In this document: positions 1 through 61,662 of the stretch, one piece after another | How positions within the stretch are numbered: the first letter of the stretch is position 1 | Layout of the letters: each line of letters begins with the position of its first letter | Origin: a virus | Taxonomy: Duplodnaviria > Caudoviricetes | Length of the DNA stretch: 61,662 bases | Reading direction: 5' to 3' (one strand) | Virus record (IMG/VR): IMGVR_UViG_3300042343_000382 | Location: 1 to 61,662 of that record | The notes under the pieces: generated by a model | Told to the model about the DNA's origin: nothing | What the model saw: the letters and a program-made list of their open reading frames with translations, nothing else | Databases searched by the model: none | Position numbers and translations under genes: made by a program

Positions 1-166
1 AGAAGATGTAGCAGCACCACCAGCAGAACCAGTAATCCAAGTTTTGTAACGACGATCTTCTGTTTCAGAAGCTCTGTAACGTACGTGTAAGAATGGTCTC
101 TTAGCGTTTTTACCTAATACTTGGTCGTAAACAGTTGTAGATCCAGCAGGAACTAACACACCATTG
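1..166. repeat. Terminal direct repeat (left copy), circular-assembly overlap
   Basis: 1..166 equals 61497..61662 except one mismatch (g127 vs a61623); it falls inside the capsid ORF. Confidence 0.97.
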
Positions 167-1320
167 ATAGCACCACCAACTACTCCACCACGTGTAGCAG
201 CATCGTTTAAGTATTTCCAGTCAGTTTTGTAGAAGTCGTAACCTCTTCTGAATCCTGTAAATCCTAAGTTCAAAGCCATATCCTTATCGTTATCGAATAA
301 ACCGTAAGATGTACCACCAGCTCCGTAAGAGTTTTGAGCAGCTAACATATCATCGATATCGAAAGAGAACTGACGGTTAACGAATAACACATTCTCTTGG
401 ATAGCACCTTGCTTATCAAGACGTTGGATAATAGTATCAAAGTCAGCTAATGTAGTTGGGTTACCACCACCCCATACGTTTCCTCTTTGAGAAACTGAGT
501 AGAATAAACCTTCAGAACCTTTGTTACCAACAACAGATTGGTTAGCAGCTCCTGAACCAGACTCAGCTGGTACAGCTTCGATCATAGCCAACTCTAAGTA
601 ATCCTCAAATCTCAAACGAGTTTCGTGCTCTGATTTGATGTACCATAAGTAACCTGTAGCTCCGTTCTCAGAAGTAACCTCAACCCATCCGATTTGAGCC
701 ATATCTGAACCAGATACTGCGTACTTATCTTTGATGATGATTGGGCTGTTCTCTAAGATCAAGTCATCAGCCTCTAAAGACTCAACCATTCCTTCAGTTC
801 CTTTTCTGAACTCAGAACCGTAAACGAATGCAGTTACTGTATCAGTAGTTGCAAATGTTTGACCACCACCTTCGTAGTAAGCTACGTCAAAAGTTCCAGC
901 AGCATAGTCAACATCAGTGATGATAGCCTTGTTAGATTTAGAAGCCTCGTTGTTATCTGATAAGATAACTGTTTGACCAATTCTAAATGCAATTCCTCCG
1001 TTACCTGGTACTAAAGTATCACTCACTGTAATAGTAGCTGTATCAGAAGCTGCAGCAGCGTCAGAAGCACAGTTAACATATTTAGTGTGTAAACGACCTT
1101 GCTCTGCCCATTTGATAAGGTCAGAAATAGATGGCATCTCAGCTCCAACTGATCTTAAGAAAGATGCAACTGAACGGTTACCATATCTTTCAAACTCTTT
1201 CTCGTAAGTATCTGGAAGATACTGATTCAAGAAGTCAAAGTTTGTGATGTAATTTGATGCAAGAGTTTTTCTCTCTGCTGAAGGCTGCAAATCAAAGCCT
1301 GGTGTAGATAATACTGACAT
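1..1320 (-). CDS. Major capsid protein, N-terminal 440 codons (continues at 61496..61407; 469 aa total)
   Basis: Manual translation from ATG at 1320 (MSVLSTPGFDLQPSAERK...KWAEQGRLH...GFTGFRRGYDFYKTDWKYLND...) is open to base 1 and joins the 61407 ORF. Motifs and position after portal/scaffold match capsids of crAss-like/flavobacterial phages. Missing from the supplied ORF track. Confidence 0.88.
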   Translation of the reverse strand, partial: MSVLSTPGFDLQPSAERKTLASNYITNFDFLNQYLPDTYEKEFERYGNRSVASFLRSVGAEMPSISDLIKWAEQGRLHTKYVNCASDAAAASDTATITVSDTLVPGNGGIAFRIGQTVILSDNNEASKSNKAIITDVDYAAGTFDVAYYEGGGQTFATTDTVTAFVYGSEFRKGTEGMVESLEADDLILENSPIIIKDKYAVSGSDMAQIGWVEVTSENGATGYLWYIKSEHETRLRFEDYLELAMIEAVPAESGSGAANQSVVGNKGSEGLFYSVSQRGNVWGGGNPTTLADFDTIIQRLDKQGAIQENVLFVNRQFSFDIDDMLAAQNSYGAGGTSYGLFDNDKDMALNLGFTGFRRGYDFYKTDWKYLNDAATRGGVVGGAINGVLVPAGSTTVYDQVLGKNAKRPFLHVRYRASETEDRRYKTWITGSAGGAATSS

Positions 1321-1338
1321 TTTTTAATTTTTTAATTG

Positions 1339-2433
1339 TTATTTTATACTTTTAAACTTAAGTCCTCGACCACCACCATCGTCTATACTTTTCACTTTAA
1401 CTCCTGATGAGCTGATAGATTGAGGAGATGTTCTAACCTCCATATCTATATTCTTTGTTTGTTTGGCGGTATCTAATAACGCCTCAGCTTTACCTTGCTC
1501 ATAAAAGAACTTGGCAAATTTTTCAGGATTCATAGCTACAGATAAGGATCTGTGATAACCAACAGCGTCTGAAATTAACCCATCACTATCTAAATACTTA
1601 GATATATAATTTGTCAAATCAGATTGAGACTTCTTTAAGTCTGCTGGATCACCAGGTAAAAACTTTAAATCCTTGTCACCAATATTGAAATCAAAACCTT
1701 TGAAATCTTGGTTGAAAAGTTCCTCCGTCTTCTTCTGAAAATACTCAGACTTTTTGTGACTCTCTTGCTGCACGGTCTGTGCGTCTTGAACGTATTTCTT
1801 GTAAGCGTTGTAGCCTTCCTTATCCTCATCTGGAACTGAGCTACCCCTTGACTCAAGTGGTGACTTGTACTGCTCCTTCTGATCTTCAAAAAACTTCTTA
1901 GCTTTGGCAAGCTCTTTCTTCTTGGCAATTTCTTTTTTCTTAATTTCTTTCTCTTCGTCAAATTCAGAATCATACCCAAATTTATCTTCGATCATATAAT
2001 TAATATCCTCGTCATCCAAGTCTGACTCGGTAACTGAGTAATACTCAGCTAAAAGCTTCTCTGGAGATAGTTTACTGAAGTCCTTACTTAACTTCATAAA
2101 GTCATCAATACCTCTACCAGTCTCTTTCTTATACTTTAAGAATGCTGAAACGTCTGAAGGTAATTCCTCGTTAGCTTCTCTCTCCTTAAATAGTTCATCA
2201 ACAGAGTTGATTTCCTTGTTGTATCTTCCCTTAATATAGGACAATACATCCTCATCCTTTAACTCTGGAGTAGTTGTCTCTTGAACTACCTCTTCAGTTA
2301 CAACCTCTGTTGCAACCTCGTTCGTAGACTCATTATTAAACTTCTCCTCGTGCTTGTCTAATAACTCCTGTTCAATTTCTTGAATAGAGCGTTCCTCCCC
2401 TGCGCCAATATCGCGCACTGTAAAATTTTCCAT
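1339..2433 (-). CDS. Putative capsid scaffolding protein
   Basis: 364 aa, very acidic N-terminus, coiled-coil middle, immediately upstream of the capsid gene. Confidence 0.6.
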   Translation of the reverse strand: MENFTVRDIGAGEERSIQEIEQELLDKHEEKFNNESTNEVATEVVTEEVVQETTTPELKDEDVLSYIKGRYNKEINSVDELFKEREANEELPSDVSAFLKYKKETGRGIDDFMKLSKDFSKLSPEKLLAEYYSVTESDLDDEDINYMIEDKFGYDSEFDEEKEIKKKEIAKKKELAKAKKFFEDQKEQYKSPLESRGSSVPDEDKEGYNAYKKYVQDAQTVQQESHKKSEYFQKKTEELFNQDFKGFDFNIGDKDLKFLPGDPADLKKSQSDLTNYISKYLDSDGLISDAVGYHRSLSVAMNPEKFAKFFYEQGKAEALLDTAKQTKNIDMEVRTSPQSISSSGVKVKSIDDGGGRGLKFKSIK

Positions 2434-2455
2434 TTGATTTGATTTATTAAATTAT

Positions 2456-2480
2456 TGGCACTAATTTAATATTAGTGCCA
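2456..2480 (-). terminator. Intergenic hairpin, possible terminator or operator
   Basis: TGGCACTAAT-ttaat-ATTAGTGCCA, perfect 10-bp stem just after the 2491 stop. Confidence 0.4.
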
Positions 2481-2490
2481 TTTTATAGTT

Positions 2491-2853
2491 TTATGACAGA
2501 GTCAATAAATATTTTAGCTTTGCCGCCTCACCCGAAAGTGATTGAGCTATATTACAGATATCTGGATATCTATTAGCCTCACCATAAGCCTCAAGCTCGT
2601 TGGCGAACATTAGCACCTGATCAGTAAGCTCCATAGCATCTTGTCCTGTTTTCATAGGTTCAATTCGCATTCCCTTGATTCTCTTTCCGCTATACCCCAT
2701 CAACTTCTCAACGACCTCATCCTTGAAGTCTTGCAAGAACTCATAGAACGCACCTGTTGCCTTGTGCTCTGCAAAACTTCTTGTCTCCCAGTGAATCATA
2801 TGGAACTGCTCGTGAAACGTAGCTAATCTCCCTGCGATATCTTCTGTTGTCAT
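2491..2853 (-). CDS. Ferritin/Dps-like four-helix protein
   Basis: H..HW......H......Y......D...E pattern (HMIHWETRSFAEHKATGAFYEFLQDFKDEVVE) of Dps-type ferroxidase centres. Confidence 0.7.
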   Translation of the reverse strand: MTTEDIAGRLATFHEQFHMIHWETRSFAEHKATGAFYEFLQDFKDEVVEKLMGYSGKRIKGMRIEPMKTGQDAMELTDQVLMFANELEAYGEANRYPDICNIAQSLSGEAAKLKYLLTLS

Positions 2854-2863
2854 ATTGTTTTAT

Positions 2864-3919
2864 TTATGTTAATCTAATTTTTACTACACCTGCTGTATGA
2901 TACATTCCGCCAACAAGCACTCCTCCAGCTGCTGCTGCTGCATCATTAAGGTAGTCACCTGCTACATTTGGAAGTTGACTCGTCAAAGCAACAGTTCCGT
3001 CTGCGTCTGGTAACTTAATTGTTCTACTCGCTGTTTGAGTATCCGCTGACGTTAAAATTACTGTCTTACCAGAAGAAGAAGGTAATCCTATTCTTAAATA
3101 AGGATTAGCGCCAGCCGTAGATACTAACTCTATTTTTCCACCAAGAAAATCGTTTGTTTTTATAGAATCAGCTAATACTGTCATTGTTGTTACACCATCT
3201 GTAATGGTGTTACCTCCAGTTATTGCTTTCTGCAATGTAACATCACTTGTCAAAGCAACAGTTCCCGTTGCGTCTGGCAATGTAATATTTCTGTTTGCTG
3301 TAGGAGTAACTGCCTGTAATATATTAGTAGTCTTTAAACCAGATGCATTTTTAGTAAATGTAATTTTAGTTGTTTCTAAAGTTGTTTTACTAAGTGTCGA
3401 TGTATTTTCAACAGAAACACCATTAGTTAAATCAAATATACCTGTTTTAAAATTACCAGAAACCATAGTGTTTCCGTTATTATATGCTTGCTGTAATGTT
3501 CCAGCTCCTCCAGAGGGTCCTTGTGGTCCTGTAGGTCCTTGTGCACCTGCAGGTCCTACAGCTCCTTGCGAAGCTAATAGTGCCCAGTGTGTTGAATCAA
3601 CATCAGGAGCAGTTGTTCCTGAAGTAGCTAATATACAGAACCAAGACGCACCATCATATCCTACAGCATCGTCTGCTACGTAAGATGTTCCAGACACCCA
3701 AGATCCCTGCCACTCTAATCCTGCTGGTCCTACTGGTCCTGGAGGCCCTGCTGGCCCTTCAACTCCTTGAGGTCCTTCAGCTCCTACACCAACTGTAGCA
3801 GCTAGGTCTTCTATTGTATACGGTTGTGTTTCTGCGTTTAAAGTTGCAGATTTTCTTTCTGTAAGATTTACGTTTTCAGATATTCCTATAAACCTTGTTC
3901 CTGATGGTACTGTTGACAT
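2864..3919 (-). CDS. Fibre protein with collagen-like G-X-Y repeats
   Basis: GPQGVEGPAGPPGPVGPAG repeats, W..GTSY..DDAV.Y.G.SW module, two LPDA.GTVALTS motifs. Confidence 0.75.
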   Translation of the reverse strand: MSTVPSGTRFIGISENVNLTERKSATLNAETQPYTIEDLAATVGVGAEGPQGVEGPAGPPGPVGPAGLEWQGSWVSGTSYVADDAVGYDGASWFCILATSGTTAPDVDSTHWALLASQGAVGPAGAQGPTGPQGPSGGAGTLQQAYNNGNTMVSGNFKTGIFDLTNGVSVENTSTLSKTTLETTKITFTKNASGLKTTNILQAVTPTANRNITLPDATGTVALTSDVTLQKAITGGNTITDGVTTMTVLADSIKTNDFLGGKIELVSTAGANPYLRIGLPSSSGKTVILTSADTQTASRTIKLPDADGTVALTSQLPNVAGDYLNDAAAAAGGVLVGGMYHTAGVVKIRLT

Positions 3920-3935
3920 ATTATTTATTTTTTTG

Positions 3936-3943
3936 CAAAGTTA
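3936..3943 (-). promoter_or_regulatory. Bacteroidota-type -7 box (TAACTTTG)
   Basis: Matches TAnnTTTG, 16 nt upstream of ATG 3919. Confidence 0.65.
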
Positions 3944-3960
3944 GTAATTATTTTCTTATA

Positions 3961-6396
3961 TTATCTCGGCTCAAACTCAGCGAATGAAAAATCATCAAGC
4001 GAATCCTCGTTTGATTCGAAGTCAACAGGAGGCAAGTTATTCTTACGCTGCTCAATTAATTTAGATTGAGTTGTTGCCTGCTTCAATATTCTATTGTCCT
4101 TAGCCTTCTCCTTCATCTCGTCCTTCATAGTTATAGCCTGAGCCTCAACACCCCTAAGCTGCATATTCATCTGGAACTCAACATTCATCAACTCAACCTT
4201 TAACTGAGCCTCTGACTTCATCTTTTCTATCTCGTATCCAATCTCTGCCTGCTTGATCATCATCTTAGACTGAGTCTCTGCCTGAATTTGTTGCATAGCG
4301 TTCTGAGCAGCCATCTGCTGAGACTGAGCATTAATCTGAGCTTGCATCTGTTGAGCTTGCATAGCGTTCTGCTGATCCTGCTCCTGCTTCTTACGTCTCT
4401 TAAGTTTAAGCAACTGATTAGCAAGCTTAATGTTATTTATCTCTCTAATATCTATAGCGTCCTCAAGTGTAATCGCATCTCTTGAAAGTGCAACCTGAAT
4501 GTTCTGCTCTAGCTTAGTCTTCTCCTCCTCGTCTGGAGACATCTCTATAAATATACCGAAGTCGTATATGTATATCTCCTTAATCTCTTCAAGAAGGCTT
4601 ACATTGTACTTACCGATCTGCATAGCAAATGTCTCTGCAAAGTCAGAGTACTCTAGTATATCAGCAACCCTATAAGATATAGCCTCAGCTAATCCCTTAG
4701 TTATGCTTAGACTTCCGTCTAGTATGTGTCTTGTGGCTGTGTTTGAGTTTGCCGCTGCAAGCTTCTGTAGACCAACTAAAGAGTTAGGATCTGGCATACT
4801 ACCATCCCTAGCCTCGTTCAATCCTGTCACATCTCTAATCATACTTAGGTAGTGGTTATAACTTCCAATTAACGAAGCTATCTTACCCTGACCGCTGTTA
4901 GAGTTAAGCTCCTGGATAGGAACCCTTGCGTTATTAAACTCACCATCCTGAGTGTAGCTTCTACCGATAACACTACCAGTCTGGAAGTATAATCTAAGCG
5001 CGTCCTCTGGATTGTATGCTGCCCCGTTACCCAAGTCAACCTCGTTAAGTCCATCGGCATCGATGAACACACCGTCAGGTACAACCCTAGAAATAACCTG
5101 CTGTAGCTTTAAGTGAGTAACCTGAATCAAGTCAGCAAATGGTATCATACGTCTAACCAAAGACTCTATGTTACCCTTATACATTCTTGGAGCCACTGCT
5201 ATATAGTTTGGAAGCGCGTGCTGAGATGATGACTTAGGTCTAACCATATTCTTGGAAAGCTCCCACTTCAACATAATGTTAGTACCCATCACCATAATAC
5301 CATCGTACCACACGTCGATAGTCTTCTCTACCTTCTCGAACTTACCGTCCTCCATCATCTCGTTAGGAGGATTAAACGTATCATCCTTCTGAATCATTCT
5401 AACACCGCCTGTGTCTAGTACCTTTTTCTTATAGACAAACTTCTTTGTTGTCTTGTAATTAACATAAAGAAGCGTGGCAGAGTCTCTACTAAACAAGCTG
5501 TTCTGATAGAACTGTGCGTTGTTGTAGTAGTTGTACCAAGACTGGCTGTACTTTGAAATCTCTTCAAGCTGCTCGTTTGTAAGTGTAGGATCTATCTTAA
5601 GTAGTTCAGTAATAGCTACAGTCTTAATCTCTCCCCAGTAGAAGCAATCTCTAAAGTGCGGATCCTCTGTGTAGCTGTGAACGATATTGGCAGGATCTAC
5701 GTAGTCAATCTGAACGCCACTTCCTGGTAGGAACTGGTGCTTAACTAATCCCTTACCAAGTACGGCTAGGTCGTAGTCAACTCTGCTCCTTATGTCTGAG
5801 TACTTGTTGTCCTCTAGTATTGTGTTAATTGCAGTCTCCTCAGCGATTTCTATTGCTGGCTTGTAGTTGATCTGCATAAATAAATTAAGCTCCTCTGAAT
5901 CCTGAGGCAGCTGATCGGCATTTGTATCAAACGCATCAACCCCGAAACTATCCTTTATCTGATTCAGAATATCCTTAGACACCATATCGGTCTCTATCAT
6001 ATCCTGATACTTGCTACGTCTCTCGGCAGATACTGCATCCTGAGCGTAAGCCTTAACTCTAAAAAGTCTGTCAGACATACCGTTAACAACGATATCGACA
6101 AACTTTGGTATAATTGGAATCGGTGTCCAATCTAAATTTAAATGAGAAAGGTCACCATCTACTGATAACTCGTTCTTATATTTAGCAACTGATTGTTCTC
6201 CCCTTGCGTATAACCGAAGACGATGAAACTCACCCCACTGATTATAGAATTTACAAGTTCCACTATCTCGTCTGAACCACTCATATTGCACAGACTGGCA
6301 AATCTGAAGACCGTATTCGTATGTTGCTTTTTCTTTATCAGAAGCAAATTGACTTGGGAAACCTGCAGGATTAATGTTAATGGTTACATCCTTCAT
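3961..6396 (-). CDS. Portal protein
   Basis: 811 aa directly after TerL; LDWTPIPIIPKFVDIVVNG and TGLNEARDG motifs; Gln-rich coiled C-terminus. Confidence 0.88.
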   Translation of the reverse strand: MKDVTININPAGFPSQFASDKEKATYEYGLQICQSVQYEWFRRDSGTCKFYNQWGEFHRLRLYARGEQSVAKYKNELSVDGDLSHLNLDWTPIPIIPKFVDIVVNGMSDRLFRVKAYAQDAVSAERRSKYQDMIETDMVSKDILNQIKDSFGVDAFDTNADQLPQDSEELNLFMQINYKPAIEIAEETAINTILEDNKYSDIRSRVDYDLAVLGKGLVKHQFLPGSGVQIDYVDPANIVHSYTEDPHFRDCFYWGEIKTVAITELLKIDPTLTNEQLEEISKYSQSWYNYYNNAQFYQNSLFSRDSATLLYVNYKTTKKFVYKKKVLDTGGVRMIQKDDTFNPPNEMMEDGKFEKVEKTIDVWYDGIMVMGTNIMLKWELSKNMVRPKSSSQHALPNYIAVAPRMYKGNIESLVRRMIPFADLIQVTHLKLQQVISRVVPDGVFIDADGLNEVDLGNGAAYNPEDALRLYFQTGSVIGRSYTQDGEFNNARVPIQELNSNSGQGKIASLIGSYNHYLSMIRDVTGLNEARDGSMPDPNSLVGLQKLAAANSNTATRHILDGSLSITKGLAEAISYRVADILEYSDFAETFAMQIGKYNVSLLEEIKEIYIYDFGIFIEMSPDEEEKTKLEQNIQVALSRDAITLEDAIDIREINNIKLANQLLKLKRRKKQEQDQQNAMQAQQMQAQINAQSQQMAAQNAMQQIQAETQSKMMIKQAEIGYEIEKMKSEAQLKVELMNVEFQMNMQLRGVEAQAITMKDEMKEKAKDNRILKQATTQSKLIEQRKNNLPPVDFESNEDSLDDFSFAEFEPR

Positions 6397-8673
6397 TTAC
6401 TTTATTATTTCGCTATATCTTCCGTTGTTATTATATCTTGCAAATTTAATACTTATTTTCGAATCTTTTTTAACTGCTTGAAACGTGGATCTTTGCGTTG
6501 CCATTATGGCTAACCCTGAGCTAATTGCGGCATCAAACTTGGTCCTGTCGTTTATATCAAACTTAGCCCAGTCCTCCAATGTCTTTGTAAAATACATAGA
6601 GCCCATCTCATCTGGATCCCTGTACGTACCCTCTAGATCTAATCCTACGTACTTCTCTATGTACGACTCAATTCCAGACGCGTGAGCGTGTTTAACATCT
6701 TCAGACGAGTTAGGAATACCCCCTAGCTCTTTCTCTGTCTTAGAGAGCTTGTGAGAGGGTTTGTCAGGTCTGTTTAAAGAGAACGCTCTGTAGCCCCTTG
6801 TCTTGAAGTGATACAGTAGCCTCTGCTTGTTGTTCTCTATAAGCACTGGCATACCATAAAACACACACGCCATAAGAACGTCCTCAAAGAATATCTCTGC
6901 AGTCTGTGGTCTGGCTATGTACTCAAGGAAGAACTCGTTGCTTGGCGCGTTGTCCATATTAAACTTGGTAAGTCCGTGAAGTGCACCCTTAGATCCTCCA
7001 CCACCTACCGTTCCAGATATGTCGTACGGATCACATCCAAAGGCACCAATGTGCTCGTTGCCAGGCTGCTTGTTTCCGTTCCTTGTGATGACGTTATTCA
7101 TAAGCTGATTCGATGGTATCCAAGACACTAAGAACCTACCCCTTACGTCTGGAGTCCAGACAACCGTGCTATCTTCCTTGCCATCCTTCCAGTGGAACGA
7201 GCCCCTTGTAAGAACCCTATCCTTTATAAGTGAATCATTGTAGTCTATCTGCTGGTATATCTTTGTAAGATTAAATATCGATGCCTTGCTCTCGTCTCTA
7301 AACGCGTGACTCTCTGTCCTTGGGAACTGACGATAGAACTCGTTCAGCGCGTCAGGATCATTCTTTAAGGAATCAACCTCATTCTCCCAGAAGTCGATAG
7401 CTCCTATCTTTATAGGTCTTCCATCCACACCCTCTACTGGTGAATTAGGCTGTCTAAAAACAGGCATACCATACCTATCAATATAACCCTCAAAATTCCA
7501 CTCCATAGGAATAAACAGAGCGTATAGTCCTGTCTTTGTTTGTCCATTCGCGTTTCTTGTTGTTATCTTAGAGTCTTCGTATAATTTTTTAAAGTTTCCA
7601 CCCCCCTTTTCCAACGCGTTAACTGTAGATCCCATAAGGCACTTTCCAATGATCTTGCTACCTAACCTTAGACAGGTCTTACGAACCCTCCAACCATTTA
7701 GTATATTGTTTGGTTTTTCTAACTTTCCAGACTCGTCCTCTATAAGTAGCTTTAGTTTTTCACCGTCATACGAGTTGTCAGACGTGTTACTCCAGTCGAT
7801 AGACGTATCCAACCCCTCAAGGTTTGAGTTGTCGCTCTCGTACATATTTTTCTTGGTAATCTTAGACGCTGGCACTCTATAGGCTAGCTCTGTCTTAGGC
7901 TTATCCATACCGTCCATAATAGGCTTGAAGAAGAATGGATAGTTGCTCGATATTGGCACGACCTTATCGGTAAACATCGCCTTAGCATCTCCTCCAGTCT
8001 TTGAGCATATCCCTATCCTAGCATTCTTTGCAAGTGTCGCCACATTTACAGACTCTGACGATGCCATAAACGAAAACCCAGAACGTCTGATCTTTAGATA
8101 TGTCATACCGAAGCATCTATCATCAGCCTTGCAAGCCTCCCAGAATATAAAGAATATCCTGTTAGCCTCTCGGAAGTCAGGGTGACCTACGTCAATCTTT
8201 GTCCACTGAAGGTACATATAATGACTACCTGTTATGTATGTAGGCACACCGTTGTTCATAAAGAACATACCGTCCTCGCGCCTAACGAACTCGTTCTCTA
8301 TGTAGTCAACCCACTTAGCCTTGAAGTCCTTCTGCATTGTGTGCCACTGGAATATAGACTTTATATTGTGCAGCTCCTTTGGATAATCTGCCGCCTCCCA
8401 GTACTGCTTCTCCTTCTTCTCGTCCCTTTTATGTACTATATTTGGGACAAGAGGTAGTGCAATATTAAGTCCGTTTATGTTGTATACCTCACCAATGGTA
8501 CCGTCCTTAGAGATCACGACTATGTCGTACTTCTCATTGTACCCGTACTCCCAAGACCTCTTATTATTCCCACCAGTAAGAATACCTGCAGGAATTAGGT
8601 TATGGATGACGTTACTTAGACCTTCCCTCTGCGAATCCTTTGATTGTAGGTTCTTTTGTTTTTGACTCTCCAT
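6397..8673 (-). CDS. terL: Terminase large subunit
   Basis: Walker-A-like KIRRSGFS, Walker-B LLIEDESGK, GSTVN coupling motif, nuclease GCDPYD and terminal FDAAISSG; start uncertain. Confidence 0.92.
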   Translation of the reverse strand: MESQKQKNLQSKDSQREGLSNVIHNLIPAGILTGGNNKRSWEYGYNEKYDIVVISKDGTIGEVYNINGLNIALPLVPNIVHKRDEKKEKQYWEAADYPKELHNIKSIFQWHTMQKDFKAKWVDYIENEFVRREDGMFFMNNGVPTYITGSHYMYLQWTKIDVGHPDFREANRIFFIFWEACKADDRCFGMTYLKIRRSGFSFMASSESVNVATLAKNARIGICSKTGGDAKAMFTDKVVPISSNYPFFFKPIMDGMDKPKTELAYRVPASKITKKNMYESDNSNLEGLDTSIDWSNTSDNSYDGEKLKLLIEDESGKLEKPNNILNGWRVRKTCLRLGSKIIGKCLMGSTVNALEKGGGNFKKLYEDSKITTRNANGQTKTGLYALFIPMEWNFEGYIDRYGMPVFRQPNSPVEGVDGRPIKIGAIDFWENEVDSLKNDPDALNEFYRQFPRTESHAFRDESKASIFNLTKIYQQIDYNDSLIKDRVLTRGSFHWKDGKEDSTVVWTPDVRGRFLVSWIPSNQLMNNVITRNGNKQPGNEHIGAFGCDPYDISGTVGGGGSKGALHGLTKFNMDNAPSNEFFLEYIARPQTAEIFFEDVLMACVFYGMPVLIENNKQRLLYHFKTRGYRAFSLNRPDKPSHKLSKTEKELGGIPNSSEDVKHAHASGIESYIEKYVGLDLEGTYRDPDEMGSMYFTKTLEDWAKFDINDRTKFDAAISSGLAIMATQRSTFQAVKKDSKISIKFARYNNNGRYSEIIK

Positions 8674-8884
8674 TGATTAACTCCTTCTCTAATTCGATTC
8701 GATTAAGTATAGCGAAGGCATCTTCTATTGCTAAACGTTTTGAAGATGCAGCTGTCTTTAATTTGTCAGCAGACAAATCGGTATCATCACCAGTGATAAT
8801 CTTATCCTCGGCAACCTTTATAAGTTCTTCTACAGCCTTGTATCCAGCCTCAATGATTCTCTTCTTTATATCTGTTAGTTCCAT
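8612..8884 (-). CDS. Small protein upstream of TerL, possible terminase small subunit
   Basis: 90 aa helical protein overlapping the terL 5' end; position only. Confidence 0.5.
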   Translation of the reverse strand: MELTDIKKRIIEAGYKAVEELIKVAEDKIITGDDTDLSADKLKTAASSKRLAIEDAFAILNRIELEKELINGESKTKEPTIKGFAEGRSK

Positions 8885-9441
8885 TTGATTGTAATATTTT
8901 TAGTGAACATCCTGTACAGCTTTTCTCCGTCAATGTTAAACTCGTACTCGCTATCTGGCTCGAACGAAACCTCATCACCCTCTACAACTCCTAAATCTCT
9001 AAGCTCATCGTTTGAGTACTTAACAACTCCAATAAGCGGTTCAAATACTCCTCCCTTGCTTATGTATGACTCACGAGTCTTCACTGGCTTTATAAAGCAG
9101 TATTTAGAGTGTGTCCTCCACTTTCCGTTATGATTATACATAAAGTACTGGTCCTCATCAACAAAGAAGAGGTCATCCTTCAAGAAGCTTGTTCCGCTCC
9201 TTTCTTGACCTTTCATATCGTAGTAAATCTTAAACGTGTTGTGGTGAACTAGAAGTATGTCACCGACACAGATGTCGCCAACATAGTTGTTAGGGACTGA
9301 CACAACCTCAGCAAACCTGTTTGTTGCCGTGTGGTCCTCCTGAGATACACTGGTTATAAAGTTGATATCGCCTATCTTCTTTATATTGTCGTACCTCCTA
9401 CCGTTTGTAGGTCTAACGACAAAGTAAAATGGCGATTTCAT
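8875..9441 (-). CDS. Tandem GroES-like (co-chaperonin fold) protein
   Basis: Two GroES-like segments: AEVVSVP...ICVGDILLVHHN and GVVKY...GVVEGDEVSF...EFNIDGEKLYRM. Confidence 0.55.
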   Translation of the reverse strand: MKSPFYFVVRPTNGRRYDNIKKIGDINFITSVSQEDHTATNRFAEVVSVPNNYVGDICVGDILLVHHNTFKIYYDMKGQERSGTSFLKDDLFFVDEDQYFMYNHNGKWRTHSKYCFIKPVKTRESYISKGGVFEPLIGVVKYSNDELRDLGVVEGDEVSFEPDSEYEFNIDGEKLYRMFTKNITIKWN

Positions 9442-9668
9442 TAGAAGTCAATATTATTCTCTGTAGATATAGGCATATTAGCGTTAAACTTCTTCCACTT
9501 CTTAATCTCGTCATCCTTCTCGATCCAGATCTCAAAATCTCCAGTGCTTTCATTTATTCCGATATGATTTATCCTATGGCTACCACTAAGAACATCCTGA
9601 CCTACTATGTAGTGCATAGCGCCATTCTTATAGTCAGCGCCAACTGATATCTTTCTTATTATATCCAT
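9441..9668 (-). CDS. Hypothetical protein
   Basis: 75 aa, coupled to neighbours. Confidence 0.75.
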   Translation of the reverse strand: MDIIRKISVGADYKNGAMHYIVGQDVLSGSHRINHIGINESTGDFEIWIEKDDEIKKWKKFNANMPISTENNIDF

Positions 9669-9688
9669 TCGATTTAATTTTAAATTGT

Positions 9689-10177
9689 TTAATTGTAAAC
9701 TCTTATCTCTACCTGAACAACAACATTAGAACCTACCCCTTCTTTATAAACAGCACGAACAGTATCTGAATTTAATCTGCCTAAACTTATTAAAGAGTTA
9801 TAATCATCAGTACCTGAAGTAATTATACAAAATGTTTTTTCTTCTAAAAAAGCTCCGTCTAATGTACAGTCAAAAGTATCAGTTAAAAATCTTGTCCAAA
9901 TAGGTGTTCCTTGCAATGTATTCTCTAATACAGTAGCTACAGGATCATCATATCCTGCTTGTGTTAATAAAGCTGTATATACTTTATATGAAACTTCCGC
10001 TGGAGGTCCTGGAGGTCCTGGAGGTCCTGGAGGTCCTTGGTTTATATCGCCTACTAAATTAATAATACTCGCGATACTAAAATTTCTAGTCTCATCAGAG
10101 CTGTTTACATCTGTACCAATTAATATATCATCCTCTGTAGGATTTGAAAGTGTAGGGTATTGACTAATTTTTGTCAT
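9689..10177 (-). CDS. Virion fibre-like protein with (GPP)4 collagen stretch
   Basis: GPPGPPGPPGPP; N-terminus MTKISQY shared with the 14270..16429 product. Confidence 0.6.
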   Translation of the reverse strand: MTKISQYPTLSNPTEDDILIGTDVNSSDETRNFSIASIINLVGDINQGPPGPPGPPGPPAEVSYKVYTALLTQAGYDDPVATVLENTLQGTPIWTRFLTDTFDCTLDGAFLEEKTFCIITSGTDDYNSLISLGRLNSDTVRAVYKEGVGSNVVVQVEIRVYN

Positions 10178-10412
10178 CTGTTATTTCTCCTGTTTCTAAG
10201 TTTATCTTTACGTTACCGTACTTCTCTAATAAGTCAGCCTCTATTGATTTAAATTCAGATGATAACTTATCTAAGTCATTAAATACTAAGTTCTTCTGAG
10301 ATTGGATATTGCGATTTGCAATCTCTAAATCTGCCAACTTTGCTCTAAGATCTACGAAGCTCTTGTTTAAATCTCTTAATGTCTCTAACTCTTGTTTTTC
10401 TATTGCTTTCAT
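10164..10412 (-). CDS. Small coiled-coil protein, possible fibre chaperone
   Basis: Heptad pattern ending LLEKYGNVKINLETGEI. Confidence 0.55.
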   Translation of the reverse strand: MKAIEKQELETLRDLNKSFVDLRAKLADLEIANRNIQSQKNLVFNDLDKLSSEFKSIEADLLEKYGNVKINLETGEITDDKN

Positions 10413-10428
10413 TTTATTAAATTTTTTA

Positions 10429-10436
10429 CAAAGATA
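10429..10436 (-). promoter_or_regulatory. Bacteroidota-type -7 box (TATCTTTG)
   Basis: TAnnTTTG 16 nt upstream of ATG 10412. Confidence 0.65.
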
Positions 10437-10446
10437 TAAAATTATA

Positions 10447-10794
10447 TTATCTTTTCTTCAGAAAATATTTCATATCATTTAATACTAGAAGCATTGATAT
10501 AACACAGGTGCTAATCATTAGCCACTTTATATCTGGAAGCCAAAGACTAAACAGTCCTCCTGCAAATGTGCCTACAGCGGTCCTTACTATATCCATAACG
10601 TCAAAGTAAGACTTTATGATTACCGCCTGAGCCCACTCCCAAAAGAATCCTATCATCCCACCTATAAACGCAGAAACTAAAGGCACTCCAATAATTTTTC
10701 CGTCAAGTGTGTACTCTGCGAAATCTGTAACGCTGCCAATTAAATACATAATGGCAAACCCGATAAAAATGTGGAAGCTGTCCCTTAATTTCAT
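10447..10794 (-). CDS. Multi-pass membrane protein
   Basis: Four hydrophobic segments; D..H...G / WE..Q / D..D...T..G pattern shared with 36418..36693. Confidence 0.7.
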   Translation of the reverse strand: MKLRDSFHIFIGFAIMYLIGSVTDFAEYTLDGKIIGVPLVSAFIGGMIGFFWEWAQAVIIKSYFDVMDIVRTAVGTFAGGLFSLWLPDIKWLMISTCVISMLLVLNDMKYFLKKR

Positions 10795-10796
10795 AG

Positions 10797-12062
10797 TTAA
10801 ATATTATATGATGCTATTTGCCCACCAGTTGTTGCTACTGTACTAGCATTTTGTAATCTGTCTCCAATACTATTAGCAGTAAATCCACTTGCAATTAAAT
10901 AGTTCCAAAAATCTGCTGGTGTCATAAGTAAAGTTCCCGTTGTTGCATCTGTTCCAACACCTTGTAATACATTAGAAGGAGATGGTACAATTAAAGTTCC
11001 TGTAAGTTCACTTGAAGCACCATAAGTAGTTCCAAATCTTACATTGCTTGTTGCAGGATTACCTAAAGCTACACCTGCTGCATATAATGTTCTATTACCA
11101 CCTGTTGAGATTTGAAATAACCAACTTGATGTAGCAGTATCTATTGTAATTCTTGGTGCTATAATAGCCATTAAACCATTTGCATTTACAGGATTACCAC
11201 TAATCTTTACAAGTGTTCCAGATGCAGCAGCTGTGGTATAAGCAATAGAAACATTTATTGCAGGTTGCGTTGCACTTGATGTAGCAACTCCTGTTAATGA
11301 TATAGTAGCAGCACCTGTATTATTTAATAACCCCGAAACTGAAGTACCTCCTGTTATACTACCTATTATATTAACAGTAGAACCTATTGTATATATTCCT
11401 AAAGTAGCTCCACCTGTAATATTTCCTGTAACATTTAAAGTTGAATTTGAATTACAAATTACGGTAGCTGAACCACCTGCGTTAATTACACCTGAACTTG
11501 CTGTAATATCTCCTGTTACATTTACAGTGGCATTTGCATCTATTCTTAAAGTATTAGCAGCACCTGCTGCACTTGAAATAGTACTTGATAAATTACCAAT
11601 TACATTTAAAGTTCCTGTTGATGTAACATATATAATTTGTTTTGTAGCTGAACCATTATCTACTGTATAATTTCCTGTACAAGTTAATGTTCCTGTACCT
11701 GATAATTTTATAGCATTATAGTTGTTTGTATTTGTAAGTGTTAAAACAGAACCATTAAATATTGCAGTATTAGGACTTGCTAAAGTCATTTCTAATGTTG
11801 GAGTAGTTGAACCAACATAAATAGCTTGTGTAGCAGTACAAGTTAAATTACCACCATTAGCAAATCTAAATTGACCTCCAGCTAAAATAGTAGGTAATGC
11901 TGCATTTAATGTATTTCTAATTGATAAAACTGTAAATGTTCCATCAATAGTTACAGTAAAGTTATTTGAGAACACATCGTCTGCTGCTGTTGGCAGTGTA
12001 CCCCCATCCCAAGTTGCTGTATTGCTCCAGTTACCAGTTGCTACTGCATATCTTAAAGCCAT
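10797..12062 (-). CDS. Tail fibre/spike, likely beta-helix repeat protein
   Basis: T/G/N/A-rich repeats (LNVTGNITGG), N-terminal TGNWSNTATWDGG. Confidence 0.65.
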   Translation of the reverse strand: MALRYAVATGNWSNTATWDGGTLPTAADDVFSNNFTVTIDGTFTVLSIRNTLNAALPTILAGGQFRFANGGNLTCTATQAIYVGSTTPTLEMTLASPNTAIFNGSVLTLTNTNNYNAIKLSGTGTLTCTGNYTVDNGSATKQIIYVTSTGTLNVIGNLSSTISSAAGAANTLRIDANATVNVTGDITASSGVINAGGSATVICNSNSTLNVTGNITGGATLGIYTIGSTVNIIGSITGGTSVSGLLNNTGAATISLTGVATSSATQPAINVSIAYTTAAASGTLVKISGNPVNANGLMAIIAPRITIDTATSSWLFQISTGGNRTLYAAGVALGNPATSNVRFGTTYGASSELTGTLIVPSPSNVLQGVGTDATTGTLLMTPADFWNYLIASGFTANSIGDRLQNASTVATTGGQIASYNI

Positions 12063-12064
12063 AA

Positions 12065-12355
12065 TTAAAGATTTTTATCATTAATAAATGTCTGCAAAGC
12101 GCCCATTATTGTTGCTGCTGCATTTATAGCGTCTGCATCTCCACTTTCAAAAACATCCATATAAGTTATAGGAATAGAATTGTCAGGTAAACTTACTGAA
12201 CTTCCATCTTCTAAAACTCTATAAGGAGTTAATCTCATAGCTACGCTACCACCTATATCAGTTGGTTTAACTAATGGTGATATTGCTAAATTAACCATAA
12301 AATATGGATACTCTATTCCGTCTACTTCTATTGGGTTTGTACTTGTAATTGGCAT
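12065..12355 (-). CDS. Hypothetical protein in fibre module
   Basis: 96 aa, operon spacing. Confidence 0.65.
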   Translation of the reverse strand: MPITSTNPIEVDGIEYPYFMVNLAISPLVKPTDIGGSVAMRLTPYRVLEDGSSVSLPDNSIPITYMDVFESGDADAINAAATIMGALQTFINDKNL

Positions 12356-12360
12356 AATTT

Positions 12361-12690
12361 TTATGTATATATTGTTGTTTCTCTATCTGTCCAAGCTACG
12401 TTTGTAGCAGTTGCTACTGTGATTGAACCGCTTGTTAATATTGTTAATCTTGTTATAGTCCATACTGTTGCACTTTCACTTACACCTGTTCCTAAAGCCA
12501 CCCCACAATAGTTTATACTACTATTAGTAGAGTTGTTTGCATTTCTTCTTGTAGATGCATCTTGTTTATTAACAAGACCATTGTCAATATATGCTTTTAC
12601 AGCTTTCTGTGAAGGTACTAATAGATCACTATCTGCTGCTAACAGTGGATCTATATCTATTGGTACTCCTCTTGTTGTTCCTTGTGCCAT
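12361..12690 (-). CDS. Small tail-associated protein
   Basis: DSDLLVPSQKAVKAYID fibre-type motif. Confidence 0.55.
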   Translation of the reverse strand: MAQGTTRGVPIDIDPLLAADSDLLVPSQKAVKAYIDNGLVNKQDASTRRNANNSTNSSINYCGVALGTGVSESATVWTITRLTILTSGSITVATATNVAWTDRETTIYT

Positions 12691-12692
12691 AA

Positions 12693-13934
12693 TTATCTAC
12701 TTATTTCCTCCCAATCTAATGATGCAACAACTGTATCACTTGCACTATCAGAAGCAATTACAAGTGTAAGTTCAAAAGGCGTTGCTGTTAATCCATTTCT
12801 TTCTAACTGAAACTTAAATAACGCTTCTTTTAAAAGGTCAATCTGACTTGAACCTTGGTTTGTTGCATTAAAAAATCCACTTGCAAGTATTCTACCTCCC
12901 GCAAAAGTAGTTCCTGTTATATTGTATTCTAGAGAAGAGTTTGTTCCTGCACTAACCCAAGTTCCACCTGTTGTGGTTCCTGTTGCTATAAGTTGCCAAT
13001 TATACTTACCTGTAGTAATTGGCATTGCAGAAAGAGCTGAAAGTATTGCAATACCATCTAATCTTGTTGTTTTTAATCGTAAGCTTATTACAGGATAGAA
13101 TGTTCCTGCAGTTCCTAATGTTCTTGGAGAATTAATAGGAATACCAACTGCTTGTTGTAATCCATTAAGTTGGTAGCCACCCTCAGATAGCACAGTAGAG
13201 CATATCTGTTTTAATCTACTTGAACTAGCTGTAGCAGCTGTATTGGTTATTTCATATCGCAGTGGTAATGAAGCTGTTGTAATATATGTAGATGTAATTA
13301 GATTAGCATGCTGAAACTTATGACAAACATGAAAGTTACCATCTATAACAAACCCTATTCTAACTGTACCTACGCCTAACCACTCCAAATCCATAAATAG
13401 AATTTGAGCTTTTGTTAAATCAAGTGTTATTCCACTTGGACCTAAACCATTTAATGGATCAACATTCCAATTTGCTTGAGCAACAGGTGTATTTACTAAT
13501 GAACCTGAAACAGAACTTCTTTCAACAAAAGTTACTGCGCTGTCATTCTGTTCTAAATAATAACCATTAGCTGCCCCATAATAACCTACTCTTTGTCTAA
13601 GTCCTGTCTTAACAGCATTCATTACAAATGTAGATAATACAAGAAGACTTTTACCAGGTTGATATGAAAATACTTTTGTAGTTTCTCTAACTACCTCAGA
13701 ACCTGATGCTGCTGTTACACCTAAGTTAATTAGTCCTTCATTAGCATCAAATGTAGCAGATCCACTTACAGCAGTAGCTGTTGACCATAGTTCATTATCA
13801 TTAAATCTATGACTTGAATCAAATAGTGTAAATGGTTCACTAACTCTTAGTCTACCAAATGCATCCATATTTGGAGAGTTTGCATATGATATTGCTGGAC
13901 TTATTATACTGTAACCTGAATAGTTCTGTGCCAT
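12693..13934 (-). CDS. Virion structural protein, beta-sandwich/lectin-like
   Basis: DAFGRLRVSEPFTLFD and DLEWLGVGTVRIGF motifs recurrent in aquatic phage structural proteins. Confidence 0.6.
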   Translation of the reverse strand: MAQNYSGYSIISPAISYANSPNMDAFGRLRVSEPFTLFDSSHRFNDNELWSTATAVSGSATFDANEGLINLGVTAASGSEVVRETTKVFSYQPGKSLLVLSTFVMNAVKTGLRQRVGYYGAANGYYLEQNDSAVTFVERSSVSGSLVNTPVAQANWNVDPLNGLGPSGITLDLTKAQILFMDLEWLGVGTVRIGFVIDGNFHVCHKFQHANLITSTYITTASLPLRYEITNTAATASSSRLKQICSTVLSEGGYQLNGLQQAVGIPINSPRTLGTAGTFYPVISLRLKTTRLDGIAILSALSAMPITTGKYNWQLIATGTTTGGTWVSAGTNSSLEYNITGTTFAGGRILASGFFNATNQGSSQIDLLKEALFKFQLERNGLTATPFELTLVIASDSASDTVVASLDWEEISR

Positions 13935-13936
13935 AG

Positions 13937-14266
13937 TTATGATATTTCAGTACCCCACACCTGAAAGGCTAGACTACTATTTCCTGAATAAACTCTTATT
14001 TTATCTGTTGCTGCTAATGTAACACCTATTGTCGCAATAAATGTATCATTACCTGCAAGAAGTATATCGTAGTAAAGATAGTCTTTATTTGTTGTTGCTG
14101 CACCTCCTTGAGATATACTAACTCTAAATGAAGTTTGTGTAGCTGCTAAGTTGCATATTGATATAGAACTGCACACAGTAGACGTTGCCGCTGGTACAGT
14201 ATATAAATCTGTAGGTGTTGTTGCTGAAGGACTTACCTGCCCTAATATTTTGTATACGTTTGCCAT
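13937..14266 (-). CDS. Small virion structural protein
   Basis: TDLYTVPAAT...SISICN...LAATDKIRV pattern. Confidence 0.6.
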   Translation of the reverse strand: MANVYKILGQVSPSATTPTDLYTVPAATSTVCSSISICNLAATQTSFRVSISQGGAATTNKDYLYYDILLAGNDTFIATIGVTLAATDKIRVYSGNSSLAFQVWGTEIS

Positions 14267-14269
14267 AAT

Positions 14270-16429
14270 TTACGATCCCATTAATAAAAAATTTTGTTCA
14301 AATCCAACTGATTGTGCTGTAGCATTTAATGTTCCTCCTGATAAAGAAAGTCCTGTTCCTACAGTTATTTCTTCCATAACACCTGTACCTGCTGTACTTC
14401 TACCAATAAGTTTATTAGTAGCCATAGATGTAGATATATCAGGAGTAGATCCTCCTGATGATGTTATAGGACTTGTTGCGCTTACTGAAGTAACACCTGA
14501 AGTAATAAGACCATCAACATACTCTTTATCTACTAAACTTCTATTAGAATATAAGGCTGAATAGTCTGCAGCGTATTCTATTTTTACATCACTCTCCCAT
14601 TTAACACCTGATATTCCTTTGAGATAATGACTTACCGCTGGGTTTAAATATGATGTTAATGTTTTATTATTACTTAAAACAATATTTCCTGTTGAATAAA
14701 TATCAATAATAGATAAATTACCTCCTTGTATATTGCTTCCAGAGTCTACAAAAAAACCATTGTTATTAGCTGATATTCTTTTAATATTAGACCCTGCACT
14801 TTCAGAATGAAAAGTTAATACTTCATTACCCAATGGATCAAAAAATGACATTGATTTTGTAATACCTGCTATAGATTTTACTTTAATATCTCCCCTTGTC
14901 GCATCTAATATAATTGTAGCGTCAGTAGAGTTATTGTATGCATTTTGCAGTGTTAAATTTGCTGTGGTTACATATGTATTACCTGCTATTTGTTTTACAT
15001 TACCCGAAGTATCTCTCATTAAGAGAAAATCAGATGTTGTTCCTGTATCAGGTGTTTGTGTAAACTTTAACTTTCCTGTAGAAAAAACTCTTAATCCTTC
15101 ATTTACATAAGTAGCTCCTGTTTTAATTGCAAACTCTCCTTTTGATTGTATTTCAAATCCATCTGTTTGATTATCAGAAACTATAAATGATGGTTGCGAA
15201 AACCCTGGGTTTCCCAATATAAAATCAATTTGTGATTGTGCTCTTTGTAAAGAGAACATTGTATTACCATTTATATAAGGTCTTGCAAAATCATTAATAA
15301 CAACAACATTACTTCTTTGAGAAACTTTTGAATTACCAATGGTTGTTGGAGAATTCCATATAGGCAAACGATTAGTAGTACCTACTCCTGTAATACCTGT
15401 AACAGTAGGAGATGATAAAACATACGCTGATCCATTCCAAGAGTAAAAAAATCCTGTATCAAGTGCTATATATATAGTTCCTATAACTCCTGTTACAGGG
15501 AAAGACGCTAAGTCAGGATACTCAACTACGTTATCTTGTGTTAAAAAAGGAACGTCATTAGTAAGCTGCGATGTAAGCGTTGGAATTGTAGGTTTATTAA
15601 GTATCTGATTGTTACCACTTGTTGCATTCCAATCTGCTGGTTGTTGAACAAGCGGATAACCTGCACCTAAATTAGTCCAATATAAAGCATTAGTTGGCAG
15701 CAATGAGTCATTACTGGCTATACATCTGTATACATTACCAAGATACCAAACTACATCTCCTACTACATATTGGTTGTTTGTTATAGCTAAATGGTCTGTT
15801 GTAAATGGTAACGCTACAAGCGTTGGAGCAATTATCTGAGACGATATATAATTTATCAAATCTGTCTGATCCTCTATATCTCCAGTTATACTTCCCCACA
15901 CTGGCGGTGGAATATCCTGAACCTTATCGACCAAGCTAACTAGGTAGTCAAGATCCTCAGATATGAATCCGTTACCAGCCAAGAAATCAACCGTAACAAC
16001 AAAGAAGTTTGTGTTAGGTATCCAAGGCTCTATACTTGTTATCTTGTAGTATCCAAATATGTTTATGTTGCTAGCCTTAGACAGCAAGACCTTCCCGTCT
16101 ACCAAGAAGTCTAGATACTGAGTCACCGTGTTGCCCTTCAGCGTGTTCTTGGCTATAAGAAATGTTGTGATTGCAGAGAAGTTAACCTGAGGTCCTATCT
16201 CTGTCTCGAAAGATATAGTGCCCTGCTCCCTAGCCTCTCCAGGCAGTAGCGTCTGGTACCTGTAACGTATAGACGTTCCAATATCTATAACGTTGTTTTC
16301 GTTAAAGAAGATGGCTAAATTGTTTGGCGTGAAGTTCTTTGTTATCAGAAAGTTCTGAGCATCAGATCCTATCCACTTGTCGTTACCAGTTATGTTAACG
16401 TCCGTACTATACTGACTTATCTTTGTCAT
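14270..16429 (-). CDS. Tail fibre protein
   Basis: 719 aa mosaic with WGSITGDIEDQTDL, ADWNATSG..ILNKPTIP, FP.TG..G.IY and VGTGLSLSGGTL fibre motifs. Confidence 0.75.
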   Translation of the reverse strand: MTKISQYSTDVNITGNDKWIGSDAQNFLITKNFTPNNLAIFFNENNVIDIGTSIRYRYQTLLPGEAREQGTISFETEIGPQVNFSAITTFLIAKNTLKGNTVTQYLDFLVDGKVLLSKASNINIFGYYKITSIEPWIPNTNFFVVTVDFLAGNGFISEDLDYLVSLVDKVQDIPPPVWGSITGDIEDQTDLINYISSQIIAPTLVALPFTTDHLAITNNQYVVGDVVWYLGNVYRCIASNDSLLPTNALYWTNLGAGYPLVQQPADWNATSGNNQILNKPTIPTLTSQLTNDVPFLTQDNVVEYPDLASFPVTGVIGTIYIALDTGFFYSWNGSAYVLSSPTVTGITGVGTTNRLPIWNSPTTIGNSKVSQRSNVVVINDFARPYINGNTMFSLQRAQSQIDFILGNPGFSQPSFIVSDNQTDGFEIQSKGEFAIKTGATYVNEGLRVFSTGKLKFTQTPDTGTTSDFLLMRDTSGNVKQIAGNTYVTTANLTLQNAYNNSTDATIILDATRGDIKVKSIAGITKSMSFFDPLGNEVLTFHSESAGSNIKRISANNNGFFVDSGSNIQGGNLSIIDIYSTGNIVLSNNKTLTSYLNPAVSHYLKGISGVKWESDVKIEYAADYSALYSNRSLVDKEYVDGLITSGVTSVSATSPITSSGGSTPDISTSMATNKLIGRSTAGTGVMEEITVGTGLSLSGGTLNATAQSVGFEQNFLLMGS

Positions 16430-17002
16430 TTATTTTTTTAAATTTATCTTCCAATACGTACCCAAACCGTAAGTAAGTGTACCATCAAAATTAACTCCAA
16501 CATTCAACTGATATACTCTGTCCTTCCTGTCCTTGTACAATAACCCAGGGGTTATTATCTGTAGGGATCTCCTGTCACCAAACAAGTTACCTCCTATGTA
16601 AAGCTGTCTGTTTGGTTGTTGTGCTTTAATAATCGTACTTGTCTTGGTAACAAGAGGTATTTTGTAATCCTTGAATATAGTTCTCTTTCCTAACCTATTC
16701 TGAAACACTGTATCTATAATGGTTAAACTTCCTATGGTATCTATACTTATTGTATCTCTATACACAGTCTGCCTGTTGTACTCCTTGTTACATGTGTCCA
16801 CGCTTGTAAATATAGTCTCCTTTACTGGAATATACTTAATGCTGACAACCTTTACATTTTTTGTAATAGTATCCTTAGTTTCCTTCCAAATTGTGTCAGT
16901 CTTTACGTACGTTGTCTCCTTGCTATCAACATTACAGCAGCTACGCATTAAGATTATAACAACTACTAACGCGACTATTACTATGTATGGTATCTTATTC
17001 AT
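16430..17002 (-). CDS. Membrane-anchored lysis accessory protein (spanin-like)
   Basis: N-terminal hydrophobic helix ending RSCC, DT repeats, beta-rich C-terminus; adjacent to endolysin. Confidence 0.55.
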   Translation of the reverse strand: MNKIPYIVIVALVVVIILMRSCCNVDSKETTYVKTDTIWKETKDTITKNVKVVSIKYIPVKETIFTSVDTCNKEYNRQTVYRDTISIDTIGSLTIIDTVFQNRLGKRTIFKDYKIPLVTKTSTIIKAQQPNRQLYIGGNLFGDRRSLQIITPGLLYKDRKDRVYQLNVGVNFDGTLTYGLGTYWKINLKK

Positions 17003-17493
17003 TATTTAAAAAATAAGTCCGACTCTGTCTTTCTCCTTCTAACTAAACCATTCAGCCTTACTCCGTTTGCTGTTATATACTTTGTCTCGAACCACTTCCT
17101 TATCTGCTCCTCTGGAGCTTTCTTATTTATCAACTTAAAAAGTGTGTCAGATCCTCCAGTGTTGTACGTATGGCTTACTAGGGAATCGTACTGATTCTGT
17201 GTTAGCAATATTTTTATCTTAGATGAAACTATCCTTTCAAAGACTCTTAAGTCTTCAATAAGCGCCTGATCAGCCTCTTGTTTATTATTTATTGTAATGC
17301 TAGCGTAAGCCTCTTTTTTATCTTTAGTTCCCTTTAAAAACACACCATCTTTATTTCTCATAGCCCTTCCATACCCCTCTGTCCAAACTTTAGCTGGACA
17401 CATCTTAGGTTGTAGCCCTATCGTTGACAGGTCGCCATCGTGCAGCGATTCAAACTCCTTGATAAGGTTGATACCTACTATACTGGTCCTCAT
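17002..17493 (-). CDS. Endolysin, GH24 phage lysozyme
   Basis: IKEFE...CPAKVWTEGYG, LTQNQYDSLVS..YNTG, GLVRRRKTE. Confidence 0.9.
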   Translation of the reverse strand: MRTSIVGINLIKEFESLHDGDLSTIGLQPKMCPAKVWTEGYGRAMRNKDGVFLKGTKDKKEAYASITINNKQEADQALIEDLRVFERIVSSKIKILLTQNQYDSLVSHTYNTGGSDTLFKLINKKAPEEQIRKWFETKYITANGVRLNGLVRRRKTESDLFFK

Positions 17494-17819
17494 TTTAAAG
17501 AGAATAACTTAAGTATAAGGGTAACTAAAGCACCGAATATAATGACAAACGCCACCTTGAACTGGTTAACGTATACAGATATCTCTCCCTTGAATGTCTC
17601 AAGGTCCTCAACCCTCTCGTCTATATCGTTGATCTGCTTGACTATGCCCTTGTTTCCATTAAGTGCACTTCCAGTCAGGGCGTTCTGTATATTTAAAAGA
17701 ACAGTGGTCTTGTCTATATCGCTATCCTTTAGTAGCCTAAGGTGCTGCTCGATCCTGTCGAGGCGCTCACTATATTCCTTGTCCGTCATTATTATTTCTT
17801 GATTTATTGTATGCAACAA
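17490..17819 (-). CDS. Coiled-coil protein with C-terminal TM helix (holin/antiholin-like; likely start at MTDKEY)
   Basis: Heptads followed by VAFVIIFGALVTLIL; within lysis cassette. Confidence 0.55.
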   Translation of the reverse strand: MLHTINQEIIMTDKEYSERLDRIEQHLRLLKDSDIDKTTVLLNIQNALTGSALNGNKGIVKQINDIDERVEDLETFKGEISVYVNQFKVAFVIIFGALVTLILKLFSLK

Positions 17820-17982
17820 CTGAATCTAATACGGTCTGACTTCCAAGGTAAGCCACTGCTATAAGCGTCCAGTCTGATGACTCAAGGTCAGCAAGCCAGA
17901 GCAGTAGCGTGGCGGTAAGGAATACAAAAAGCTTCCTGCTTATCCACTTGTTGATCAGCGTGTCTAGGTTCTTTCTACTCAT
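17770..17982 (-). CDS. Putative holin
   Basis: 70 aa, two TM segments, SRKLFVF motif, near the lysozyme. Confidence 0.65.
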   Translation of the reverse strand: MSRKNLDTLINKWISRKLFVFLTATLLLWLADLESSDWTLIAVAYLGSQTVLDSVVAYNKSRNNNDGQGI

Positions 17983-17983
17983 C

Positions 17984-18463
17984 TTACCAGAGTGCTACTA
18001 GGTCTGTTAAACTAGTTCCAGTTTTAATTACTCTCAACACATTTACAGGAAGTATTGTGCTTGCATTTGCATCACCACATTCAGTAAAAGTAATAATATC
18101 ACCACCTACTGTTAAAACTTTTAAATCATTTGGTTCTTGTGCAGGAATATACAACGCACAACCTTGGTTATTATCTGAGTTGTAGATGGCATATCCTTCT
18201 CCAGAAACGAACTTGTCTGAATCTAAAACCAATGTTCCAGAATTTACAAAACCGATAACATTAGCATTAGTGTTATCTGTAGTGTTCACAACAATAGCAC
18301 CTAATAGGTTAGTTGTAAAGTTAGCTGTTGAATCAATTAATTGAAATGTATCAGTTCCATCAGCAGTTCCTGTCATACCAAGCCCTGCTGGATTATGAAT
18401 GTTTACTGTGTCGCTTTGAATTACGTTGATCGCTCTCCCGTAGTGTGTCTTTAAAAACTTCAT
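17984..18463 (-). CDS. Virion structural/decoration-like protein
   Basis: C-terminal ILPVNVLRV..TGT...DLVALW; inserted LIDSTANF...VVNTTD domain. Confidence 0.55.
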   Translation of the reverse strand: MKFLKTHYGRAINVIQSDTVNIHNPAGLGMTGTADGTDTFQLIDSTANFTTNLLGAIVVNTTDNTNANVIGFVNSGTLVLDSDKFVSGEGYAIYNSDNNQGCALYIPAQEPNDLKVLTVGGDIITFTECGDANASTILPVNVLRVIKTGTSLTDLVALW

Positions 18464-18612
18464 TTTTTATATAGTATTTTGTTAATTTTTAGTGATGGGT
18501 TGTTAAGCTTTTCTTTTCTAGCTCCGCATCCGCATTTCCCCTTTGTAGCCTTATCGACAAGGGATTTAATACCTGTCAACTTTGTGATCTTCTCGATGTC
18601 GTCTCCTAACAT
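18460..18612 (-). CDS. Small basic protein (50 aa, CGC motif)
   Basis: Manual translation MLGDDIEKITKLTGIKSLVDKATKGKCGCGARKEKLNN...; ATGA overlap with next gene. Confidence 0.7.
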   Translation of the reverse strand: MLGDDIEKITKLTGIKSLVDKATKGKCGCGARKEKLNNPSLKINKILYKK

Positions 18613-18722
18613 ATCTTCTTATTTTTAGTTACCTTACCAACGTTGCCCTTTAGGTACTTCATCTTACCATCAAGTGAAGCCTTTGACTCGTACTGCCTTG
18701 CCTTTGCTATTATTTTTTTCAT
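18606..18722 (-). CDS. Small basic protein (38 aa)
   Basis: MKKIIAKARQYESKASLDGKMKYLKGNVGKVTKNKKIC; fills gap with overlapping start/stop. Confidence 0.55.
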   Translation of the reverse strand: MKKIIAKARQYESKASLDGKMKYLKGNVGKVTKNKKIC

Positions 18723-19054
18723 ACCTTAGATACTCTTTTACCCATCCCTACCTTAGACTTCTCAGTCTTTTTTTGTTTTAACTGACTAGAACTCATCTCA
18801 GACCTTGTCTTTGGAGTCTCACTCGAAACCCTCTTAGTTGGTCTGCAGTACTCGTTCTTTCCTCCTGCACCACACGCCTTGTTTGTTCTTGTGTCAACCC
18901 ACTTCTCGCTCTCCCATCTCTTTAAGTCCTTACCAGCCTCTGTCTTCTTTACGTTCCCAGATGCCTTCCTGCACTTGGCTATAGCCTGAGATGCCCTTGC
19001 GGATGGGAACACATCGTAGCTAGACTTTACCTTCTTGTAGCATGCGTCCTTCAT
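18719..19054 (-). CDS. Small basic protein
   Basis: K/R-rich, LKRW..EKWVD...CRP..RVS..TPKT motif. Confidence 0.75.
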   Translation of the reverse strand: MKDACYKKVKSSYDVFPSARASQAIAKCRKASGNVKKTEAGKDLKRWESEKWVDTRTNKACGAGGKNEYCRPTKRVSSETPKTRSEMSSSQLKQKKTEKSKVGMGKRVSKV

Positions 19055-19344
19055 TAGTACTTACCTCTTTTACTTTTTGGACTTGGCGTGGTGTTTCCAC
19101 CCTTGCCTCCCCATAAATCCTTACACGCCCAGTGCCTTGCTGTTAACTTACTGTCCGCAGTGTCACACTTATGCCTTGCCTTGAATGACTTACGAGCAGC
19201 GTCAGAGTAATTATTTCCGTACCCAGACGCTCCGTAGTGAATGAGTTTCTCCTGCCCGTTCTCACAAGCCTTGACCATTCTCTTCTTCCCTGCTCTGTCG
19301 CTCTTCTGAGGAGCGTTGCACTTCATCTTACTTTTTTCCGCCAT
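19054..19344 (-). CDS. Small basic protein
   Basis: K/R-rich, RKSFKARHKC...ARHWAC motif. Confidence 0.75.
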   Translation of the reverse strand: MAEKSKMKCNAPQKSDRAGKKRMVKACENGQEKLIHYGASGYGNNYSDAARKSFKARHKCDTADSKLTARHWACKDLWGGKGGNTTPSPKSKRGKY

Positions 19345-19606
19345 TCCCTCTTGCTCTTTTGTCTCCAGGCATTGCAGTTCGCGAACCGCGATTTACTGAA
19401 GCCTTCTGTAATTTTATTCCTGACTTGGTATGAGCAACGTCCTTACCATCACCGTTCCCATACGTCCCACGCTTGCGGTTCTCAGCATTGAGTTCAACAC
19501 GCTTCTTAACCTCACGGTCCTGCTTGTTGTACTCAGCCTGGTAGGCAAGTCTTTTCTTCCTTGAGTCGGGGTTATCCTTATAAAATTTGGCTGTCCTACC
19601 TGGCAT
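19328..19606 (-). CDS. Small basic protein, degenerate HNH-like
   Basis: GDGKDVAH...S.NR motif, strongly basic. Confidence 0.6.
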   Translation of the reverse strand: MPGRTAKFYKDNPDSRKKRLAYQAEYNKQDREVKKRVELNAENRKRGTYGNGDGKDVAHTKSGIKLQKASVNRGSRTAMPGDKRARGNGGKK

Positions 19607-19608
19607 TG

Positions 19609-19719
19609 TTACTTTTTCTTTTTAGCCATCATCATCTTCTCCTTCATCATCGCCATCTTGTCATTCTTCATACCTTTAGATTTCTCTACTACTACTTTTT
19701 TTGTAACTTTTGCTTTCAT
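19609..19719 (-). CDS. Lys/Met-rich micro-protein (36 aa)
   Basis: MKAKVTKKVVVEKSKGMKNDKMAMMKEKMMMAKKKK; tight operon spacing. Confidence 0.55.
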   Translation of the reverse strand: MKAKVTKKVVVEKSKGMKNDKMAMMKEKMMMAKKKK

Positions 19720-19725
19720 AATTAT

Positions 19726-19854
19726 TTATTTTTTTTGTTTTTTACTGCATTTAGATAAAGCAATTGCTACAGCTTGCTTCTGTGGCTTGCCAGATTTCAT
19801 CTCTGTTCTTATGTTTGAGCTTATCGTTTTAGATGAGCAACCTTTTTTTAACAT
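19726..19854 (-). CDS. Small basic protein (42 aa)
   Basis: MLKKGCSSKTISSNIRTEMKSGKPQKQAVAIALSK..., QAVAIAL motif of a widespread small phage family. Confidence 0.7.
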   Translation of the reverse strand: MLKKGCSSKTISSNIRTEMKSGKPQKQAVAIALSKCSKKQKK

Positions 19855-20405
19855 AGCTTATTAAAATTATATATTCTTCTTATATGTTCTATGAATTCAT
19901 CTTTAGTTAAAGAGCTTTTCATAATATTACACACTTTACAACAAGGAACGCAATTATCTAAAAAATATCCTTTGCTACTATCTACTCTGTCAACTCCATT
20001 TGAAACAAATAATCCGTTTTCACTTCTTTTAGTATGATGTAATTTACCTTCTAAATTACAGTAATTACATTTTTTAATGATAATACCTCTAAACTCATCT
20101 TTTGTTAAACAAAAATCTATATTTCTATTTTTAGCAGAATGTTTATACGATATATATTTATAATTAAAATTTGCTTCTCCAAATTCTATTTTACGTAATC
20201 CTTCTTTTCTTTTTTTATTAAATACACATCCGCAAGATATTGTACCGTTTGTCAGTGTACCTGTTGACATTTTCTTTTTAACTCCACATTCACATAAAAC
20301 ATCCCACATTGCTCTTTTTTGTCCAGATGGCTGAATATGTGAATGACTATAATTTAAAACTGTAAGAATACCTATTTTTTTATTAACTAAATCTAATCTT
20401 TTCAT
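19848..20405 (-). CDS. HNH-family homing endonuclease
   Basis: CECG..SCGC N-terminus; CNYC, NGVDRVDSSKGY..DNCVPCCKVCN.MK; AT-rich insertion-like composition. Confidence 0.85.
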   Translation of the reverse strand: MKRLDLVNKKIGILTVLNYSHSHIQPSGQKRAMWDVLCECGVKKKMSTGTLTNGTISCGCVFNKKRKEGLRKIEFGEANFNYKYISYKHSAKNRNIDFCLTKDEFRGIIIKKCNYCNLEGKLHHTKRSENGLFVSNGVDRVDSSKGYFLDNCVPCCKVCNIMKSSLTKDEFIEHIRRIYNFNKLC

Positions 20406-20416
20406 TGTTTTTTTTA

Positions 20417-20424
20417 CAAAGATA
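20417..20424 (-). promoter_or_regulatory. Bacteroidota-type -7 box (TATCTTTG)
   Basis: 11 nt upstream of ATG 20405. Confidence 0.6.
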
Positions 20425-20530
20425 AGATATTATTATTAAATTATTTTAACTATTCTTTTCTTTAGTGATATGTTTATTATTTTTTTTTAAATTATATACC
20501 ACATAATTTAGTGGCATAATATTAAATGTT

Positions 20531-20548
20531 TTATCTTTGCAAAGATAA
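20531..20548. promoter_or_regulatory. Palindromic pair of -7 boxes
   Basis: TTATCTTTGCAAAGATAA, perfect 18-bp palindrome with TATCTTTG on both strands, between divergent genes. Confidence 0.6.
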
Positions 20549-20561
20549 TAATTAAATCAAA

Positions 20562-21038
20562 ATGAAATTAAGAAAGAAAATAATCATTAAGAACTACCAA
20601 CGCGTTGAGCCGAAGCATGACTGGCTTAAGTACTGGCGCGTTGTAAGGTATTGGGTGTCAGAGTCTTATGGGCTATCCTACCCAGATCTAGAGATGCTCC
20701 TCTTTTTATACTCCGAGGACCTCTTTTCGGAGCACGACTTCGAGAAGTTTGAGAGAATTATGTCATGGGATACGCACAGGTTTAAGAGGCTGGTCGAGGG
20801 AGACTGGATCGTACCCTGGCGTGAGAAGAATGGAAACGAGAAGGCACTCTACACGCTGTCCTTCAAGGGCAAGAGGCTGATAAACGCTGTCTACAAGAAG
20901 CTTAGCGGTGAGGAGGGCATCACCACACACCCAACCAAGAACCCAATCTTTAGAAAGGACGCTGGATACATCGCGCGCGGGTACCGAAAGATGATTCTAG
21001 AGATGAATGAGGCGATACAGAGGGCTAAGCAGTATTAG
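20562..21038 (+). CDS. Winged-helix (MarR-like) DNA-binding protein
   Basis: YGLSYPDLEMLLFL...FKRLVEGDWI...LYTLSFKGKRLI; lone plus-strand gene in the late region. Confidence 0.6.
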   Translation: MKLRKKIIIKNYQRVEPKHDWLKYWRVVRYWVSESYGLSYPDLEMLLFLYSEDLFSEHDFEKFERIMSWDTHRFKRLVEGDWIVPWREKNGNEKALYTLSFKGKRLINAVYKKLSGEEGITTHPTKNPIFRKDAGYIARGYRKMILEMNEAIQRAKQY

Positions 21039-21094
21039 CTAATATGTTGTATAATGTATCATATTATGCGCGATAATAGCTAATATGTTGTATA
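21036..21094. repeat. 18-bp direct repeat x2
   Basis: TAGCTAATATGTTGTATA at 21036 and 21077. Confidence 0.85.
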
Positions 21095-21112
21095 TAACGG
21101 ACATTATCAAAT

Positions 21113-21143
21113 AAAAAACCACCGAGGTTAGTCGGTGGTTATT
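21113..21143. terminator. Bidirectional rho-independent terminator
   Basis: AACCACCGA-ggttag-TCGGTGGTT with A-run on the left, between convergent genes. Confidence 0.8.
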
Positions 21144-21147
21144 AGTA

Positions 21148-21405
21148 TTAAATCACAACGATCACGTCCCTCTCCATTATCACAGTGTAGGTCTTGTCGC
21201 CTATCATCATACTGTAGCCAGCGTTCTTGTCGTAGTAGACGATGTCTCCGTCATTAATTGACTGCACGTCCGTCCCCTTCTTTACTATCTCTGCCTTCTT
21301 GTAACGCATCTTAGACGTGTCACTCCCAGACATTATCAGACCGATGTCAGACTTGACCTGCTCATCGATCTGGTTGATCACTATATATTTTCCAAGTGGC
21401 TTCAT
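21148..21405 (-). CDS. groES: Co-chaperonin GroES
   Basis: MKPLGKYIVI...IGLIM...INDGDIVYY...YTVIMERDVIVV; adjacent to GroEL. Confidence 0.88.
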   Translation of the reverse strand: MKPLGKYIVINQIDEQVKSDIGLIMSGSDTSKMRYKKAEIVKKGTDVQSINDGDIVYYDKNAGYSMMIGDKTYTVIMERDVIVVI

Positions 21406-21406
21406 A

Positions 21407-22990
21407 TTACGCTCGTGTTAAGGTTATAATCGCGTTGGTGCTTAGTATCGTGGTGGCTACACTGACCGCGTTCTTCAGCGCGTTCTTCGTCACCTTCAGC
21501 GGATCTATTATCCCCATCCCGAACATATCACCGTAGCACTCATTCTTCACGTCGTAACCGTGCCCATGATCGTTCACGCTCGACATCACCTCGTAGCCGT
21601 CCTTACCCGCGTTGTCCATTATCTGCAGCAGCGGTGACTGTATCGCCCAGCCAACGATCTGCATCGCGGTGTACTGGTCGTGGCTTATGTGCTCCATATT
21701 TTCATCCGCGTACTCAATAATATCAGACGCTATATTAAACAGCGCCACACCACCACCTGGTAGTATGCCCTCCTCTAGTGCCGACCTTACAGCACAGACA
21801 GCGTCATCAACCCTGTCGTACCTCTCCTTCTGCTCCACGTCCGAGCCACCTCCAACGTATATAACTCCAACACCACCTGTAAGTGACGCTATACGCTCCT
21901 TTAGGGCGTCCCTCTCGTTCTTCCTCGTTGAGTTGTTGTGCTGTATCCATAATTGTTCTACACGCTCTCTAATCGCCTCATTTGAGGTCTCGCTTCGAAC
22001 TAAGACTGTGCTGTCCCTTCCGACGATCACCCTGTCTGCCTTCCCGAGGTGGTCTATTGTGATTAGACTCAGGTCATCACCAGTCTGCTCGCTGAAGTAC
22101 TTAGCACCAACCGCAAGCGCGATGTCCTGCATCAGCTCCTGCTGCTTGTAGCCAAACTGTGGCGGCTGAATGTTACAGAACTTCAGGTTGTTATGAGCCA
22201 CGTTTGCAGCCAGCGTGTTGATCACGTTGCCAGTACACGGTCCAATTATCAATAGCTTCTTCTGCCCGTTTATGATCGGCTTCAGCACGTTCTCTATAGA
22301 CAGTATGTTACTTATCTCCTGGTCGGTCACCATAATGTACACGTCCTCCATTATGCACTCCTCCTTCTTCATGTCATTCACGAACAGCCTGCTCGTGTAA
22401 CCACGTCCTATCTTTATACCATTAGTCACCTCGCTGTAGGTCTTATCCGTCTGCGAGTTCTCCACTGTAACGATGCCCTCCTTACCGACCTTGTTGTACG
22501 CGTCAGCGATAATAGCACCCAGCTCCCTGTCGTTATTAGCAGATATAGAGGCTACGTCCTTGAGCGTCTTACCACTCACCTTCTTGCTCATCTTCTCCAG
22601 GCTCTTTACAACACCATCGACAACAGTGTTCACGTTACGAAGCACCTCCGTCGGGTTGTTCCTCTCCGTGATGAACTCGTTGCCCCTTGTGACCATAGCC
22701 TCAGTCAGCACAATCGCTGTGGTTGTACCGTCACCTGCGCTGGTTGCAGTCCTGTCGGCCGCCTCCTTCATCATACGCACCGCAAGGTTCTCAACTGGAT
22801 CCTTTAGGTTTATAGATTTAGCAACCGTGACACCGTCCTTTGTAATAGTTATACCGTTAGTGTGGTTCTGTGATTCAATTAGCACCGTCTTACCTCTCGG
22901 TCCTAACGTGCTCTTTACCGCCTTGCTGATCGTGGTTATACCATTTACCAGCTTGTCTCTTCCTTCCTTGTCAAATACTAAGTCGTTCAT
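21407..22990 (-). CDS. groEL: Chaperonin GroEL
   Basis: TLGPRG, ITKDGVTVAK, AGDGTTTA, EEGILPGGG, GIIDPLKV. Confidence 0.97.
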   Translation of the reverse strand: MNDLVFDKEGRDKLVNGITTISKAVKSTLGPRGKTVLIESQNHTNGITITKDGVTVAKSINLKDPVENLAVRMMKEAADRTATSAGDGTTTAIVLTEAMVTRGNEFITERNNPTEVLRNVNTVVDGVVKSLEKMSKKVSGKTLKDVASISANNDRELGAIIADAYNKVGKEGIVTVENSQTDKTYSEVTNGIKIGRGYTSRLFVNDMKKEECIMEDVYIMVTDQEISNILSIENVLKPIINGQKKLLIIGPCTGNVINTLAANVAHNNLKFCNIQPPQFGYKQQELMQDIALAVGAKYFSEQTGDDLSLITIDHLGKADRVIVGRDSTVLVRSETSNEAIRERVEQLWIQHNNSTRKNERDALKERIASLTGGVGVIYVGGGSDVEQKERYDRVDDAVCAVRSALEEGILPGGGVALFNIASDIIEYADENMEHISHDQYTAMQIVGWAIQSPLLQIMDNAGKDGYEVMSSVNDHGHGYDVKNECYGDMFGMGIIDPLKVTKNALKNAVSVATTILSTNAIITLTRA

Positions 22991-22993
22991 AGA

Positions 22994-23119
22994 TTAAAAT
23001 GTAAATTGAATGTGTATACACAGGATGTAGATGTTTAACTCTGAGTAGTCAAAGTCTTCGTCCTTGGCGAACCAAGATAAACCAAACATAAGATAGTTTG
23101 GTGCAATTGTAATTTCCAT
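22994..23119 (-). CDS. Small hypothetical protein (41 aa)
   Basis: MEITIAPNYLMFGLSWFAKDEDFDYSELNIYILCIHIQFTF; between a -7 box and groEL. Confidence 0.6.
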   Translation of the reverse strand: MEITIAPNYLMFGLSWFAKDEDFDYSELNIYILCIHIQFTF

Positions 23120-23146
23120 ATAAAATAAAATTAGATTATTATGATG

Positions 23147-23154
23147 CAAATATA
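23147..23154 (-). promoter_or_regulatory. Bacteroidota-type -7 box (TATATTTG), groEL operon
   Basis: TAnnTTTG upstream of ATG 23119. Confidence 0.6.
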
Positions 23155-23196
23155 TACAAAATAAGTATACGGATTTAATACTATTTAAAAATAGTC

Positions 23197-23305
23197 TTAT
23201 GTCAGAAATGACGTTTTACTTCTCCCTATTCTCTTATATATATATTTTATATATATTTTATTTTTTTTTCTGTAGAAATAGGAAAAAAATCAGAATACTA
23301 ACATA
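23197..23305 (+). repeat. Long imperfect inverted repeat, copy A
   Basis: TTATGTCAGAA...CTATTCTCTTATATATATTTT...AAAAAATCAGAATACTA.CATA matches the reverse complement of 26062..26169. Confidence 0.85.
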
Positions 23306-23702
23306 GAGGTAGTTAAAGTATTAATAATCAAGAGGTTATCTCATGACAAACTTTTTTAAAATCGTCAGGAGACGTCATTTTTAGATAAAAAACGTCGTAC
23401 GTCAATGGTAGCAAGGGATGAGGTAAAAAAAATAGGTTAGAAATGTGTGGTATTTGGGTTATATATAGGATTTGCGTGACGATTCGCTGTAGGAAAGCGA
23501 CTACAATTTCGACACGGGGGTTCCGATTTCAGAATTTTCCTACAGAATTTTCAGGTTTTTGTGGGACGGTACCTTCCTGCAGGGTGACCTACATTTTACG
23601 TCCCTATGGTTACTTCTTATGTATGGTATCTTACTATACATACTACATATATTTGTAGGGTGAACCTTACATTTATTTTGTAGGAAAGAAACTAAACTTA
23701 TC

Positions 23703-23734
23703 CGACAACAAACGGTTACAAACGACAACAAACG
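23703..23734 (+). repeat. Phased short repeats
   Basis: ACAAACG at 23708, 23718 and 23728; CGACAACAAACG twice. Confidence 0.7.
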
Positions 23735-24066
23735 TCTTACTAATTGCCACAACATAAACCCTAACTCTTAAGGTTTATCTTACAATGAAAGGTAACGATA
23801 AAGTTTATCAATTGGCTTATAGAAATAATCTATGATAGGTTTTATCTATGGTAAAAGACATTTCGATAGGCAATTACCTTCATCGCTATGCACACGCGCG
23901 CACGCAATACTATATATACAAATTACCTAAACAACATAACTAACTGATTTACAGTAAATTAAAATAGTAAGAATTAAACTTGTAGGAAAGTACTGCATTT
24001 GTAATCCTTGCGAAGCCCCGTAAACACTAGGAAAGTGAAAATAATTTAAAAAAACTTCAAAAAAAA

Positions 24067-24099
24067 TTTGGTAGTTTAATTGTTGTCGCCGTATGTTTG
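24067..24099 (+). promoter_or_regulatory. Full Bacteroidota housekeeping promoter (early promoter)
   Basis: TTTG (24067-70), 21-nt spacer, TATGTTTG (24092-99) = -33/-7 consensus. Confidence 0.8.
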
Positions 24100-24102
24100 C
24101 AA

Positions 24103-24317
24103 TGTCAAAACGAAACAACTAGTAATTTTGACAAGCAAAGTTTAATTGCTTCAACCTAAAACCGTCGGGACTACAGACGTACAAAGTAGCGGGAGTCAAT
24201 AAAGACTATAAAATTGGCTGTAGTTAGTCTGAAATAAGAGGTCAAAGTAATCCTTGAAGTTCGAAACTACGATACTACTAAGAAGGTCAACTTGTTTGGC
24301 TACATAAGTAAAAGGTC
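24103..24317 (+). ncRNA. Structured 5' leader RNA of unknown class
   Basis: No ORF; stems TGTCAAAA/TTTTGACA, AGCAA/TTGCT, CGTC/GACG, AGACTA/TAGTCT, GTAG/CTAC between promoter and ribozyme. Confidence 0.5.
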
Positions 24318-24375
24318 GTTAACCGTAGCAAAGTGAGTGCTTTGCCTGAAGAGTCGAAAACGACGAAACGGTAAC
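24318..24375 (+). ncRNA. Hammerhead ribozyme, type III
   Basis: Stem III ACCGT/ACGGT, GUA triplet (cut after 24327), stem I GCAAAG/CTTTGC, core CTGAAGA, stem II GTCG-AAAA-CGAC, GAAA. Confidence 0.93.
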
Positions 24376-24392
24376 TTTAAAACTTTATTAAA

Positions 24393-24506
24393 ATGAAACA
24401 ATTTATTAAAAGAAACGAGGGTGAAATTTATTTTACCATTACAGTAATGGCGTTCGCCATATTATTAATAGTACTAGACTTAAATAACATTATTAAAATC
24501 AACTAA
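24393..24506 (+). CDS. Small single-TM protein (37 aa), first early gene
   Basis: MKQFIKRNEGEIYFTITVMAFAILLIVLDLNNIIKIN; A-rich start, stop 1 nt before next ATG. Confidence 0.65.
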   Translation: MKQFIKRNEGEIYFTITVMAFAILLIVLDLNNIIKIN

Positions 24507-24507
24507 G

Positions 24508-25086
24508 ATGAGAAAGTTAACTAAATATCAACTACAAAAAATATCTAGAAACCTTGATAAATATTTCAATCTAGCAAGTGAAGACGATATAAAAAATGGC
24601 TTGCTTTGGTACCAACAAGCCAACGACATTTGCAAAGATATAGCGCAAAAATACGGGACGAGTACATTTATTGCTTCAGGCGTTATCAGCGCGCTTAGTC
24701 CTAGAAACAAATGGGCAAAAAATATACAGGACGCGTATACAGTTTTCGAGGCCGTACAAAATAACGTCGAAGCCGTTGACACAAAAGTGAGTACGTTTCA
24801 CACGAACAAGTTCAAAGCCTTTGCTATAGCGCAGGGCAAGGTAACGATAACGAGCGAAAGCAATAAGACCTTCGCGTTTTGTGAGAATATAGCGCACTTA
24901 AACGAGGACTTTGTAACGGTTGACGTTTGGCACCTTAGGGCTTGTTTCGACATGACAATGGGCTCAATCGGGGACTTGGCCTATAAACAACTGCAAAGCA
25001 TAACACTAAGCAAGGCTAAGAAGTTAGGTATAAGAGGCTTCGAATATCAGGCAATAATTTGGAACTCAGTTCAAAACAATTTTTAA
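24508..25086 (+). CDS. Conserved phage protein, possible HhH-GPD DNA glycosylase-like fold
   Basis: G..WY, ISALSPRNKW..N, KT..F..NI, VTVDVWH (resembles the catalytic VDxH motif). Confidence 0.55.
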   Translation: MRKLTKYQLQKISRNLDKYFNLASEDDIKNGLLWYQQANDICKDIAQKYGTSTFIASGVISALSPRNKWAKNIQDAYTVFEAVQNNVEAVDTKVSTFHTNKFKAFAIAQGKVTITSESNKTFAFCENIAHLNEDFVTVDVWHLRACFDMTMGSIGDLAYKQLQSITLSKAKKLGIRGFEYQAIIWNSVQNNF

Positions 25087-25087
25087 T

Positions 25088-25246
25088 ATGAACTACGAAA
25101 CATACGAACAAAAGTACAAGGGCACGACAAGGACTATCTTTCGTGCCTATATAGGTAAAGGCTTCATAGAAGCGCAAAGCCTCGAAAGATTAAACGAACT
25201 AATTAATAACCACGCCCCAATAAAAGAGGGTACATTTAAAGACTAA
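25088..25246 (+). CDS. Hypothetical protein (52 aa)
   Basis: MNYETYEQKYKGTTRTIFRAYIGKGF...; tight spacing. Confidence 0.6.
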   Translation: MNYETYEQKYKGTTRTIFRAYIGKGFIEAQSLERLNELINNHAPIKEGTFKD

Positions 25247-25251
25247 ACACA

Positions 25252-25437
25252 ATGGACAAATCGTATTCAATTTTTTGCATAGCAAGTCAGTTACTAGAGG
25301 GTAACGAGAGAGAACTAGACGTAGTTTGGGAAACGGCAACCAAACTATATGACGAATTTTTAGAGAGTGAGTTCAACGATTATAATCAATCGGAACTAGA
25401 CTGCATTAATGAATTTTTAACAACTAAAAACAAATGA
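25252..25437 (+). CDS. Acidic hypothetical protein
   Basis: 61 aa, ATGA overlap. Confidence 0.7.
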   Translation: MDKSYSIFCIASQLLEGNERELDVVWETATKLYDEFLESEFNDYNQSELDCINEFLTTKNK

Positions 25438-25775
25438 AAACATTACAGATTAACATCGGACTAAACAACAACACAATGACTGCAGAACAAGTCGTAGACT
25501 ATATCGCAAGCAATAAAGAGTATCGACTTATGGCTTATCAGATAGTTGATGCAGAGTTTAACGGAAACGTCGAGCCTACCTTTGTAGGACTTATGGAGTA
25601 CAACTATTCAAGGCAGTCAAAGATACTGCAGGACTTCGAGAATATAGCCTCAGTCATGACTCAAGAAAGCATAGCTATTAAAACAGACAAAATGCAGGTC
25701 TTAGCATTCAATCCTAGTTACAATGGTGACGGGTACCAATTCGACGAACAATACTTTAAAAGCATTAAACTATGA
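25434..25775 (+). CDS. Hypothetical protein
   Basis: 113 aa, coupled overlaps. Confidence 0.75.
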   Translation: MKTLQINIGLNNNTMTAEQVVDYIASNKEYRLMAYQIVDAEFNGNVEPTFVGLMEYNYSRQSKILQDFENIASVMTQESIAIKTDKMQVLAFNPSYNGDGYQFDEQYFKSIKL

Positions 25776-25969
25776 ACATAAACATAAACATACTAGAGGT
25801 AGCCTCAGAGCTAGCGCATAAGAAAATAGAAGAGCACTTCGAGTTTGAGGCCAAGAAAATATATGAGTGGGTTTCAGATGAAGAGAGCAGGTACACGGAA
25901 GAGGCGCAAGAATTATTCAACGAGTGGTACGACTACTACTACGATTTTTTACTTAAACTTAAAGAATAG
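25772..25969 (+). CDS. Acidic hypothetical protein
   Basis: 65 aa, YTEEAQELFNEWYDYY. Confidence 0.7.
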   Translation: MNININILEVASELAHKKIEEHFEFEAKKIYEWVSDEESRYTEEAQELFNEWYDYYYDFLLKLKE

Positions 25970-26061
25970 TAAAGTTATGCTAGAAAATCTAGCATGGAAT
26001 GACGCGAGAAAATAAAATCGTCATAGCCTTGAGGTCAATGGAATCAAGACTTAACGTTTTA

Positions 26062-26169
26062 TATGCTAGTATTCTGATTTTTTCTTTACTTTCTAGGTAA
26101 AAAAAATAAATAAATAAATAAAAATATATATAAGAGAATAGAGAGAATAAAATCGACATTCTGACATAA
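26062..26169 (-). repeat. Long imperfect inverted repeat, copy B
   Basis: Reverse complement aligns with 23197..23305. Confidence 0.85.
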
Positions 26170-26220
26170 CAATTTAAACTAATTACAAACGATAAACTAT
26201 CGTTTAAAAAAAGAAAAACA

Positions 26221-26385
26221 ATGATAACAATAAACAACAAAACTTGGACGGAGCAGGAACTTATTCAATTAATAGATGACGCTCAACTTATCGCAGAATT
26301 TATTCGTATGGACTTAAGTACAATAGAAGACAACGAAGACGTAATGGCTTTAGAAACCTATACTAACTTTTCAAACAAATACTAA
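26221..26385 (+). CDS. Hypothetical protein (54 aa)
   Basis: MITINNKTWTEQELIQLIDDAQ...; stop 1 nt before next ATG. Confidence 0.6.
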   Translation: MITINNKTWTEQELIQLIDDAQLIAEFIRMDLSTIEDNEDVMALETYTNFSNKY

Positions 26386-26386
26386 T

Positions 26387-26650
26387 ATGCAAGTAATTAT
26401 AACACGAGGAAGCTACGGCTTCGGTCACGAGTGGACGCTAGAGGCGTACGGAAAGCAATACTACCTAGGGCAGGACGTAAAGTTCTGTTCAAGGGTGTTA
26501 GGTCTTGAACCTAGCACTATTGTCTCAGAGATAGGCAGTCCCGAAATAGAGGTGCCTGCAGTGAACAATCGCCTAGCGAAGTTCATATGTAATGAACTAG
26601 GCATAACAAGAAAAACAAATATTAACGCGTGGGACTTATGCGCCCAGTAA
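26387..26650 (+). CDS. Hypothetical protein
   Basis: 87 aa, YLGQDVKFCSRVLG. Confidence 0.75.
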   Translation: MQVIITRGSYGFGHEWTLEAYGKQYYLGQDVKFCSRVLGLEPSTIVSEIGSPEIEVPAVNNRLAKFICNELGITRKTNINAWDLCAQ

Positions 26651-27024
26651 TACTAAACACAATGGAAGAAAATAAATTAATACTAGAGTTTTTAAACACG
26701 GACGTAAACAATGACGGGACGTATGAGTTACCAAAGTTTGGTACTATAAGACCTAACGGGGACTTCAAGACGAGTTTCACTGCAGAGCAAACTAAGTTTC
26801 ACAAGGATTGGAACTGGATTATGGAAGCGGTTGATAAGATTGAGAGTATAGGAGACGAAGAAAATAATGGTGAGTACTTCTTCGAGATATATAAGTTTGG
26901 TGTTACAATATTTAGCAACGGGGTATATGTTAATGAAATAGTAAACACTTCAGGCAAAACAAAACTAGAGGCTACCTACAAGGCAATAGTAGAATTTATT
27001 AATTATTATAACGCAATAAAATGA
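26629..27024 (+). CDS. Hypothetical protein (likely start at MEENKL)
   Basis: FHKDWNWIMEAVDKIE...KLEATYKAIVEFI pattern. Confidence 0.75.
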   Translation: MGLMRPVILNTMEENKLILEFLNTDVNNDGTYELPKFGTIRPNGDFKTSFTAEQTKFHKDWNWIMEAVDKIESIGDEENNGEYFFEIYKFGVTIFSNGVYVNEIVNTSGKTKLEATYKAIVEFINYYNAIK

Positions 27025-27200
27025 AACAACGAGTTTGGGAGCTATGGTTCCTAGTATCAGTAATAGTATTCGGTGCCTTCTTCTTCGTGGGCACCATAGA
27101 GGGGAGCCAAGAGGCCTTCCCTAACTTATTTTGGGGATTCGTCCCTGCATTGTTTAACCTAGCCGTGTGTTCATACTACGGCACAAAACCAACCAAGTAA
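27021..27200 (+). CDS. Small two-TM membrane protein (59 aa)
   Basis: MKQRVWELWFLVSVIVFGAFFFVG...; ATGA and TAATG overlaps. Confidence 0.65.
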   Translation: MKQRVWELWFLVSVIVFGAFFFVGTIEGSQEAFPNLFWGFVPALFNLAVCSYYGTKPTK

Positions 27201-27712
27201 TGGAAAATTTTAGAGTAACGAGAGAACAGATTTTGAAGTACAATATGCAGGACGAGTTTCCTGAGGTGTTTAAACTAGAGACGCACAGGTGGTACATAGT
27301 GAGCCACCCGTATTATATTCAGGACGCAATTATCTTTATTCAGGAGGAAGGTATGCCTCACACTTTTGGATTCAATCACGAGGGTGATTGGACTGAAATT
27401 TACAATAACGAACACCTGCATAGCAAGTATCGTAAAGACATCGTAAGACCTGCGACTAACGAAGAGGTAAAGAACGCGCTTATTGACGAGGCTACAAGAC
27501 GTGGCGTGTGGGACAGACCTATGGTCTCTGCGGTTAGTGGAAACATAAACACAGACGGTTCATACTCCGAGGCATTTGAGGCTGTTAACAACGTCCTATG
27601 GTCAAGATACGGCAGGGTGTTCGACAATGGTGAGTGGGCGACTGCGCTAGAACTTACAACTGAGGAGAGGTTAGAGAGAATCGAAAAGCATTTAGGACTA
27701 TGGAGACAGTAG
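27200..27712 (+). CDS. Hypothetical protein
   Basis: Start taken at the TAATG overlap (MENFRV...) within track ORF 27167..27712. Confidence 0.75.
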   Translation: MENFRVTREQILKYNMQDEFPEVFKLETHRWYIVSHPYYIQDAIIFIQEEGMPHTFGFNHEGDWTEIYNNEHLHSKYRKDIVRPATNEEVKNALIDEATRRGVWDRPMVSAVSGNINTDGSYSEAFEAVNNVLWSRYGRVFDNGEWATALELTTEERLERIEKHLGLWRQ

Positions 27713-27849
27713 AGAGACAGGTAAGAGACATCTTCGCGAAGAGGAGCATAACCGACAGGGACGTAAGAAAAGCCAACGAACTTATAAGGGTGTGGAAGTA
27801 TTGGCACAAGTGGAAGGAAGCCACGAGTAACCCTATTAAAGCCTACTAG
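27700..27849 (+). CDS. Hypothetical protein (49 aa)
   Basis: METVERQVRDIFAKRSITDRDVRKANELIRVWKYWHKWK... Confidence 0.6.
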   Translation: METVERQVRDIFAKRSITDRDVRKANELIRVWKYWHKWKEATSNPIKAY

Positions 27850-27850
27850 T

Positions 27851-28075
27851 ATGAGTGTGATATTAAGAAGGCACGAGGCTCAAACAAACGACAACTACAT
27901 AGCGCTCAGGAACGCAGACAATGTTTTTATTATGCCAAAGTTCAGTCACGTTATGATGGACAACAGGCTCGTAGAGGTAAACATACCTGAGAGTTACTAC
28001 AAGATAAACAGAGAGGCTATAGATTCTATGGCAAGGAACACGCAGGCGTTCATACAAAACTTAAGAGAGATATGA
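27851..28075 (+). CDS. Hypothetical protein
   Basis: 74 aa, operon spacing. Confidence 0.7.
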   Translation: MSVILRRHEAQTNDNYIALRNADNVFIMPKFSHVMMDNRLVEVNIPESYYKINREAIDSMARNTQAFIQNLREI

Positions 28076-28221
28076 AGAACAAGAAAGCAGAGAAGGAGAT
28101 GCACCGCTTCGATAAGTGGATGCGCACAAGGGTAAAGAGTATACACTACGCAGACAACAAGCGTATGTCAGAGGCGTTCGAGAGGGTGTACAATAATATA
28201 AACGGTACCACCATAAAGTAA
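28072..28221 (+). CDS. Hypothetical protein (49 aa)
   Basis: MKNKKAEKEMHRFDKWMRTRVK...; ATGA overlap. Confidence 0.6.
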   Translation: MKNKKAEKEMHRFDKWMRTRVKSIHYADNKRMSEAFERVYNNINGTTIK

Positions 28222-28340
28222 TCCTTGTAAACGCTACAATGTAGGCCGAGGTGATGGTCGTGTCGCTGTGTGTGGGTGGTGCCAATGTTTTCATGACACA
28301 CACAAATCACCTTATGCGTGACTGCTCGGAGAGACGGGCT
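28204..28340 (+). ncRNA. Candidate pseudoknotted structured RNA
   Basis: Pairings AGGTGAT/ATCACCT, TGTGTGTG/CACACACA, GGTACCACC/GGTGGTGCC and terminal GCTCG-GAGAGA-CGGGC. Confidence 0.55.
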
Positions 28341-28369
28341 TAATTATTAACTTTAAAAAACAAAATAAA

Positions 28370-28771
28370 ATGGGAAGCGTAATTGACTATATAGAATGTC
28401 CTAACTGCAAACAAGAAGCATTTAGTGATTACTATTACAAAACAGATGAAGAATATATTAACTGCAATAGTTGTGGTTATCATTACTCTTTTATTATCAA
28501 AAGAGATGACGAGGGTAAAATGATAAAAATAGATGAGAGTAAGGACTTTGCTATTGATAATGTAGTAAGAGAAACAAATGAACTTAAAGAACCTTACGGT
28601 GCATATAGAATTAAACACTATGATTCCTTGGCAACACAATGTGGTTCATTATCTAACAAGTCAGAGTTTAATGATTTAGTTCATCACGTCATAGACAATG
28701 ATAAAAATATTGAATACGCATCGGTATCAAAACTTATAAACGAAAACATAATAACAGAAACATTAAAATAA
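28370..28771 (+). CDS. Zinc-ribbon protein
   Basis: CPNC...CNSCGY. Confidence 0.75.
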   Translation: MGSVIDYIECPNCKQEAFSDYYYKTDEEYINCNSCGYHYSFIIKRDDEGKMIKIDESKDFAIDNVVRETNELKEPYGAYRIKHYDSLATQCGSLSNKSEFNDLVHHVIDNDKNIEYASVSKLINENIITETLK

Positions 28772-28772
28772 A

Positions 28773-29153
28773 ATGGAACAAGTATTTAAACAGGCTAGCA
28801 GGGATGGTATATCGACAAGGCTAACGACTCCAGTATCGGAGTCATACATCTACAAGGGTGTAAAGATAATAAAGGATGAGGACGGGATCCGCGTGCTGAA
28901 CACAAAGTTTAACGGGGACTACTACCAAGAGGTGACGGATGAGGAGTACGTGATATTCGAGAAGAACGGATGGAGAACTGGGTGCTACCTAGTAGCCACG
29001 AGTAATAACCGCAAGGCTCTGAACATAATCTCTGAGAAGATACAGGAGGAGATTAAGACAATGAAGAACCTGAAGAGGTACCATATGCTGGTGAGGTACA
29101 GGGACGTTGTCATACACAGGTTCGTAACAACCTTAGAACTATTGAGACAATGA
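28773..29153 (+). CDS. Hypothetical protein
   Basis: 126 aa. Confidence 0.75.
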   Translation: MEQVFKQASRDGISTRLTTPVSESYIYKGVKIIKDEDGIRVLNTKFNGDYYQEVTDEEYVIFEKNGWRTGCYLVATSNNRKALNIISEKIQEEIKTMKNLKRYHMLVRYRDVVIHRFVTTLELLRQ

Positions 29154-29419
29154 GAAAAGAAGACATTAAAATATTTATCGACGGCATAGAGAACCCTGCT
29201 GAACCGAACCAAGCGCTTAAGGATGCTGCTGAAAGATATATAGCAGGAGATAATTATAACAGGTACTATGATGATTTTATTGAAGGTGCTAAATGGCAAT
29301 CAGAAAGAAGTTATAGTGAGGAAGAAGTGATAGAATTTGGAGAGTTTATATTTAAACATACTCTATTAGCACATTCCAAAGGAGTTAAAAATTTATTTGA
29401 ACAATTTAAAAACAAATAA
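29150..29419 (+). CDS. Hypothetical protein, YSEEEV family copy 1
   Basis: FIEGAKWQSERSYSEEEV...FEQFKNK. Confidence 0.75.
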   Translation: MRKEDIKIFIDGIENPAEPNQALKDAAERYIAGDNYNRYYDDFIEGAKWQSERSYSEEEVIEFGEFIFKHTLLAHSKGVKNLFEQFKNK

Positions 29420-29420
29420 G

Positions 29421-29660
29421 ATGACAGCAAAAGAACTAATTTTATCTATGGGATGGGACTACGAGAACACAGAGATGTCTGCTAGGTTTGTGGCAGAGCA
29501 CGCAGTAAAGACTATGTATAGTGAGGAAGAAGTTATTGAACTATTACAAAAAGCACTCACACATAAAGATGATGGGGAAACAGGTAGTTTAGTTACAGCA
29601 CAAGGGGAAATAAGAACAGCTAACTTTTTTAGTTGGTTTAACAAATTTAAAAACAAATAA
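29421..29660 (+). CDS. Hypothetical protein, YSEEEV family copy 2
   Basis: MTAKELI...MYSEEEV...FNKFKNK; start taken at 29421. Confidence 0.75.
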   Translation: MTAKELILSMGWDYENTEMSARFVAEHAVKTMYSEEEVIELLQKALTHKDDGETGSLVTAQGEIRTANFFSWFNKFKNK

Positions 29661-29661
29661 T

Positions 29662-29862
29662 ATGGAGACAAATAAGTCTGGACTTGAGTACCTGATCAGT
29701 GAGATACTGCACGAGCAAGAAACTTACCTTGACGACGAAGGAGATCTGACCGACACTCCACGTGTTCAGTATATGAATAGCTTCAAGTCACACGTCGACC
29801 TGACAAAGTATGTTGAGAAGGCTAGGGAGATTGATAAAAAAAATAACAAAAAATTAGTATAA
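29662..29862 (+). CDS. Hypothetical protein
   Basis: 66 aa. Confidence 0.7.
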   Translation: METNKSGLEYLISEILHEQETYLDDEGDLTDTPRVQYMNSFKSHVDLTKYVEKAREIDKKNNKKLV

Positions 29863-29889
29863 TTAAATAATAATTAATATATTCGCAGA

Positions 29890-30468
29890 ATGGAAAATGT
29901 ATTTAAAAAGTTGTCAGAGATAAATATCTCAGATAAAATCGAGAAGAAAGGTAACCAAGATTACCTAAGTTGGTCAAACGCGTGGGCTATTGTTAAGTCA
30001 ATATACCCAGACGTAAAGAGAACAGTGTATGAGGACTATCATACAGGAGTAAACTACTTCAACGATGGTCGCTCAGCCTACGTGAAGGTTGGTATTACAA
30101 TTAACGATCAGGAGTACATCGACTACTTGCCAGTGATGAGTTATAACAACAAGTCTATACCTTTAGAGCAAGTAACCTCTATGGATGTGAACAAGACAAT
30201 TCAGAGAGCCACAGTTAAAGCATTGGCGTATCATGGATTAGGATTGAAACTTTGGAGTGGAGAAGATCTAATTGACTCAGTAAAGACAGCCAAAACTACA
30301 TCCACAAAGATCGATCTGGCTGTGAATGATACGAACTGGGCAGGTGTTGTTAACTACATTACAGCCAATAAAACAAAGCTTGACTTAGCTACTATAGTTA
30401 AGAACCTTAGTGTAAAGTATAATTTGAGCACCGCAGTTAAGAAGGCGCTCGGTGATTTAATGAAATAA
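29890..30468 (+). CDS. Sak/Rad52-like single-strand annealing protein
   Basis: IEKKGNQDYLSWSNAW...LPVMSYNNK...DVNKTIQRATVKALAYHGLGL.LW.GED; next to exonuclease. Confidence 0.85.
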   Translation: MENVFKKLSEINISDKIEKKGNQDYLSWSNAWAIVKSIYPDVKRTVYEDYHTGVNYFNDGRSAYVKVGITINDQEYIDYLPVMSYNNKSIPLEQVTSMDVNKTIQRATVKALAYHGLGLKLWSGEDLIDSVKTAKTTSTKIDLAVNDTNWAGVVNYITANKTKLDLATIVKNLSVKYNLSTAVKKALGDLMK

Positions 30469-30469
30469 T

Positions 30470-31201
30470 ATGAGCAAAGTAATAGAACAACTAAGAAATG
30501 ACGCTGACTACTATGGCGACTACGGTTCTAAATACCTGTCTAACAGTTCAGTAGGAGTTCTGCTGTCAAACCCAAAACTATTTGGAGTTAAACAACCTCC
30601 TACAGTTCCAATGCTTAGAGGAAGTTATTTTCATACAGCTATATTAGAGCCACACAAGTTAGATAGCTTTGAAATTGTTGAGGCATCAACAAGGTCAACA
30701 AATATATACAAGGACGCTGTATCACACTCATCATCAGAAATTTTGTTGTTAAAAAATGAGGTAGAAGATTTAGAGGAAATGATAAAAACAATAAAATCTA
30801 ATTTTTATTTTTATGAAAATATATACAGAGAGGGTAATATATTTGAAGAACCAGCAGTCGGAGAAATTTTTGGATTGCCTTTTAAAGGTAAGGCAGATAT
30901 AGTGAGTGAAGATATTCTTATAGATATAAAAACAACATCAAGCGTTAGAGATTTTCGTTACTCAGCTAAGAAATATAACTACGATAGTCAATGTTATATA
31001 TACAGTCAACTATTTGGAAAGCCATTAGTGTTTTATGTTATAGACAGCGCGACTAAAGAATTAGCTGTATACGAGCCTAGTGAAGACTTTATATTAGGTG
31101 GTCGTGACAAGGTGATGAGAGCCATCGAGGTGTACAAGAAGTTCTTTAGCAAGGACGCGACTGAGGATATTAACAACTACTTTATACAGGATACATTATG
31201 A
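30470..31201 (+). CDS. PD-(D/E)XK exonuclease (RecE/exonuclease VIII-like)
   Basis: LSNS, GSYFHTAILEP, KGKADIV...DIKTT, YNYDSQCYIY. Confidence 0.85.
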   Translation: MSKVIEQLRNDADYYGDYGSKYLSNSSVGVLLSNPKLFGVKQPPTVPMLRGSYFHTAILEPHKLDSFEIVEASTRSTNIYKDAVSHSSSEILLLKNEVEDLEEMIKTIKSNFYFYENIYREGNIFEEPAVGEIFGLPFKGKADIVSEDILIDIKTTSSVRDFRYSAKKYNYDSQCYIYSQLFGKPLVFYVIDSATKELAVYEPSEDFILGGRDKVMRAIEVYKKFFSKDATEDINNYFIQDTL

Positions 31202-31461
31202 GTTCTGAGCAGATAGTTAAGGAGTTGGTTGATAAGTTTAACGAGACCTCTGCAAATAATAAGAAATTTTATTTTACATTTGTGCAGAAGGAGGAGTATA
31301 TGAACATAGAGTTCGGCATCTCTGAGGAGAACTGCTTCGTATTCAAGGAGTACATAAAGAAGAACGCGGACGCAGACGCACTTAGGGAGAAGTTATTCAC
31401 GAGGTTTATAAACGACGTGTTTACTAGGATGTTTGATCTGATAAAGAGGAATAAATTTTAA
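31198..31461 (+). CDS. Hypothetical protein
   Basis: 87 aa. Confidence 0.7.
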   Translation: MSSEQIVKELVDKFNETSANNKKFYFTFVQKEEYMNIEFGISEENCFVFKEYIKKNADADALREKLFTRFINDVFTRMFDLIKRNKF

Positions 31462-31469
31462 AATAAAAG

Positions 31470-31568
31470 TGTAGTGTGGCGGAATGGTAAACGCTAAGCG
31501 TAGTAAGGTAAGCTGACAGACGACGTAAAACAACTTGCCGTGCAGGTTCGAATCCTGCCACTACACCA
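31470..31568 (+). ncRNA. tRNA-like RNA 1 (no canonical anticodon arm)
   Basis: Acceptor TGTAGTG/CACTACA, D-arm TGGCGGAATGGTAAACGC, T-arm GCAGG-TTCGAAT-CCTGC, 3' ...ACCA; middle is a linker plus GGTAAGCTG/CAACTTGCC hairpin. Confidence 0.75.
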
Positions 31569-31642
31569 AAAAAATCGTCTTGGTAAAACAAGTTAAGTGA
31601 TGCACGTAAGTCATAGCAGGTTAAGCGATATCCTGCAAATTG

Positions 31643-32002
31643 GGGGGTGACTGGTTTTGACAGGTTACCAATAATTAATACAATCAGCCAGAGAGACAAC
31701 TGTAAACTAAGGTGAATTTTTTAAATGGCAATACAAACACTCGTGTAGTATCTCTAGGAGACAACGCACAAATTGAAGCTAACATGAACAAAGTATTCTC
31801 TTTATTGAGAGAAGAAGTTGGTGTAGCAGCCTAAACATTCAAAGGATTTCTCTGTTAGATTAAACAGAGTGGTGGTTTCGCTGACTTAATTGTCGGCCCT
31901 AGAGTGCGCCTGTAGACTCTTTAAATAAGTATAGGGACAAAAGCTGTATAAATTGTATTAATGAACGTAGTTTGGACGTGGGTTCGACTCCCACCACCTC
32001 CA
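31643..32002 (+). ncRNA. ssrA: tmRNA
   Basis: 5' GGGGGTGACTGGTTTTGACAG, 3' GGACGTGGGTTCGACTCCCACCACCTCCA, G3:U70 and A discriminator, 11-bp helix ATTAATACAAT/ATTGTATTAAT, internal frame ending ...VAA*. Confidence 0.93.
31727..31834 (+). other. tmRNA tag reading frame (35 aa)
   Basis: After TTAAAT: GNTNTRVVSLGDNAQIEANMNKVFSLLREEVGVAA*; resume codon inferred from analogy to the Bacteroidota GGC resume context. Confidence 0.7.
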
Positions 32003-32127
32003 CTAATGCAGTTCAATTCTGCTCGGTTACTGAGAATTGGTATCTAAATGAGGCTCGAAACCTCCTCGTATGTCGAGATTAGTAGCGCTAGGTGGCGTCA
32101 GTATGACAGCTTGGAAAGACAAGCAAA
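32003..32127 (+). ncRNA. Candidate multi-hairpin RNA between tmRNA and tRNA-like RNA 2
   Basis: GCAG-TTCAATT-CTGC, CTCGG/CTGAG, GAGG-CTCGAAA-CCTC, CTCG/CGAG, GCTTG-GAAAGA-CAAGC. Confidence 0.5.
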
Positions 32128-32234
32128 AGTCAAGTGGTGTAAGTGGGAATGAATACCACCTAGGGATAACATAGTGACTGAGATAGCATCTCTTAATTTG
32201 TCACTGGATGAAGGTTCGAATCCTTTCTTGACTA
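32128..32234 (+). ncRNA. tRNA-like RNA 2 (no canonical anticodon arm)
   Basis: Acceptor AGTCAAG/CTTGACT + A, D-like TGGTGT/ATACCA, T-arm GAAGG-TTCGAAT-CCTTT; middle is a linker plus AGTGAC/GTCACT stem enclosing GAGAT/ATCTC. Confidence 0.7.
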
Positions 32235-32259
32235 CTATTAATATTTAAATTTAATTACA

Positions 32260-32523
32260 ATGGAAAAAATTTTTGCAGATGGTTTCGTATTCAAGAGAAA
32301 CGAAAAGGCACCAGACTTCGTGGTGGGAAACATCAGTGTTAAGGTTGAGGAGGCTGTAGCCTTCTTGAAGCAACACACTAAGAACGGATGGGTTAACCTA
32401 CAGGTTAAGAACTCTCAAGGTGGTAAGTACTACATCGAGTTGGACACGTTCGAGCCTAAGGCACAACAGCAGGCTCCTGCTCAACAGCCAGAGCCAGTGA
32501 ATGATGGTACGCTACCATTCTAA
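32260..32523 (+). CDS. Putative single-stranded DNA-binding protein
   Basis: Small beta-rich core, Q/P linker, tail ending DGTLPF; near Sak and exonuclease. Confidence 0.65.
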   Translation: MEKIFADGFVFKRNEKAPDFVVGNISVKVEEAVAFLKQHTKNGWVNLQVKNSQGGKYYIELDTFEPKAQQQAPAQQPEPVNDGTLPF

Positions 32524-32530
32524 ATTAACC

Positions 32531-32555
32531 AAGCCCCTTTCACTAGGGGCTTTTT
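32531..32555 (+). terminator. Rho-independent terminator
   Basis: AAGCCCC-tttcacta-GGGGCTT followed by TTT. Confidence 0.85.
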
Positions 32556-32569
32556 AAACCTTTATTATT

Positions 32570-32785
32570 ATGACACTAAAAGAAAAGTTTGAAACAAAAT
32601 CTTCAATAGACACTACAAAAGAAGCTAAAGTATTTGCAAAAGAATGCGAACTAATAGCAGATGAATTTGCTATTGGATTTGCAGAGTGGTTTTTAAATTT
32701 ATCTAAATCAGATGATTGGGAAAAATTTGATTATAATACCACAGAAAAACTATTAGAAATTTATAAAAAAGAAAATAAGTTATGA
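32570..32785 (+). CDS. Hypothetical protein, FAI.FA.W family copy 1
   Basis: EFAIGFAEWF...KLLEIYKKE. Confidence 0.75.
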   Translation: MTLKEKFETKSSIDTTKEAKVFAKECELIADEFAIGFAEWFLNLSKSDDWEKFDYNTTEKLLEIYKKENKL

Positions 32786-33036
32786 GAGCACAGGACTTTT
32801 TAGATGGAGCATTAAAGGATTTAAAATTTAGAGTTTCATTTCCTGGAGAGTTAGTTACTACACAGGAAAATGTAAATAACTTTGCTATTAGATTTGCATC
32901 GTGGTGTGTTAAAAAAAGAATAGACTTCTTTGATAGCACAGAAATTGGAGAGACGTATACTATTGACGGCAATGTCAGTAAATATAAAATGAATGAACTA
33001 CTAGAAATCTATAAACAAGAAATAGAGAAACTATGA
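32782..33036 (+). CDS. Hypothetical protein, FAI.FA.W family copy 2
   Basis: NFAIRFASWC...ELLEIYKQE. Confidence 0.75.
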   Translation: MRAQDFLDGALKDLKFRVSFPGELVTTQENVNNFAIRFASWCVKKRIDFFDSTEIGETYTIDGNVSKYKMNELLEIYKQEIEKL

Positions 33037-33374
33037 ACAAAAATAAAATGAAGGCAATATCGGAGGCTTACGATAGGATTCGAGCGATAGAGAACGACAT
33101 ACGGATCATACAGGCTACAGCCGAGAAGGTGCTTGACAAGAACACCGTCTCCTGGCTGTCACTAGACTTTGAGGACGACCTCCTTAATAGTATGCAGACG
33201 CAGACCTGGACTACTCAAACTACAACAGGATCGTTCTTTATGTCTAGTGAGGTGAAGCCTGAGGAGGACAACGGATTTAGTATGGACATACCCGACACGG
33301 TTACCCTTGAAATTCTTGGGGTTATATTAAGATACAAACAACAACTTATTCAAAATGAAAATAACAATATTTAA
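33033..33374 (+). CDS. Hypothetical protein
   Basis: 113 aa. Confidence 0.7.
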   Translation: MNKNKMKAISEAYDRIRAIENDIRIIQATAEKVLDKNTVSWLSLDFEDDLLNSMQTQTWTTQTTTGSFFMSSEVKPEEDNGFSMDIPDTVTLEILGVILRYKQQLIQNENNNI

Positions 33375-35757
33375 GGACATCCGAAGCACCTCAACACCGT
33401 TCTATAGACACATAGACGTGGTGCTTGAGAGGATAAGAACAGGCTCAAGCAGGGAGCTTATCGAGAGCATACAGCAGGAGCAGGACAAGTCAACCCGTAA
33501 CGAGTTGAAGAAGTCACTCCCAGCGATATGCTTCTCGGGTATATTCACCAAGCGTGCCGATAACTCAATAACTGAGCACAGCGGACTGATCTGTCTAGAC
33601 TTTGATGGATATGCCAGTAAGAAGGAGATGATGGCTGAGAAGCGCTCTATTGCGTCAGACGAGTATGTTATGTCTGTCTTCGTGTCTCCGTCTGGGGATG
33701 GACTGAAGGTTCTTGTTAAGATACCACAGGACATAGACAACCACGTGAGGTACTTCAACGCGCTTGAGAGGCACTTCAACTCACAATACTTCGACACCAC
33801 GTCCAAGAACATATCGAGGGTGTGCTACGAGTCGTACGACGAGGAGGTATACATCAACAAGGAGTCTAAGGTCTGGGAGCAGATGCACGAGGACGAGTTC
33901 GTTGAGATCCAGAAGGCATCGAGCGCACCAACTATTCCGATTACCAACGAGAACAAGATCGTCGACATACTCATAAAGTGGTGGACATCTAAGTACGGTA
34001 TGGTGGACGGTGAGCGTAACCACAACGTGTACATACTGGCTGCAGCCTTCAACGACTACGGGATAAACAAGTCGCTGGCTGAGTACATAATAGGTCAGTT
34101 CGAGCAGACCGACTTCCCTATGTCTGAGATTAAGATGACCATAAACTCAGCCTACAGCCACACCAATAAGTTTGGCACGAAGTACTACGAGGACACGGCA
34201 CGTGTGTCTCAGCTTAAGAAGAAGGTGAAGGACGGGGCGACAGCCAAGCAGATTAAGTCTGAGATGACTGACATTGAGGAGGGTGTCATCGACGCGGTCT
34301 TGGATAAGATTGATAGCGACACAAAGCGTTTCTGGACCAAGAATGACAAGGGTGCTGTGAGCATTATTCACTTCCTATTCAAGGAGTTCTTGGAGGATAA
34401 CGGGTTCTATAAGTTCTACCCTGAGAACACCAAGACGTTTGTCTTTGTAAAGGTCACAAACAACCTGATAGACAACACGTCGGAGGATGAGATCAAGGAC
34501 TTCGTTCTTGCGTACCTTGAGAATATGGACGACCTGTCGGTGTACAACTACTTCGCGGACAAGACTAGGTTCTTTAAGGAGGACTTCCTGTCACTGCTTG
34601 GTTCGGTGGACGTATACTTCGTGGAGGACACGGCAGACACGGCTCACCTGTACTACAACAACTGCGCGGTCAAGGTGACCAAGGATAAGGTGGACATAAT
34701 AGACTACATAGACCTTGAGGGTTACATATGGATGGACCAGGTGATAGACAGAGACTTCGCGATATGTGAGGTCACCGAGTGCGACTTCAAGACCTTCGTC
34801 TCCAACATAGCGGGTGATGACTCCCAGAGGGTTAGCTCGATGGAGAGCACGATAGGGTTCCTGATGCACGGCTACAAGAACCCGTCATACTGCCCAGCGA
34901 TCATCCTGAACGATGAGGTTATATCTGATAATCCTGAGGGTGGTACGGGTAAGGGGCTGTTTGTCAACGCGTTGTCTAAGATCAAGAAGACGGTCACCAT
35001 AGATGGTAAGTCGTTTAACTTTGACAAGTCGTTCGCCTATCAGACAGTCAACGTAGGTACACAGGTGCTGTGTTTTGATGACGTTAAGAAGCACTTCGAC
35101 TTCGAGCGTCTGTTCAGCGTTGTTACTGAGGGGCTTACGGTTGAGAAGAAGAACAAGGACGCGATCAAGCTGCCTTTCAACCGCTCACCTAAGATTATGA
35201 TCACCACTAACTACGCCATCAAGGGCAAGGGGAACTCGTTCGAGAGGCGGAAGTGGGAGCTAGAGTTCAGGCAGTTCTACAGCAAGGAGTTCACACCATT
35301 CGTTGAGTTTGGACGTATGCTGTTCAACGACTGGGACGAGGAGGAGTGGTGCAAGTTCGACAACTATATGATAAATAATTTGAAGTCATATCTAGATACT
35401 GGACTAATAAAGAGTACATTTGTAAACCTTAAGGTTCGTAAGTTGTCGGCAGAGACCTGTCACGAGTTCATCGACTGGTGTGGTATGATAGACGGTAACT
35501 CTCACAACGACAAGATGCGATTGGATGAGCTGTTATATAAACAAGACCTTTACCTGGACTTCATTATGGACAACCCAGACTTTGCACCAAAGGCTAAGAT
35601 GACCATCAGTAGGACTCTGTTTTACAAGTGGTTAGTATCTTACGGACTGTATGTGACTGGCGTTACTCCACTTGAGGGTAGGGATGCCAACGGCAGGTGG
35701 ATTAAGTTCATCACTAAGGATGGAGACACGCATAACACTGAAGAGTTTAAGTTTTGA
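33355..35757 (+). CDS. Primase-helicase (VirE-N/BT4734-like domain, primase C-terminal domain, SF3-type helicase)
   Basis: K..LP.I.FSG.F, SGLICLDFD, FVSPSGDGLK; GERNH; Walker A GGTGKG, Walker B LCFDD, ITTN. Confidence 0.85.
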   Translation: MKITIFKDIRSTSTPFYRHIDVVLERIRTGSSRELIESIQQEQDKSTRNELKKSLPAICFSGIFTKRADNSITEHSGLICLDFDGYASKKEMMAEKRSIASDEYVMSVFVSPSGDGLKVLVKIPQDIDNHVRYFNALERHFNSQYFDTTSKNISRVCYESYDEEVYINKESKVWEQMHEDEFVEIQKASSAPTIPITNENKIVDILIKWWTSKYGMVDGERNHNVYILAAAFNDYGINKSLAEYIIGQFEQTDFPMSEIKMTINSAYSHTNKFGTKYYEDTARVSQLKKKVKDGATAKQIKSEMTDIEEGVIDAVLDKIDSDTKRFWTKNDKGAVSIIHFLFKEFLEDNGFYKFYPENTKTFVFVKVTNNLIDNTSEDEIKDFVLAYLENMDDLSVYNYFADKTRFFKEDFLSLLGSVDVYFVEDTADTAHLYYNNCAVKVTKDKVDIIDYIDLEGYIWMDQVIDRDFAICEVTECDFKTFVSNIAGDDSQRVSSMESTIGFLMHGYKNPSYCPAIILNDEVISDNPEGGTGKGLFVNALSKIKKTVTIDGKSFNFDKSFAYQTVNVGTQVLCFDDVKKHFDFERLFSVVTEGLTVEKKNKDAIKLPFNRSPKIMITTNYAIKGKGNSFERRKWELEFRQFYSKEFTPFVEFGRMLFNDWDEEEWCKFDNYMINNLKSYLDTGLIKSTFVNLKVRKLSAETCHEFIDWCGMIDGNSHNDKMRLDELLYKQDLYLDFIMDNPDFAPKAKMTISRTLFYKWLVSYGLYVTGVTPLEGRDANGRWIKFITKDGDTHNTEEFKF

Positions 35758-36020
35758 TAGATCCAGATGACTTCAGGTGGGCGATACAGAATGACTGGCA
35801 GGTGTACGTCAAGCCCTACGGAGGTGGGGCGTACATAGCCGTCAGGAAGGGAGGCATAACCGCGTGTGGTAAGGACTACCACTACGACAGGGAGACAGGA
35901 TTGGAGTACTACTCCAAAGAAAATTTAGGTAAGGTGTATTATAAAAAAATAGAGATGGCGATGGATGTATTGCCAAAGGTATATAAATTTTTAAGATATG
36001 GAACAGATAATAATAGATAA
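35754..36020 (+). CDS. Hypothetical protein
   Basis: 88 aa, TTGA overlap with primase stop. Confidence 0.65.
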   Translation: MIDPDDFRWAIQNDWQVYVKPYGGGAYIAVRKGGITACGKDYHYDRETGLEYYSKENLGKVYYKKIEMAMDVLPKVYKFLRYGTDNNR

Positions 36021-36270
36021 CAAACACGAGTACGATTACAAGTTAGATAACACAAGACACGAGTTGCACTTCTCGGATAATGATGAGTGGACACGTCCAG
36101 GTGATGTAGGGTTGGAGATATTTGATGACGGAGACGGATTAGACGTGCGAACAGATGATGGTTCATTAGTCTACCTAGACTACCACACAGCAGAGATGTT
36201 GCTTGTGTTACTAAAGTTAGTGAACAGAAAAATAACTTACGAGGTAGTAACTAAAAAAGAGAGGCTATGA
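35998..36270 (+). CDS. Hypothetical protein
   Basis: 90 aa. Confidence 0.7.
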   Translation: MEQIIIDNKHEYDYKLDNTRHELHFSDNDEWTRPGDVGLEIFDDGDGLDVRTDDGSLVYLDYHTAEMLLVLLKLVNRKITYEVVTKKERL

Positions 36271-36425
36271 AAATAATAATTGAAGATAAATTCGAGATAT
36301 ACTCTACCGAGTTTACTAATATGGATGTGTCTATGGAGCAGATTGTAAATTCTTTCAAGGGAATGCTTATGAATTACGGGTTTCATATAGACACTATTAA
36401 CGAATATTTTAAGACAGATGACTAA
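36267..36425 (+). CDS. Hypothetical protein (52 aa)
   Basis: MKIIIEDKFEIYSTEF...FKGMLMNYGFH; ATGA overlap. Confidence 0.6.
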   Translation: MKIIIEDKFEIYSTEFTNMDVSMEQIVNSFKGMLMNYGFHIDTINEYFKTDD

Positions 36426-36693
36426 TTTAAAGAACATCCGTCAGATGACACTGCCGTTATTAGTAGAAGACAAGGCGAATCATTTAATTTATGGAATAGC
36501 TATATATATGCTTTCCTATATTTTTTTAGATAGGTTCTATGCTATGATTCCAGTTATAATTATAGGTGCCCTAAAGGAAGTTTTTGATCACTATTCAGAA
36601 AAAAACAACGCGGATATTTTTGATTTTATCTGGACTGTTGTTGGTGGGTTAATATGTGAGTTAATAATAATAATAAATTTAAATAAGCTATGA
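36418..36693 (+). CDS. Small membrane protein (VanZ-like pattern)
   Basis: DKANHLIYG...KEVFD...DIFDFIWTVVGG, three hydrophobic segments. Confidence 0.7.
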   Translation: MTNLKNIRQMTLPLLVEDKANHLIYGIAIYMLSYIFLDRFYAMIPVIIIGALKEVFDHYSEKNNADIFDFIWTVVGGLICELIIIINLNKL

Positions 36694-37217
36694 GAGAATA
36701 TAAAAACAGGTACGGTGATGTGTTCACATTTAGAGAGGATGACCACCAGGACATTTTATGGGAGGGTAACTTTGAGTACTGCAGGTTCGGTATGCCGAAT
36801 GACTACACAATGGCTTACGAGGCTTATCTAAAGGATAACGAGCACGTTCAGTCCTTGATGCCACTTAAACAGTTTAAGGAAGCCGTTCACGAGTATGATG
36901 ACGAGACTCATCAGTACATATACGACAAGTACGTCAGGATGGTTGGCTCACTGGTTAATGAGATTGAGATGGTGGATCCGAGTGGTGGTCCTTACATCAC
37001 TAGAGGTATGCCATTGGACAGCTTTGGGTTCAAGGACTATATAGTCAAGGACTTCAAGCGTATTGATACTGGATACAAGATCATCACAGAGAAGTGTGAC
37101 TACTGCGGTCTTGCAGGTAAGAAACATAAGATGGGATGCGAGACACGTAAGGTGACTATATTCTACGAACAGATGGAGAAGGAGGTGCACCAGAACAGGA
37201 GTAACCTAAACGAGTAA
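36690..37217 (+). CDS. Hypothetical protein
   Basis: YKNRYGD..TF, MVDPSGGPYI, C-terminal CDYC...HKMGC. Confidence 0.75.
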   Translation: MREYKNRYGDVFTFREDDHQDILWEGNFEYCRFGMPNDYTMAYEAYLKDNEHVQSLMPLKQFKEAVHEYDDETHQYIYDKYVRMVGSLVNEIEMVDPSGGPYITRGMPLDSFGFKDYIVKDFKRIDTGYKIITEKCDYCGLAGKKHKMGCETRKVTIFYEQMEKEVHQNRSNLNE

Positions 37218-37307
37218 GATTGTATATTATATTATACAAAAACACTGAAAAGTGTATAAAATGTATACTATATTGTACGAATAAATGTAACTTAAACGAT
37301 TAAACTT

Positions 37308-37901
37308 ATGAGACTAAAGTATTTTATAAACGACTTTTATTTTTTGAGAGTATATAACTCTCCATTTAAACCTTTAAAACTTAAGTTTTATTGCGGTAAG
37401 ATTGCATTAGGTACACCATATTTTTATCCACGCAAATGGGTAAAGGGTACGCCTAAGTTAATTAATGATTCTGTTTTAAAGCATATAGAGAGAGAAAAAA
37501 GATATAATGAACTCAATCCTAATCACGCAAGAACTATAAAATCTTATGATGAAATATACGAGGAAAAGAAAAGTTATTCCTACGCTGTTCCTAAAAAGAT
37601 AGGATTTGATTTTGTTAGACTGGGTTGGAAGACTAAATATGATGACTACAGATTTGAATGGAGTCCTATGATTTCTTTTGTATTCTTTAAATGGCAGATA
37701 GCTGTAACATTTGTTGCACCACATTTAGACCATTACTGGGAAAGTTGGTTGTATTATACAAGAGAAACTAAAGGCACTACAGCAGAAAGAATAGCTCAGT
37801 GTAGGAAAGAAGCACCACAAACTTGGACAAGTCATAACAGTGATGGTACAAAAGAAACAATAGATTATTATAATTTAATCTTAAAAAAGAAATGGTTATG
37901 A
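37308..37901 (+). CDS. Hypothetical protein, aromatic-rich
   Basis: 197 aa, LGWKTKYDDYRFEWSP. Confidence 0.75.
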   Translation: MRLKYFINDFYFLRVYNSPFKPLKLKFYCGKIALGTPYFYPRKWVKGTPKLINDSVLKHIEREKRYNELNPNHARTIKSYDEIYEEKKSYSYAVPKKIGFDFVRLGWKTKYDDYRFEWSPMISFVFFKWQIAVTFVAPHLDHYWESWLYYTRETKGTTAERIAQCRKEAPQTWTSHNSDGTKETIDYYNLILKKKWL

Positions 37902-39118
37902 AATTACGTGAGTATCAAGTAGATATAGCCAACAAAGGTGTTAACGTACTTAAGTCAAAAGGAATAGTTTACTACGCACTAGAAGTTCGTGTAGGTAAAA
38001 CTTTGATATCCCTTGAGACAGCAAAGTTGTTTGGAGCTAAGAAAATGTTATTCCTTACCAAAAAGAAGGCTATATCATCTATCGAGTCTGACTACATTAA
38101 CTTTGGCTACGACAAGCACTTCGAATTGTTTGTGCACAATGACGAGTCTATGCACAAGATCGATGGTAAGTTTGACTTAGTTGTCCACGACGAGCACCAC
38201 CGCTTCGGATCATTTCCAAAGCCAAGCCTTGGAGCTAAGACCTTCAAGAAGATGTTCGGTCACCTTCCTGCTATATTCCTATCAGGCACGCCTAGTCCTG
38301 AGAACTATTCTCAGTTCTATCACCAGTTCTGGTGCAGTCTATTCTCACCATTCAAGGAGATAAACTTCTACAAGTGGGCTGCTAACTACGTGAATATCAA
38401 GATGAAACACCTAGGTTACGCTCAGGTTAAAGACTACACCGACGCTGACATCAACAAGATTATGAGTGTGATAAAGCTGTACATCATAACTTTTACGCAG
38501 GAGCAGGCTGGCTTTACGTCTGAAATTGAGGAGGAGGTTCTAAAGGTGAAGATGAAGAACTCTACGTATGAAATGTGCGACAGACTACGTAAGGATCTTG
38601 TGATAGAGGGTAAGAACCAGGTAATACTAGCAGACACGTCGGTAAAGTTACAGCAGAAGCTACACCAGATGTACTCAGGCACCATTAAGTTCGAGAGCGG
38701 TGATTCTATGGTTATAGATCTAAGCAAGGCTGAGTTTATACACTCTTACTTCAAGAATAAAAAAATTGGGATATTCTACAAGTTTGTGGAGGAACTTAAC
38801 GCATTAAAGACTATCTTTGGCGACAGGTTGACTACAGATCTTGATGAGTTTAATGATACCAATAAGTCTATAGCACTTCAGATTGTATCTGGACGTGAGG
38901 GGATCTCACTTAAGAATGCTGATTTTTTAGTGTTCTACAACATAGACTTCTCAGCCACAAGCTATTGGCAGGCTAGGGATCGAATGCTTACAAAAGATAG
39001 GTTAAACAATAAAGTCTACTGGATATTCTCCGACGGAGGTATCGAGGAGAAGATCTATAAGTCGGTCATTAAAAAGAAATCATACACAACCAACCACTTT
39101 AAAAAGGATTACCTATGA
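37892..39118 (+). CDS. Superfamily 2 (SNF2-like) helicase
   Basis: LREYQ Q-motif, VRVGKT, DEHH, LSGTP, SGREGISL, YWQARDR. Confidence 0.88.
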   Translation: MVMKLREYQVDIANKGVNVLKSKGIVYYALEVRVGKTLISLETAKLFGAKKMLFLTKKKAISSIESDYINFGYDKHFELFVHNDESMHKIDGKFDLVVHDEHHRFGSFPKPSLGAKTFKKMFGHLPAIFLSGTPSPENYSQFYHQFWCSLFSPFKEINFYKWAANYVNIKMKHLGYAQVKDYTDADINKIMSVIKLYIITFTQEQAGFTSEIEEEVLKVKMKNSTYEMCDRLRKDLVIEGKNQVILADTSVKLQQKLHQMYSGTIKFESGDSMVIDLSKAEFIHSYFKNKKIGIFYKFVEELNALKTIFGDRLTTDLDEFNDTNKSIALQIVSGREGISLKNADFLVFYNIDFSATSYWQARDRMLTKDRLNNKVYWIFSDGGIEEKIYKSVIKKKSYTTNHFKKDYL

Positions 39119-39525
39119 CACAGCAAGAAGAAGTTATGGAGTTGATTTCAACTCATCCTATTAAGAAATCAGATCTAGGTTTTCACGGTAACTTATTTGG
39201 AGGAAAGTTACTAGCCTGGATGGATGCCTCAGCCGCTGCCTTTGCGATGCAGGTCTGTGATACTCCAAGAATGGTCACCGTGATGATTGATCAGTGTTCA
39301 TTTAAAAAACCTGCAAAGGAGGGGCAATTGATTAAGATTTATGGTAGAGTCTCTAAGATAGGGAACACGTCCATAACAATTTATATGGAAGCTCGCTCAC
39401 ACAGTGTTTATTCTGGACAACAAAACACAATACTAGATACAAATATGAAGTTTGTAAGGATAGATGAAGGCGGAGACGCGATACCAATTTCAGGGAAAGT
39501 AAAACAAATATATAATAACCTATGA
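39115..39525 (+). CDS. Acyl-CoA thioesterase (hotdog fold, YciA-like)
   Basis: DLGFHGNLFGGKLLAWMD...VT...F..P...G...IGNTSI...FVRID..G. Confidence 0.88.
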   Translation: MTQQEEVMELISTHPIKKSDLGFHGNLFGGKLLAWMDASAAAFAMQVCDTPRMVTVMIDQCSFKKPAKEGQLIKIYGRVSKIGNTSITIYMEARSHSVYSGQQNTILDTNMKFVRIDEGGDAIPISGKVKQIYNNL

Positions 39526-39743
39526 AAGAAAAGTATATAAAAATGAGAAACAGTGGTAAGTATGACCTTCAGTGGTTCTACGACTATTACAGACAGAACA
39601 GCGGTGATAGTATAGACATCAACACGTTTGGTATGGTGTTTAACTCAGTTAATCTTGATAGCATACTAGAGCACATCGACAGGAAGTTTGGACTGACAAG
39701 GATTTACGATAAGAACAATAACTTTATAAAGGCGTATGACTGA
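39522..39743 (+). CDS. Hypothetical protein
   Basis: 73 aa. Confidence 0.7.
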   Translation: MKEKYIKMRNSGKYDLQWFYDYYRQNSGDSIDINTFGMVFNSVNLDSILEHIDRKFGLTRIYDKNNNFIKAYD

Positions 39744-39975
39744 GCAACAAATACAATCCAAGAGAATTAAACAGCTCGAGGCAGAGGGATACTACGTCTT
39801 GAAGCTCCAGAAGACAAACAAGAACGGCATACCTGACATCATAGCTTTAAAGGAAAACGAGATACTATTCTCGGAGATTAAGACACCTAAGGGCAAGCTG
39901 TCTGAGATACAGAAATACAGAATGAAAGAATTAGAGAGTTACGGATTTAAAACAGAACTATACAATGGAGAATAG
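39736..39975 (+). CDS. VRR-NUC domain nuclease
   Basis: TEQQIQ...GIPDI...FSEIKTPKGKLSEIQ. Confidence 0.88.
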   Translation: MTEQQIQSKRIKQLEAEGYYVLKLQKTNKNGIPDIIALKENEILFSEIKTPKGKLSEIQKYRMKELESYGFKTELYNGE

Positions 39976-40429
39976 AGTAGAGAATTTATTAAACATCATA
40001 TCTAGTGAGTATGGTGTAGACATTTTTAGTAGTAGCAGGGAGAGGGACTGTGTTGAGGCGAGGGCGATATTTTCAAAGATCCTTTACTCGCACAACCACC
40101 TTGGGTATACAAAGATCGGTAGGTTGCTTGGTAAGAACCACGCGACTATCTATCACTACATCAAGAACTTTGATACCTGGAGTAAGTACGACGATAGGTT
40201 AAAATCAAAGTACCTTAACATCTTAAGCGTATTCTCAAGGGATATGGAGATAGGAAGCGTTGAGGATACTAGAAAGATATGGTACGAGAATATCATACTA
40301 TCAACAAAAATTGAAAAGCTAGAGGCTAAGCTGTCAAGTGAACTATACGCTTTACTTGACAAGGTTCCAGAGAACAAGGCGTTCCTAGTTTACGAGAGAC
40401 TTGAATCAATAATCAAGATGAACTGTTGA
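39965..40429 (+). CDS. DnaA C-terminal-like HTH DNA-binding protein
   Basis: SRER..VEAR.I...YTKIGRLLGKNHATIYH. Confidence 0.75.
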   Translation: MENRVENLLNIISSEYGVDIFSSSRERDCVEARAIFSKILYSHNHLGYTKIGRLLGKNHATIYHYIKNFDTWSKYDDRLKSKYLNILSVFSRDMEIGSVEDTRKIWYENIILSTKIEKLEAKLSSELYALLDKVPENKAFLVYERLESIIKMNC

Positions 40430-40440
40430 TAACTTTTTAC

Positions 40441-40460
40441 GTCATAAATTAATTTATGAC
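40441..40460. promoter_or_regulatory. Perfect 20-bp palindrome, possible operator
   Basis: GTCATAAATTAATTTATGAC is its own reverse complement; intergenic. Confidence 0.45.
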
Positions 40461-40486
40461 ATAAATTGCAATAAAAAACACACAAA

Positions 40487-40654
40487 ATGAGTAATACAGC
40501 CCACGTTAATTCGGTTATGAAGTCAATAAATTTGTACACCGACAACATCTATGAGAGCCTTATGGATGGAGATAGAGATGAATTGAACAGAAGTATCTAC
40601 CTACTAACAGCTCTGCTTAAGGAAATACAGCAGACATTTAAAGAAGAAATATAA
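40487..40654 (+). CDS. Hypothetical protein (55 aa)
   Basis: MSNTAHVNSVMKSINLYTDNIYESLMDGD...; TAATG overlap. Confidence 0.65.
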   Translation: MSNTAHVNSVMKSINLYTDNIYESLMDGDRDELNRSIYLLTALLKEIQQTFKEEI

Positions 40655-41943
40655 TGAAACACAACTATCCATTTGAGATGCAGGAGAGGGTTCTCTCTCT
40701 TGTGTCCGAGGGGTTATCTATAACTGCTGCCTCAAAGGAGGCGTGCAAGGAGTATGGATACCCCTACGAAGACTCTATTAGGAGACACTTCTCAAACCAC
40801 ATAAACAAGGTGAACGAGACTACAGAGAACATCACCTACACCGACACTAATACCAATCAATACACATCAGAATTATCTAATATGCCATCAGCTTGGTCAT
40901 ATAAAGATAATAGATTTTATTCTATTGAAGAATATTGTGATGTATATGGTTTAGATAAAAAATCAGTTAAGAGTTCTAAGTTAGTTAGTCATAATGCTTC
41001 GCATATGGTATATAATATAGCATTCTTTACAGATGAAGAAGAAGCAGTTATAGAAGTAGATAATCATTTAGAAGATATTATTCAAAAATATATAAAGCCA
41101 ATCGAAGTAAAAACTCAGAAAAGAATAATTTCAGAATATTTTGATAGACTTGTTTATACCGATGTTCATATAGCTATGAATGTTCAAGGTAAAGATGGAG
41201 ATCCTTTATATGATGGAAAGTGGGATGAAGAAGAAATATTAAGTAGATTAGAACGTATGATAGATCACGTTAAAAGATTTAAATCTTCTGACATACTTAT
41301 CATTGATGATTTAGGTGATTTTATGGATGGACTAGGAGGTCAAACAACTAGAAAAGGACACGAGCTGCCTCAAAATATGAATGATAAAGAAGCTTTTGAT
41401 TTAGCCTTGCGTTTTAAACTTACTTTAGTTGATGCTTTAGTTTTAGAGTATGATAAAATAATATGTAATAATGTTACTAATGATAATCACAGTGGAGTAT
41501 TCTCTTATTTTGTTTCATCTGCTGTTAAAGGAATTTTAGAACAAAGATATCCTGGATTAGTTAAGGTTAATTCTTTTAAAAGATTTATGCATCACTATTC
41601 TATTAACAATCATACATTTGTAATATCTCACGGTAAAGATATTGGAGAGAATAAATTTGGGTTTAAACCAAAATTAGATGCTATACAAGCTGAAAAGATT
41701 GATCAGTATTGTAAAGAACATAAGTTATACAACGGAAACTTTATAGAGTTCTCTAAAGGAGATAGTCATCAAGCAATTTATGATGACACAACAAGTAATG
41801 ATTTTAGTTACTATAACTACCCTGCGTTTTCACCCCCGTCTAATTGGGTTAAAACAAATTTTAAAAACAGTAAATCAGGATTTAACTTTTTTAATATTCA
41901 AAAAGATAGTAATATAAAAGTATCAATACCATATTGGTTTTAA
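40654..41943 (+). CDS. Calcineurin-like metallophosphoesterase with N-terminal HTH-like region
   Basis: TDVH, LGDFMDG, DNH, SHG, GDSH motifs in order. Confidence 0.85.
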   Translation: MKHNYPFEMQERVLSLVSEGLSITAASKEACKEYGYPYEDSIRRHFSNHINKVNETTENITYTDTNTNQYTSELSNMPSAWSYKDNRFYSIEEYCDVYGLDKKSVKSSKLVSHNASHMVYNIAFFTDEEEAVIEVDNHLEDIIQKYIKPIEVKTQKRIISEYFDRLVYTDVHIAMNVQGKDGDPLYDGKWDEEEILSRLERMIDHVKRFKSSDILIIDDLGDFMDGLGGQTTRKGHELPQNMNDKEAFDLALRFKLTLVDALVLEYDKIICNNVTNDNHSGVFSYFVSSAVKGILEQRYPGLVKVNSFKRFMHHYSINNHTFVISHGKDIGENKFGFKPKLDAIQAEKIDQYCKEHKLYNGNFIEFSKGDSHQAIYDDTTSNDFSYYNYPAFSPPSNWVKTNFKNSKSGFNFFNIQKDSNIKVSIPYWF

Positions 41944-41972
41944 TTTGGCATAATTCTTGATATAATAAATAT

Positions 41973-42066
41973 TAAGTTATTGAGATGAAGACTTTAACTT
42001 ATTATAAAATATTTTAAATCCCGAATTATGAAGAGCTTCATCCTCTGATTAGTTCGGGTATTTTTA
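41973..42066 (+). ncRNA. Two-hairpin kissing-loop element with U-tract
   Basis: Loop GATGAAG (41984-90) complementary to loop CTTCATC (42036-42); second stem CCCGAATTA/TAGTTCGGG followed by T-run. Confidence 0.6.
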
Positions 42067-42074
42067 TTTTAATT

Positions 42075-42803
42075 ATGAATCAAACTAAAAAATGTAGCAC
42101 TTGCAAAACTGAAAAAACTTTAGATAATTTTTATTTAAATTCAAAATTGTCTTATGGAGTTCATTCAGTTTGTAAAAAATGTAGTGTTTATAAAGCTGGA
42201 ATTTGGGCAAAAAACAACCCTAAAAAAATGGCTGCAAACGGTAAAAAATATAGAGATTCAAATTTAGAAAAAGAACGATTAAGATCTAAAAAGTATAGCA
42301 ATAATAATAAAGAATCTATACAAATATATAGATTAAACTATAAACAAAAAAACAAAGATAAAATAAATGAATATGAAAGAAATAGAAGAAAAAAAGATAA
42401 TTTATTTAGAATAAAGGGAGTAACAAGATGTCTATTAAAAGACGCTTTCACTAGAGCTTGCGATGGTAAGTTTCCTAAAAAAAATAAAAGAAGTGAAGAT
42501 ATTATAGGGTGTAAGTTTGAATATCTTCTTGAAAACCTACAGAAACAATTTATAAATTGGATGAGTTGGGATAATCAAGGATATTGTAAAAATTTAAATT
42601 ATAATTGTGCTTGGCACATAGATCATATAATACCTGTATCATATGCAAAAACAGAAGAAGAGATATATTTATTAAATCACTGGTCTAACTTACAACCATT
42701 ATGTGGTAAAATAAATTTACAAAAGCAAAATACTGTTTATCCTTGCACTAATTTAGAATTGAAAATTACCTTTTGGAAAACACATTACGAAACAATACAA
42801 TAA
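42075..42803 (+). CDS. HNH homing endonuclease
   Basis: CSTC...CKKC, WMSWDN.G, WHIDHIIP, LNHWSNLQPL...NLQK. Confidence 0.88.
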   Translation: MNQTKKCSTCKTEKTLDNFYLNSKLSYGVHSVCKKCSVYKAGIWAKNNPKKMAANGKKYRDSNLEKERLRSKKYSNNNKESIQIYRLNYKQKNKDKINEYERNRRKKDNLFRIKGVTRCLLKDAFTRACDGKFPKKNKRSEDIIGCKFEYLLENLQKQFINWMSWDNQGYCKNLNYNCAWHIDHIIPVSYAKTEEEIYLLNHWSNLQPLCGKINLQKQNTVYPCTNLELKITFWKTHYETIQ

Positions 42804-42815
42804 ACAAATTTAATT

Positions 42816-43076
42816 ATGACATATTTAGACGAACACATTATAGATATAGTGGTGAACGAGCCACAAGTATTAGAGTTTCCTAAGCTAACTGGAGACTCTA
42901 TAGTAAACAACGTCATAGAAAGCTTTATAGAGCGTTCTAACGTAGGATTTGCTAAGTATGGAACCAACTTAGATAGAAAGGATTTAAGCTTCTTAGATTG
43001 GCTGAATCACGCCCAACAGGAAGCAATGGATTTTGTACTATATTTAGAGAAACTAAAACAGGAACACAATGGGTAG
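42816..43076 (+). CDS. Conserved phage helical protein, possibly nucleotide pyrophosphatase-like
   Basis: RS.VG..KYGTNLDR.DL...WLNHAQQEAMD..LY. Confidence 0.6.
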   Translation: MTYLDEHIIDIVVNEPQVLEFPKLTGDSIVNNVIESFIERSNVGFAKYGTNLDRKDLSFLDWLNHAQQEAMDFVLYLEKLKQEHNG

Positions 43077-43212
43077 AAAGTCACAAACAATAACGCCAAT
43101 GCAGAGGATAAAGATAGTGATGAACTACCTTCACCTTAGGGGCGGAAATTCAGAAAGGGTAAACAATGTTTATAGAAAGATTGTTGAAGAGAAATTTAAG
43201 GGAGCTAATTAG
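43069..43212 (+). CDS. Hypothetical protein (47 aa), last plus-strand gene
   Basis: MGRKSQTITPMQRIKIVMNYLHLRGGNSERVNNVYRKIVEEKFKGAN. Confidence 0.6.
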   Translation: MGRKSQTITPMQRIKIVMNYLHLRGGNSERVNNVYRKIVEEKFKGAN

Positions 43213-43219
43213 CTCCCTT
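43198..43219. terminator. Palindrome at convergence point, probable bidirectional terminator
   Basis: AAGGGAGCTAATTAGCTCCCTT, perfect 22-bp palindrome containing both TAG stops. Confidence 0.7.
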
Positions 43220-46200
43220 TATAAATTTAATGTATTCTTTCTTAGTCATATCACCTGGTTTGACTTCTTGAACTCCTTTATATTTTTTTATTTTATATTG
43301 ACCTTCCATAACATTTTTATACATTTGCCTAGCGTCTTGTGTATCTAATGCTTGAGATTTCACAGCTTCCTTTAATTGTTTTGTGAATTTAGTAATCTCT
43401 TCTTTAGTTAATTGGTCTATAGAACTTCTTTCAAAAGTCTCATATACATATTGTAATTGTTTTTTTTCTGGTTTACTTCCAAAGAACGCCTTTACAAAAG
43501 GTAATCTTCTCAAAGAAAACTCATCCTTATCTTTCATTTCTTTCCCGTGTACAGATTCTACAACTTCTTTAGCAGCTATCTTACCAGTGTATCCTACGTC
43601 AGATATAAACTTACCAGTTCCTCCTCCAAGCGCATCGTAATAGTGATCTAATATCTCTGGACTAATATCTATATATCCTTTCTCCATAGCACTTCCGCCA
43701 GTCCACTCGTTTAATTTTTTAGCAGTCCATAAAGATCCTGGCCTAACTGATTCAAAATACAAGTCACTTTCTTTTTTCTTAGCTCCAAATTTAGGTTGTT
43801 CAGGTTTAATTGGAGCCCCAAAGAAATTTTTATTCTCAGATTGCTGAACAAAAGGATCAAATGCTGTCGGAGCTACTGCCTGTGACAACGTAGGCCCTTG
43901 CAATGGAGATATCTGATTGTATATAGTCATAAACATTTTTGATGTTGCCTCAGTAGCATCTTTTCTTCCAGTAGCTACATCATATGTTAAATTACCTGCA
44001 TACTTAAATACATTTAATCCATAAGCCATTGGAAGTAGTAATGGTTCTTGTTTAGAATCTTTTGGATTTACTAATACAAAATTTCTTTCTTTTATACCAT
44101 CATCTATCTTTTCATCGTCGTCATCATCTCCTCCTAAATGAGAGTTAAGCGCTGCCTCTAAAATACCATAAGCAAACATACCTCCAGCTATAGTTCTAGC
44201 TGTTTTAGATTTAGATAATGATGTCGCCATTCTTACCGTACCACTAAGTCCAGCGGTAGCAAATAAATACAGACTATCCATTAATCCTCCCCACGTACCT
44301 TTATTCTCAAAGTTTACTGTTATATTCTTAGCGGCTCTTGCTGCTTCTTCAGTAGATACTCCTGCATCTTTTAACGCCTTAAATGTACTAAGCCTTACTG
44401 ACTGTTCTACTACAGACTGAGCAAGCATAAGCGTGTTACCTAACTTATTTAAAGCTGCAGTATACATCTTCTCTCCCTTGTTTATTTTATTAATATCTTT
44501 TCTCAAGCTATCAACATACTCCTCAAGTGTTTCTTTTTGAAACCAAGAAACCTTACCACCACTATCTCTATATTCTTTAGCTAATTTAGCCCACTCAGAA
44601 TCATATTTGCCTTTTGAGTCTTGTATAATACCTTGACCTGCAGACTTTAAATTTTTAGGATTAGCTATTTGTCCTGTAACATTTTTTATATCCAAGTCTT
44701 TTATCTCTGACTGTATATTTATAAGTGCTGACTGGTAATCTCTTAAGAAGTTAGTAATCAAAAAGTTAGGGTTCATTAAAGTAGCAGTGGATCTTATCCA
44801 ACTATTTACTATATAAAGACCTCTTATACCTCTTTGAATACCTTGACTTTGAAGAGCGTCTCTCATAGCCTTATCTTTAATTTCTACATAAACTGGCTTA
44901 CCATCTACCTTTAACTCTACAGAATCATTAATTAGTTTTTGTGATGTGGTTGGTAACATATATTTTATATCGCCATTAGAATCTAAAATAGCTGTATATT
45001 TAGGTTTATGCACCTCAAATACTTCGTTATTTTTATCAAGTTCGGCAAGATTTATTAACGCTTGTGCCGCTTGGTTTCTTTCTCCTCTTGCTACTGTATT
45101 TTGATACTCAAACATAGAAGAAAATATAGGATTATATCTGTCTGTATATTTATATAAATCACTACCCTTAGCCTTAAATATATCTCTACCTTTAACACTT
45201 GCTCCTGCTCCTGCTCCTCCAGCTCTTTTTGTCATAGCCTTTTCAACTACTTGAAGAGGAACATAGTTCTTATATTGAGTCTGTAATTTATCGTATAACT
45301 CTTGATCTATAAGACCATACTTTAATTTATCGTCAAGAGAAGGTTTAATTACATTATCTCTAAACTCTTTTGCGTACTTATCAAATAATTCTTTTTTACC
45401 AGACTTCTCTACATTATCTATAATTTCTTGAGCCTGTTCGTTTGTCATACCACTACCAGCTTCTTTAAGCAATTTAACCTTTCCTTGTCCAGATATTAAT
45501 TTCTTTAACTCATTCTCGTATCTCGTTTTTAATGATTGAGTTTCAGCATTCTTTATCTTTTCATTTAAAGCGTCTACTTCTTTTTTAAAGTTTTCTTCTC
45601 TTTCAGTGGCGTTAGCTAAATTTCTTTCTTCAGCGTGCAATGCATACATATAAGTACCTAACTGGTCAATATCTACACCGTCTTTTTTAGCTCTATTAGC
45701 CCAAGACTCTTTATTACTTTTATCAAAAATTTCTTTTTGTTTATCCTCTATAATGTTTATAGTCTTTCCAACTAACAACTCAAACTTCAAGGCAACATTA
45801 GCTTCCTTAAGTATCTTTATACCTAAAGCGCCTTCCATTTGCTCTTGAACATCTTTGACTCTTATCATCTTATTTTGAAAAGCCTGTATAAATTTCTTAA
45901 GCCAGTTTTGATCTTTTAGGTCTATTAACTTAGGAGCCTGTGCTGCTTGATCAATAGCCTGAGATGTTGAGTACTTACTAACAGAATTATAGTATAGGTC
46001 TTTCTTTTGTTCTTCAGTTAAAGAATTGAAATCATTATCTTTAGACATTTCATTAAAGAAGTCATCCATATTGGCAATGCCTTTAGATATTACATCTAAT
46101 CCTTTTGCTTCCATTTCTAATGGCTTCTGAGTAGACTGATAATAATTAGCAAAATCTTTTTCTATTGAGGCTCTTTTATCTTCACCTAATAAATTAACCA

Positions 46201-49200
46201 TATCATTAATAGCTTCCTTAACAGCTTCAGCAAACTCAATGCCTTTATCCATTAACTCACCTGTCTTTTCGATAGCCTTGGCTAATGCTTCTTTCATAGT
46301 ATCAGCATCAACACCTTGTTTTTTACCACCCTCAATATTAGCCTTAAGCCAATCAGGTAAATCTAAACTTCTTACTTTATCAGCTAACTCTTTTGCTTTC
46401 TCTGTATTTTTTTTAGTTGGCTCCGTAGGTTTAGTTTCAGAAGGAATTATTTTAGATGTTGGAGCTTCAGTTCTTCTTTGTTCGGGCTCATATGCAACTG
46501 CCTCAGCATAAGCATCTTTTAATTCTTGAGATATATCAGATTCCTCAATCATTGTTGTTATCTCGTCCTGAGATAACTTAGGAAAATCTTCTCTAAGACT
46601 GTAAAGTTTGTCATAATTATTCTGAGTATTTCTCTCTTTATTTATATTATCGTAAACCTCTTTTAATTTAACATCTTTAGATTCAGGTATAATAGACTTA
46701 AACCCTTTATCTTTATTACTTACAAAATCTTCTTTGAAAGGTTTAATAATTTTATTACCTTCCATCTCCTTAACATCAATTGGTTTTAACGGCTCTGTAG
46801 TTTGCGCTCTTGTTGTATCCTTCCATTCACCTACAACCATCTTAAAACCCTTATCACCTGCAATTTTTGTAACTTGAGCAAACTGGTCATTAGGCGTAAA
46901 CGCCTGTCCTGGAAACTCTTTCTCAAACTTAGATCTAGCCTCTTCAATAAGATTTAATGGATCTGCATTAAAATCATAAACTTCAGATTCTGGAATTTTA
47001 ACCATATGAGTATTTCCAGACACTATACTCTCAGCTATATTTTCAGCTGGATAATACATAGATACTCCATTCACTCTACCAATAGCAGTTTTTTCTTCAG
47101 CTGATGTTACGTTTCTAGGATTTGTACCGTACTTATTAGGCTCAATAGTTTCTAGTGTAGTAGGTGATGTATGATAAAACACATAATTACCTTCATTGTC
47201 TTGAGTAAGGTTAGCCACATTTGAAGATGTTTCTGGAGATATGCCTTTAACTTCAACAGGCTTAATCTCCTCTACCTTAACCTCGGCAGGAGCGTTCACA
47301 CTCATCTCTTCAGCTGTAGTTTTACTACTAAGTATGTTTACTCGCTCATCCTCAACTAACTTGAATTGAGACTTTAAACTGTTTAATAAATCTTTCTTTG
47401 TATTTACATCAATAGTTTTATCATCTGTTATTTCAGAAGCCTTAGCTCTTAATTCTGACTGCTCCTTCTCTATTTTTGCAATCCTACTCTTACCAGCATC
47501 AGACATACTTTCTATAGAAGAAACAACCTTATTTACTATAGCTCCGCTCTCAGCATTTAATCCAGCTATTTTATTTTTAGCCACAGACTTTACCTCCTCA
47601 GAAACATTTTTATCACCTATTAATTTATTAAGGTTTAATATTTGTTTTGAGTTGTTATCTAGTGTGTTAGTGTATTCTGGTATAGCAAATGGTTTTATAA
47701 CTGCGCCAGCTATATGAGGAGATGACTGAAGCATTGAAGTCATTAGGAATGTATCCTTTAGTATATCTTCTGAGTTATCAAAAATACCTACTTCATTTTT
47801 TCCTAAAAAATATTTATTTAATGCGTTTTGTGAAACATTAGTAAACAACTCTCCAGCATTTTCTTTAAATTGATCCTTAGAGTAATCCTTACCAGTCCTT
47901 AAAAAGTTATTAAATGTAGAATTCGTTAATTCTCTCTTTAATACATCATCAGCATTTATTGCAGATGTAGCTAACCCTGCCTTCTTTAATATACCTACGG
48001 TAGGTATTTCAGACACTACCTCTGCAGCACCCCATAACAATGGTATAGAAACCATCTGTAGGTCATCATATTTAGCTGTCCCATTAAGGACCTCTTGCTT
48101 CATATCAAACCTTTTTTGTGCCATACTAGTAGCGCCCATAACTGCTAATCCTGGATTTCCAGTAGATGCAGCAACAAGATTAGGAACCTGAACAGCAAAA
48201 ACATCTGAAGACCAGTTAATAAAATCATTTACATTGTTTACGTCCTTTATGTCTTTTCTAAATGTATCACTTAATCCGCTTATATTATTTACTGTTTCTG
48301 TAACTAACTCGTCCTTAGATTTTTTTAATCTATTTATGTATTCAGGATTGTTTTCAGATTCAGGAAGTATAAAGTCAGCTATCATATCTCCAGTAGTTAC
48401 CAAGGCATTTAAAGTTCCCTGAGTAACCCTTCCAGATATGTTATACAACATATCGTAGTTTCTCTTTAACAATTCAACTTCTTCTTCAGCACTTCCGTGC
48501 TCTCTATCTAATCCATATATAGACTTATCTAACTTTTTAATATATTCAGTGTTAGATTTTATTCTATTCTCTACATTATCTATTTCATTTTGATCCTGAT
48601 TAGCTTGTTGTAATTGGTATAATCTTATGTAGTCGTTCTCTAATGATGCTAAATAAGAGTCTCTAACCTTTACTACCTTCTTAGTATTATCTTCAATAGT
48701 TTTAAGGTCATCTACCTTATTAAATTGTAGATTATTTTTTACATCCTCAGGTATAGATTCTAAGTAGTCATCAGTTTGAGAGTTTCTAAGACTCTTAGCT
48801 TTATTTTCTATAGCTAACTGATAAGCCTTAAAGTTTACCTCTTCTTCTGTTAATTTTGAATTCTTAGGGTCTGATTTAACCTCTGAAATTTCTTTAACTA
48901 TTGGATTTTTTTCTATTTGAACTGCACTTATATCTTGAGGAGTTAAGTCCGCTAGTTTACCTATGCCAGATACAACAGTATTATATGCAGATGATAGCCC
49001 AGATTTTATAACATTTAAAAATCCAGTGTTATTAACCTCTGCATCTACTTCTTCTTTTGCTTTTGATGTATAATTATTTAAGTCTCTTACACTATTGAAC
49101 TGATATGTAAATACATCATCAACAGGTTCTTCTATAGGGGTCTTCTTTTTAAGAGCTTTAAGACGTTCAAGTTCCTTTCTGTTTCTCTCCTGCTCCTCTA

Positions 49201-49585
49201 CATTAAACTTCTGACCTAACTTTAAATTTGTTTTCTTTTCAAGATACTTTATAGATTGCTCTGTATCAATAGGAGTAGATGGAGGAACGAACGCTTCTGA
49301 TTTAAGTCCGTCTCCATACATAATAGATGTAGGTCTTTGTTGTTGCTCCTGTCCGAATAGCTTAGTTGGACCACCTAAAGCAACCGAAGCCTGCGCTCTT
49401 GTTGGTGGCTCTGTATCCGATGAAGTACCTTGCTGAATAGGTCTCGTAGGAGATACCCCAGCTTTTTCTTGTGGAGTGGATTCTGAAGATCCTTTTTTTT
49501 TTATAGGTATACCAAACTCATCAACAGATTTTTTGGCAACAGCGGGCTTTTTAATTGGAATTCCGAATTCGTCAACTTCGTCCAT
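43205..49585 (-). CDS. Large internal virion (ejected) polyvalent protein, LPD38-like C-terminus
   Basis: 2126 aa helical; NP.F..TNF.RD, A.NITVNF...G, LP..YG, N.NFFGAPI.P motifs; follows tail genes. Confidence 0.7.
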   Translation of the reverse strand: MDEVDEFGIPIKKPAVAKKSVDEFGIPIKKKGSSESTPQEKAGVSPTRPIQQGTSSDTEPPTRAQASVALGGPTKLFGQEQQQRPTSIMYGDGLKSEAFVPPSTPIDTEQSIKYLEKKTNLKLGQKFNVEEQERNRKELERLKALKKKTPIEEPVDDVFTYQFNSVRDLNNYTSKAKEEVDAEVNNTGFLNVIKSGLSSAYNTVVSGIGKLADLTPQDISAVQIEKNPIVKEISEVKSDPKNSKLTEEEVNFKAYQLAIENKAKSLRNSQTDDYLESIPEDVKNNLQFNKVDDLKTIEDNTKKVVKVRDSYLASLENDYIRLYQLQQANQDQNEIDNVENRIKSNTEYIKKLDKSIYGLDREHGSAEEEVELLKRNYDMLYNISGRVTQGTLNALVTTGDMIADFILPESENNPEYINRLKKSKDELVTETVNNISGLSDTFRKDIKDVNNVNDFINWSSDVFAVQVPNLVAASTGNPGLAVMGATSMAQKRFDMKQEVLNGTAKYDDLQMVSIPLLWGAAEVVSEIPTVGILKKAGLATSAINADDVLKRELTNSTFNNFLRTGKDYSKDQFKENAGELFTNVSQNALNKYFLGKNEVGIFDNSEDILKDTFLMTSMLQSSPHIAGAVIKPFAIPEYTNTLDNNSKQILNLNKLIGDKNVSEEVKSVAKNKIAGLNAESGAIVNKVVSSIESMSDAGKSRIAKIEKEQSELRAKASEITDDKTIDVNTKKDLLNSLKSQFKLVEDERVNILSSKTTAEEMSVNAPAEVKVEEIKPVEVKGISPETSSNVANLTQDNEGNYVFYHTSPTTLETIEPNKYGTNPRNVTSAEEKTAIGRVNGVSMYYPAENIAESIVSGNTHMVKIPESEVYDFNADPLNLIEEARSKFEKEFPGQAFTPNDQFAQVTKIAGDKGFKMVVGEWKDTTRAQTTEPLKPIDVKEMEGNKIIKPFKEDFVSNKDKGFKSIIPESKDVKLKEVYDNINKERNTQNNYDKLYSLREDFPKLSQDEITTMIEESDISQELKDAYAEAVAYEPEQRRTEAPTSKIIPSETKPTEPTKKNTEKAKELADKVRSLDLPDWLKANIEGGKKQGVDADTMKEALAKAIEKTGELMDKGIEFAEAVKEAINDMVNLLGEDKRASIEKDFANYYQSTQKPLEMEAKGLDVISKGIANMDDFFNEMSKDNDFNSLTEEQKKDLYYNSVSKYSTSQAIDQAAQAPKLIDLKDQNWLKKFIQAFQNKMIRVKDVQEQMEGALGIKILKEANVALKFELLVGKTINIIEDKQKEIFDKSNKESWANRAKKDGVDIDQLGTYMYALHAEERNLANATEREENFKKEVDALNEKIKNAETQSLKTRYENELKKLISGQGKVKLLKEAGSGMTNEQAQEIIDNVEKSGKKELFDKYAKEFRDNVIKPSLDDKLKYGLIDQELYDKLQTQYKNYVPLQVVEKAMTKRAGGAGAGASVKGRDIFKAKGSDLYKYTDRYNPIFSSMFEYQNTVARGERNQAAQALINLAELDKNNEVFEVHKPKYTAILDSNGDIKYMLPTTSQKLINDSVELKVDGKPVYVEIKDKAMRDALQSQGIQRGIRGLYIVNSWIRSTATLMNPNFLITNFLRDYQSALINIQSEIKDLDIKNVTGQIANPKNLKSAGQGIIQDSKGKYDSEWAKLAKEYRDSGGKVSWFQKETLEEYVDSLRKDINKINKGEKMYTAALNKLGNTLMLAQSVVEQSVRLSTFKALKDAGVSTEEAARAAKNITVNFENKGTWGGLMDSLYLFATAGLSGTVRMATSLSKSKTARTIAGGMFAYGILEAALNSHLGGDDDDDEKIDDGIKERNFVLVNPKDSKQEPLLLPMAYGLNVFKYAGNLTYDVATGRKDATEATSKMFMTIYNQISPLQGPTLSQAVAPTAFDPFVQQSENKNFFGAPIKPEQPKFGAKKKESDLYFESVRPGSLWTAKKLNEWTGGSAMEKGYIDISPEILDHYYDALGGGTGKFISDVGYTGKIAAKEVVESVHGKEMKDKDEFSLRRLPFVKAFFGSKPEKKQLQYVYETFERSSIDQLTKEEITKFTKQLKEAVKSQALDTQDARQMYKNVMEGQYKIKKYKGVQEVKPGDMTKKEYIKFIKGAN

Positions 49586-49586
49586 A

Positions 49587-51182
49587 CTATTCTATTTTAA
49601 CTCCTTTTTGTTTTAATAATTTTTCGTATTCAATTGCAGAATATCCAGCTGCTGCAGCTTTTGCTGCTAAATCACTTCTCTTTATAACCGTTTTTGTTTG
49701 TGTTGCCTTACCGCCTTTTACAGGTCTTGTAGGACTCATTCCTTTTTGCTCTTCTATTAAAAATTCTCTAGCCTGATCTAAACTTTGAAAAGTTTCCCCT
49801 GGTCTACCTGGTATTGGAATACGAGTTATAATGTCCTCCATTTGAGCCCCGTTAACACTATCCCATAAACCTTCAGTTTTAATTCTTTTACCATTTATTA
49901 CTGGAGTACTTGTAAATTTAGTTCTTTTAGTTTCAGTAGCTGTTCCTTTTTCAAAATCTACACCTGAACCTGTAGTTTTACCAACAACATTGTATCCATT
50001 AATAACTAACTGACCATTTCTTAAAGCAACTGATTTTATTTCTTGCATAATTCCAGGACCTTGAGATATTCTTACATTACTAAGACTAAACGTTGGACCT
50101 GCTAATTTATTGGTTTTTTGACCATACATAGGCACTACTTTACCTACAGTTGGTATATCTTCTGGTTTAGGACCTTTATCCCCAGCAGGAGCTCTTTGAG
50201 GAGCGAATCTTTCCATTCCAGTCTCCTTAATTCCAGTCTGAGCGATAAGGTATTCTCTAACAACCTCTCTAGTTCTTTTTGTCATATTAGTGTCTATGAT
50301 AGGAATCATCTCACCAGCTCCGTTATTCTTAAGACCTATATTCTTACCACTAGAAGCACCCTCTCCTGTAATTTTATATGTTCCGTCAGTATCAGTCAAG
50401 ATACTAGCGTATCCCTTCTCATTCTTAGCGATAGCCTCTGTTATGTTGTTTACAAGATCATCAAATTCTTTGAAATTCTCTAACTGCTCTCTTGTCTCTA
50501 TCCTACCATCTCTGATCAATTGAACAAAAGGCTTCATTTTCTCAGCATACTTATTCGTCTCAGCTAAGACATCTATCTTTTTATCATCAAAGTTCTTAAC
50601 CTCTACAAGTGTAGACATAGGAACCATCCCAAGAGGACCTTCCTTAACTTTTCCCTTATCATCTAACTCAGCCACGTACAGTCTTCCGTCATTAGGGTTG
50701 TGTATCAGCTTCTTATCTTTAAAATTCTGAAATCCACCCTTCCACTTCTGCATAAAGTCTGCATAGGCAGATGTCTTTCCTTCCTGAACATCCTTTAGGT
50801 ACTTGTCATAGTCAGCACCGTAAGTCTTTGTAAACTGATTTAGTTGACCTATACTGGCTGATGTATTCTGGTTGGCTATAGTAAAGTCAGATCTTGATAT
50901 TTGACCAGACTCTAACTTCTTTTGTAATTCAAATACGTTTCTTTTAGTGTCATAACCCATATTGGTTATAAGTGCATTAAGATTAGGATCGCTTGTTAGA
51001 CTTACCTCGTTAGCCTTTGTAAGGATATCGTTAGTAAGCTTCTTATCAAACTCTCTATTCTCGTAACGCTGCTGCTCCTGATTCTGTAGGTTCTGGTTTA
51101 CGTTGCTGATTACAGTACCCCAATCAAGCGTTGGAGCTGCACCTATCTCTGATGGATTCTGATACTTATAGTAAGTAGCCAT
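49587..51182 (-). CDS. Putative internal virion protein
   Basis: 531 aa in ejection-protein position. Confidence 0.55.
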   Translation of the reverse strand: MATYYKYQNPSEIGAAPTLDWGTVISNVNQNLQNQEQQRYENREFDKKLTNDILTKANEVSLTSDPNLNALITNMGYDTKRNVFELQKKLESGQISRSDFTIANQNTSASIGQLNQFTKTYGADYDKYLKDVQEGKTSAYADFMQKWKGGFQNFKDKKLIHNPNDGRLYVAELDDKGKVKEGPLGMVPMSTLVEVKNFDDKKIDVLAETNKYAEKMKPFVQLIRDGRIETREQLENFKEFDDLVNNITEAIAKNEKGYASILTDTDGTYKITGEGASSGKNIGLKNNGAGEMIPIIDTNMTKRTREVVREYLIAQTGIKETGMERFAPQRAPAGDKGPKPEDIPTVGKVVPMYGQKTNKLAGPTFSLSNVRISQGPGIMQEIKSVALRNGQLVINGYNVVGKTTGSGVDFEKGTATETKRTKFTSTPVINGKRIKTEGLWDSVNGAQMEDIITRIPIPGRPGETFQSLDQAREFLIEEQKGMSPTRPVKGGKATQTKTVIKRSDLAAKAAAAGYSAIEYEKLLKQKGVKIE

Positions 51183-51185
51183 TGA

Positions 51186-52007
51186 TTATACTGTATATGT
51201 TTTTAAAAACTGTGCAAATGCTTGCATCATCTTAGGATCCATTCCTTGTGTGTTTTGCGAGGCTGGCTTTGCAAAAGAAGTACCTCCTAATAAAGTTTGT
51301 AGTTGATCTCCTGCATTAGCAAGTCCTCCGTAAGTTCCAACCATTCCAGCTCCCTGAGTTATCATTCCTCCAATCCCTTGAAGTCCAGCTTGTTGTTGAG
51401 CTATCATAGCCTTCTCTGCAGCCATAGCAGCGATCTGAGCTCCTTGAGCCTCCTCTAAGTCTAATTTTGCTAGGTCTTGATTTATTGCCATTCCAGCCCC
51501 AGCCTTAGTCATAGCATCAGTATAAATTCTGTCGGCAAGAGCCTCTCTTGTCTTTGCTTGTCCTTCAATAGTTGCCTCCTGAACTCCCTGAATTCCTCCA
51601 ATCAGAATACGTGGATCCTGAGACAATGCCTCTACAGCCTGTGTATTAGCAGCAATACCCTCTCTAAATTGTCTGTCGTAAGCTTGTAATGGAACCTGTA
51701 CCGCTTCATATAAATTTTGTTCCTTTCTTCTTCTAGCGTCCTCAGCAAGTCTTTCAGCCTCTCTTTGAGCTCCTCTCATAGCTGCTTTCTGTTTACTAGC
51801 ATCTACAAAAGACATAATTGTTGAAGCAGCTGTAAGTCCTAAGCCTACAAAAGGCATAGCTGCTGCTAAACCTGACGCAGGGCCAGCTAAAGCTGCAGCA
51901 CCACCTAGCAATCCTTGAGCATTTCCTGCCATACTTTGAATAGTAGGAGTACCACCTACTCCAGCTGGTATAGCATTAGCGTATTGTGAAAAATTGTAAT
52001 CTGGCAT
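51186..52007 (-). CDS. Putative ejection/pilot protein
   Basis: Ala/Gly/Gln-rich with hydrophobic N-terminal segment and coiled coil. Confidence 0.6.
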   Translation of the reverse strand: MPDYNFSQYANAIPAGVGGTPTIQSMAGNAQGLLGGAAALAGPASGLAAAMPFVGLGLTAASTIMSFVDASKQKAAMRGAQREAERLAEDARRRKEQNLYEAVQVPLQAYDRQFREGIAANTQAVEALSQDPRILIGGIQGVQEATIEGQAKTREALADRIYTDAMTKAGAGMAINQDLAKLDLEEAQGAQIAAMAAEKAMIAQQQAGLQGIGGMITQGAGMVGTYGGLANAGDQLQTLLGGTSFAKPASQNTQGMDPKMMQAFAQFLKTYTV

Positions 52008-52023
52008 AATTCTATATATTTTA

Positions 52024-52031
52024 CAAAGATA
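52024..52031 (-). promoter_or_regulatory. Bacteroidota-type -7 box (TATCTTTG)
   Basis: 16 nt upstream of ATG 52007. Confidence 0.65.
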
Positions 52032-52037
52032 ATAATT

Positions 52038-52835
52038 TTAAGGATAACTTTTAAATACATTTGATTTAACTGAGAATAATTCAACCCTATCTGTCGATCC
52101 ATTCTCTAGCTCGTACTGCATATAGTATCCACGTGCACCGTAAGACTCAGCCACGCTGTTCTTTATGTACAGTATGTAGTCTCCGTCATTCACTGCGTTA
52201 GCTAAAGGAGGCATGTTATTTATTGTTATAGACGTGTTTGTAAGTCCTGTAATATCACCTATAAACTCTATAACTCCAGCATCATTTCTGTATGCCAAGT
52301 CACCAATACTTACGATTGTTCCGATATTAAACGTGAAGTTTAATACGGTATCTTCAGTCCCTGGATTATCTACAGTGTCTACTGATCCTACGCCCTGAGC
52401 GGAGCGAAGTCTAAGATTATCATCGCCTGATAGGTTACGGATATACGCGAACCAGTTCCCCTCCTTCTCTACAAAGTATGTTGAGTCTATATCACCAGTA
52501 GACAAATCCGTTATAACAGAGCAGCTCCAGGGGCTATTTCCATAGGTGGCAATAGTCTTGAAGTTCTTTATAGTCAGCGGCTCCTTATTAAATACAGACG
52601 TTACCTTAGATGGTTCAAACGCATTTGGTGAAATGGCTGGAGGTGTTACGTTATCAACTCTATTCCACCAGTCCTGGTAGAATGTGTTCCTGTTTACATT
52701 GGTGTTGTGCTTGTAAAGCTCACCTCCCTTAAAGGAATAGAACGCTCCGTTCATACCGAGCATCATCTCTGGGTGGTACGAAAAGAATGATGTCCATCCC
52801 TCTACGTTCTTGTTGTATGTTAATGTGTACTTCAT
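52038..52835 (-). CDS. Tail protein (C-terminal-type module of stabilisation protein)
   Basis: TL.Y.....GWTSFFSY.PE, K.FKTI, FVEKEG.WFAYI, G.RGYY, ELFSV. Confidence 0.65.
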   Translation of the reverse strand: MKYTLTYNKNVEGWTSFFSYHPEMMLGMNGAFYSFKGGELYKHNTNVNRNTFYQDWWNRVDNVTPPAISPNAFEPSKVTSVFNKEPLTIKNFKTIATYGNSPWSCSVITDLSTGDIDSTYFVEKEGNWFAYIRNLSGDDNLRLRSAQGVGSVDTVDNPGTEDTVLNFTFNIGTIVSIGDLAYRNDAGVIEFIGDITGLTNTSITINNMPPLANAVNDGDYILYIKNSVAESYGARGYYMQYELENGSTDRVELFSVKSNVFKSYP

Positions 52836-52848
52836 AGTTTATTTTTTA

Positions 52849-55800
52849 TTATTCACATGAAAAACATAGACCCTCTAAAGGAGTAACATCACCATTTGAA
52901 GCAACTGCATTTGACGTGCATACTGAACTACCTGTAATTTTTATTTTATACTCACCAGTAGTTCCTGGAAATAGTACAGTACCACTAGGATTAAGATAAA
53001 CAACACTTGATGAAGTTGCTATTTCTTGCCCTGGTGTTGATGTATTAATATTTGATACCCAACAAGGAGTATCTAATGTTGCATCACAACCATCTGTAGG
53101 ATCTGGTGTTCCAGATATAAAAGAAGGAAAAAATGATACACAACAATTCACACCTGTTGTTGCGGCCCAAGTAGCACTTTCATCACCACCAGTTAATGTA
53201 ATAGTGCCTTCTTGTGCACAAACATCAAGAGAGGTTGGTGCAGATTCTCCATCTCCTACTTCAGAATTTACTAGAACACCTTCACAATTAAAATATGAAA
53301 ACTCTGTAATACCTGTAACAGCCCCAGATGGTTCAACATAAGTCACAGTGTAACATTCACAATCGATAATTCCGCAACAATCTATCTCAGACACATCTAT
53401 TGTTCCAGGATCTCCTGCACCTTCTGTTACACTACCTGTTTTAGCACAAATTTGTACTGGAGTTTCAGTAAACACTGTAATAGATGCAGGTTCATTTGTG
53501 AAACAATCTATATAGTCAAATTCTGTACTGCCTATAGAAGATAAAATATAACAAGTGCACCCGCATCCAGGACAAGGGGTAGGATCTAAAAGAACGCCAG
53601 ATAGAAGCTGTCTGTATGTACCGTCAAGTAAATATAGTCCGTCTGGAGCTAACTCTGTCTGTAGCTCGTCTAACCAAACACTTGTAGCGGAGTCGAACGA
53701 GTCTGAGTCTATATAATAGCTTCCAGTAGAGCACGCGTCACAGCATAATGATAAAGGATTGCTCTCGTGGTAGCATAGCTCTATCTCCAATAGACTTCTG
53801 TAATCCCATACTAAATACAAATAATTAAAACCCGTTAAAACAACCTTACTTATAACCGCCTGATATGTTCCAGTTGTAGGGATAATTTTTGTTAATAAAG
53901 GCAACAACTCACTTGGAGTATATAAGTTATTAGAAATTAAATACTTAAATGAGTTAAAAGCTGGATCAAAATTAAACGTATCACCAGCTCTCTTATCTGA
54001 AACTAGTGTTATATCACTTTCGTTTGCTGGTATTATACCTTGAGATAGTCCACCAGACTGACTTGCATATAACGAAACACCATCTTCTTCCATAATTATA
54101 AAGTCAGTACTTAAAGGACTGCTATAGCTTCCCAAACTCCACTTGTACTGGTTATGTATTGTCTGATCCTCATTACCAGGATTATTGTAAACAACTCTAT
54201 ATACGGTTATAGAATCAACTATATTTACGCACGAAGTGCTTGTAGAATAAGACGCATTGATAGATGTTATAGTAATTCTAATCACGTTAGGAAGAGCCTC
54301 TGTCTTTTGAAATACAAATGTATAGTCATCAGGCTCATCTAAATTGTCATTCCATATAACACCATCATCGTACTCAACCGTAATATCAACCTCTCCTTCA
54401 AACAACGTAAGGCTTACGGTAACCTCTCCTATCTCGTCCCCTATCTCTACATCAAACTCATACGTCCCGCTTACATTCTGTTTAGATATAGTAACACCAC
54501 ACCCGTAAACGTCTAGCTCTGTAGGCATAGCTGTCTCGGTAAGATGAAGTACGTACTCGTCCATATAAGGATCGTAACCACCTATCTTAAAGTAGTTCTG
54601 TGAGTTCTTGAACTCATCTCTGAACCAGTACTTCATACCCATGTCAGATACAACACTAAGCGCATCACTCTGAGCTGATCCACCTCTTAAGTTTAATACT
54701 GAGTTACGCTTAATATCTGTAAAGTAAACCTCACCACCAAACACAGCAAAGCTCTCTGGATTGTTACTAATTCCGTAGTCCTCAATCCTTGCGATCTGAG
54801 TACCTATAACCTCTGGTATAGACGCTATATTACCTCCACCAGCTGAATCAGAAAGCAAATTCTTTCCAGCTAACACATATGATATCTTATCCTCTTGAAG
54901 TACAAGTATATCTGTTCTTCTTGCGTACAGTCTGTTTATCGGTCCAAAAGACTTCTCTAAATCCTTAAAGTTTGCTAAGGAAAGATTAAACTCGTTTAAT
55001 TTATTAATATTTGTCTCAGCATTATATATTCCGCTATACGTTATAGTTGCATACCTGTCAGAGGACATATAGTCCTCCTGAGCCACAGCAGTTACACGCT
55101 CACCTAAATAAAAAGGGGCTCCAACTATAGAGTCATTTATCTTGTAAGACTCTACGCCATTTGCAAAACTAAAGCAGTCAAAGAAGTTAAGCGTAACAAT
55201 AGCAGGATCTGTAGATGTTTGATCTGTATCTCCAGGGGCATCGCCACTCATATGATAACCATTCACAATTGGAAAGCTGTCACTTCCCTCGTAGTATATC
55301 TCTCCGTCAGCATCAAGAGATTCTGTCTCAAAAACAAATAACCCTGTAGCCTTCTGTATTGTTATTGTTCCAAAAGTGTCCGATCCTTTATAGTCTGGAC
55401 CATCACAAGAAGGTGTACCTGATCTAGCTAAAAAAAACAATCCACCTGTTGGTACAGTTGGGGAATCTGGATTTAAATACTGCCTAAAAAACTGAAACTT
55501 ATTAACCGAAGCTTCTGCAGGGAATAAGGGATAAACAATAGGATTAATAGGTGATCCAGTCCCTGTTCTTTTATAAGGCACTGATAAGGATCTATCATAT
55601 TCATTAGTATTAACAGTATTGTCTCTTGACGTTACCACACCTTTTTCAAAATCAATACCCTCTCCCTGACAAAAAAGATAAAAGTTATCATAGTCCTGAC
55701 TAGCTACTATTGTTTTTTGAAACTTATACGTTCTACCACCACATTTAGAACCTCTGTGGTTTCTATTCATACCTATATCAAACTTTATAAGACTTCCAGC

Positions 55801-58089
55801 AGGTATGTTGTGAGGTATAAATTGTTGATTAGTTGAGCTAACTGGATTGGCTGGTATAAAATCAGGATTAACGTAACTTAAATTCCATCCTGCTGCTTGA
55901 TAATTACGAGGTGTTTTATTAGTACCTTCTATAGAAACAAACGATTCCTTTTCGTATATAGCCTCAAAATTACTAGCTCTAATCTTCATATATACTCCGC
56001 TAGGCTCGTTTATTATATTTGAAGTGTTTGGACCGCTAATAAAATTATTTGATTGAGCTTGTACGTCTAAAATATCTATCGTTGTTAAAACTTCAAGTGC
56101 TCCATTGGAGTCTCTCTTTACTACCAATCTTTCACCAACTCTTGCCTTGCTTATATTCTCTCCTTCTAATTTAAACCAACTAAAACCATTTCCATCTTGA
56201 AAGAATAAATTAGTGTATAAGGTTTCATATTTTGATCTTGATGGTTTAACAACAAATTTGTATCTCTCAGCCCAAGATGGCGCTAAATTATTTATTGTTG
56301 CTACTATATAATTTTTTTTATCAGAAGTAGACGCTGGAAAAAACACTGTATTGTTGTTACAAACAAGCGCTGTCGTGCTTCTTAAATACTTATCTTGATA
56401 AACAATACCTACCTCGTAATCTCTGTTACTATGTAAACTTCTTTTGCTATTTAATTTAGATAAAACAGCCGTAGTTCCAGTGTCACTTAAGTACTCATAA
56501 GCGTATAGCACTGGGTTTGGATCATCAGTTCCTGAGAACTTTATTGCTGGTATCTGTATTTTTATAATGTTTGGTTGAGATGGAGATGATATTATTGTAA
56601 ATCCTTGATCTATAGAGGTTATACCTGTGCCATTAACATCCCATTCTGGAGGTGAAGTCTGTATAGTAGTTAAAGAGCAATTAAAATCATCGGTTAATGA
56701 AAACCCTTCTGCACATTCAGTTATAGGTTTATGAACATAGATTTTCTCTATAAAAAATGGATCATTAGCTAACGCGTAAGCATTTGCATAGTCTTGAGTT
56801 ATATTAAAGTTAAATGTTTCTTCGTAAGAATTAAGTATGCCTGCGCTTTCATAAGTTGGATCCCCAGCAAAGTCATTGTGAAAAAGGCTGAATTGTATTG
56901 ATAGGATCGAACCATTTGTAATATCTACACCTGTAAAGTCTAACTCTATAATTGTATCAACGATAGTACGTGAGCCACCTAAGGTATACTGTCCAGGTAA
57001 AGGTCTTACCACAATCTCTTCCTCTAAATTATCTTCACTTTCAGCAGAAAGTGTATAATCTATAACGGTATCTATATCATAACCATCTACATAGTTTCCA
57101 TATATAAGCCTATTACCCATAGTGGTCTGAGACTTAGCTGTTAAAGGTACGTTATCAAAAAGTCTTGTAAGCTCTGAATTTGGAAGTACTGTGTATATTT
57201 TTTTATTATCGAACTGAATGCTCTTTATTTGGTTATCTTCCCATCCATTATCAAGCTTATCAAACTTCTCGATTATATTAACTATGCTTGAGTCTGAAAG
57301 CTTAAAGCAAACATCAATACCTACAACATTTTTTCCTCCAGTGTTAAACGATATATTATAACTATTAAACACATTCACCATAGATCCGTTAGTGTATGTT
57401 GTATAGTCAACAAAAAAACTTTCAGGCTCGAACGCTATATCACTAAACTGAGATAAAGCACTGTACTCTCCATCTCTATATTTATATCTATAAGAAAACG
57501 ATATAAACCTTTCACTCATATAGTTCTCATCTCCACTTATAATAAAAGGAGATATTTCTGGAGCCTCTATAGGAGGTTGAACTATAACTGATATATCATC
57601 ATCAGTTATGTTATCAATTCCAAGGGTTGGGTATAGGTATGGTATATTTACATTTATTTTTCTAGGTGGGTTATAGTTGTCTGTCCAAAATAACAGATTA
57701 TCTATAAGATCAATACCATTGATTAAAAATTCAGTACTAAAATTAAGAACTGTTGTAGATATAACGTGATAAATAAGTGTGCCTGTTCTTTCGTTGTAAG
57801 ACAGAACCATATCCACATTTCCTGGATCTGTTACGAACCAGTATATTGTCTCGTGCTGGCTATCCTCATACGCACCAATACATCTTGCGTCAGTAGAAAG
57901 TTCTTGACCTTCGTAAAGAATAGATACAATCTTAGTATTACCTAATGAATTCTCAATAGCACCAACGCTATTGTTTTCAGTAGATCCTATCCTTATATTT
58001 AACGCGTCAATATATTCTCCATCTGGAAGAACTCTCTCGTCAAGCGACTTATTCATTCTTCCCTTAAGGAACGTAGTATTTAAATCCAT
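52849..58089 (-). CDS. Tail stabilisation/nozzle protein
   Basis: F.KGRMNK.LDER..P.GEY.DALN, LFWTD..NPPRKIN, GNRLIYGNY, YGISNNPESFA; Cys-rich C-terminal repeats. Confidence 0.75.
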   Translation of the reverse strand: MDLNTTFLKGRMNKSLDERVLPDGEYIDALNIRIGSTENNSVGAIENSLGNTKIVSILYEGQELSTDARCIGAYEDSQHETIYWFVTDPGNVDMVLSYNERTGTLIYHVISTTVLNFSTEFLINGIDLIDNLLFWTDNYNPPRKINVNIPYLYPTLGIDNITDDDISVIVQPPIEAPEISPFIISGDENYMSERFISFSYRYKYRDGEYSALSQFSDIAFEPESFFVDYTTYTNGSMVNVFNSYNISFNTGGKNVVGIDVCFKLSDSSIVNIIEKFDKLDNGWEDNQIKSIQFDNKKIYTVLPNSELTRLFDNVPLTAKSQTTMGNRLIYGNYVDGYDIDTVIDYTLSAESEDNLEEEIVVRPLPGQYTLGGSRTIVDTIIELDFTGVDITNGSILSIQFSLFHNDFAGDPTYESAGILNSYEETFNFNITQDYANAYALANDPFFIEKIYVHKPITECAEGFSLTDDFNCSLTTIQTSPPEWDVNGTGITSIDQGFTIISSPSQPNIIKIQIPAIKFSGTDDPNPVLYAYEYLSDTGTTAVLSKLNSKRSLHSNRDYEVGIVYQDKYLRSTTALVCNNNTVFFPASTSDKKNYIVATINNLAPSWAERYKFVVKPSRSKYETLYTNLFFQDGNGFSWFKLEGENISKARVGERLVVKRDSNGALEVLTTIDILDVQAQSNNFISGPNTSNIINEPSGVYMKIRASNFEAIYEKESFVSIEGTNKTPRNYQAAGWNLSYVNPDFIPANPVSSTNQQFIPHNIPAGSLIKFDIGMNRNHRGSKCGGRTYKFQKTIVASQDYDNFYLFCQGEGIDFEKGVVTSRDNTVNTNEYDRSLSVPYKRTGTGSPINPIVYPLFPAEASVNKFQFFRQYLNPDSPTVPTGGLFFLARSGTPSCDGPDYKGSDTFGTITIQKATGLFVFETESLDADGEIYYEGSDSFPIVNGYHMSGDAPGDTDQTSTDPAIVTLNFFDCFSFANGVESYKINDSIVGAPFYLGERVTAVAQEDYMSSDRYATITYSGIYNAETNINKLNEFNLSLANFKDLEKSFGPINRLYARRTDILVLQEDKISYVLAGKNLLSDSAGGGNIASIPEVIGTQIARIEDYGISNNPESFAVFGGEVYFTDIKRNSVLNLRGGSAQSDALSVVSDMGMKYWFRDEFKNSQNYFKIGGYDPYMDEYVLHLTETAMPTELDVYGCGVTISKQNVSGTYEFDVEIGDEIGEVTVSLTLFEGEVDITVEYDDGVIWNDNLDEPDDYTFVFQKTEALPNVIRITITSINASYSTSTSCVNIVDSITVYRVVYNNPGNEDQTIHNQYKWSLGSYSSPLSTDFIIMEEDGVSLYASQSGGLSQGIIPANESDITLVSDKRAGDTFNFDPAFNSFKYLISNNLYTPSELLPLLTKIIPTTGTYQAVISKVVLTGFNYLYLVWDYRSLLEIELCYHESNPLSLCCDACSTGSYYIDSDSFDSATSVWLDELQTELAPDGLYLLDGTYRQLLSGVLLDPTPCPGCGCTCYILSSIGSTEFDYIDCFTNEPASITVFTETPVQICAKTGSVTEGAGDPGTIDVSEIDCCGIIDCECYTVTYVEPSGAVTGITEFSYFNCEGVLVNSEVGDGESAPTSLDVCAQEGTITLTGGDESATWAATTGVNCCVSFFPSFISGTPDPTDGCDATLDTPCWVSNINTSTPGQEIATSSSVVYLNPSGTVLFPGTTGEYKIKITGSSVCTSNAVASNGDVTPLEGLCFSCE

Positions 58090-58091
58090 AC

Positions 58092-59009
58092 TTATTTAAT
58101 CCACTTATCTTTGCCCCTCATATTCATCAATAATCTTCCAGGGTGTATGTTACTCAATCTTATTTTTGCGTTTCTTAGAAGGGCTGTTTTCTCCTTCTTA
58201 GCTCTTTCAATTACGTACTGCTGAACTCCATACTTATTTGTAAGAATAACATACTTAATGTACGCGTACAAGAACTCCTCAGCCATCTTATTTATAGTAA
58301 CCTCAGAGTCATCTCCACCCTCCATACCATCAGTAACATACTCAAGTATGCAAAGCTGACCAGCCATTCCTGATCCAAAATTTATAACGCCTGACTTCTT
58401 ATCTATTCTGTACGTAGGGTTTACGTTTGCAGTCTCTGTGTTCAGACCAAATCTTGCCCCGATAGTGTGGTTAAAGTACCACTTACCGTCAAGGTTGTAT
58501 CCTTCTAGCCCGTTAAACTTACCGTCACCTAGGTAGATGCTCTTGTTTAACTTATGTATTCTGTCGTAGTCTAATATAGACGTTCCCTCTAACACGTTAC
58601 CGTCCTGATCGAACAATACTCTACAACTGTTATCCTGTAGGTATGAGTTACTGTAGTTGGTCTGAATGTTCTCAGTCAGTGGTCTTAACACACCATCTTT
58701 ATACAAAGATATTCTTACGTAGTTAACGTAGTCTGGTGGCAGAACCAACTTAAGGTCGTCACATATACTAAGCTCCACGATCTTAATCTCCTTTAAGGCA
58801 TCGTAGTTTAACTCTTGAATACCCCTCTTAGCGTGAAACATAACCTCGTACTTATCAACGTTATTAATAAGTTTGTGGTTTCCAACATACATCAACATAA
58901 AGTTGTTAACTATATCCTTTAGTGATACATACTGGTACGTTCCCCAGTTCTCATTCTCTGGAGAGTTTCCAGCGTTCTCGTAGTATTGATAGCCAGTTAA
59001 GTATGCCAT
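58092..59009 (-). CDS. Tail ring/tubular protein
   Basis: FHAKRGIQELNYD, LPPDYVNYVRIS, RNAKIRLS; position. Confidence 0.7.
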   Translation of the reverse strand: MAYLTGYQYYENAGNSPENENWGTYQYVSLKDIVNNFMLMYVGNHKLINNVDKYEVMFHAKRGIQELNYDALKEIKIVELSICDDLKLVLPPDYVNYVRISLYKDGVLRPLTENIQTNYSNSYLQDNSCRVLFDQDGNVLEGTSILDYDRIHKLNKSIYLGDGKFNGLEGYNLDGKWYFNHTIGARFGLNTETANVNPTYRIDKKSGVINFGSGMAGQLCILEYVTDGMEGGDDSEVTINKMAEEFLYAYIKYVILTNKYGVQQYVIERAKKEKTALLRNAKIRLSNIHPGRLLMNMRGKDKWIK

Positions 59010-59014
59010 AATTA

Positions 59015-60181
59015 TTATTGTTGACTAAATGTTGGTTGTTCGTGTTGTTCTTGACCTAATGCGTAAGCAGCAACCTCTTGCTCTCTTATAGATATTCCAG
59101 CGTACTGTAGTATCTTCATGACTAATTTATACTCATCCTCTAAAGGCAACTCAAAATCTTGATAATCTGGTTGAGACTGATCAAACATAGGCTCACCATT
59201 TGGAAATGTAAAGTACGTCCACTTAGGATCCTTTGGGTGTCTAAAATAAATACATTCAACTTTTCCTTTAGCATTTATGGTGTCTGGAAATAAATTAATT
59301 CTTTCTCCCTCAAAAGTGTATGACGGATAAAGATCATTTGGACTTGTCAGATTCGATGCGTTAAGCATTGTTATCTTTCCAACGCTAACTTTATCTGCCT
59401 CCTTTACTGCTTTAGAAATTATCATATATCCTTGACCGTCAATAAGAAATATGTTTGAAGTAAGCATTATGATACTATTTGAAACAACAGATAAAACATT
59501 TGACACATCTCCTGTTGTTGTATTTACAACAATATCTCCTTCAACTATTCCATATGATAAAAATGTTGCAGAAGAATCTTTAAGAATGTTTAATAATTCT
59601 TCAGAAATTATCATATAACCTTGACCAGAAATAGAAAATATGCTTGAAGTAAGTATTATGGTATTATTTGAAGCAACAGATAAAACATTTGATATATTTC
59701 CTGTTGTTGTATTTATAACAACATCCCCTTCAACTATTCCGTCTGATAAAAATGTTGCGGTAGCATCTTGAAAGCCGTTTGATACTACTGATGTAATATT
59801 TCCTGAAGCTTTTTCTTCTACTGTAGCATTTCCTGAAGTTATTTCTTTTGTATGACAAAGCATTTTTAAAATATAATAAGCAGTGTCTCCTGTTGTATTA
59901 AGTGATGGTACTAAATATTTATTAGAACCAAAATGTGATAAATAATTTGTAACCAAGAAAGACTCAAGAGTTTCAGCTATTGGCTGCTCAATATCAGCGT
60001 AGTCAGTACCTGACATACGAGCATTCTCCATATTGATGGTCTTGTTATAGGAAGAGTAGTACTCCTCATATATTTCCATCTGTGCCTGCTTGGCAAATAA
60101 ATTGAAATCAGCAGGTGTAATATAGCCGTAGTTATTCTTATTTATAACAGATAGAACTGTATTTCTAACTGAGTTTATCAT
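59015..60181 (-). CDS. Tail ring/head-tail adaptor protein with internal duplication
   Basis: NKNNYGYITP.DFNLFAKQAQ, Y.R.PKDPKW, DFELP...E..LV..IL..AG. Confidence 0.7.
   Translation of the reverse strand: MINSVRNTVLSVINKNNYGYITPADFNLFAKQAQMEIYEEYYSSYNKTINMENARMSGTDYADIEQPIAETLESFLVTNYLSHFGSNKYLVPSLNTTGDTAYYILKMLCHTKEITSGNATVEEKASGNITSVVSNGFQDATATFLSDGIVEGDVVINTTTGNISNVLSVASNNTIILTSSIFSISGQGYMIISEELLNILKDSSATFLSYGIVEGDIVVNTTTGDVSNVLSVVSNSIIMLTSNIFLIDGQGYMIISKAVKEADKVSVGKITMLNASNLTSPNDLYPSYTFEGERINLFPDTINAKGKVECIYFRHPKDPKWTYFTFPNGEPMFDQSQPDYQDFELPLEDEYKLVMKILQYAGISIREQEVAAYALGQEQHEQPTFSQQ
59414..59769. repeat. Tandem intragenic duplication, 189-nt period
   Basis: 59414..59580 and 59603..59769 encode near-identical ATFLS.GIVEGD.V.NTTTG...GQGYMIIS units. 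Confidence 0.9.
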
Positions 60182-60196
60182 ATTAAAAACTTTTTA

Positions 60197-60204
60197 CAAA
60201 GATA
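60197..60204 (-). promoter_or_regulatory. Bacteroidota-type -7 box (TATCTTTG)
   Basis: 15 nt upstream of ATG 60181. Confidence 0.65.
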
Positions 60205-60206
60205 AT

Positions 60207-60232
60207 AAAAAAAAGCACTCTGATTAGAGTGC
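60207..60232 (-). terminator. Rho-independent terminator
   Basis: GCACTCT/AGAGTGC stem followed by a T-run on the minus strand. Confidence 0.8.
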
Positions 60233-60260
60233 CTTTAGCTTTCCTTAAGAACAAAAACAA

Positions 60261-60542
60261 TTACGCAATAGCTATTCCAGAAACAGCGAATGGTAATAAT
60301 GTAACATCATAAGTTACTTTTGTCCATCCCTCACCTAAGGCTGCAACAACAGCCGCTTCAATAGCGTCTCTCTGTGTTTCAACACCAGCCCCAGCAGTAG
60401 CGTGAGTCATAGTAACAACTTTACCTCCACCGTAAGTGATGGTAACAGTAGTAGTTGATGCTTGCTCGATAAGTTTAATGTCTGTAGCAGATACAATTTG
60501 AAATTGCTCGTTAGTTACAGGGATACTTAAAAATTTTTCCAT
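60261..60542 (-). CDS. Small virion protein (putative)
   Basis: 93 aa T/A/V-rich, downstream of capsid. Confidence 0.6.
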   Translation of the reverse strand: MEKFLSIPVTNEQFQIVSATDIKLIEQASTTTVTITYGGGKVVTMTHATAGAGVETQRDAIEAAVVAALGEGWTKVTYDVTLLPFAVSGIAIA

Positions 60543-60574
60543 TTTTATCTTTTGTTTATGATTAATAATCCTTG

Positions 60575-60582
60575 CAAAGATA
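60575..60582 (-). promoter_or_regulatory. Bacteroidota-type -7 box (TATCTTTG)
   Basis: Intergenic, upstream of ATG 60542. Confidence 0.6.
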
Positions 60583-60594
60583 CTAAAAATAATA

Positions 60595-61335
60595 CTAATC
60601 TAAATGGCTCTCAAGCAGTCTAAGTGTCTCAATTCCATCATCTGACTTCAAGTGTGATGCCAAGATAAATAAGTGATTCTCACCGTAAGGAACTGTTAAC
60701 AGCTTCTTCTTGTTTGTCTCAAGGTTGAAGTATACATCTCTACCTTTATTTTTAAGCCTCAGCACGTCCTGATCAAATAACTTAGCACAGGTGTTTTGAA
60801 GTTGTAGCATTGGATCGTTCAACATCTCCATAAATTTACTAGGGTATGTTCTTGCATAAACAAGCACATCTCTCTTTAATTCAGCGGTAGACATCTTATC
60901 TATCCTTCCTCCTAATACAACTCTAGCAACAGCCTCAAGCATATCAACCGAAAGGTCTCTTGCTGCTAACTGTGCATCCAACTCTGTAGTTAACTTGTCA
61001 AATTGCGAAGACGCATCCTTCTCTGTATTTACTTCCTCGAATATCATTCCATTACCTGGGTGATACTCTAAGAATTTTTGTAGCACTGGATTTGTTTTTA
61101 GAACGCTTAGCGAACCATCAACAAATACAATAGGCTCTAAAATAGCTGAACCATCCTGCTCATCCTCGAAAGGTGACTTCTGGTTTCTTGCATATCTAAG
61201 TGGTCTGTTTGATTTTCCGTCAAAGTAATACAACGGACTTCTTGAAGTGTTCTTCGATGTCAACATATATGACAGCGGAGTATTTCTTTTTTTTAATACG
61301 TAGATTCTATCTACTAATGCAGTTTCTTTGTTCAT
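60595..61335 (-). CDS. Conserved hypothetical protein following major capsid gene
   Basis: 246 aa, RPLRYARNQKSPFEDEQ. Confidence 0.75.
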   Translation of the reverse strand: MNKETALVDRIYVLKKRNTPLSYMLTSKNTSRSPLYYFDGKSNRPLRYARNQKSPFEDEQDGSAILEPIVFVDGSLSVLKTNPVLQKFLEYHPGNGMIFEEVNTEKDASSQFDKLTTELDAQLAARDLSVDMLEAVARVVLGGRIDKMSTAELKRDVLVYARTYPSKFMEMLNDPMLQLQNTCAKLFDQDVLRLKNKGRDVYFNLETNKKKLLTVPYGENHLFILASHLKSDDGIETLRLLESHLD

Positions 61336-61355
61336 TTGATATAATTTAATTTGTT

Positions 61356-61391
61356 AAAAAATAACAGGGAGAGTATCTCATCTCCCTGTTA
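61356..61391 (-). terminator. Terminator after major capsid gene
   Basis: TAACAGGGAGA/TCTCCCTGTTA 11-bp stem, T-run downstream on the minus strand. Confidence 0.8.
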
Positions 61392-61406
61392 GGTATTTAT
61401 TTAATA

Positions 61407-61662
61407 CTAGCTATTAGCTTCGAATAAGAAGAAGTTGTTAGCACCTAAAGTACATAAAGCTCTTTCTGATAAGAAGTGTACTTCCATAGCATCTAAAGAA
61501 GATGTAGCAGCACCACCAGCAGAACCAGTAATCCAAGTTTTGTAACGACGATCTTCTGTTTCAGAAGCTCTGTAACGTACGTGTAAGAATGGTCTCTTAG
61601 CGTTTTTACCTAATACTTGGTCATAAACAGTTGTAGATCCAGCAGGAACTAACACACCATTG
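61407..61662 (-). CDS. Major capsid protein, C-terminal part
   Basis: In frame with 1..1320 through the terminal overlap; ends NNFFLFEANS*. Confidence 0.88.
   Translation of the reverse strand, partial: NGVLVPAGSTTVYDQVLGKNAKRPFLHVRYRASETEDRRYKTWITGSAGGAATSSLDAMEVHFLSERALCTLGANNFFLFEANS
61497..61662. repeat. Terminal direct repeat (right copy)
   Basis: Matches 1..166 with one mismatch. Confidence 0.97.

Follow-up and report, generated by a model that had tools for sequence, protein, structure and literature searches.

The window analysed here comprises an entire virus record (61,662 bp; completeness rating 100%). Among named relatives the closest are podophages of Flavobacterium, genus Elemovirus (68 of 68 matching records, about 71% identity over short stretches). 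The genes form three blocks, one running leftward from 22990, one rightward from 24393 to 42803, and one leftward from 61335 to 43205. Small ORFs open the rightward block, which further on includes (at 33355-35757) a primase/helicase-like gene, and the Elemovirus annotation has the same arrangement, with small ORFs followed by recombination and replication genes. From these features the rightward block appears to be early. Elsewhere in the window there is a tmRNA gene (31643-32005, plus strand; Rfam 97.7 bits) with an ARAGORN tag peptide ending in VAA. Just upstream of it lies a tRNA-like gene (31470-31566, plus strand; 39.4 bits) with 37 nt in the anticodon region compared with 17 expected, which ARAGORN did not call in the window. 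Two minus-strand ORFs are 2126 and 1746 aa long.

At the head of the rightward block, with the upstream genes on the opposite strand, lies a hammerhead ribozyme motif (24318-24375, plus strand). It ends 17 nt before the ATG at 24393, which is the gap given in an earlier note on this DNA. The first ORF (24393-24506, plus strand) encodes 37 aa with a hydrophobic C-terminal half. The second (24508-25086, plus strand) encodes a 192-aa protein (phrog_3842), which served as the marker for retrieving relatives. Between the ribozyme and the ATG is an A/U-rich junction with the translation-start region (24376-24392, plus strand, …TTTAAAACTTTATTAAA), and after cleavage positions 24373-24395 of the 5' UTR are predicted to be unpaired. 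In the phage group the A/U-rich junction TTTAAAACTTTATTAAAATG occurs again ahead of several early ORFs, including the intercistronic gaps of L084 and L086, and it lies where the genomes diverge in their leaders and cassettes. It may serve as a linker for recombination in addition to being a site of translation start. A 110-nt inverted repeat with a long A/T-rich core (23207-23316 and 26051-26160; 74% complementary, about 85% identity after gapped alignment) encloses the promoter, the ribozyme, and the first early ORFs. Both of its arms match in L006-L009.

A candidate Bacteroidota-type promoter is found at 24067-24099 (plus strand), with TTTG at 24067-24070, a spacer, and the TAnnTTTG box TATGTTTG at 24092-24099. 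The distance from the end of the box (24099) to 24319 is 219 nt. The box occurs at the same place in L006, L007, and L008, and variants of it occur in L009 and Elemovirus. In the genome as a whole the pattern TTTG-N15-23-TAnnTTTG has 5 matches compared with 4.06 expected, which is no enrichment. Because this count is not above chance, the support for the promoter comes from its conserved position in relatives. The distance of about 220 nt to the promoter that the earlier note gave is confirmed. A sigma-70 promoter scan is ill-suited to Bacteroidota. With only 5 chance-level matches in 61.7 kb, most genes of the window may be transcribed by other means than promoters of the Bacteroidota pattern. 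Transcription of the rightward block probably starts near 24104, and no terminator-like sites were found on the plus strand between the promoter and the ribozyme.

Structure of the hammerhead motif

The sequence at 24318-24375 reads as a complete type III hammerhead. The 5' strand of stem III (24318-24326) ends in U16.1 (24326) and is overlapped by the cleavage triplet GUA (24325-24327), in which A24327 is H17, a position that is not G. The stem I hairpin follows (24328-24345; GCAAAG at 24328-24333, loop UGAGUG, CUUUGC at 24340-24345), then the core segment C3-A9, CUGAAGA (24346-24352), and the stem II hairpin GUCG-AAAA-CGAC (24353-24364) with the closing pair G10.1-C11.1. GAAA (24365-24368) provides G12, A13, and A14, followed by A15.1 at 24368. 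The 3' strand of stem III runs to 24375, and A24368 pairs with U24326. Stem I has 6-7 bp, stem II has 4 bp, and stem III has 5 bp, or 8 bp with a bulge. Stems I and II are closed by loops and stem III is open with the 5' and 3' ends, which is the type III topology, and a finder for all topologies detected only type III in the window. The core and the helix register place the predicted cut between A24327 (H17) and G24328 (N1.1), and the earlier note had arrived at the same site.

A published rule for accepting hammerheads allows no mispair at N1.1-N2.1, N10.1-N11.1, and 15.1-16.1 (PMC3088659). The window motif conforms to the rule as worded there: the core is consensus and the core-flanking pairs (G24328-C24345, G24353-C24364, and U24326-A24368) are all matched. 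The MFE fold of 24318-24375 is a three-way hammerhead junction (-16.1 kcal/mol, z -2.66), and 3 of 200 shuffles are equally stable. The hammerhead fold is retained in the MFE and centroid structures of the full 24104-24395 RNA.

A descriptor made of CUGANGA, GAAA, a UH cleavage site, and three helices was run on both strands of the 61,662 bp and matched exactly once. In 300 dinucleotide-preserving shuffles the relaxed motif has a frequency of 0.01 per genome, and none of them contains a motif whose stems have at least 6/4/4 bp. A finder for the three topologies gave 1 match in shuffled related loci (590 kb, three shuffles). The full core and three stems reported in the earlier note are thus borne out by the sequence, the MFE fold, and the unique descriptor match.

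The same note had proposed a cmscan comparison with the Rfam hammerhead models, and here neither cut-off was reached. The window scores 16.8 bits with RF00008 (Hammerhead_3; gathering score 48.5, E 0.028) and 16.2 bits with RF00163 (Hammerhead_1; 34, E-value mode). At gathering thresholds only the tmRNA and the tRNA are called in the window. The motif shares with RF00008 its topology (stem III open) and catalytic core, while stem and loop lengths and sequences differ. Routine annotation misses the window copy because these lengths and sequences depart from what the RF00008 model expects. By the Rfam threshold the motif is a non-member and by the structural rules of the literature it is a hammerhead.

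Covariation and distribution in related phages

Five syntenic copies were aligned: those of the window, L084 (=L006), L086 (=L008), L001 (Elemovirus), and L083. In this alignment 95.3% of cells are paired and 10 of the 17 pairs have changes on both sides, values reached by none of 500 shuffles. When partners were slid by 1-3 columns as a control, at most 3 both-side-changed pairs were obtained. The alignment was fitted to the model and is biased towards structure; a plain MAFFT alignment of the window with Elemovirus has the same compensatory changes. All seven pairs of stem I vary, six of them on both sides, and every cell of the stem is paired (100%). Stem-loop I of the window is 33% identical to that of Elemovirus with all pairs retained. 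The fourth pair of stem II covaries (G-C, C-G, or A-U), and the U-A pair (15.1-16.1) is kept in five of five copies. Only the plus strand is fitted, because G-U pairs are present in stems I and III. This agrees with the orientation given in the earlier note, a plus-strand hammerhead at the head of the block, on the coding strand and before the first ORF.

A set of nine sequences, which includes copies from unrelated phage contigs, has both-side changes in 11 of the 17 pairs, partly by construction since five of the nine were chosen by a filter that demands pairing. The core letters C, U, G, A, G, and A are invariant in all nine aligned copies and N7 is the only variable position. The cleavage triplets of the relatives are GUA or GUC. 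Although stem I varies fully, the U, G, and G of loop 1 and two A of loop 2, letters that were not selected for, are also the same in all nine. They would fit a loop-loop tertiary contact of the kind that gives fast cleavage at cellular Mg2+, as far as it can be judged from an alignment. Selection for a cleavage-competent structure is indicated because the core is intact and compensatory changes restore the helices in copies that share 69-75% identity. The window motif is very probably a real, selected hammerhead.

In Elemovirus the hammerhead is found at the homologous place in four of four loci, with stem I UAAGGAU/AUCCUUA and stem II GUCA/UGAC, and likewise in L005 and L081. The copy in the metagenome contig L083 has stem I UAUAGGU/ACCUAUA, core CUGACGA, and stem II GUCG/CGAC. 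The uncultured L006/L084 and L008/L086, which were fetched with the 192-aa protein, carry a fourth and a fifth version. Each syntenic copy is preceded by a Bacteroidota-type promoter and a leader of 115-220 nt, and the first ORF of the plus-strand block follows it.

The presence of the ribozyme is patchy. Relatives of the 192-aa protein (52-96% identity) were retrieved from 32 loci with flanks of +/-10 kb, and at least 2 kb of upstream flank was available in 28. The ribozyme model R1 matched in 2 of the 32 loci, i.e. 2 of the 28, and a general finder detected no further copy upstream of the 192-aa gene in the same loci. The hammerhead as a fixture of all phages with the 192-aa gene was rejected on this count. 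In the close relative L007/L085 (about 79% identity over 23000-24135) the leader is different and the ribozyme is absent. Another close relative, L009/L087, also has a different leader, and all that is left of its hammerhead is the 3' half, behind an inserted ORF (weak R1 match, 12.8 bits). This remnant (L009 2616-2640, = L087 ~9616-9640) comprises loop 2, the stem II 3' strand, GAAA, and the stem III 3' strand, and represents a hammerhead that has decayed in place at this junction. The phage group can do without the ribozyme, which is a module rather than a fixture.

Several relatives have additional hammerheads. In L086 the type III copy is followed by a 76-aa ORF and then by a canonical type I hammerhead (9817-9868, plus strand), which ends 18 nt before the homologue of the 37-aa ORF of the window (9886-9999). 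In elemoA (MT497017) a second hammerhead, also canonical type I, lies inside the early block (~17290-17347, minus strand of the record); phanotate_43, annotated opposite it, is probably spurious. In L111 a hammerhead of canonical type I (10302-10359, plus strand) is located downstream of the 192-aa gene.

Thirteen phage type III copies were collected (L050 and L074 are identical), and 11 of them end 7-23 nt before an ATG-initiated ORF; one of the two exceptions is cut by the contig end. Of 14 contexts, 8 are divergent junctions at which a gene block begins and 5 are gaps between same-strand ORFs; the remaining one is unclear. Head-of-block copies are followed by a first ORF of 37, 58, 76, 71, or 59 aa. 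The ribozyme therefore goes with the position and not with a particular gene, since the first ORF differs between phages. The architecture of promoter, leader, hammerhead, 7-23 nt, and ATG recurs with different leaders and different first ORFs.

The presumed leader RNA

The presumed 5' leader (24104-24327, plus strand) would be about 224 nt long with a start at ~24104 and is predicted to end in a 2',3'-cyclic phosphate at A24327. Its plus strand contains no ATG, no GTG, and no ORF of at least 30 aa, and a coding function was rejected for this reason. The leader core ("leader A", 24160-24318, plus strand) is a candidate structured RNA with copies in L001 (~1510-1653) and L083 (315-460, minus strand). 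Between the window and Elemovirus the core is 80.1% identical (113 of 141 aligned positions) and the ribozyme 69.2%. Between Elemovirus and L083 the values are 95.1% and 81.1%. The window core is likewise identical to that of L083 at 113 of 141 aligned positions. The promoter-proximal part (24104-24159) is 50% identical between the window and Elemovirus and 44.6% identical between Elemovirus and L083. A DNA alignment of the window with elemoA covers 3,844 of 61,662 nt in 15 segments, one of which is the non-coding 24149-24399. In the Elemovirus record MT497017 a small opposite-strand PHANOTATE ORF overlaps the conserved leader (19215-19355), and leader and ribozyme are unannotated.

For the leader core, RNAalifold predicted 37 nested pairs from three sequences, with 96.4% paired and 4 compensatory; 2 of 500 shuffles were as good, for a structure derived from the same three sequences on which it was scored. 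When the diverged leader of L065 is added the consensus fold changes, and only the first three hairpins persist. The folding energy of the single leader sequence is ordinary (z -0.08, 84 of 200 shuffles as stable), and an unusually stable fold is unsupported. Rfam searches in E-value mode of 24000-24600, five related loci, and the whole window found no ribozyme or riboswitch family for any leader. An exact-pattern scan for leader A found one stretch in viral contigs (the Elemovirus record) and one in metagenome contigs (L083).

The leaders fall into three types. Type A occurs in the window, Elemovirus, and L083, and in a diverged form in L065; L006 and L008 have type B, and L007 and L009 have type C. 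Leader B is unrelated to A. Its two copies differ at 2 positions and their ribozymes at 8 of 57, and the viral-contig scan for leader B found only the L006 and L008 contigs. L007 (~2530-2615) and L009 (~2185-2250) have a common leader hairpin element that is compensatory in 7 of 22 predicted pairs and has no Rfam match, and each has a long hairpin directly before the conserved junction. The structured leader RNAs are a lead that is suggested by these comparisons and not a result. In the earlier note the leader was a by-product of cleavage. Its release is still predicted from the sequence, but with a core that is more conserved than the ribozyme the leader may also be a functional product.

Proposed function and alternatives

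In the proposed mechanism, host RNA polymerase would start at the Bacteroidota-type promoter near 24100 and transcribe the ~220-nt leader followed by the ribozyme. The ribozyme would fold during synthesis and cut itself between A24327 and G24328, as the complete core and the covariation suggest. Hammerhead cleavage leaves an upstream product with a 2',3'-cyclic phosphate and a downstream product with a 5'-OH. By this chemistry the leader (~224 nt) would be detached with a cyclic phosphate at its end, and the remaining mRNA would have its 5'-OH at G24328, with the first nucleotide already paired in the 7-bp stem I hairpin. In the cleaved mRNA the stem I hairpin would come first, then stem II, and then 20 nt of unpaired A/U-rich sequence up to the ATG at 24393.

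Cleavage would most likely benefit the phage by defining a 5' UTR that is independent of whichever leader lies upstream, similar to the action of the engineered insulator RiboJ. It is also likely that a 5'-OH with a terminal hairpin offers a poor entry for RNases that depend on the 5' end. In E. coli and Bacillus, 5'-OH and structured 5' ends are poor RNase substrates. The type I copy of L086 is predicted to leave a short unstructured 5' end; because of this a structured 5' end cannot be the shared benefit, and the common denominator is the cut. The whole chain, a working type III hammerhead on the early/replication transcript with this benefit, has a probability of roughly 0.6. For the purpose of the ribozyme taken separately the chances are evenly balanced. 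The interpretation of the earlier note is supported as far as the sequence goes. Against the whole chain stand the promoter motif count at chance level, the Rfam scores far under the cut-offs, and the dispensability of the ribozyme, which is absent from the close relative L007/L085 and present only as a 3' half in L009/L087.

The main alternative emphasis is that the leader is the product that matters and that the hammerhead, in place of a terminator, makes its 3' end and releases a discrete structured non-coding RNA (leader A in the window, other leaders in the relatives) whose promoter is also that of the early mRNA. It overlaps with the main explanation. The leader core is more conserved than the ribozyme in both comparisons, in genomes that otherwise align over very little of their length. 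It also lacks start codons, and its consensus fold has compensatory pairs that few shuffles equal. Leader B is nearly constant in L006 and L008 next to ribozymes that differ more, and the fourth, diverged leader of L065 retains the first hairpins. On the other hand, the structure was derived from 3-4 distinct sequences and shifts once L065 is included, the folding energy is ordinary, and no Rfam family matches. The conservation could also reflect a DNA-level site or a recent exchange of modules. This reading is possible but rather unlikely. Equally tentative is its extension, in which early promoters drive a two-part transcript of an exchangeable structured leader RNA and an early mRNA, and the hammerhead frees the leader as the very first product of infection.

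The patchy occurrence also raises the possibility that the hammerhead is a passenger at a module boundary, which travels with early-gene cassettes and has no specific benefit for the phage. Only 2 of the 28 relatives with sufficient upstream flank carry it, L009 has a truncated remnant, it is joined to different leaders and different first ORFs, and the junction TTTAAAACTTTATTAAAATG recurs at cassette borders. Single genes are flanked by hammerheads in L086, elemoA has a second copy within its early block, and the same flanking pattern is described for prophages (PMC3088659). A passenger is improbable, however, given the intact core, the compensatory repair of helices across copies that are 69-75% identical, and the constant distance of 7-23 nt to a downstream start codon, seen in 11 of 13 copies. 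Regulated cleavage is an idea that has been raised for phage hammerheads (PMC3088659). In the window the leader would bind a factor, or would fold together or in competition with the ribozyme, and the cut would adjust the early-gene dosage to a signal. GUCGUU at 24315-24320 could pair with the stem II 3' strand AACGAC (24359-24364), and in Elemovirus likewise with one wobble. The hammerhead fold nevertheless wins in the full-length MFE and centroid structures, the competing hexamer is missing in L006 and L008, and Rfam detected no riboswitch family, which makes regulation of this kind very improbable. A chance match, or an element that acts as DNA and not as a ribozyme, is hardly credible. The Rfam scores of the motif are below the thresholds, but none of 300 shuffles has an equal motif, and the syntenic copies have 10 covarying pairs and strand-specific G-U pairs.

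The reading of the window motif as a working hammerhead on an early transcript has parallels in other systems. Phage and prophage DNA is known to contain thousands of hammerheads. In the haloviruses HF1/HF2 the hammerhead HHphage precedes the first ORF of an early polycistronic transcript by 13 nt, and mapping placed the 5' end of that transcript no more than 3 nt from the site of the cut (PMC3088659). As in HF1/HF2, the window hammerhead is shortly before a start codon (17 nt compared with 13), precedes the first ORF, and belongs to a tailed dsDNA virus. The HF1/HF2 hammerhead is described in that source as a structural variant that needs high salt, in an archaeal virus, whereas the window has a standard core, ordinary stems, a Bacteroidota-type phage, and a long conserved leader. 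A 2011 study described hammerheads of phages and prophages that often flank genes (Perreault et al. 2011, PMC3088659). Like these intergenic copies, for which processing of long transcripts has been proposed (PMC3088659, PMC6765202), the hammerheads of the window's relatives can flank genes, as in L086 and with the second copy of elemoA. The window has a single copy before the first cistron, and it would remove a non-coding leader instead of acting between genes.

The synthetic element RiboJ, which is derived from a satellite-RNA hammerhead and carries an extra 3' hairpin, is another parallel. In the 5' UTR of E. coli transcripts it raises transcript levels about 2-fold and protein 2-10-fold (PMC6206723). 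In both cases a self-cleaving ribozyme lies between a promoter-proximal leader and the translation start, and the 5' UTR is, or in the window would be, freed from upstream sequence. Unlike RiboJ, the window has no 3' hairpin (24373-24395 is predicted to be unpaired), and the part removed is a conserved 220-nt RNA. Self-cleaving ribozymes in the 5' UTRs of RNA viruses enable translation (PMC13725137). They too lie immediately upstream of a viral ORF, and cleavage is tied there to the expression of that ORF. The viruses in that source are eukaryotic RNA viruses with cap-independent translation. Their mechanism is not transferable to a phage mRNA.

A search of titles and the beginnings of abstracts found no literature linking hammerheads with Flavobacterium phages or Elemovirus; the supplementary lists of PMC3088659 may include the subclass. 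Phage hammerheads, including one heading an early transcript, are already known, and the window adds another example behind an unusually conserved leader. It also reveals that the Rfam thresholds miss this subclass of phage hammerheads, and it flags a leader RNA conserved above the ribozyme. If the two-part transcript is real, the leaders would form a new family of RNAs with a regulatory or anti-host role early in phage infection, and the ribozyme would be a natural maker of 3' ends without a terminator.

According to a 2019 review, the purpose of bacterial and phage hammerheads still needs work (PMC6765202). The present locus could help settle it for phages, with a single ribozyme in a defined position, preceded by promoter and leader and followed after 17 nt by the first early ORF. 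The same module is found in cultured relatives, the Elemovirus phages on Flavobacterium sp. BAL314, and there are natural "controls": close relatives that lack the ribozyme, one that retains a remnant, and one in which the same gene is preceded by a type I hammerhead. Because the site is defined and both cultured carriers and natural variants exist, the benefit of cleavage for the phage is testable by point mutants.

What the first reader, a model, noticed from the sequence alone, without database searches (positions are those of the whole stretch)
31470..32234. tmRNA bracketed by two anticodon-less tRNA-shaped RNAs: candidate punctuated ncRNA operon
Seen: 765 nt with no credible ORF, in the order tRNA-like 1, 74-nt hairpin spacer, tmRNA, 125-nt multi-hairpin spacer, tRNA-like 2. 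Both flanking RNAs keep a perfect 7-bp acceptor stem and a TTCGAAT T-loop but replace the anticodon arm with a ~12-nt linker plus a long hairpin, despite having unrelated sequences. I found no canonical tRNA and no smpB in the genome. Known: RNase P and RNase Z read the acceptor/T-arm/elbow and not the anticodon, whereas anticodon nucleases (PrrC, RloC, VapC types) cut the anticodon loop. Inference: the mimics are either processing signals that excise the two spacers as small RNAs, or uncleavable decoys working with the phage tmRNA to rescue translation during tRNA-targeting host defence.
Basis: partly seen in the sequence, partly recalled or inferred. Interest (0 to 1): 0.85.

Follow-up and report, generated by a model that had tools for sequence, protein, structure and literature searches.

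The report
Phage cassette of five small RNAs
A freshwater phage carries a tmRNA gene packed between four other small RNA genes, two tRNA-shaped RNAs without an anticodon arm and two "spacers", and each of these four belongs to a conserved RNA family seen in many uncultured phages and absent from the RNA family library.

Summary
Window 31470-32234 holds, in order, tRNA-like 1 (TL1), a 76-nt element (Y), a tmRNA (Rfam 97.7 bits), a 125-nt element (X) and tRNA-like 2 (TL2). The phage has no canonical tRNA and no SmpB.

The two "spacers" are conserved RNA genes:
- Y's 3' hairpin motif occurs in 113 viral contigs, once per locus. It is wedged between two tRNA genes, or a tRNA and a tmRNA.
- X's 5' motif occurs in 38 viral contigs, mostly right after a tRNA. 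A long-range helix covaries at 4 of 4 pairs.

TL2 belongs to a large phage family (178 distinct copies in the DNA fetched). Its frame is almost invariant: acceptor AGUCAGG/CCUGACU, A73, U-1 and the T arm. Its centre varies from 18 to 156 nt. ARAGORN of 161 as tRNAs, with scattered anticodons.

Best reading: a co-transcribed RNA array inside an early operon, matured by host tRNA-processing enzymes. What X, Y and the tRNA-like RNAs do is not known. The decoy idea is untested. No Rfam family matches X, Y or TL2.

The parts
31470..31566 (+). tRNA-like RNA 1 (TL1): 7-bp acceptor UGUAGUG/CACUACA, Leu-type D arm, T arm GCAGG-UUCGAAU-CCUGC, discriminator C, 46-nt non-canonical centre in place of the anticodon and variable arms
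   Evidence: Rfam tRNA 39.4 bits with 37 nt in place of 17. No ARAGORN call at default. Same frame with a different 72-nt centre in relative L004/L288.
31567..31642 (+). Y element: C-A7-UCG, small hairpin, hairpin hp2, hairpin hp3 31616-31636 (GCAGG-UUAAGCGAUAU-CCUGC)
   Evidence: hp3 motif in 113 viral contigs. 83 distinct contexts, with a canonical tRNA abutting upstream in 59 and downstream in 55, and a tmRNA downstream in 4. hp2 covaries at 5 of 5 pairs; hp3 pair 2 is UA 35, CG 24, UG 2. One copy per locus. No Rfam match.
31643..32005 (+). tmRNA; tag frame ending ...EEVGVAA*; G3-U70 in the acceptor; CCA not encoded (ACUA)
   Evidence: ARAGORN. Rfam RF00023 97.7 bits, full length 1-374. Related tmRNAs in Cellulophaga phages.
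32003..32127 (+). X element: T-arm-like hairpin P1 (GCAG-UUCAAUU-CUGC), UCG, long-range strand UACU, GAG, AAUUGGUA, hairpin P2 (GAGG-CUCGAAA-CCUC), small hairpin, hairpin P3, long-range strand AGUA, UGAC, hairpin P4 with loop GAAAGA
   Evidence: 80% identical to the stretch after tRNA-Cys of Cellulophaga phages phi19:3 and phi13:2. 5' 20-mer in 38 viral contigs. Pair counts on 20 sequences: long-range helix 4 of 4 pairs changed on both sides and 100% paired, P2 3 of 4, P4 4 of 5, 0 of 500 shuffles reach the score. Model R2 gives 127.8 bits here. A contig of an RNA library covers all of it.
32128..32234 (+). tRNA-like RNA 2 (TL2): acceptor AGUCAAG/CUUGACU, A73, enlarged D arm, 12-nt linker plus long hairpin, T arm (G)AAGG-UUCGAAU-CCUU(U)
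   Evidence: Member of the AGUCAGG-frame family. Positional counterparts upstream of the same 87-aa ORF in about 23 of 60 relatives. Near-identical copy standing alone in L359, whose stem change keeps pairing (G-C to G-U). A contig of an RNA library matches 32128-32214 with no differences.
31198..31461 (+). upstream 87-aa ORF of the same operon; ends 8 nt before TL1
   Evidence: ORF list. No Pfam match. Conserved in L004 and L359.
32260..32523 (+). downstream 87-aa ORF; starts 26 nt after TL2 and is followed by the first terminator-like hairpin on this strand (32535-32549)
   Evidence: ORF list. No Pfam match. 60 related loci. Terminator scan.

Best explanation
The 765 nt are an array of five non-coding RNA genes (TL1, Y, tmRNA, X, TL2). 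It was built by cassette-like gain of modules into an intergenic site of an early replication and recombination operon, a site that in related phages holds a single tRNA-like RNA.

Inferred maturation:
- The array is transcribed with its flanking genes.
- Host RNase P cuts at the 5' ends of the three tRNA-shaped modules.
- A 3' tRNA-processing activity cuts after their discriminators. RNase Z type is expected, since CCA is not encoded.
- CCA is added by the host enzyme.
- This frees the tmRNA, two conserved structured small RNAs (X and Y) and the two tRNA-like RNAs, and separates the upstream and downstream mRNAs.

Shown here: the anatomy, the family membership, the covariation, and the placement between tRNA ends.

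Inferred: co-transcription, the enzymes, and release as discrete RNAs.

The tRNA-like RNAs are products in their own right, not only signals. Their frame is under sequence-specific selection while the centre is free to vary. Their target is unknown.
For: - tmRNA.
- X is a structured RNA family. Its 5' 20-mer is in 38 viral contigs. In 30 distinct copies, 30 of 30 keep the GAG-type and UGGUA-type motifs and 23 of 30 have a second T-loop hairpin by a strict pattern. On 20 sequences, 95.7% of cells pair against 78.2% in shuffles; the long-range helix has 4 of 4 pairs changed on both sides.
- Y is a structured RNA family. It is in 113 contigs, once per locus in 100 loci. hp2 has 5 of 5 pairs changed on both sides and is 88.6% paired. 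A canonical tRNA abuts it upstream in 59 of 83 contexts and downstream in 55 of 83, and a tmRNA downstream in 4 of 83.
There are 178 distinct copies: A73 in 158, U-1 in 142, CCA encoded in 7, T arm ACAGGUUCGAAUCCUGU in 79, centre 18-156 nt. ARAGORN of 161, with more than 20 different 'anticodons'.
- Compensatory acceptor variants (UGUCAGG/CCUGACA, GGUCAGG/CCUGACC, AGUCAGA/UCUGACU) and GNRA loop swaps (GUAA, GCAA, GAAA) occur in positional counterparts.
- Modular gain and loss: L004 has TL1-X-TL2 without Y and tmRNA, L359 has TL2 alone, and a contig of a run that is probably DNA joins 31365 to 32266 with 126 other letters.
- No terminator-like site lies between the upstream ORF and 32535.
- Contigs of RNA libraries cover the tmRNA, all of X, and TL2.
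Against: - No read-level ends exist, so discrete processed RNAs are not shown.
- The contigs of RNA libraries span the TL1/X and Y-like/TL2 junctions. That means precursor, or DNA carried over into the library.
- The fold energies of all four elements are ordinary (z -0.56 to -1.66).
- The window's own TL2 has A at -1 and TL1 has G, not the family's U.
- TL1 has C73 and a different acceptor, so it is not a clean member of the AGUCAGG family.
- Most TLs elsewhere are not next to X, Y or tRNAs, so 'array punctuation' cannot be their general role.
- The promoter scan is not valid for this host type.
- The host is unknown.
Confidence: 0.55

Rival explanations
1. The tRNA-like RNAs are leucine-accepting (or at least CCA-tagged) tRNA mimics that cannot decode. 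Once charged, they act on translation or on aminoacyl-tRNA-dependent steps. They may be loosely analogous to a tmRNA tRNA-like domain, or they may titrate LeuRS or EF-Tu.
For: Leu-type D arm UGGCGGAAUUGGUAGACGC and GG in the D region in 167 of 178; A73 in 158 of 178; intact T loop. [quoted passage not shown] The sequence-level conservation of the acceptor goes beyond what pairing needs.
Against: TL1 has C73, which abolishes leucylation in E. coli (same review). A1-U72 is unusual. The host LeuRS rules are unknown. Nothing here shows charging.
Confidence: 0.15
2. X and/or Y are self-cleaving ribozymes that make the 3' end of the CCA-less tRNA in front of them, as theta (HDV-like) ribozymes do in Bacteroidota gut phages.
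For: Both begin within 0-3 nt of a discriminator base. Both have invariant nucleotides next to that junction (C-A7-UCG; C-U/G-A-AUGCAG). Precedent: theta ribozymes sit within 5 nt of phage tRNAs, of which only 4.5% encode CCA (PMC10879173, passages read).
Against: No match to any Rfam ribozyme family at E<=10 in the window, or at gathering score in 14 other loci. Y cannot form an HDV-type P1, because its 5' end is an A tract. There is only one Y or X per array, although arrays hold many CCA-less tRNAs. X also occurs without a tRNA in front (L003, L013).
Confidence: 0.12
3. One reading: the anticodon-less mimics are decoys that soak up tRNA-targeting defence enzymes, while the phage tmRNA rescues stalled ribosomes.
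For: The frame keeps the parts read by enzymes that recognise the acceptor, T arm and elbow. Several copies with different centres can occur per genome, up to 7 per locus. A tmRNA is adjacent here.
Against: An anticodon nuclease needs an anticodon loop, so a mimic without one is a poor decoy for that class. TLs co-occur with a tmRNA in only 1 of 120 TL-pattern loci. No conserved neighbouring gene was found; the largest cluster covers 8 of 120 loci.
Confidence: 0.1
4. The tRNA-like RNAs are decaying tRNA pseudogenes or attP remnants, and the spacers are neutral filler.
For: The centres are unalignable between paralogues. ARAGORN sometimes still calls a tRNA (31 of 161).
Against: The frame is conserved over 178 distinct copies, with biased U-1 and A73, and shows compensatory changes. 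X and Y covary. No tyrosine integrase is present. The frame 16-mer was not found exactly in 401 sampled Bacteroidota genomes. Of the 25 one-mismatch places in those genomes, the 10 fetched, and 4 two-mismatch places fetched from one further genome, did not overlap an ARAGORN tRNA.
Confidence: 0.05

Closest known systems
Phage-encoded tmRNA (e.g. Cellulophaga phages Calle_1, phi38:1)
   Same: Full-length one-piece tmRNA, G3-U70, no phage SmpB. The tag shares the AQIEANM start with Calle_1.
   Different: Here it sits inside an array of other RNA genes, directly preceded by Y and followed by X.
Small stable RNAs inside phage tRNA clusters (T4 species 1 and 2 RNAs; recalled, not checked) and Rfam freshwater-1 (RF02979)
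   Same: Small structured RNAs embedded among phage tRNA genes and presumably released by tRNA processing. freshwater-1 was found in the same kind of array (L059).
   Different: X and Y match no Rfam family. Their sequences and folds differ from freshwater-1.
Theta (minimal HDV-like) ribozymes next to phage tRNAs (PMC10879173)
   Same: Conserved RNA element abutting CCA-less tRNAs of phages of Bacteroidota.
   Different: No HDV-like fold or Rfam match. One copy per array. Self-cleavage was not tested.
tRNA-like elements used as processing signals (mitochondrial tRNA punctuation, MALAT1 mascRNA, murine gammaherpesvirus tRNA-miRNA transcripts; recalled)
   Same: An acceptor, T-arm and elbow mimic recruits RNase P or Z to cut a longer transcript. 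The anticodon region is dispensable.
   Different: These are bacterial phages. The frame sequence itself is conserved across hundreds of copies, and most copies stand alone.
CDS-less mini-tmRNA of mycobacteriophage DS6A (mentioned in PMC11915505, passage read)
   Same: Phage tRNA-shaped RNA without decoding function. Reported to inhibit host tmRNA.
   Different: TLs have U3-A70, not G3-U70, a Leu-type D arm and a long variable centre.
YrlA / bacterial Y RNAs (tRNA-mimicking domain)
   Same: D-arm and T-arm mimicry without an anticodon.
   Different: In YrlA the tRNA-like domain is internal and the ends form the Ro-binding stem. RF02553 gives no match in the window at E<=10.

Membership tests
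Canonical tRNA (RF00005 / ARAGORN) | 7-bp acceptor stem, T arm with UUCRANY loop, D arm with GG | tested here: met
   Read directly from the sequence for TL1 and TL2.
Canonical tRNA (RF00005 / ARAGORN) | 5-bp anticodon stem with a 7-nt loop (U33, anticodon) | tested here: not met
   ARAGORN at default finds no tRNA in the window. The Rfam alignment of TL1 leaves 37 nt where the model has 17. Only strained models appear with introns allowed or low thresholds.
Canonical tRNA (RF00005 / ARAGORN) | Score at or above the Rfam gathering cut-off | tested here: inconclusive
   TL1 scores 39.4 bits against 29, so it passes. TL2 has no match even at E<=10.
tmRNA (RF00023) | Full-length match above cut-off, tRNA-like domain with G3-U70, tag reading frame with a stop | tested here: met
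   97.7 bits against 47 over model positions 1-374. ARAGORN tag ...EEVGVAA*. G3-U70 read from the sequence.
tmRNA (RF00023) | SmpB partner encoded alongside | tested here: not met
   PF01668 finds nothing in the 61,662-bp record. Host SmpB is presumably used.
Known self-cleaving ribozymes (HDV-like/theta, hatchet, pistol, twister, hammerhead) | Match to the family covariance model | tested here: not met
   No such match at E<=10 in 31350-32350. None at gathering score in 14 other X, Y or TL loci.
Known self-cleaving ribozymes (HDV-like/theta, hatchet, pistol, twister, hammerhead) | Self-cleavage activity | not testable with these tools
   Needs an in vitro assay.
AGUCAGG-frame tRNA-like RNAs (family defined here) | Acceptor AGUCAGG/CCUGACU or a compensated variant, A73, C74, T arm NCAGG-UUCGAAU-CCUGN, non-canonical centre | tested here: met
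   TL2 has AGUCAAG/CUUGACU (a compensated variant), A73, C74 and a non-canonical centre, but its T stem is GAAGG/CCUUU, not the family's NCAGG/CCUGN. TL1 meets only the D-arm, T-arm and centre features; its acceptor is UGUAGUG and it has C73.
X family (defined here, model R2) | P1 T-arm-like hairpin, UCG-N6-GAG, UGGUA, P2, long-range 4-bp helix, UGAC and P4 | tested here: met
   127.8 bits, E 3e-25 (the window is a seed sequence, so it matches by construction). Features read.
Y family (defined here, model R1) | C-A7-UCG, hp2, hp3 GYAGG-UUAAGCGAURU-CCURC, flanked by tRNA ends | tested here: met
   (the window is a seed sequence). Flanked by TL1 and the tmRNA.

The most novel reading that the evidence does not exclude
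The AGUCAGG-frame RNAs are a phage-wide class of natural 'tRNA-scaffold' RNAs. A constant acceptor, T-arm and elbow frame gives RNase P/Z maturation, CCA addition and perhaps leucylation. It carries a hypervariable payload of 18-156 nt, which could be an aptamer, sponge or guide. X (a two-elbow RNA) and Y would be further trans-acting RNAs of the same toolkit, aimed at the host's tRNA and translation machinery or its tRNA-directed defences.
Probability: 0.15. Interest if true: 0.9.

Novelty: new variant of a known kind. Interest (0 to 1): 0.7.

Why it matters
Phage tRNA genes are usually read as codon-usage helpers or as replacements for cleaved host tRNAs. This locus points to three further RNA families that ride on the tRNA-processing pathway. 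They are widespread in uncultured aquatic phages, and standard annotation does not see them: ARAGORN of 161 TLs, with scattered anticodons, and Rfam has nothing for X or Y.

The tRNA-frame family is the most striking. Its minihelix is almost invariant, its centre is hypervariable, it has up to 7 copies per locus, and it has no fixed protein neighbour. It offers a testable case of tRNA mimicry in bacterial viruses. X can be studied in a cultured system, Cellulophaga phages phi19:3 and phi13:2.

In practice, such RNAs are likely to be mis-annotated as odd tRNAs. Examples are 'tRNA-Ile' of 94 nt in L007 and 'tRNA-Val(gac)' in L332.

Tried and rejected
- Thermodynamic significance. All four elements fold no better than shuffles, so this cannot be used as evidence.
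- Introns. ARAGORN with introns allowed or thresholds lowered gave only implausible models.
- Antisense idea. The TL centres, X and Y have no complementarity to the phage's own genome beyond chance: longest match 12 nt, shuffled controls 9-14 nt.
- Conserved protein partner of TLs. Clustering 830 neighbouring ORFs from 120 loci gave no family in more than 8 loci.
- Host tRNA mimicry. The frame 16-mer was not found exactly in 401 sampled Bacteroidota genomes. The near-matches I fetched were not tRNAs.
- Y in cultured phages. Only chance-level hits in 50,697 GenBank phage records.
- X in cellular genomes. Of 11 hits in about 185,000 species genomes, 3 continue as X. One is P1 alone in a tRNA array and 7 are unrelated sequence.
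- attP reading. No tyrosine integrase.
- Phage CCA-adding enzyme. None.
- Pseudoknot AUCG/CGAU in Y and stem CUC/GAG in X. Both sides are invariant, so neither can be tested by covariation.
- RNA-library contigs. They leave the coding flanks uncovered in two runs. Contigs cannot rank expression, so I draw nothing from that.
- Literature. Five full-text searches found no description of X, Y or the TL family. The supplementary tables of PMC10690425 (10,006 candidate viral RNAs) could not be opened and may list them.
- Earlier-findings tool. It was closed.

Full report
**What the window is.** The window is a complete 61,662-bp virus record. Public runs that hold the stretch are mainly lake and freshwater metagenomes. 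The partial DNA matches of the stretch in GenBank phages are to Cellulophaga and Flavobacterium phages.

**The observation.** ARAGORN finds one gene in the whole record, a tmRNA at 31643-32003. Rfam confirms it at 97.7 bits against a cut-off of 47. TL1 (31470-31566) passes the Rfam tRNA cut-off (39.4 against 29), but only because 37 nt are skipped where the 17-nt anticodon arm should be. TL2 (32128-32234) has a perfect 7-bp acceptor and a UUCGAAU T loop but no Rfam match even at E<=10. The record has no SmpB, no further RF00005 match, no tyrosine integrase and no CCA-adding enzyme. Mechanical ORFs of up to 91 aa overlap the stretch; I did not pursue them. None of the four non-tmRNA elements folds better than shuffled sequence, so the argument rests on comparison with relatives.

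**Spacer 2 is a conserved RNA (X).** Window 31977-32127, which is the last 26 nt of the tmRNA plus X, is 80% identical to a stretch of Cellulophaga phages phi19:3 and phi13:2 that begins in the 3' end of their tRNA-Cys and runs about 125 nt downstream.
- Distribution: a 19-mer from it occurs in 6 viral contigs and its 5' 20-mer in 38.
- Position: in most of these, X starts 0-3 nt after the discriminator of a tRNA, a tRNA-like RNA or a tmRNA, often inside tRNA arrays.
- Anatomy: an invariant T-arm-like hairpin P1, UCG, six variable bases, GAG, a D-loop-like UGGUA, a second T-loop hairpin P2, one or two variable hairpins, then four bases that pair with the last four of the six variable bases, then UGAC and a hairpin P4 with loop GAAAGA.
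- Covariation on 20 sequences: the long-range helix is paired in 100% of cells, with all 4 pairs changed on both sides. P2 has 3 of 4 such pairs and P4 has 4 of 5. No shuffle out of 500 reaches the observed score, and sliding the partner columns lowers pairing to 38-50%.
- Rarity in cells: only 3 of 11 hits in about 185,000 species genomes continue as X.

**Spacer 1 is also a conserved RNA (Y).** A loose end of an RNA-library contig showed a near copy of spacer 1's last hairpin.
- Distribution: that 21-nt motif, with three degenerate letters, occurs in 113 viral contigs.
- Layout: in all 65 aligned copies it is C-A(5-9)-UC(G), an optional hairpin, a hairpin hp2 of free sequence, the near-invariant hp3 GYAGG-UUAAGCGAURU-CCURC, and 3-6 nt before the next gene.
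- Neighbours: in 83 distinct contexts a canonical tRNA abuts upstream in 59 and downstream in 55, and a tmRNA abuts downstream in 4, as in this window.
- Covariation: hp2 has 5 of 5 pairs changed on both sides and is 88.6% paired in the model-fitted alignment (66% in the plain MAFFT alignment). The one variable pair of hp3 is UA 35, CG 24, UG 2, a link the search pattern did not impose.
- Copy number: a covariance model finds exactly one strong Y per locus in 100 loci. Y is therefore a single-copy gene, not a generic inter-tRNA spacer.
- Absences: no Y in 50,697 GenBank phage records at this sensitivity, and no Rfam family covers X or Y.

**The tRNA-like RNAs belong to a large family.**
- Frame and centre: loci fetched for X and Y held RNAs with the same frame as TL2: AGUCAGG...CCUGACU-A, the Leu-type D arm UGGCGGAAUUGGUAGACGC and the T arm ACAGGUUCGAAUCCUGU. 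Their centres differ completely.
Over all loci there are 178 distinct copies.
  - A73: 158 of 178.
  - U at -1: 142 of 178.
  - CCA encoded: 7 of 178.
  - Centre length: 18-156 nt.
- Copy number: 1 to 7 per locus.
- ARAGORN: it of 161, with more than 20 different or impossible anticodons.
- Context: they mostly stand alone. 96 of 139 have no canonical tRNA within 300 nt, and 73 of 120 loci have none at all. Y occurs in 1 and X only weakly in 4 of 100 such loci. No neighbouring protein family recurs in more than 8 of 120 loci.
- Not a host tRNA copy: the 16-mer is absent as an exact match from 401 sampled Bacteroidota genomes. The near-matches I fetched (10 of the 25 one-mismatch places, plus 4 two-mismatch places) are not tRNAs.

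**Relatives of this phage.** 60 loci encode the downstream 87-aa ORF.
- About 23 carry a tRNA-like RNA just upstream of it. My detector demands a perfect acceptor, so this is a lower bound.
- These positional counterparts show compensated acceptor variants. Within subgroups they also show compensatory changes and GNRA loop swaps in the centre hairpins.
- Only the window, L288 and L309 also have X. L288 lies on the same contig as L004, and L309 on the same contig as L007. Only the window has Y and a tmRNA.
- L004 has TL1 joined directly to X. L359 has a near-identical TL2 alone, and its one stem change keeps pairing. One contig, probably DNA, lacks the whole cassette.
- The cassette therefore looks assembled by module gain at a site that normally holds one TL.

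**Context and expression.** The cassette lies between a Sak annealing protein and a PDDEXK nuclease upstream and a primase-helicase-like protein downstream. Gaps to the flanking ORFs are 8 nt and 26 nt. The first terminator-like site on this strand comes after the downstream ORF. Contigs of two freshwater RNA libraries cover the tmRNA interior, all of X (preceded by a TL1 3' end) and TL2 at 100% identity. These are contigs and cannot show ends or exclude DNA.

**Interpretation.**
- The anatomy, the family membership and the covariation are shown.
- Maturation by RNase P, a 3' tRNase and host CCA addition is inferred. It rests on the frame features and on the exact abutment to tRNA ends.
- The functions of X, Y and the TLs are unknown.
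- The frame meets the minimal requirements known for E. coli leucylation: A73 and the D/T tertiary pairs, with the anticodon and variable arms dispensable (PMC9976931, passages). This makes charging a testable bold reading for TL2-type RNAs, but not for TL1, which has C73.
- Theta ribozymes (PMC10879173, passages) are a precedent for RNA elements abutting CCA-less phage tRNAs. X and Y match no known ribozyme model.
- The decoy idea remains untested.

Noticed in passing
L059:9512-9573 (minus strand): Rfam freshwater-1 RNA (RF02979, 74.3 bits against a cut-off of 72) sits between tRNA genes in the same phage tRNA array that holds a Y element. It is another small RNA riding in a tRNA array.
   Followed up: partly
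L123:2326-2420: Y's last hairpin is followed directly by UGAC and the GGAAAGAC-loop hairpin (the 3' module of X) and then a tRNA-like RNA. That module seems portable. It precedes a TL in 9 of 178 cases.
   Followed up: partly
L023:6123-6247, L146:1510-1601, L085:8666-8758 (coordinates on the reverse strand of each locus, as printed): Some tRNA-like RNAs carry a second complete T-arm-like hairpin and a UGGU loop nested in their centre. This resembles the inner part of X, so X and the TL centres may share modules.
   Followed up: no
L112, L118, L163: A subgroup of TLs has a hairpin inserted inside the D loop (GGCGGAA-[GGUUAGGGGUGUCCCCUGACG]-UGGUAGACGC).
   Followed up: no
window 31712-31834: The tmRNA tag frame is long: 22-24 residues by ARAGORN, ...AQIEANMNKVFSLLREEVGVAA. 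It shares its AQIEANM start with the tmRNA of Cellulophaga phage Calle_1 (tag AQIEANMEAVNAILNLEVAVGV).
   Followed up: partly
window 21407-22990 (minus strand): The phage encodes a 527-aa chaperonin of the Cpn60/TCP-1 family (Pfam E 2e-65).
   Followed up: no
window 43205-49585 and 52849-58089 (minus strand): Two very long ORFs of 2126 and 1746 aa. Not examined.
   Followed up: no
L043:7195-7248: In a 14-tRNA array of a Bacteriovoracaceae MAG contig, the P1 hairpin of X plus UCG occurs alone between tRNA-Gln and tRNA-Thr, without the rest of X.
   Followed up: no
L007:4789-4882, L332:2322-2414, L333:2339-2412: ARAGORN names some tRNA-like RNAs as real tRNAs: a 94-nt Ile(gat), Val(gac) and Ser(act). 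Such calls in phage annotations are probably wrong.
   Followed up: partly
window 31365-32266: A contig of run X18 (probably DNA) joins these two points with 126 other letters. It comes from a relative without the RNA cassette.
   Followed up: no
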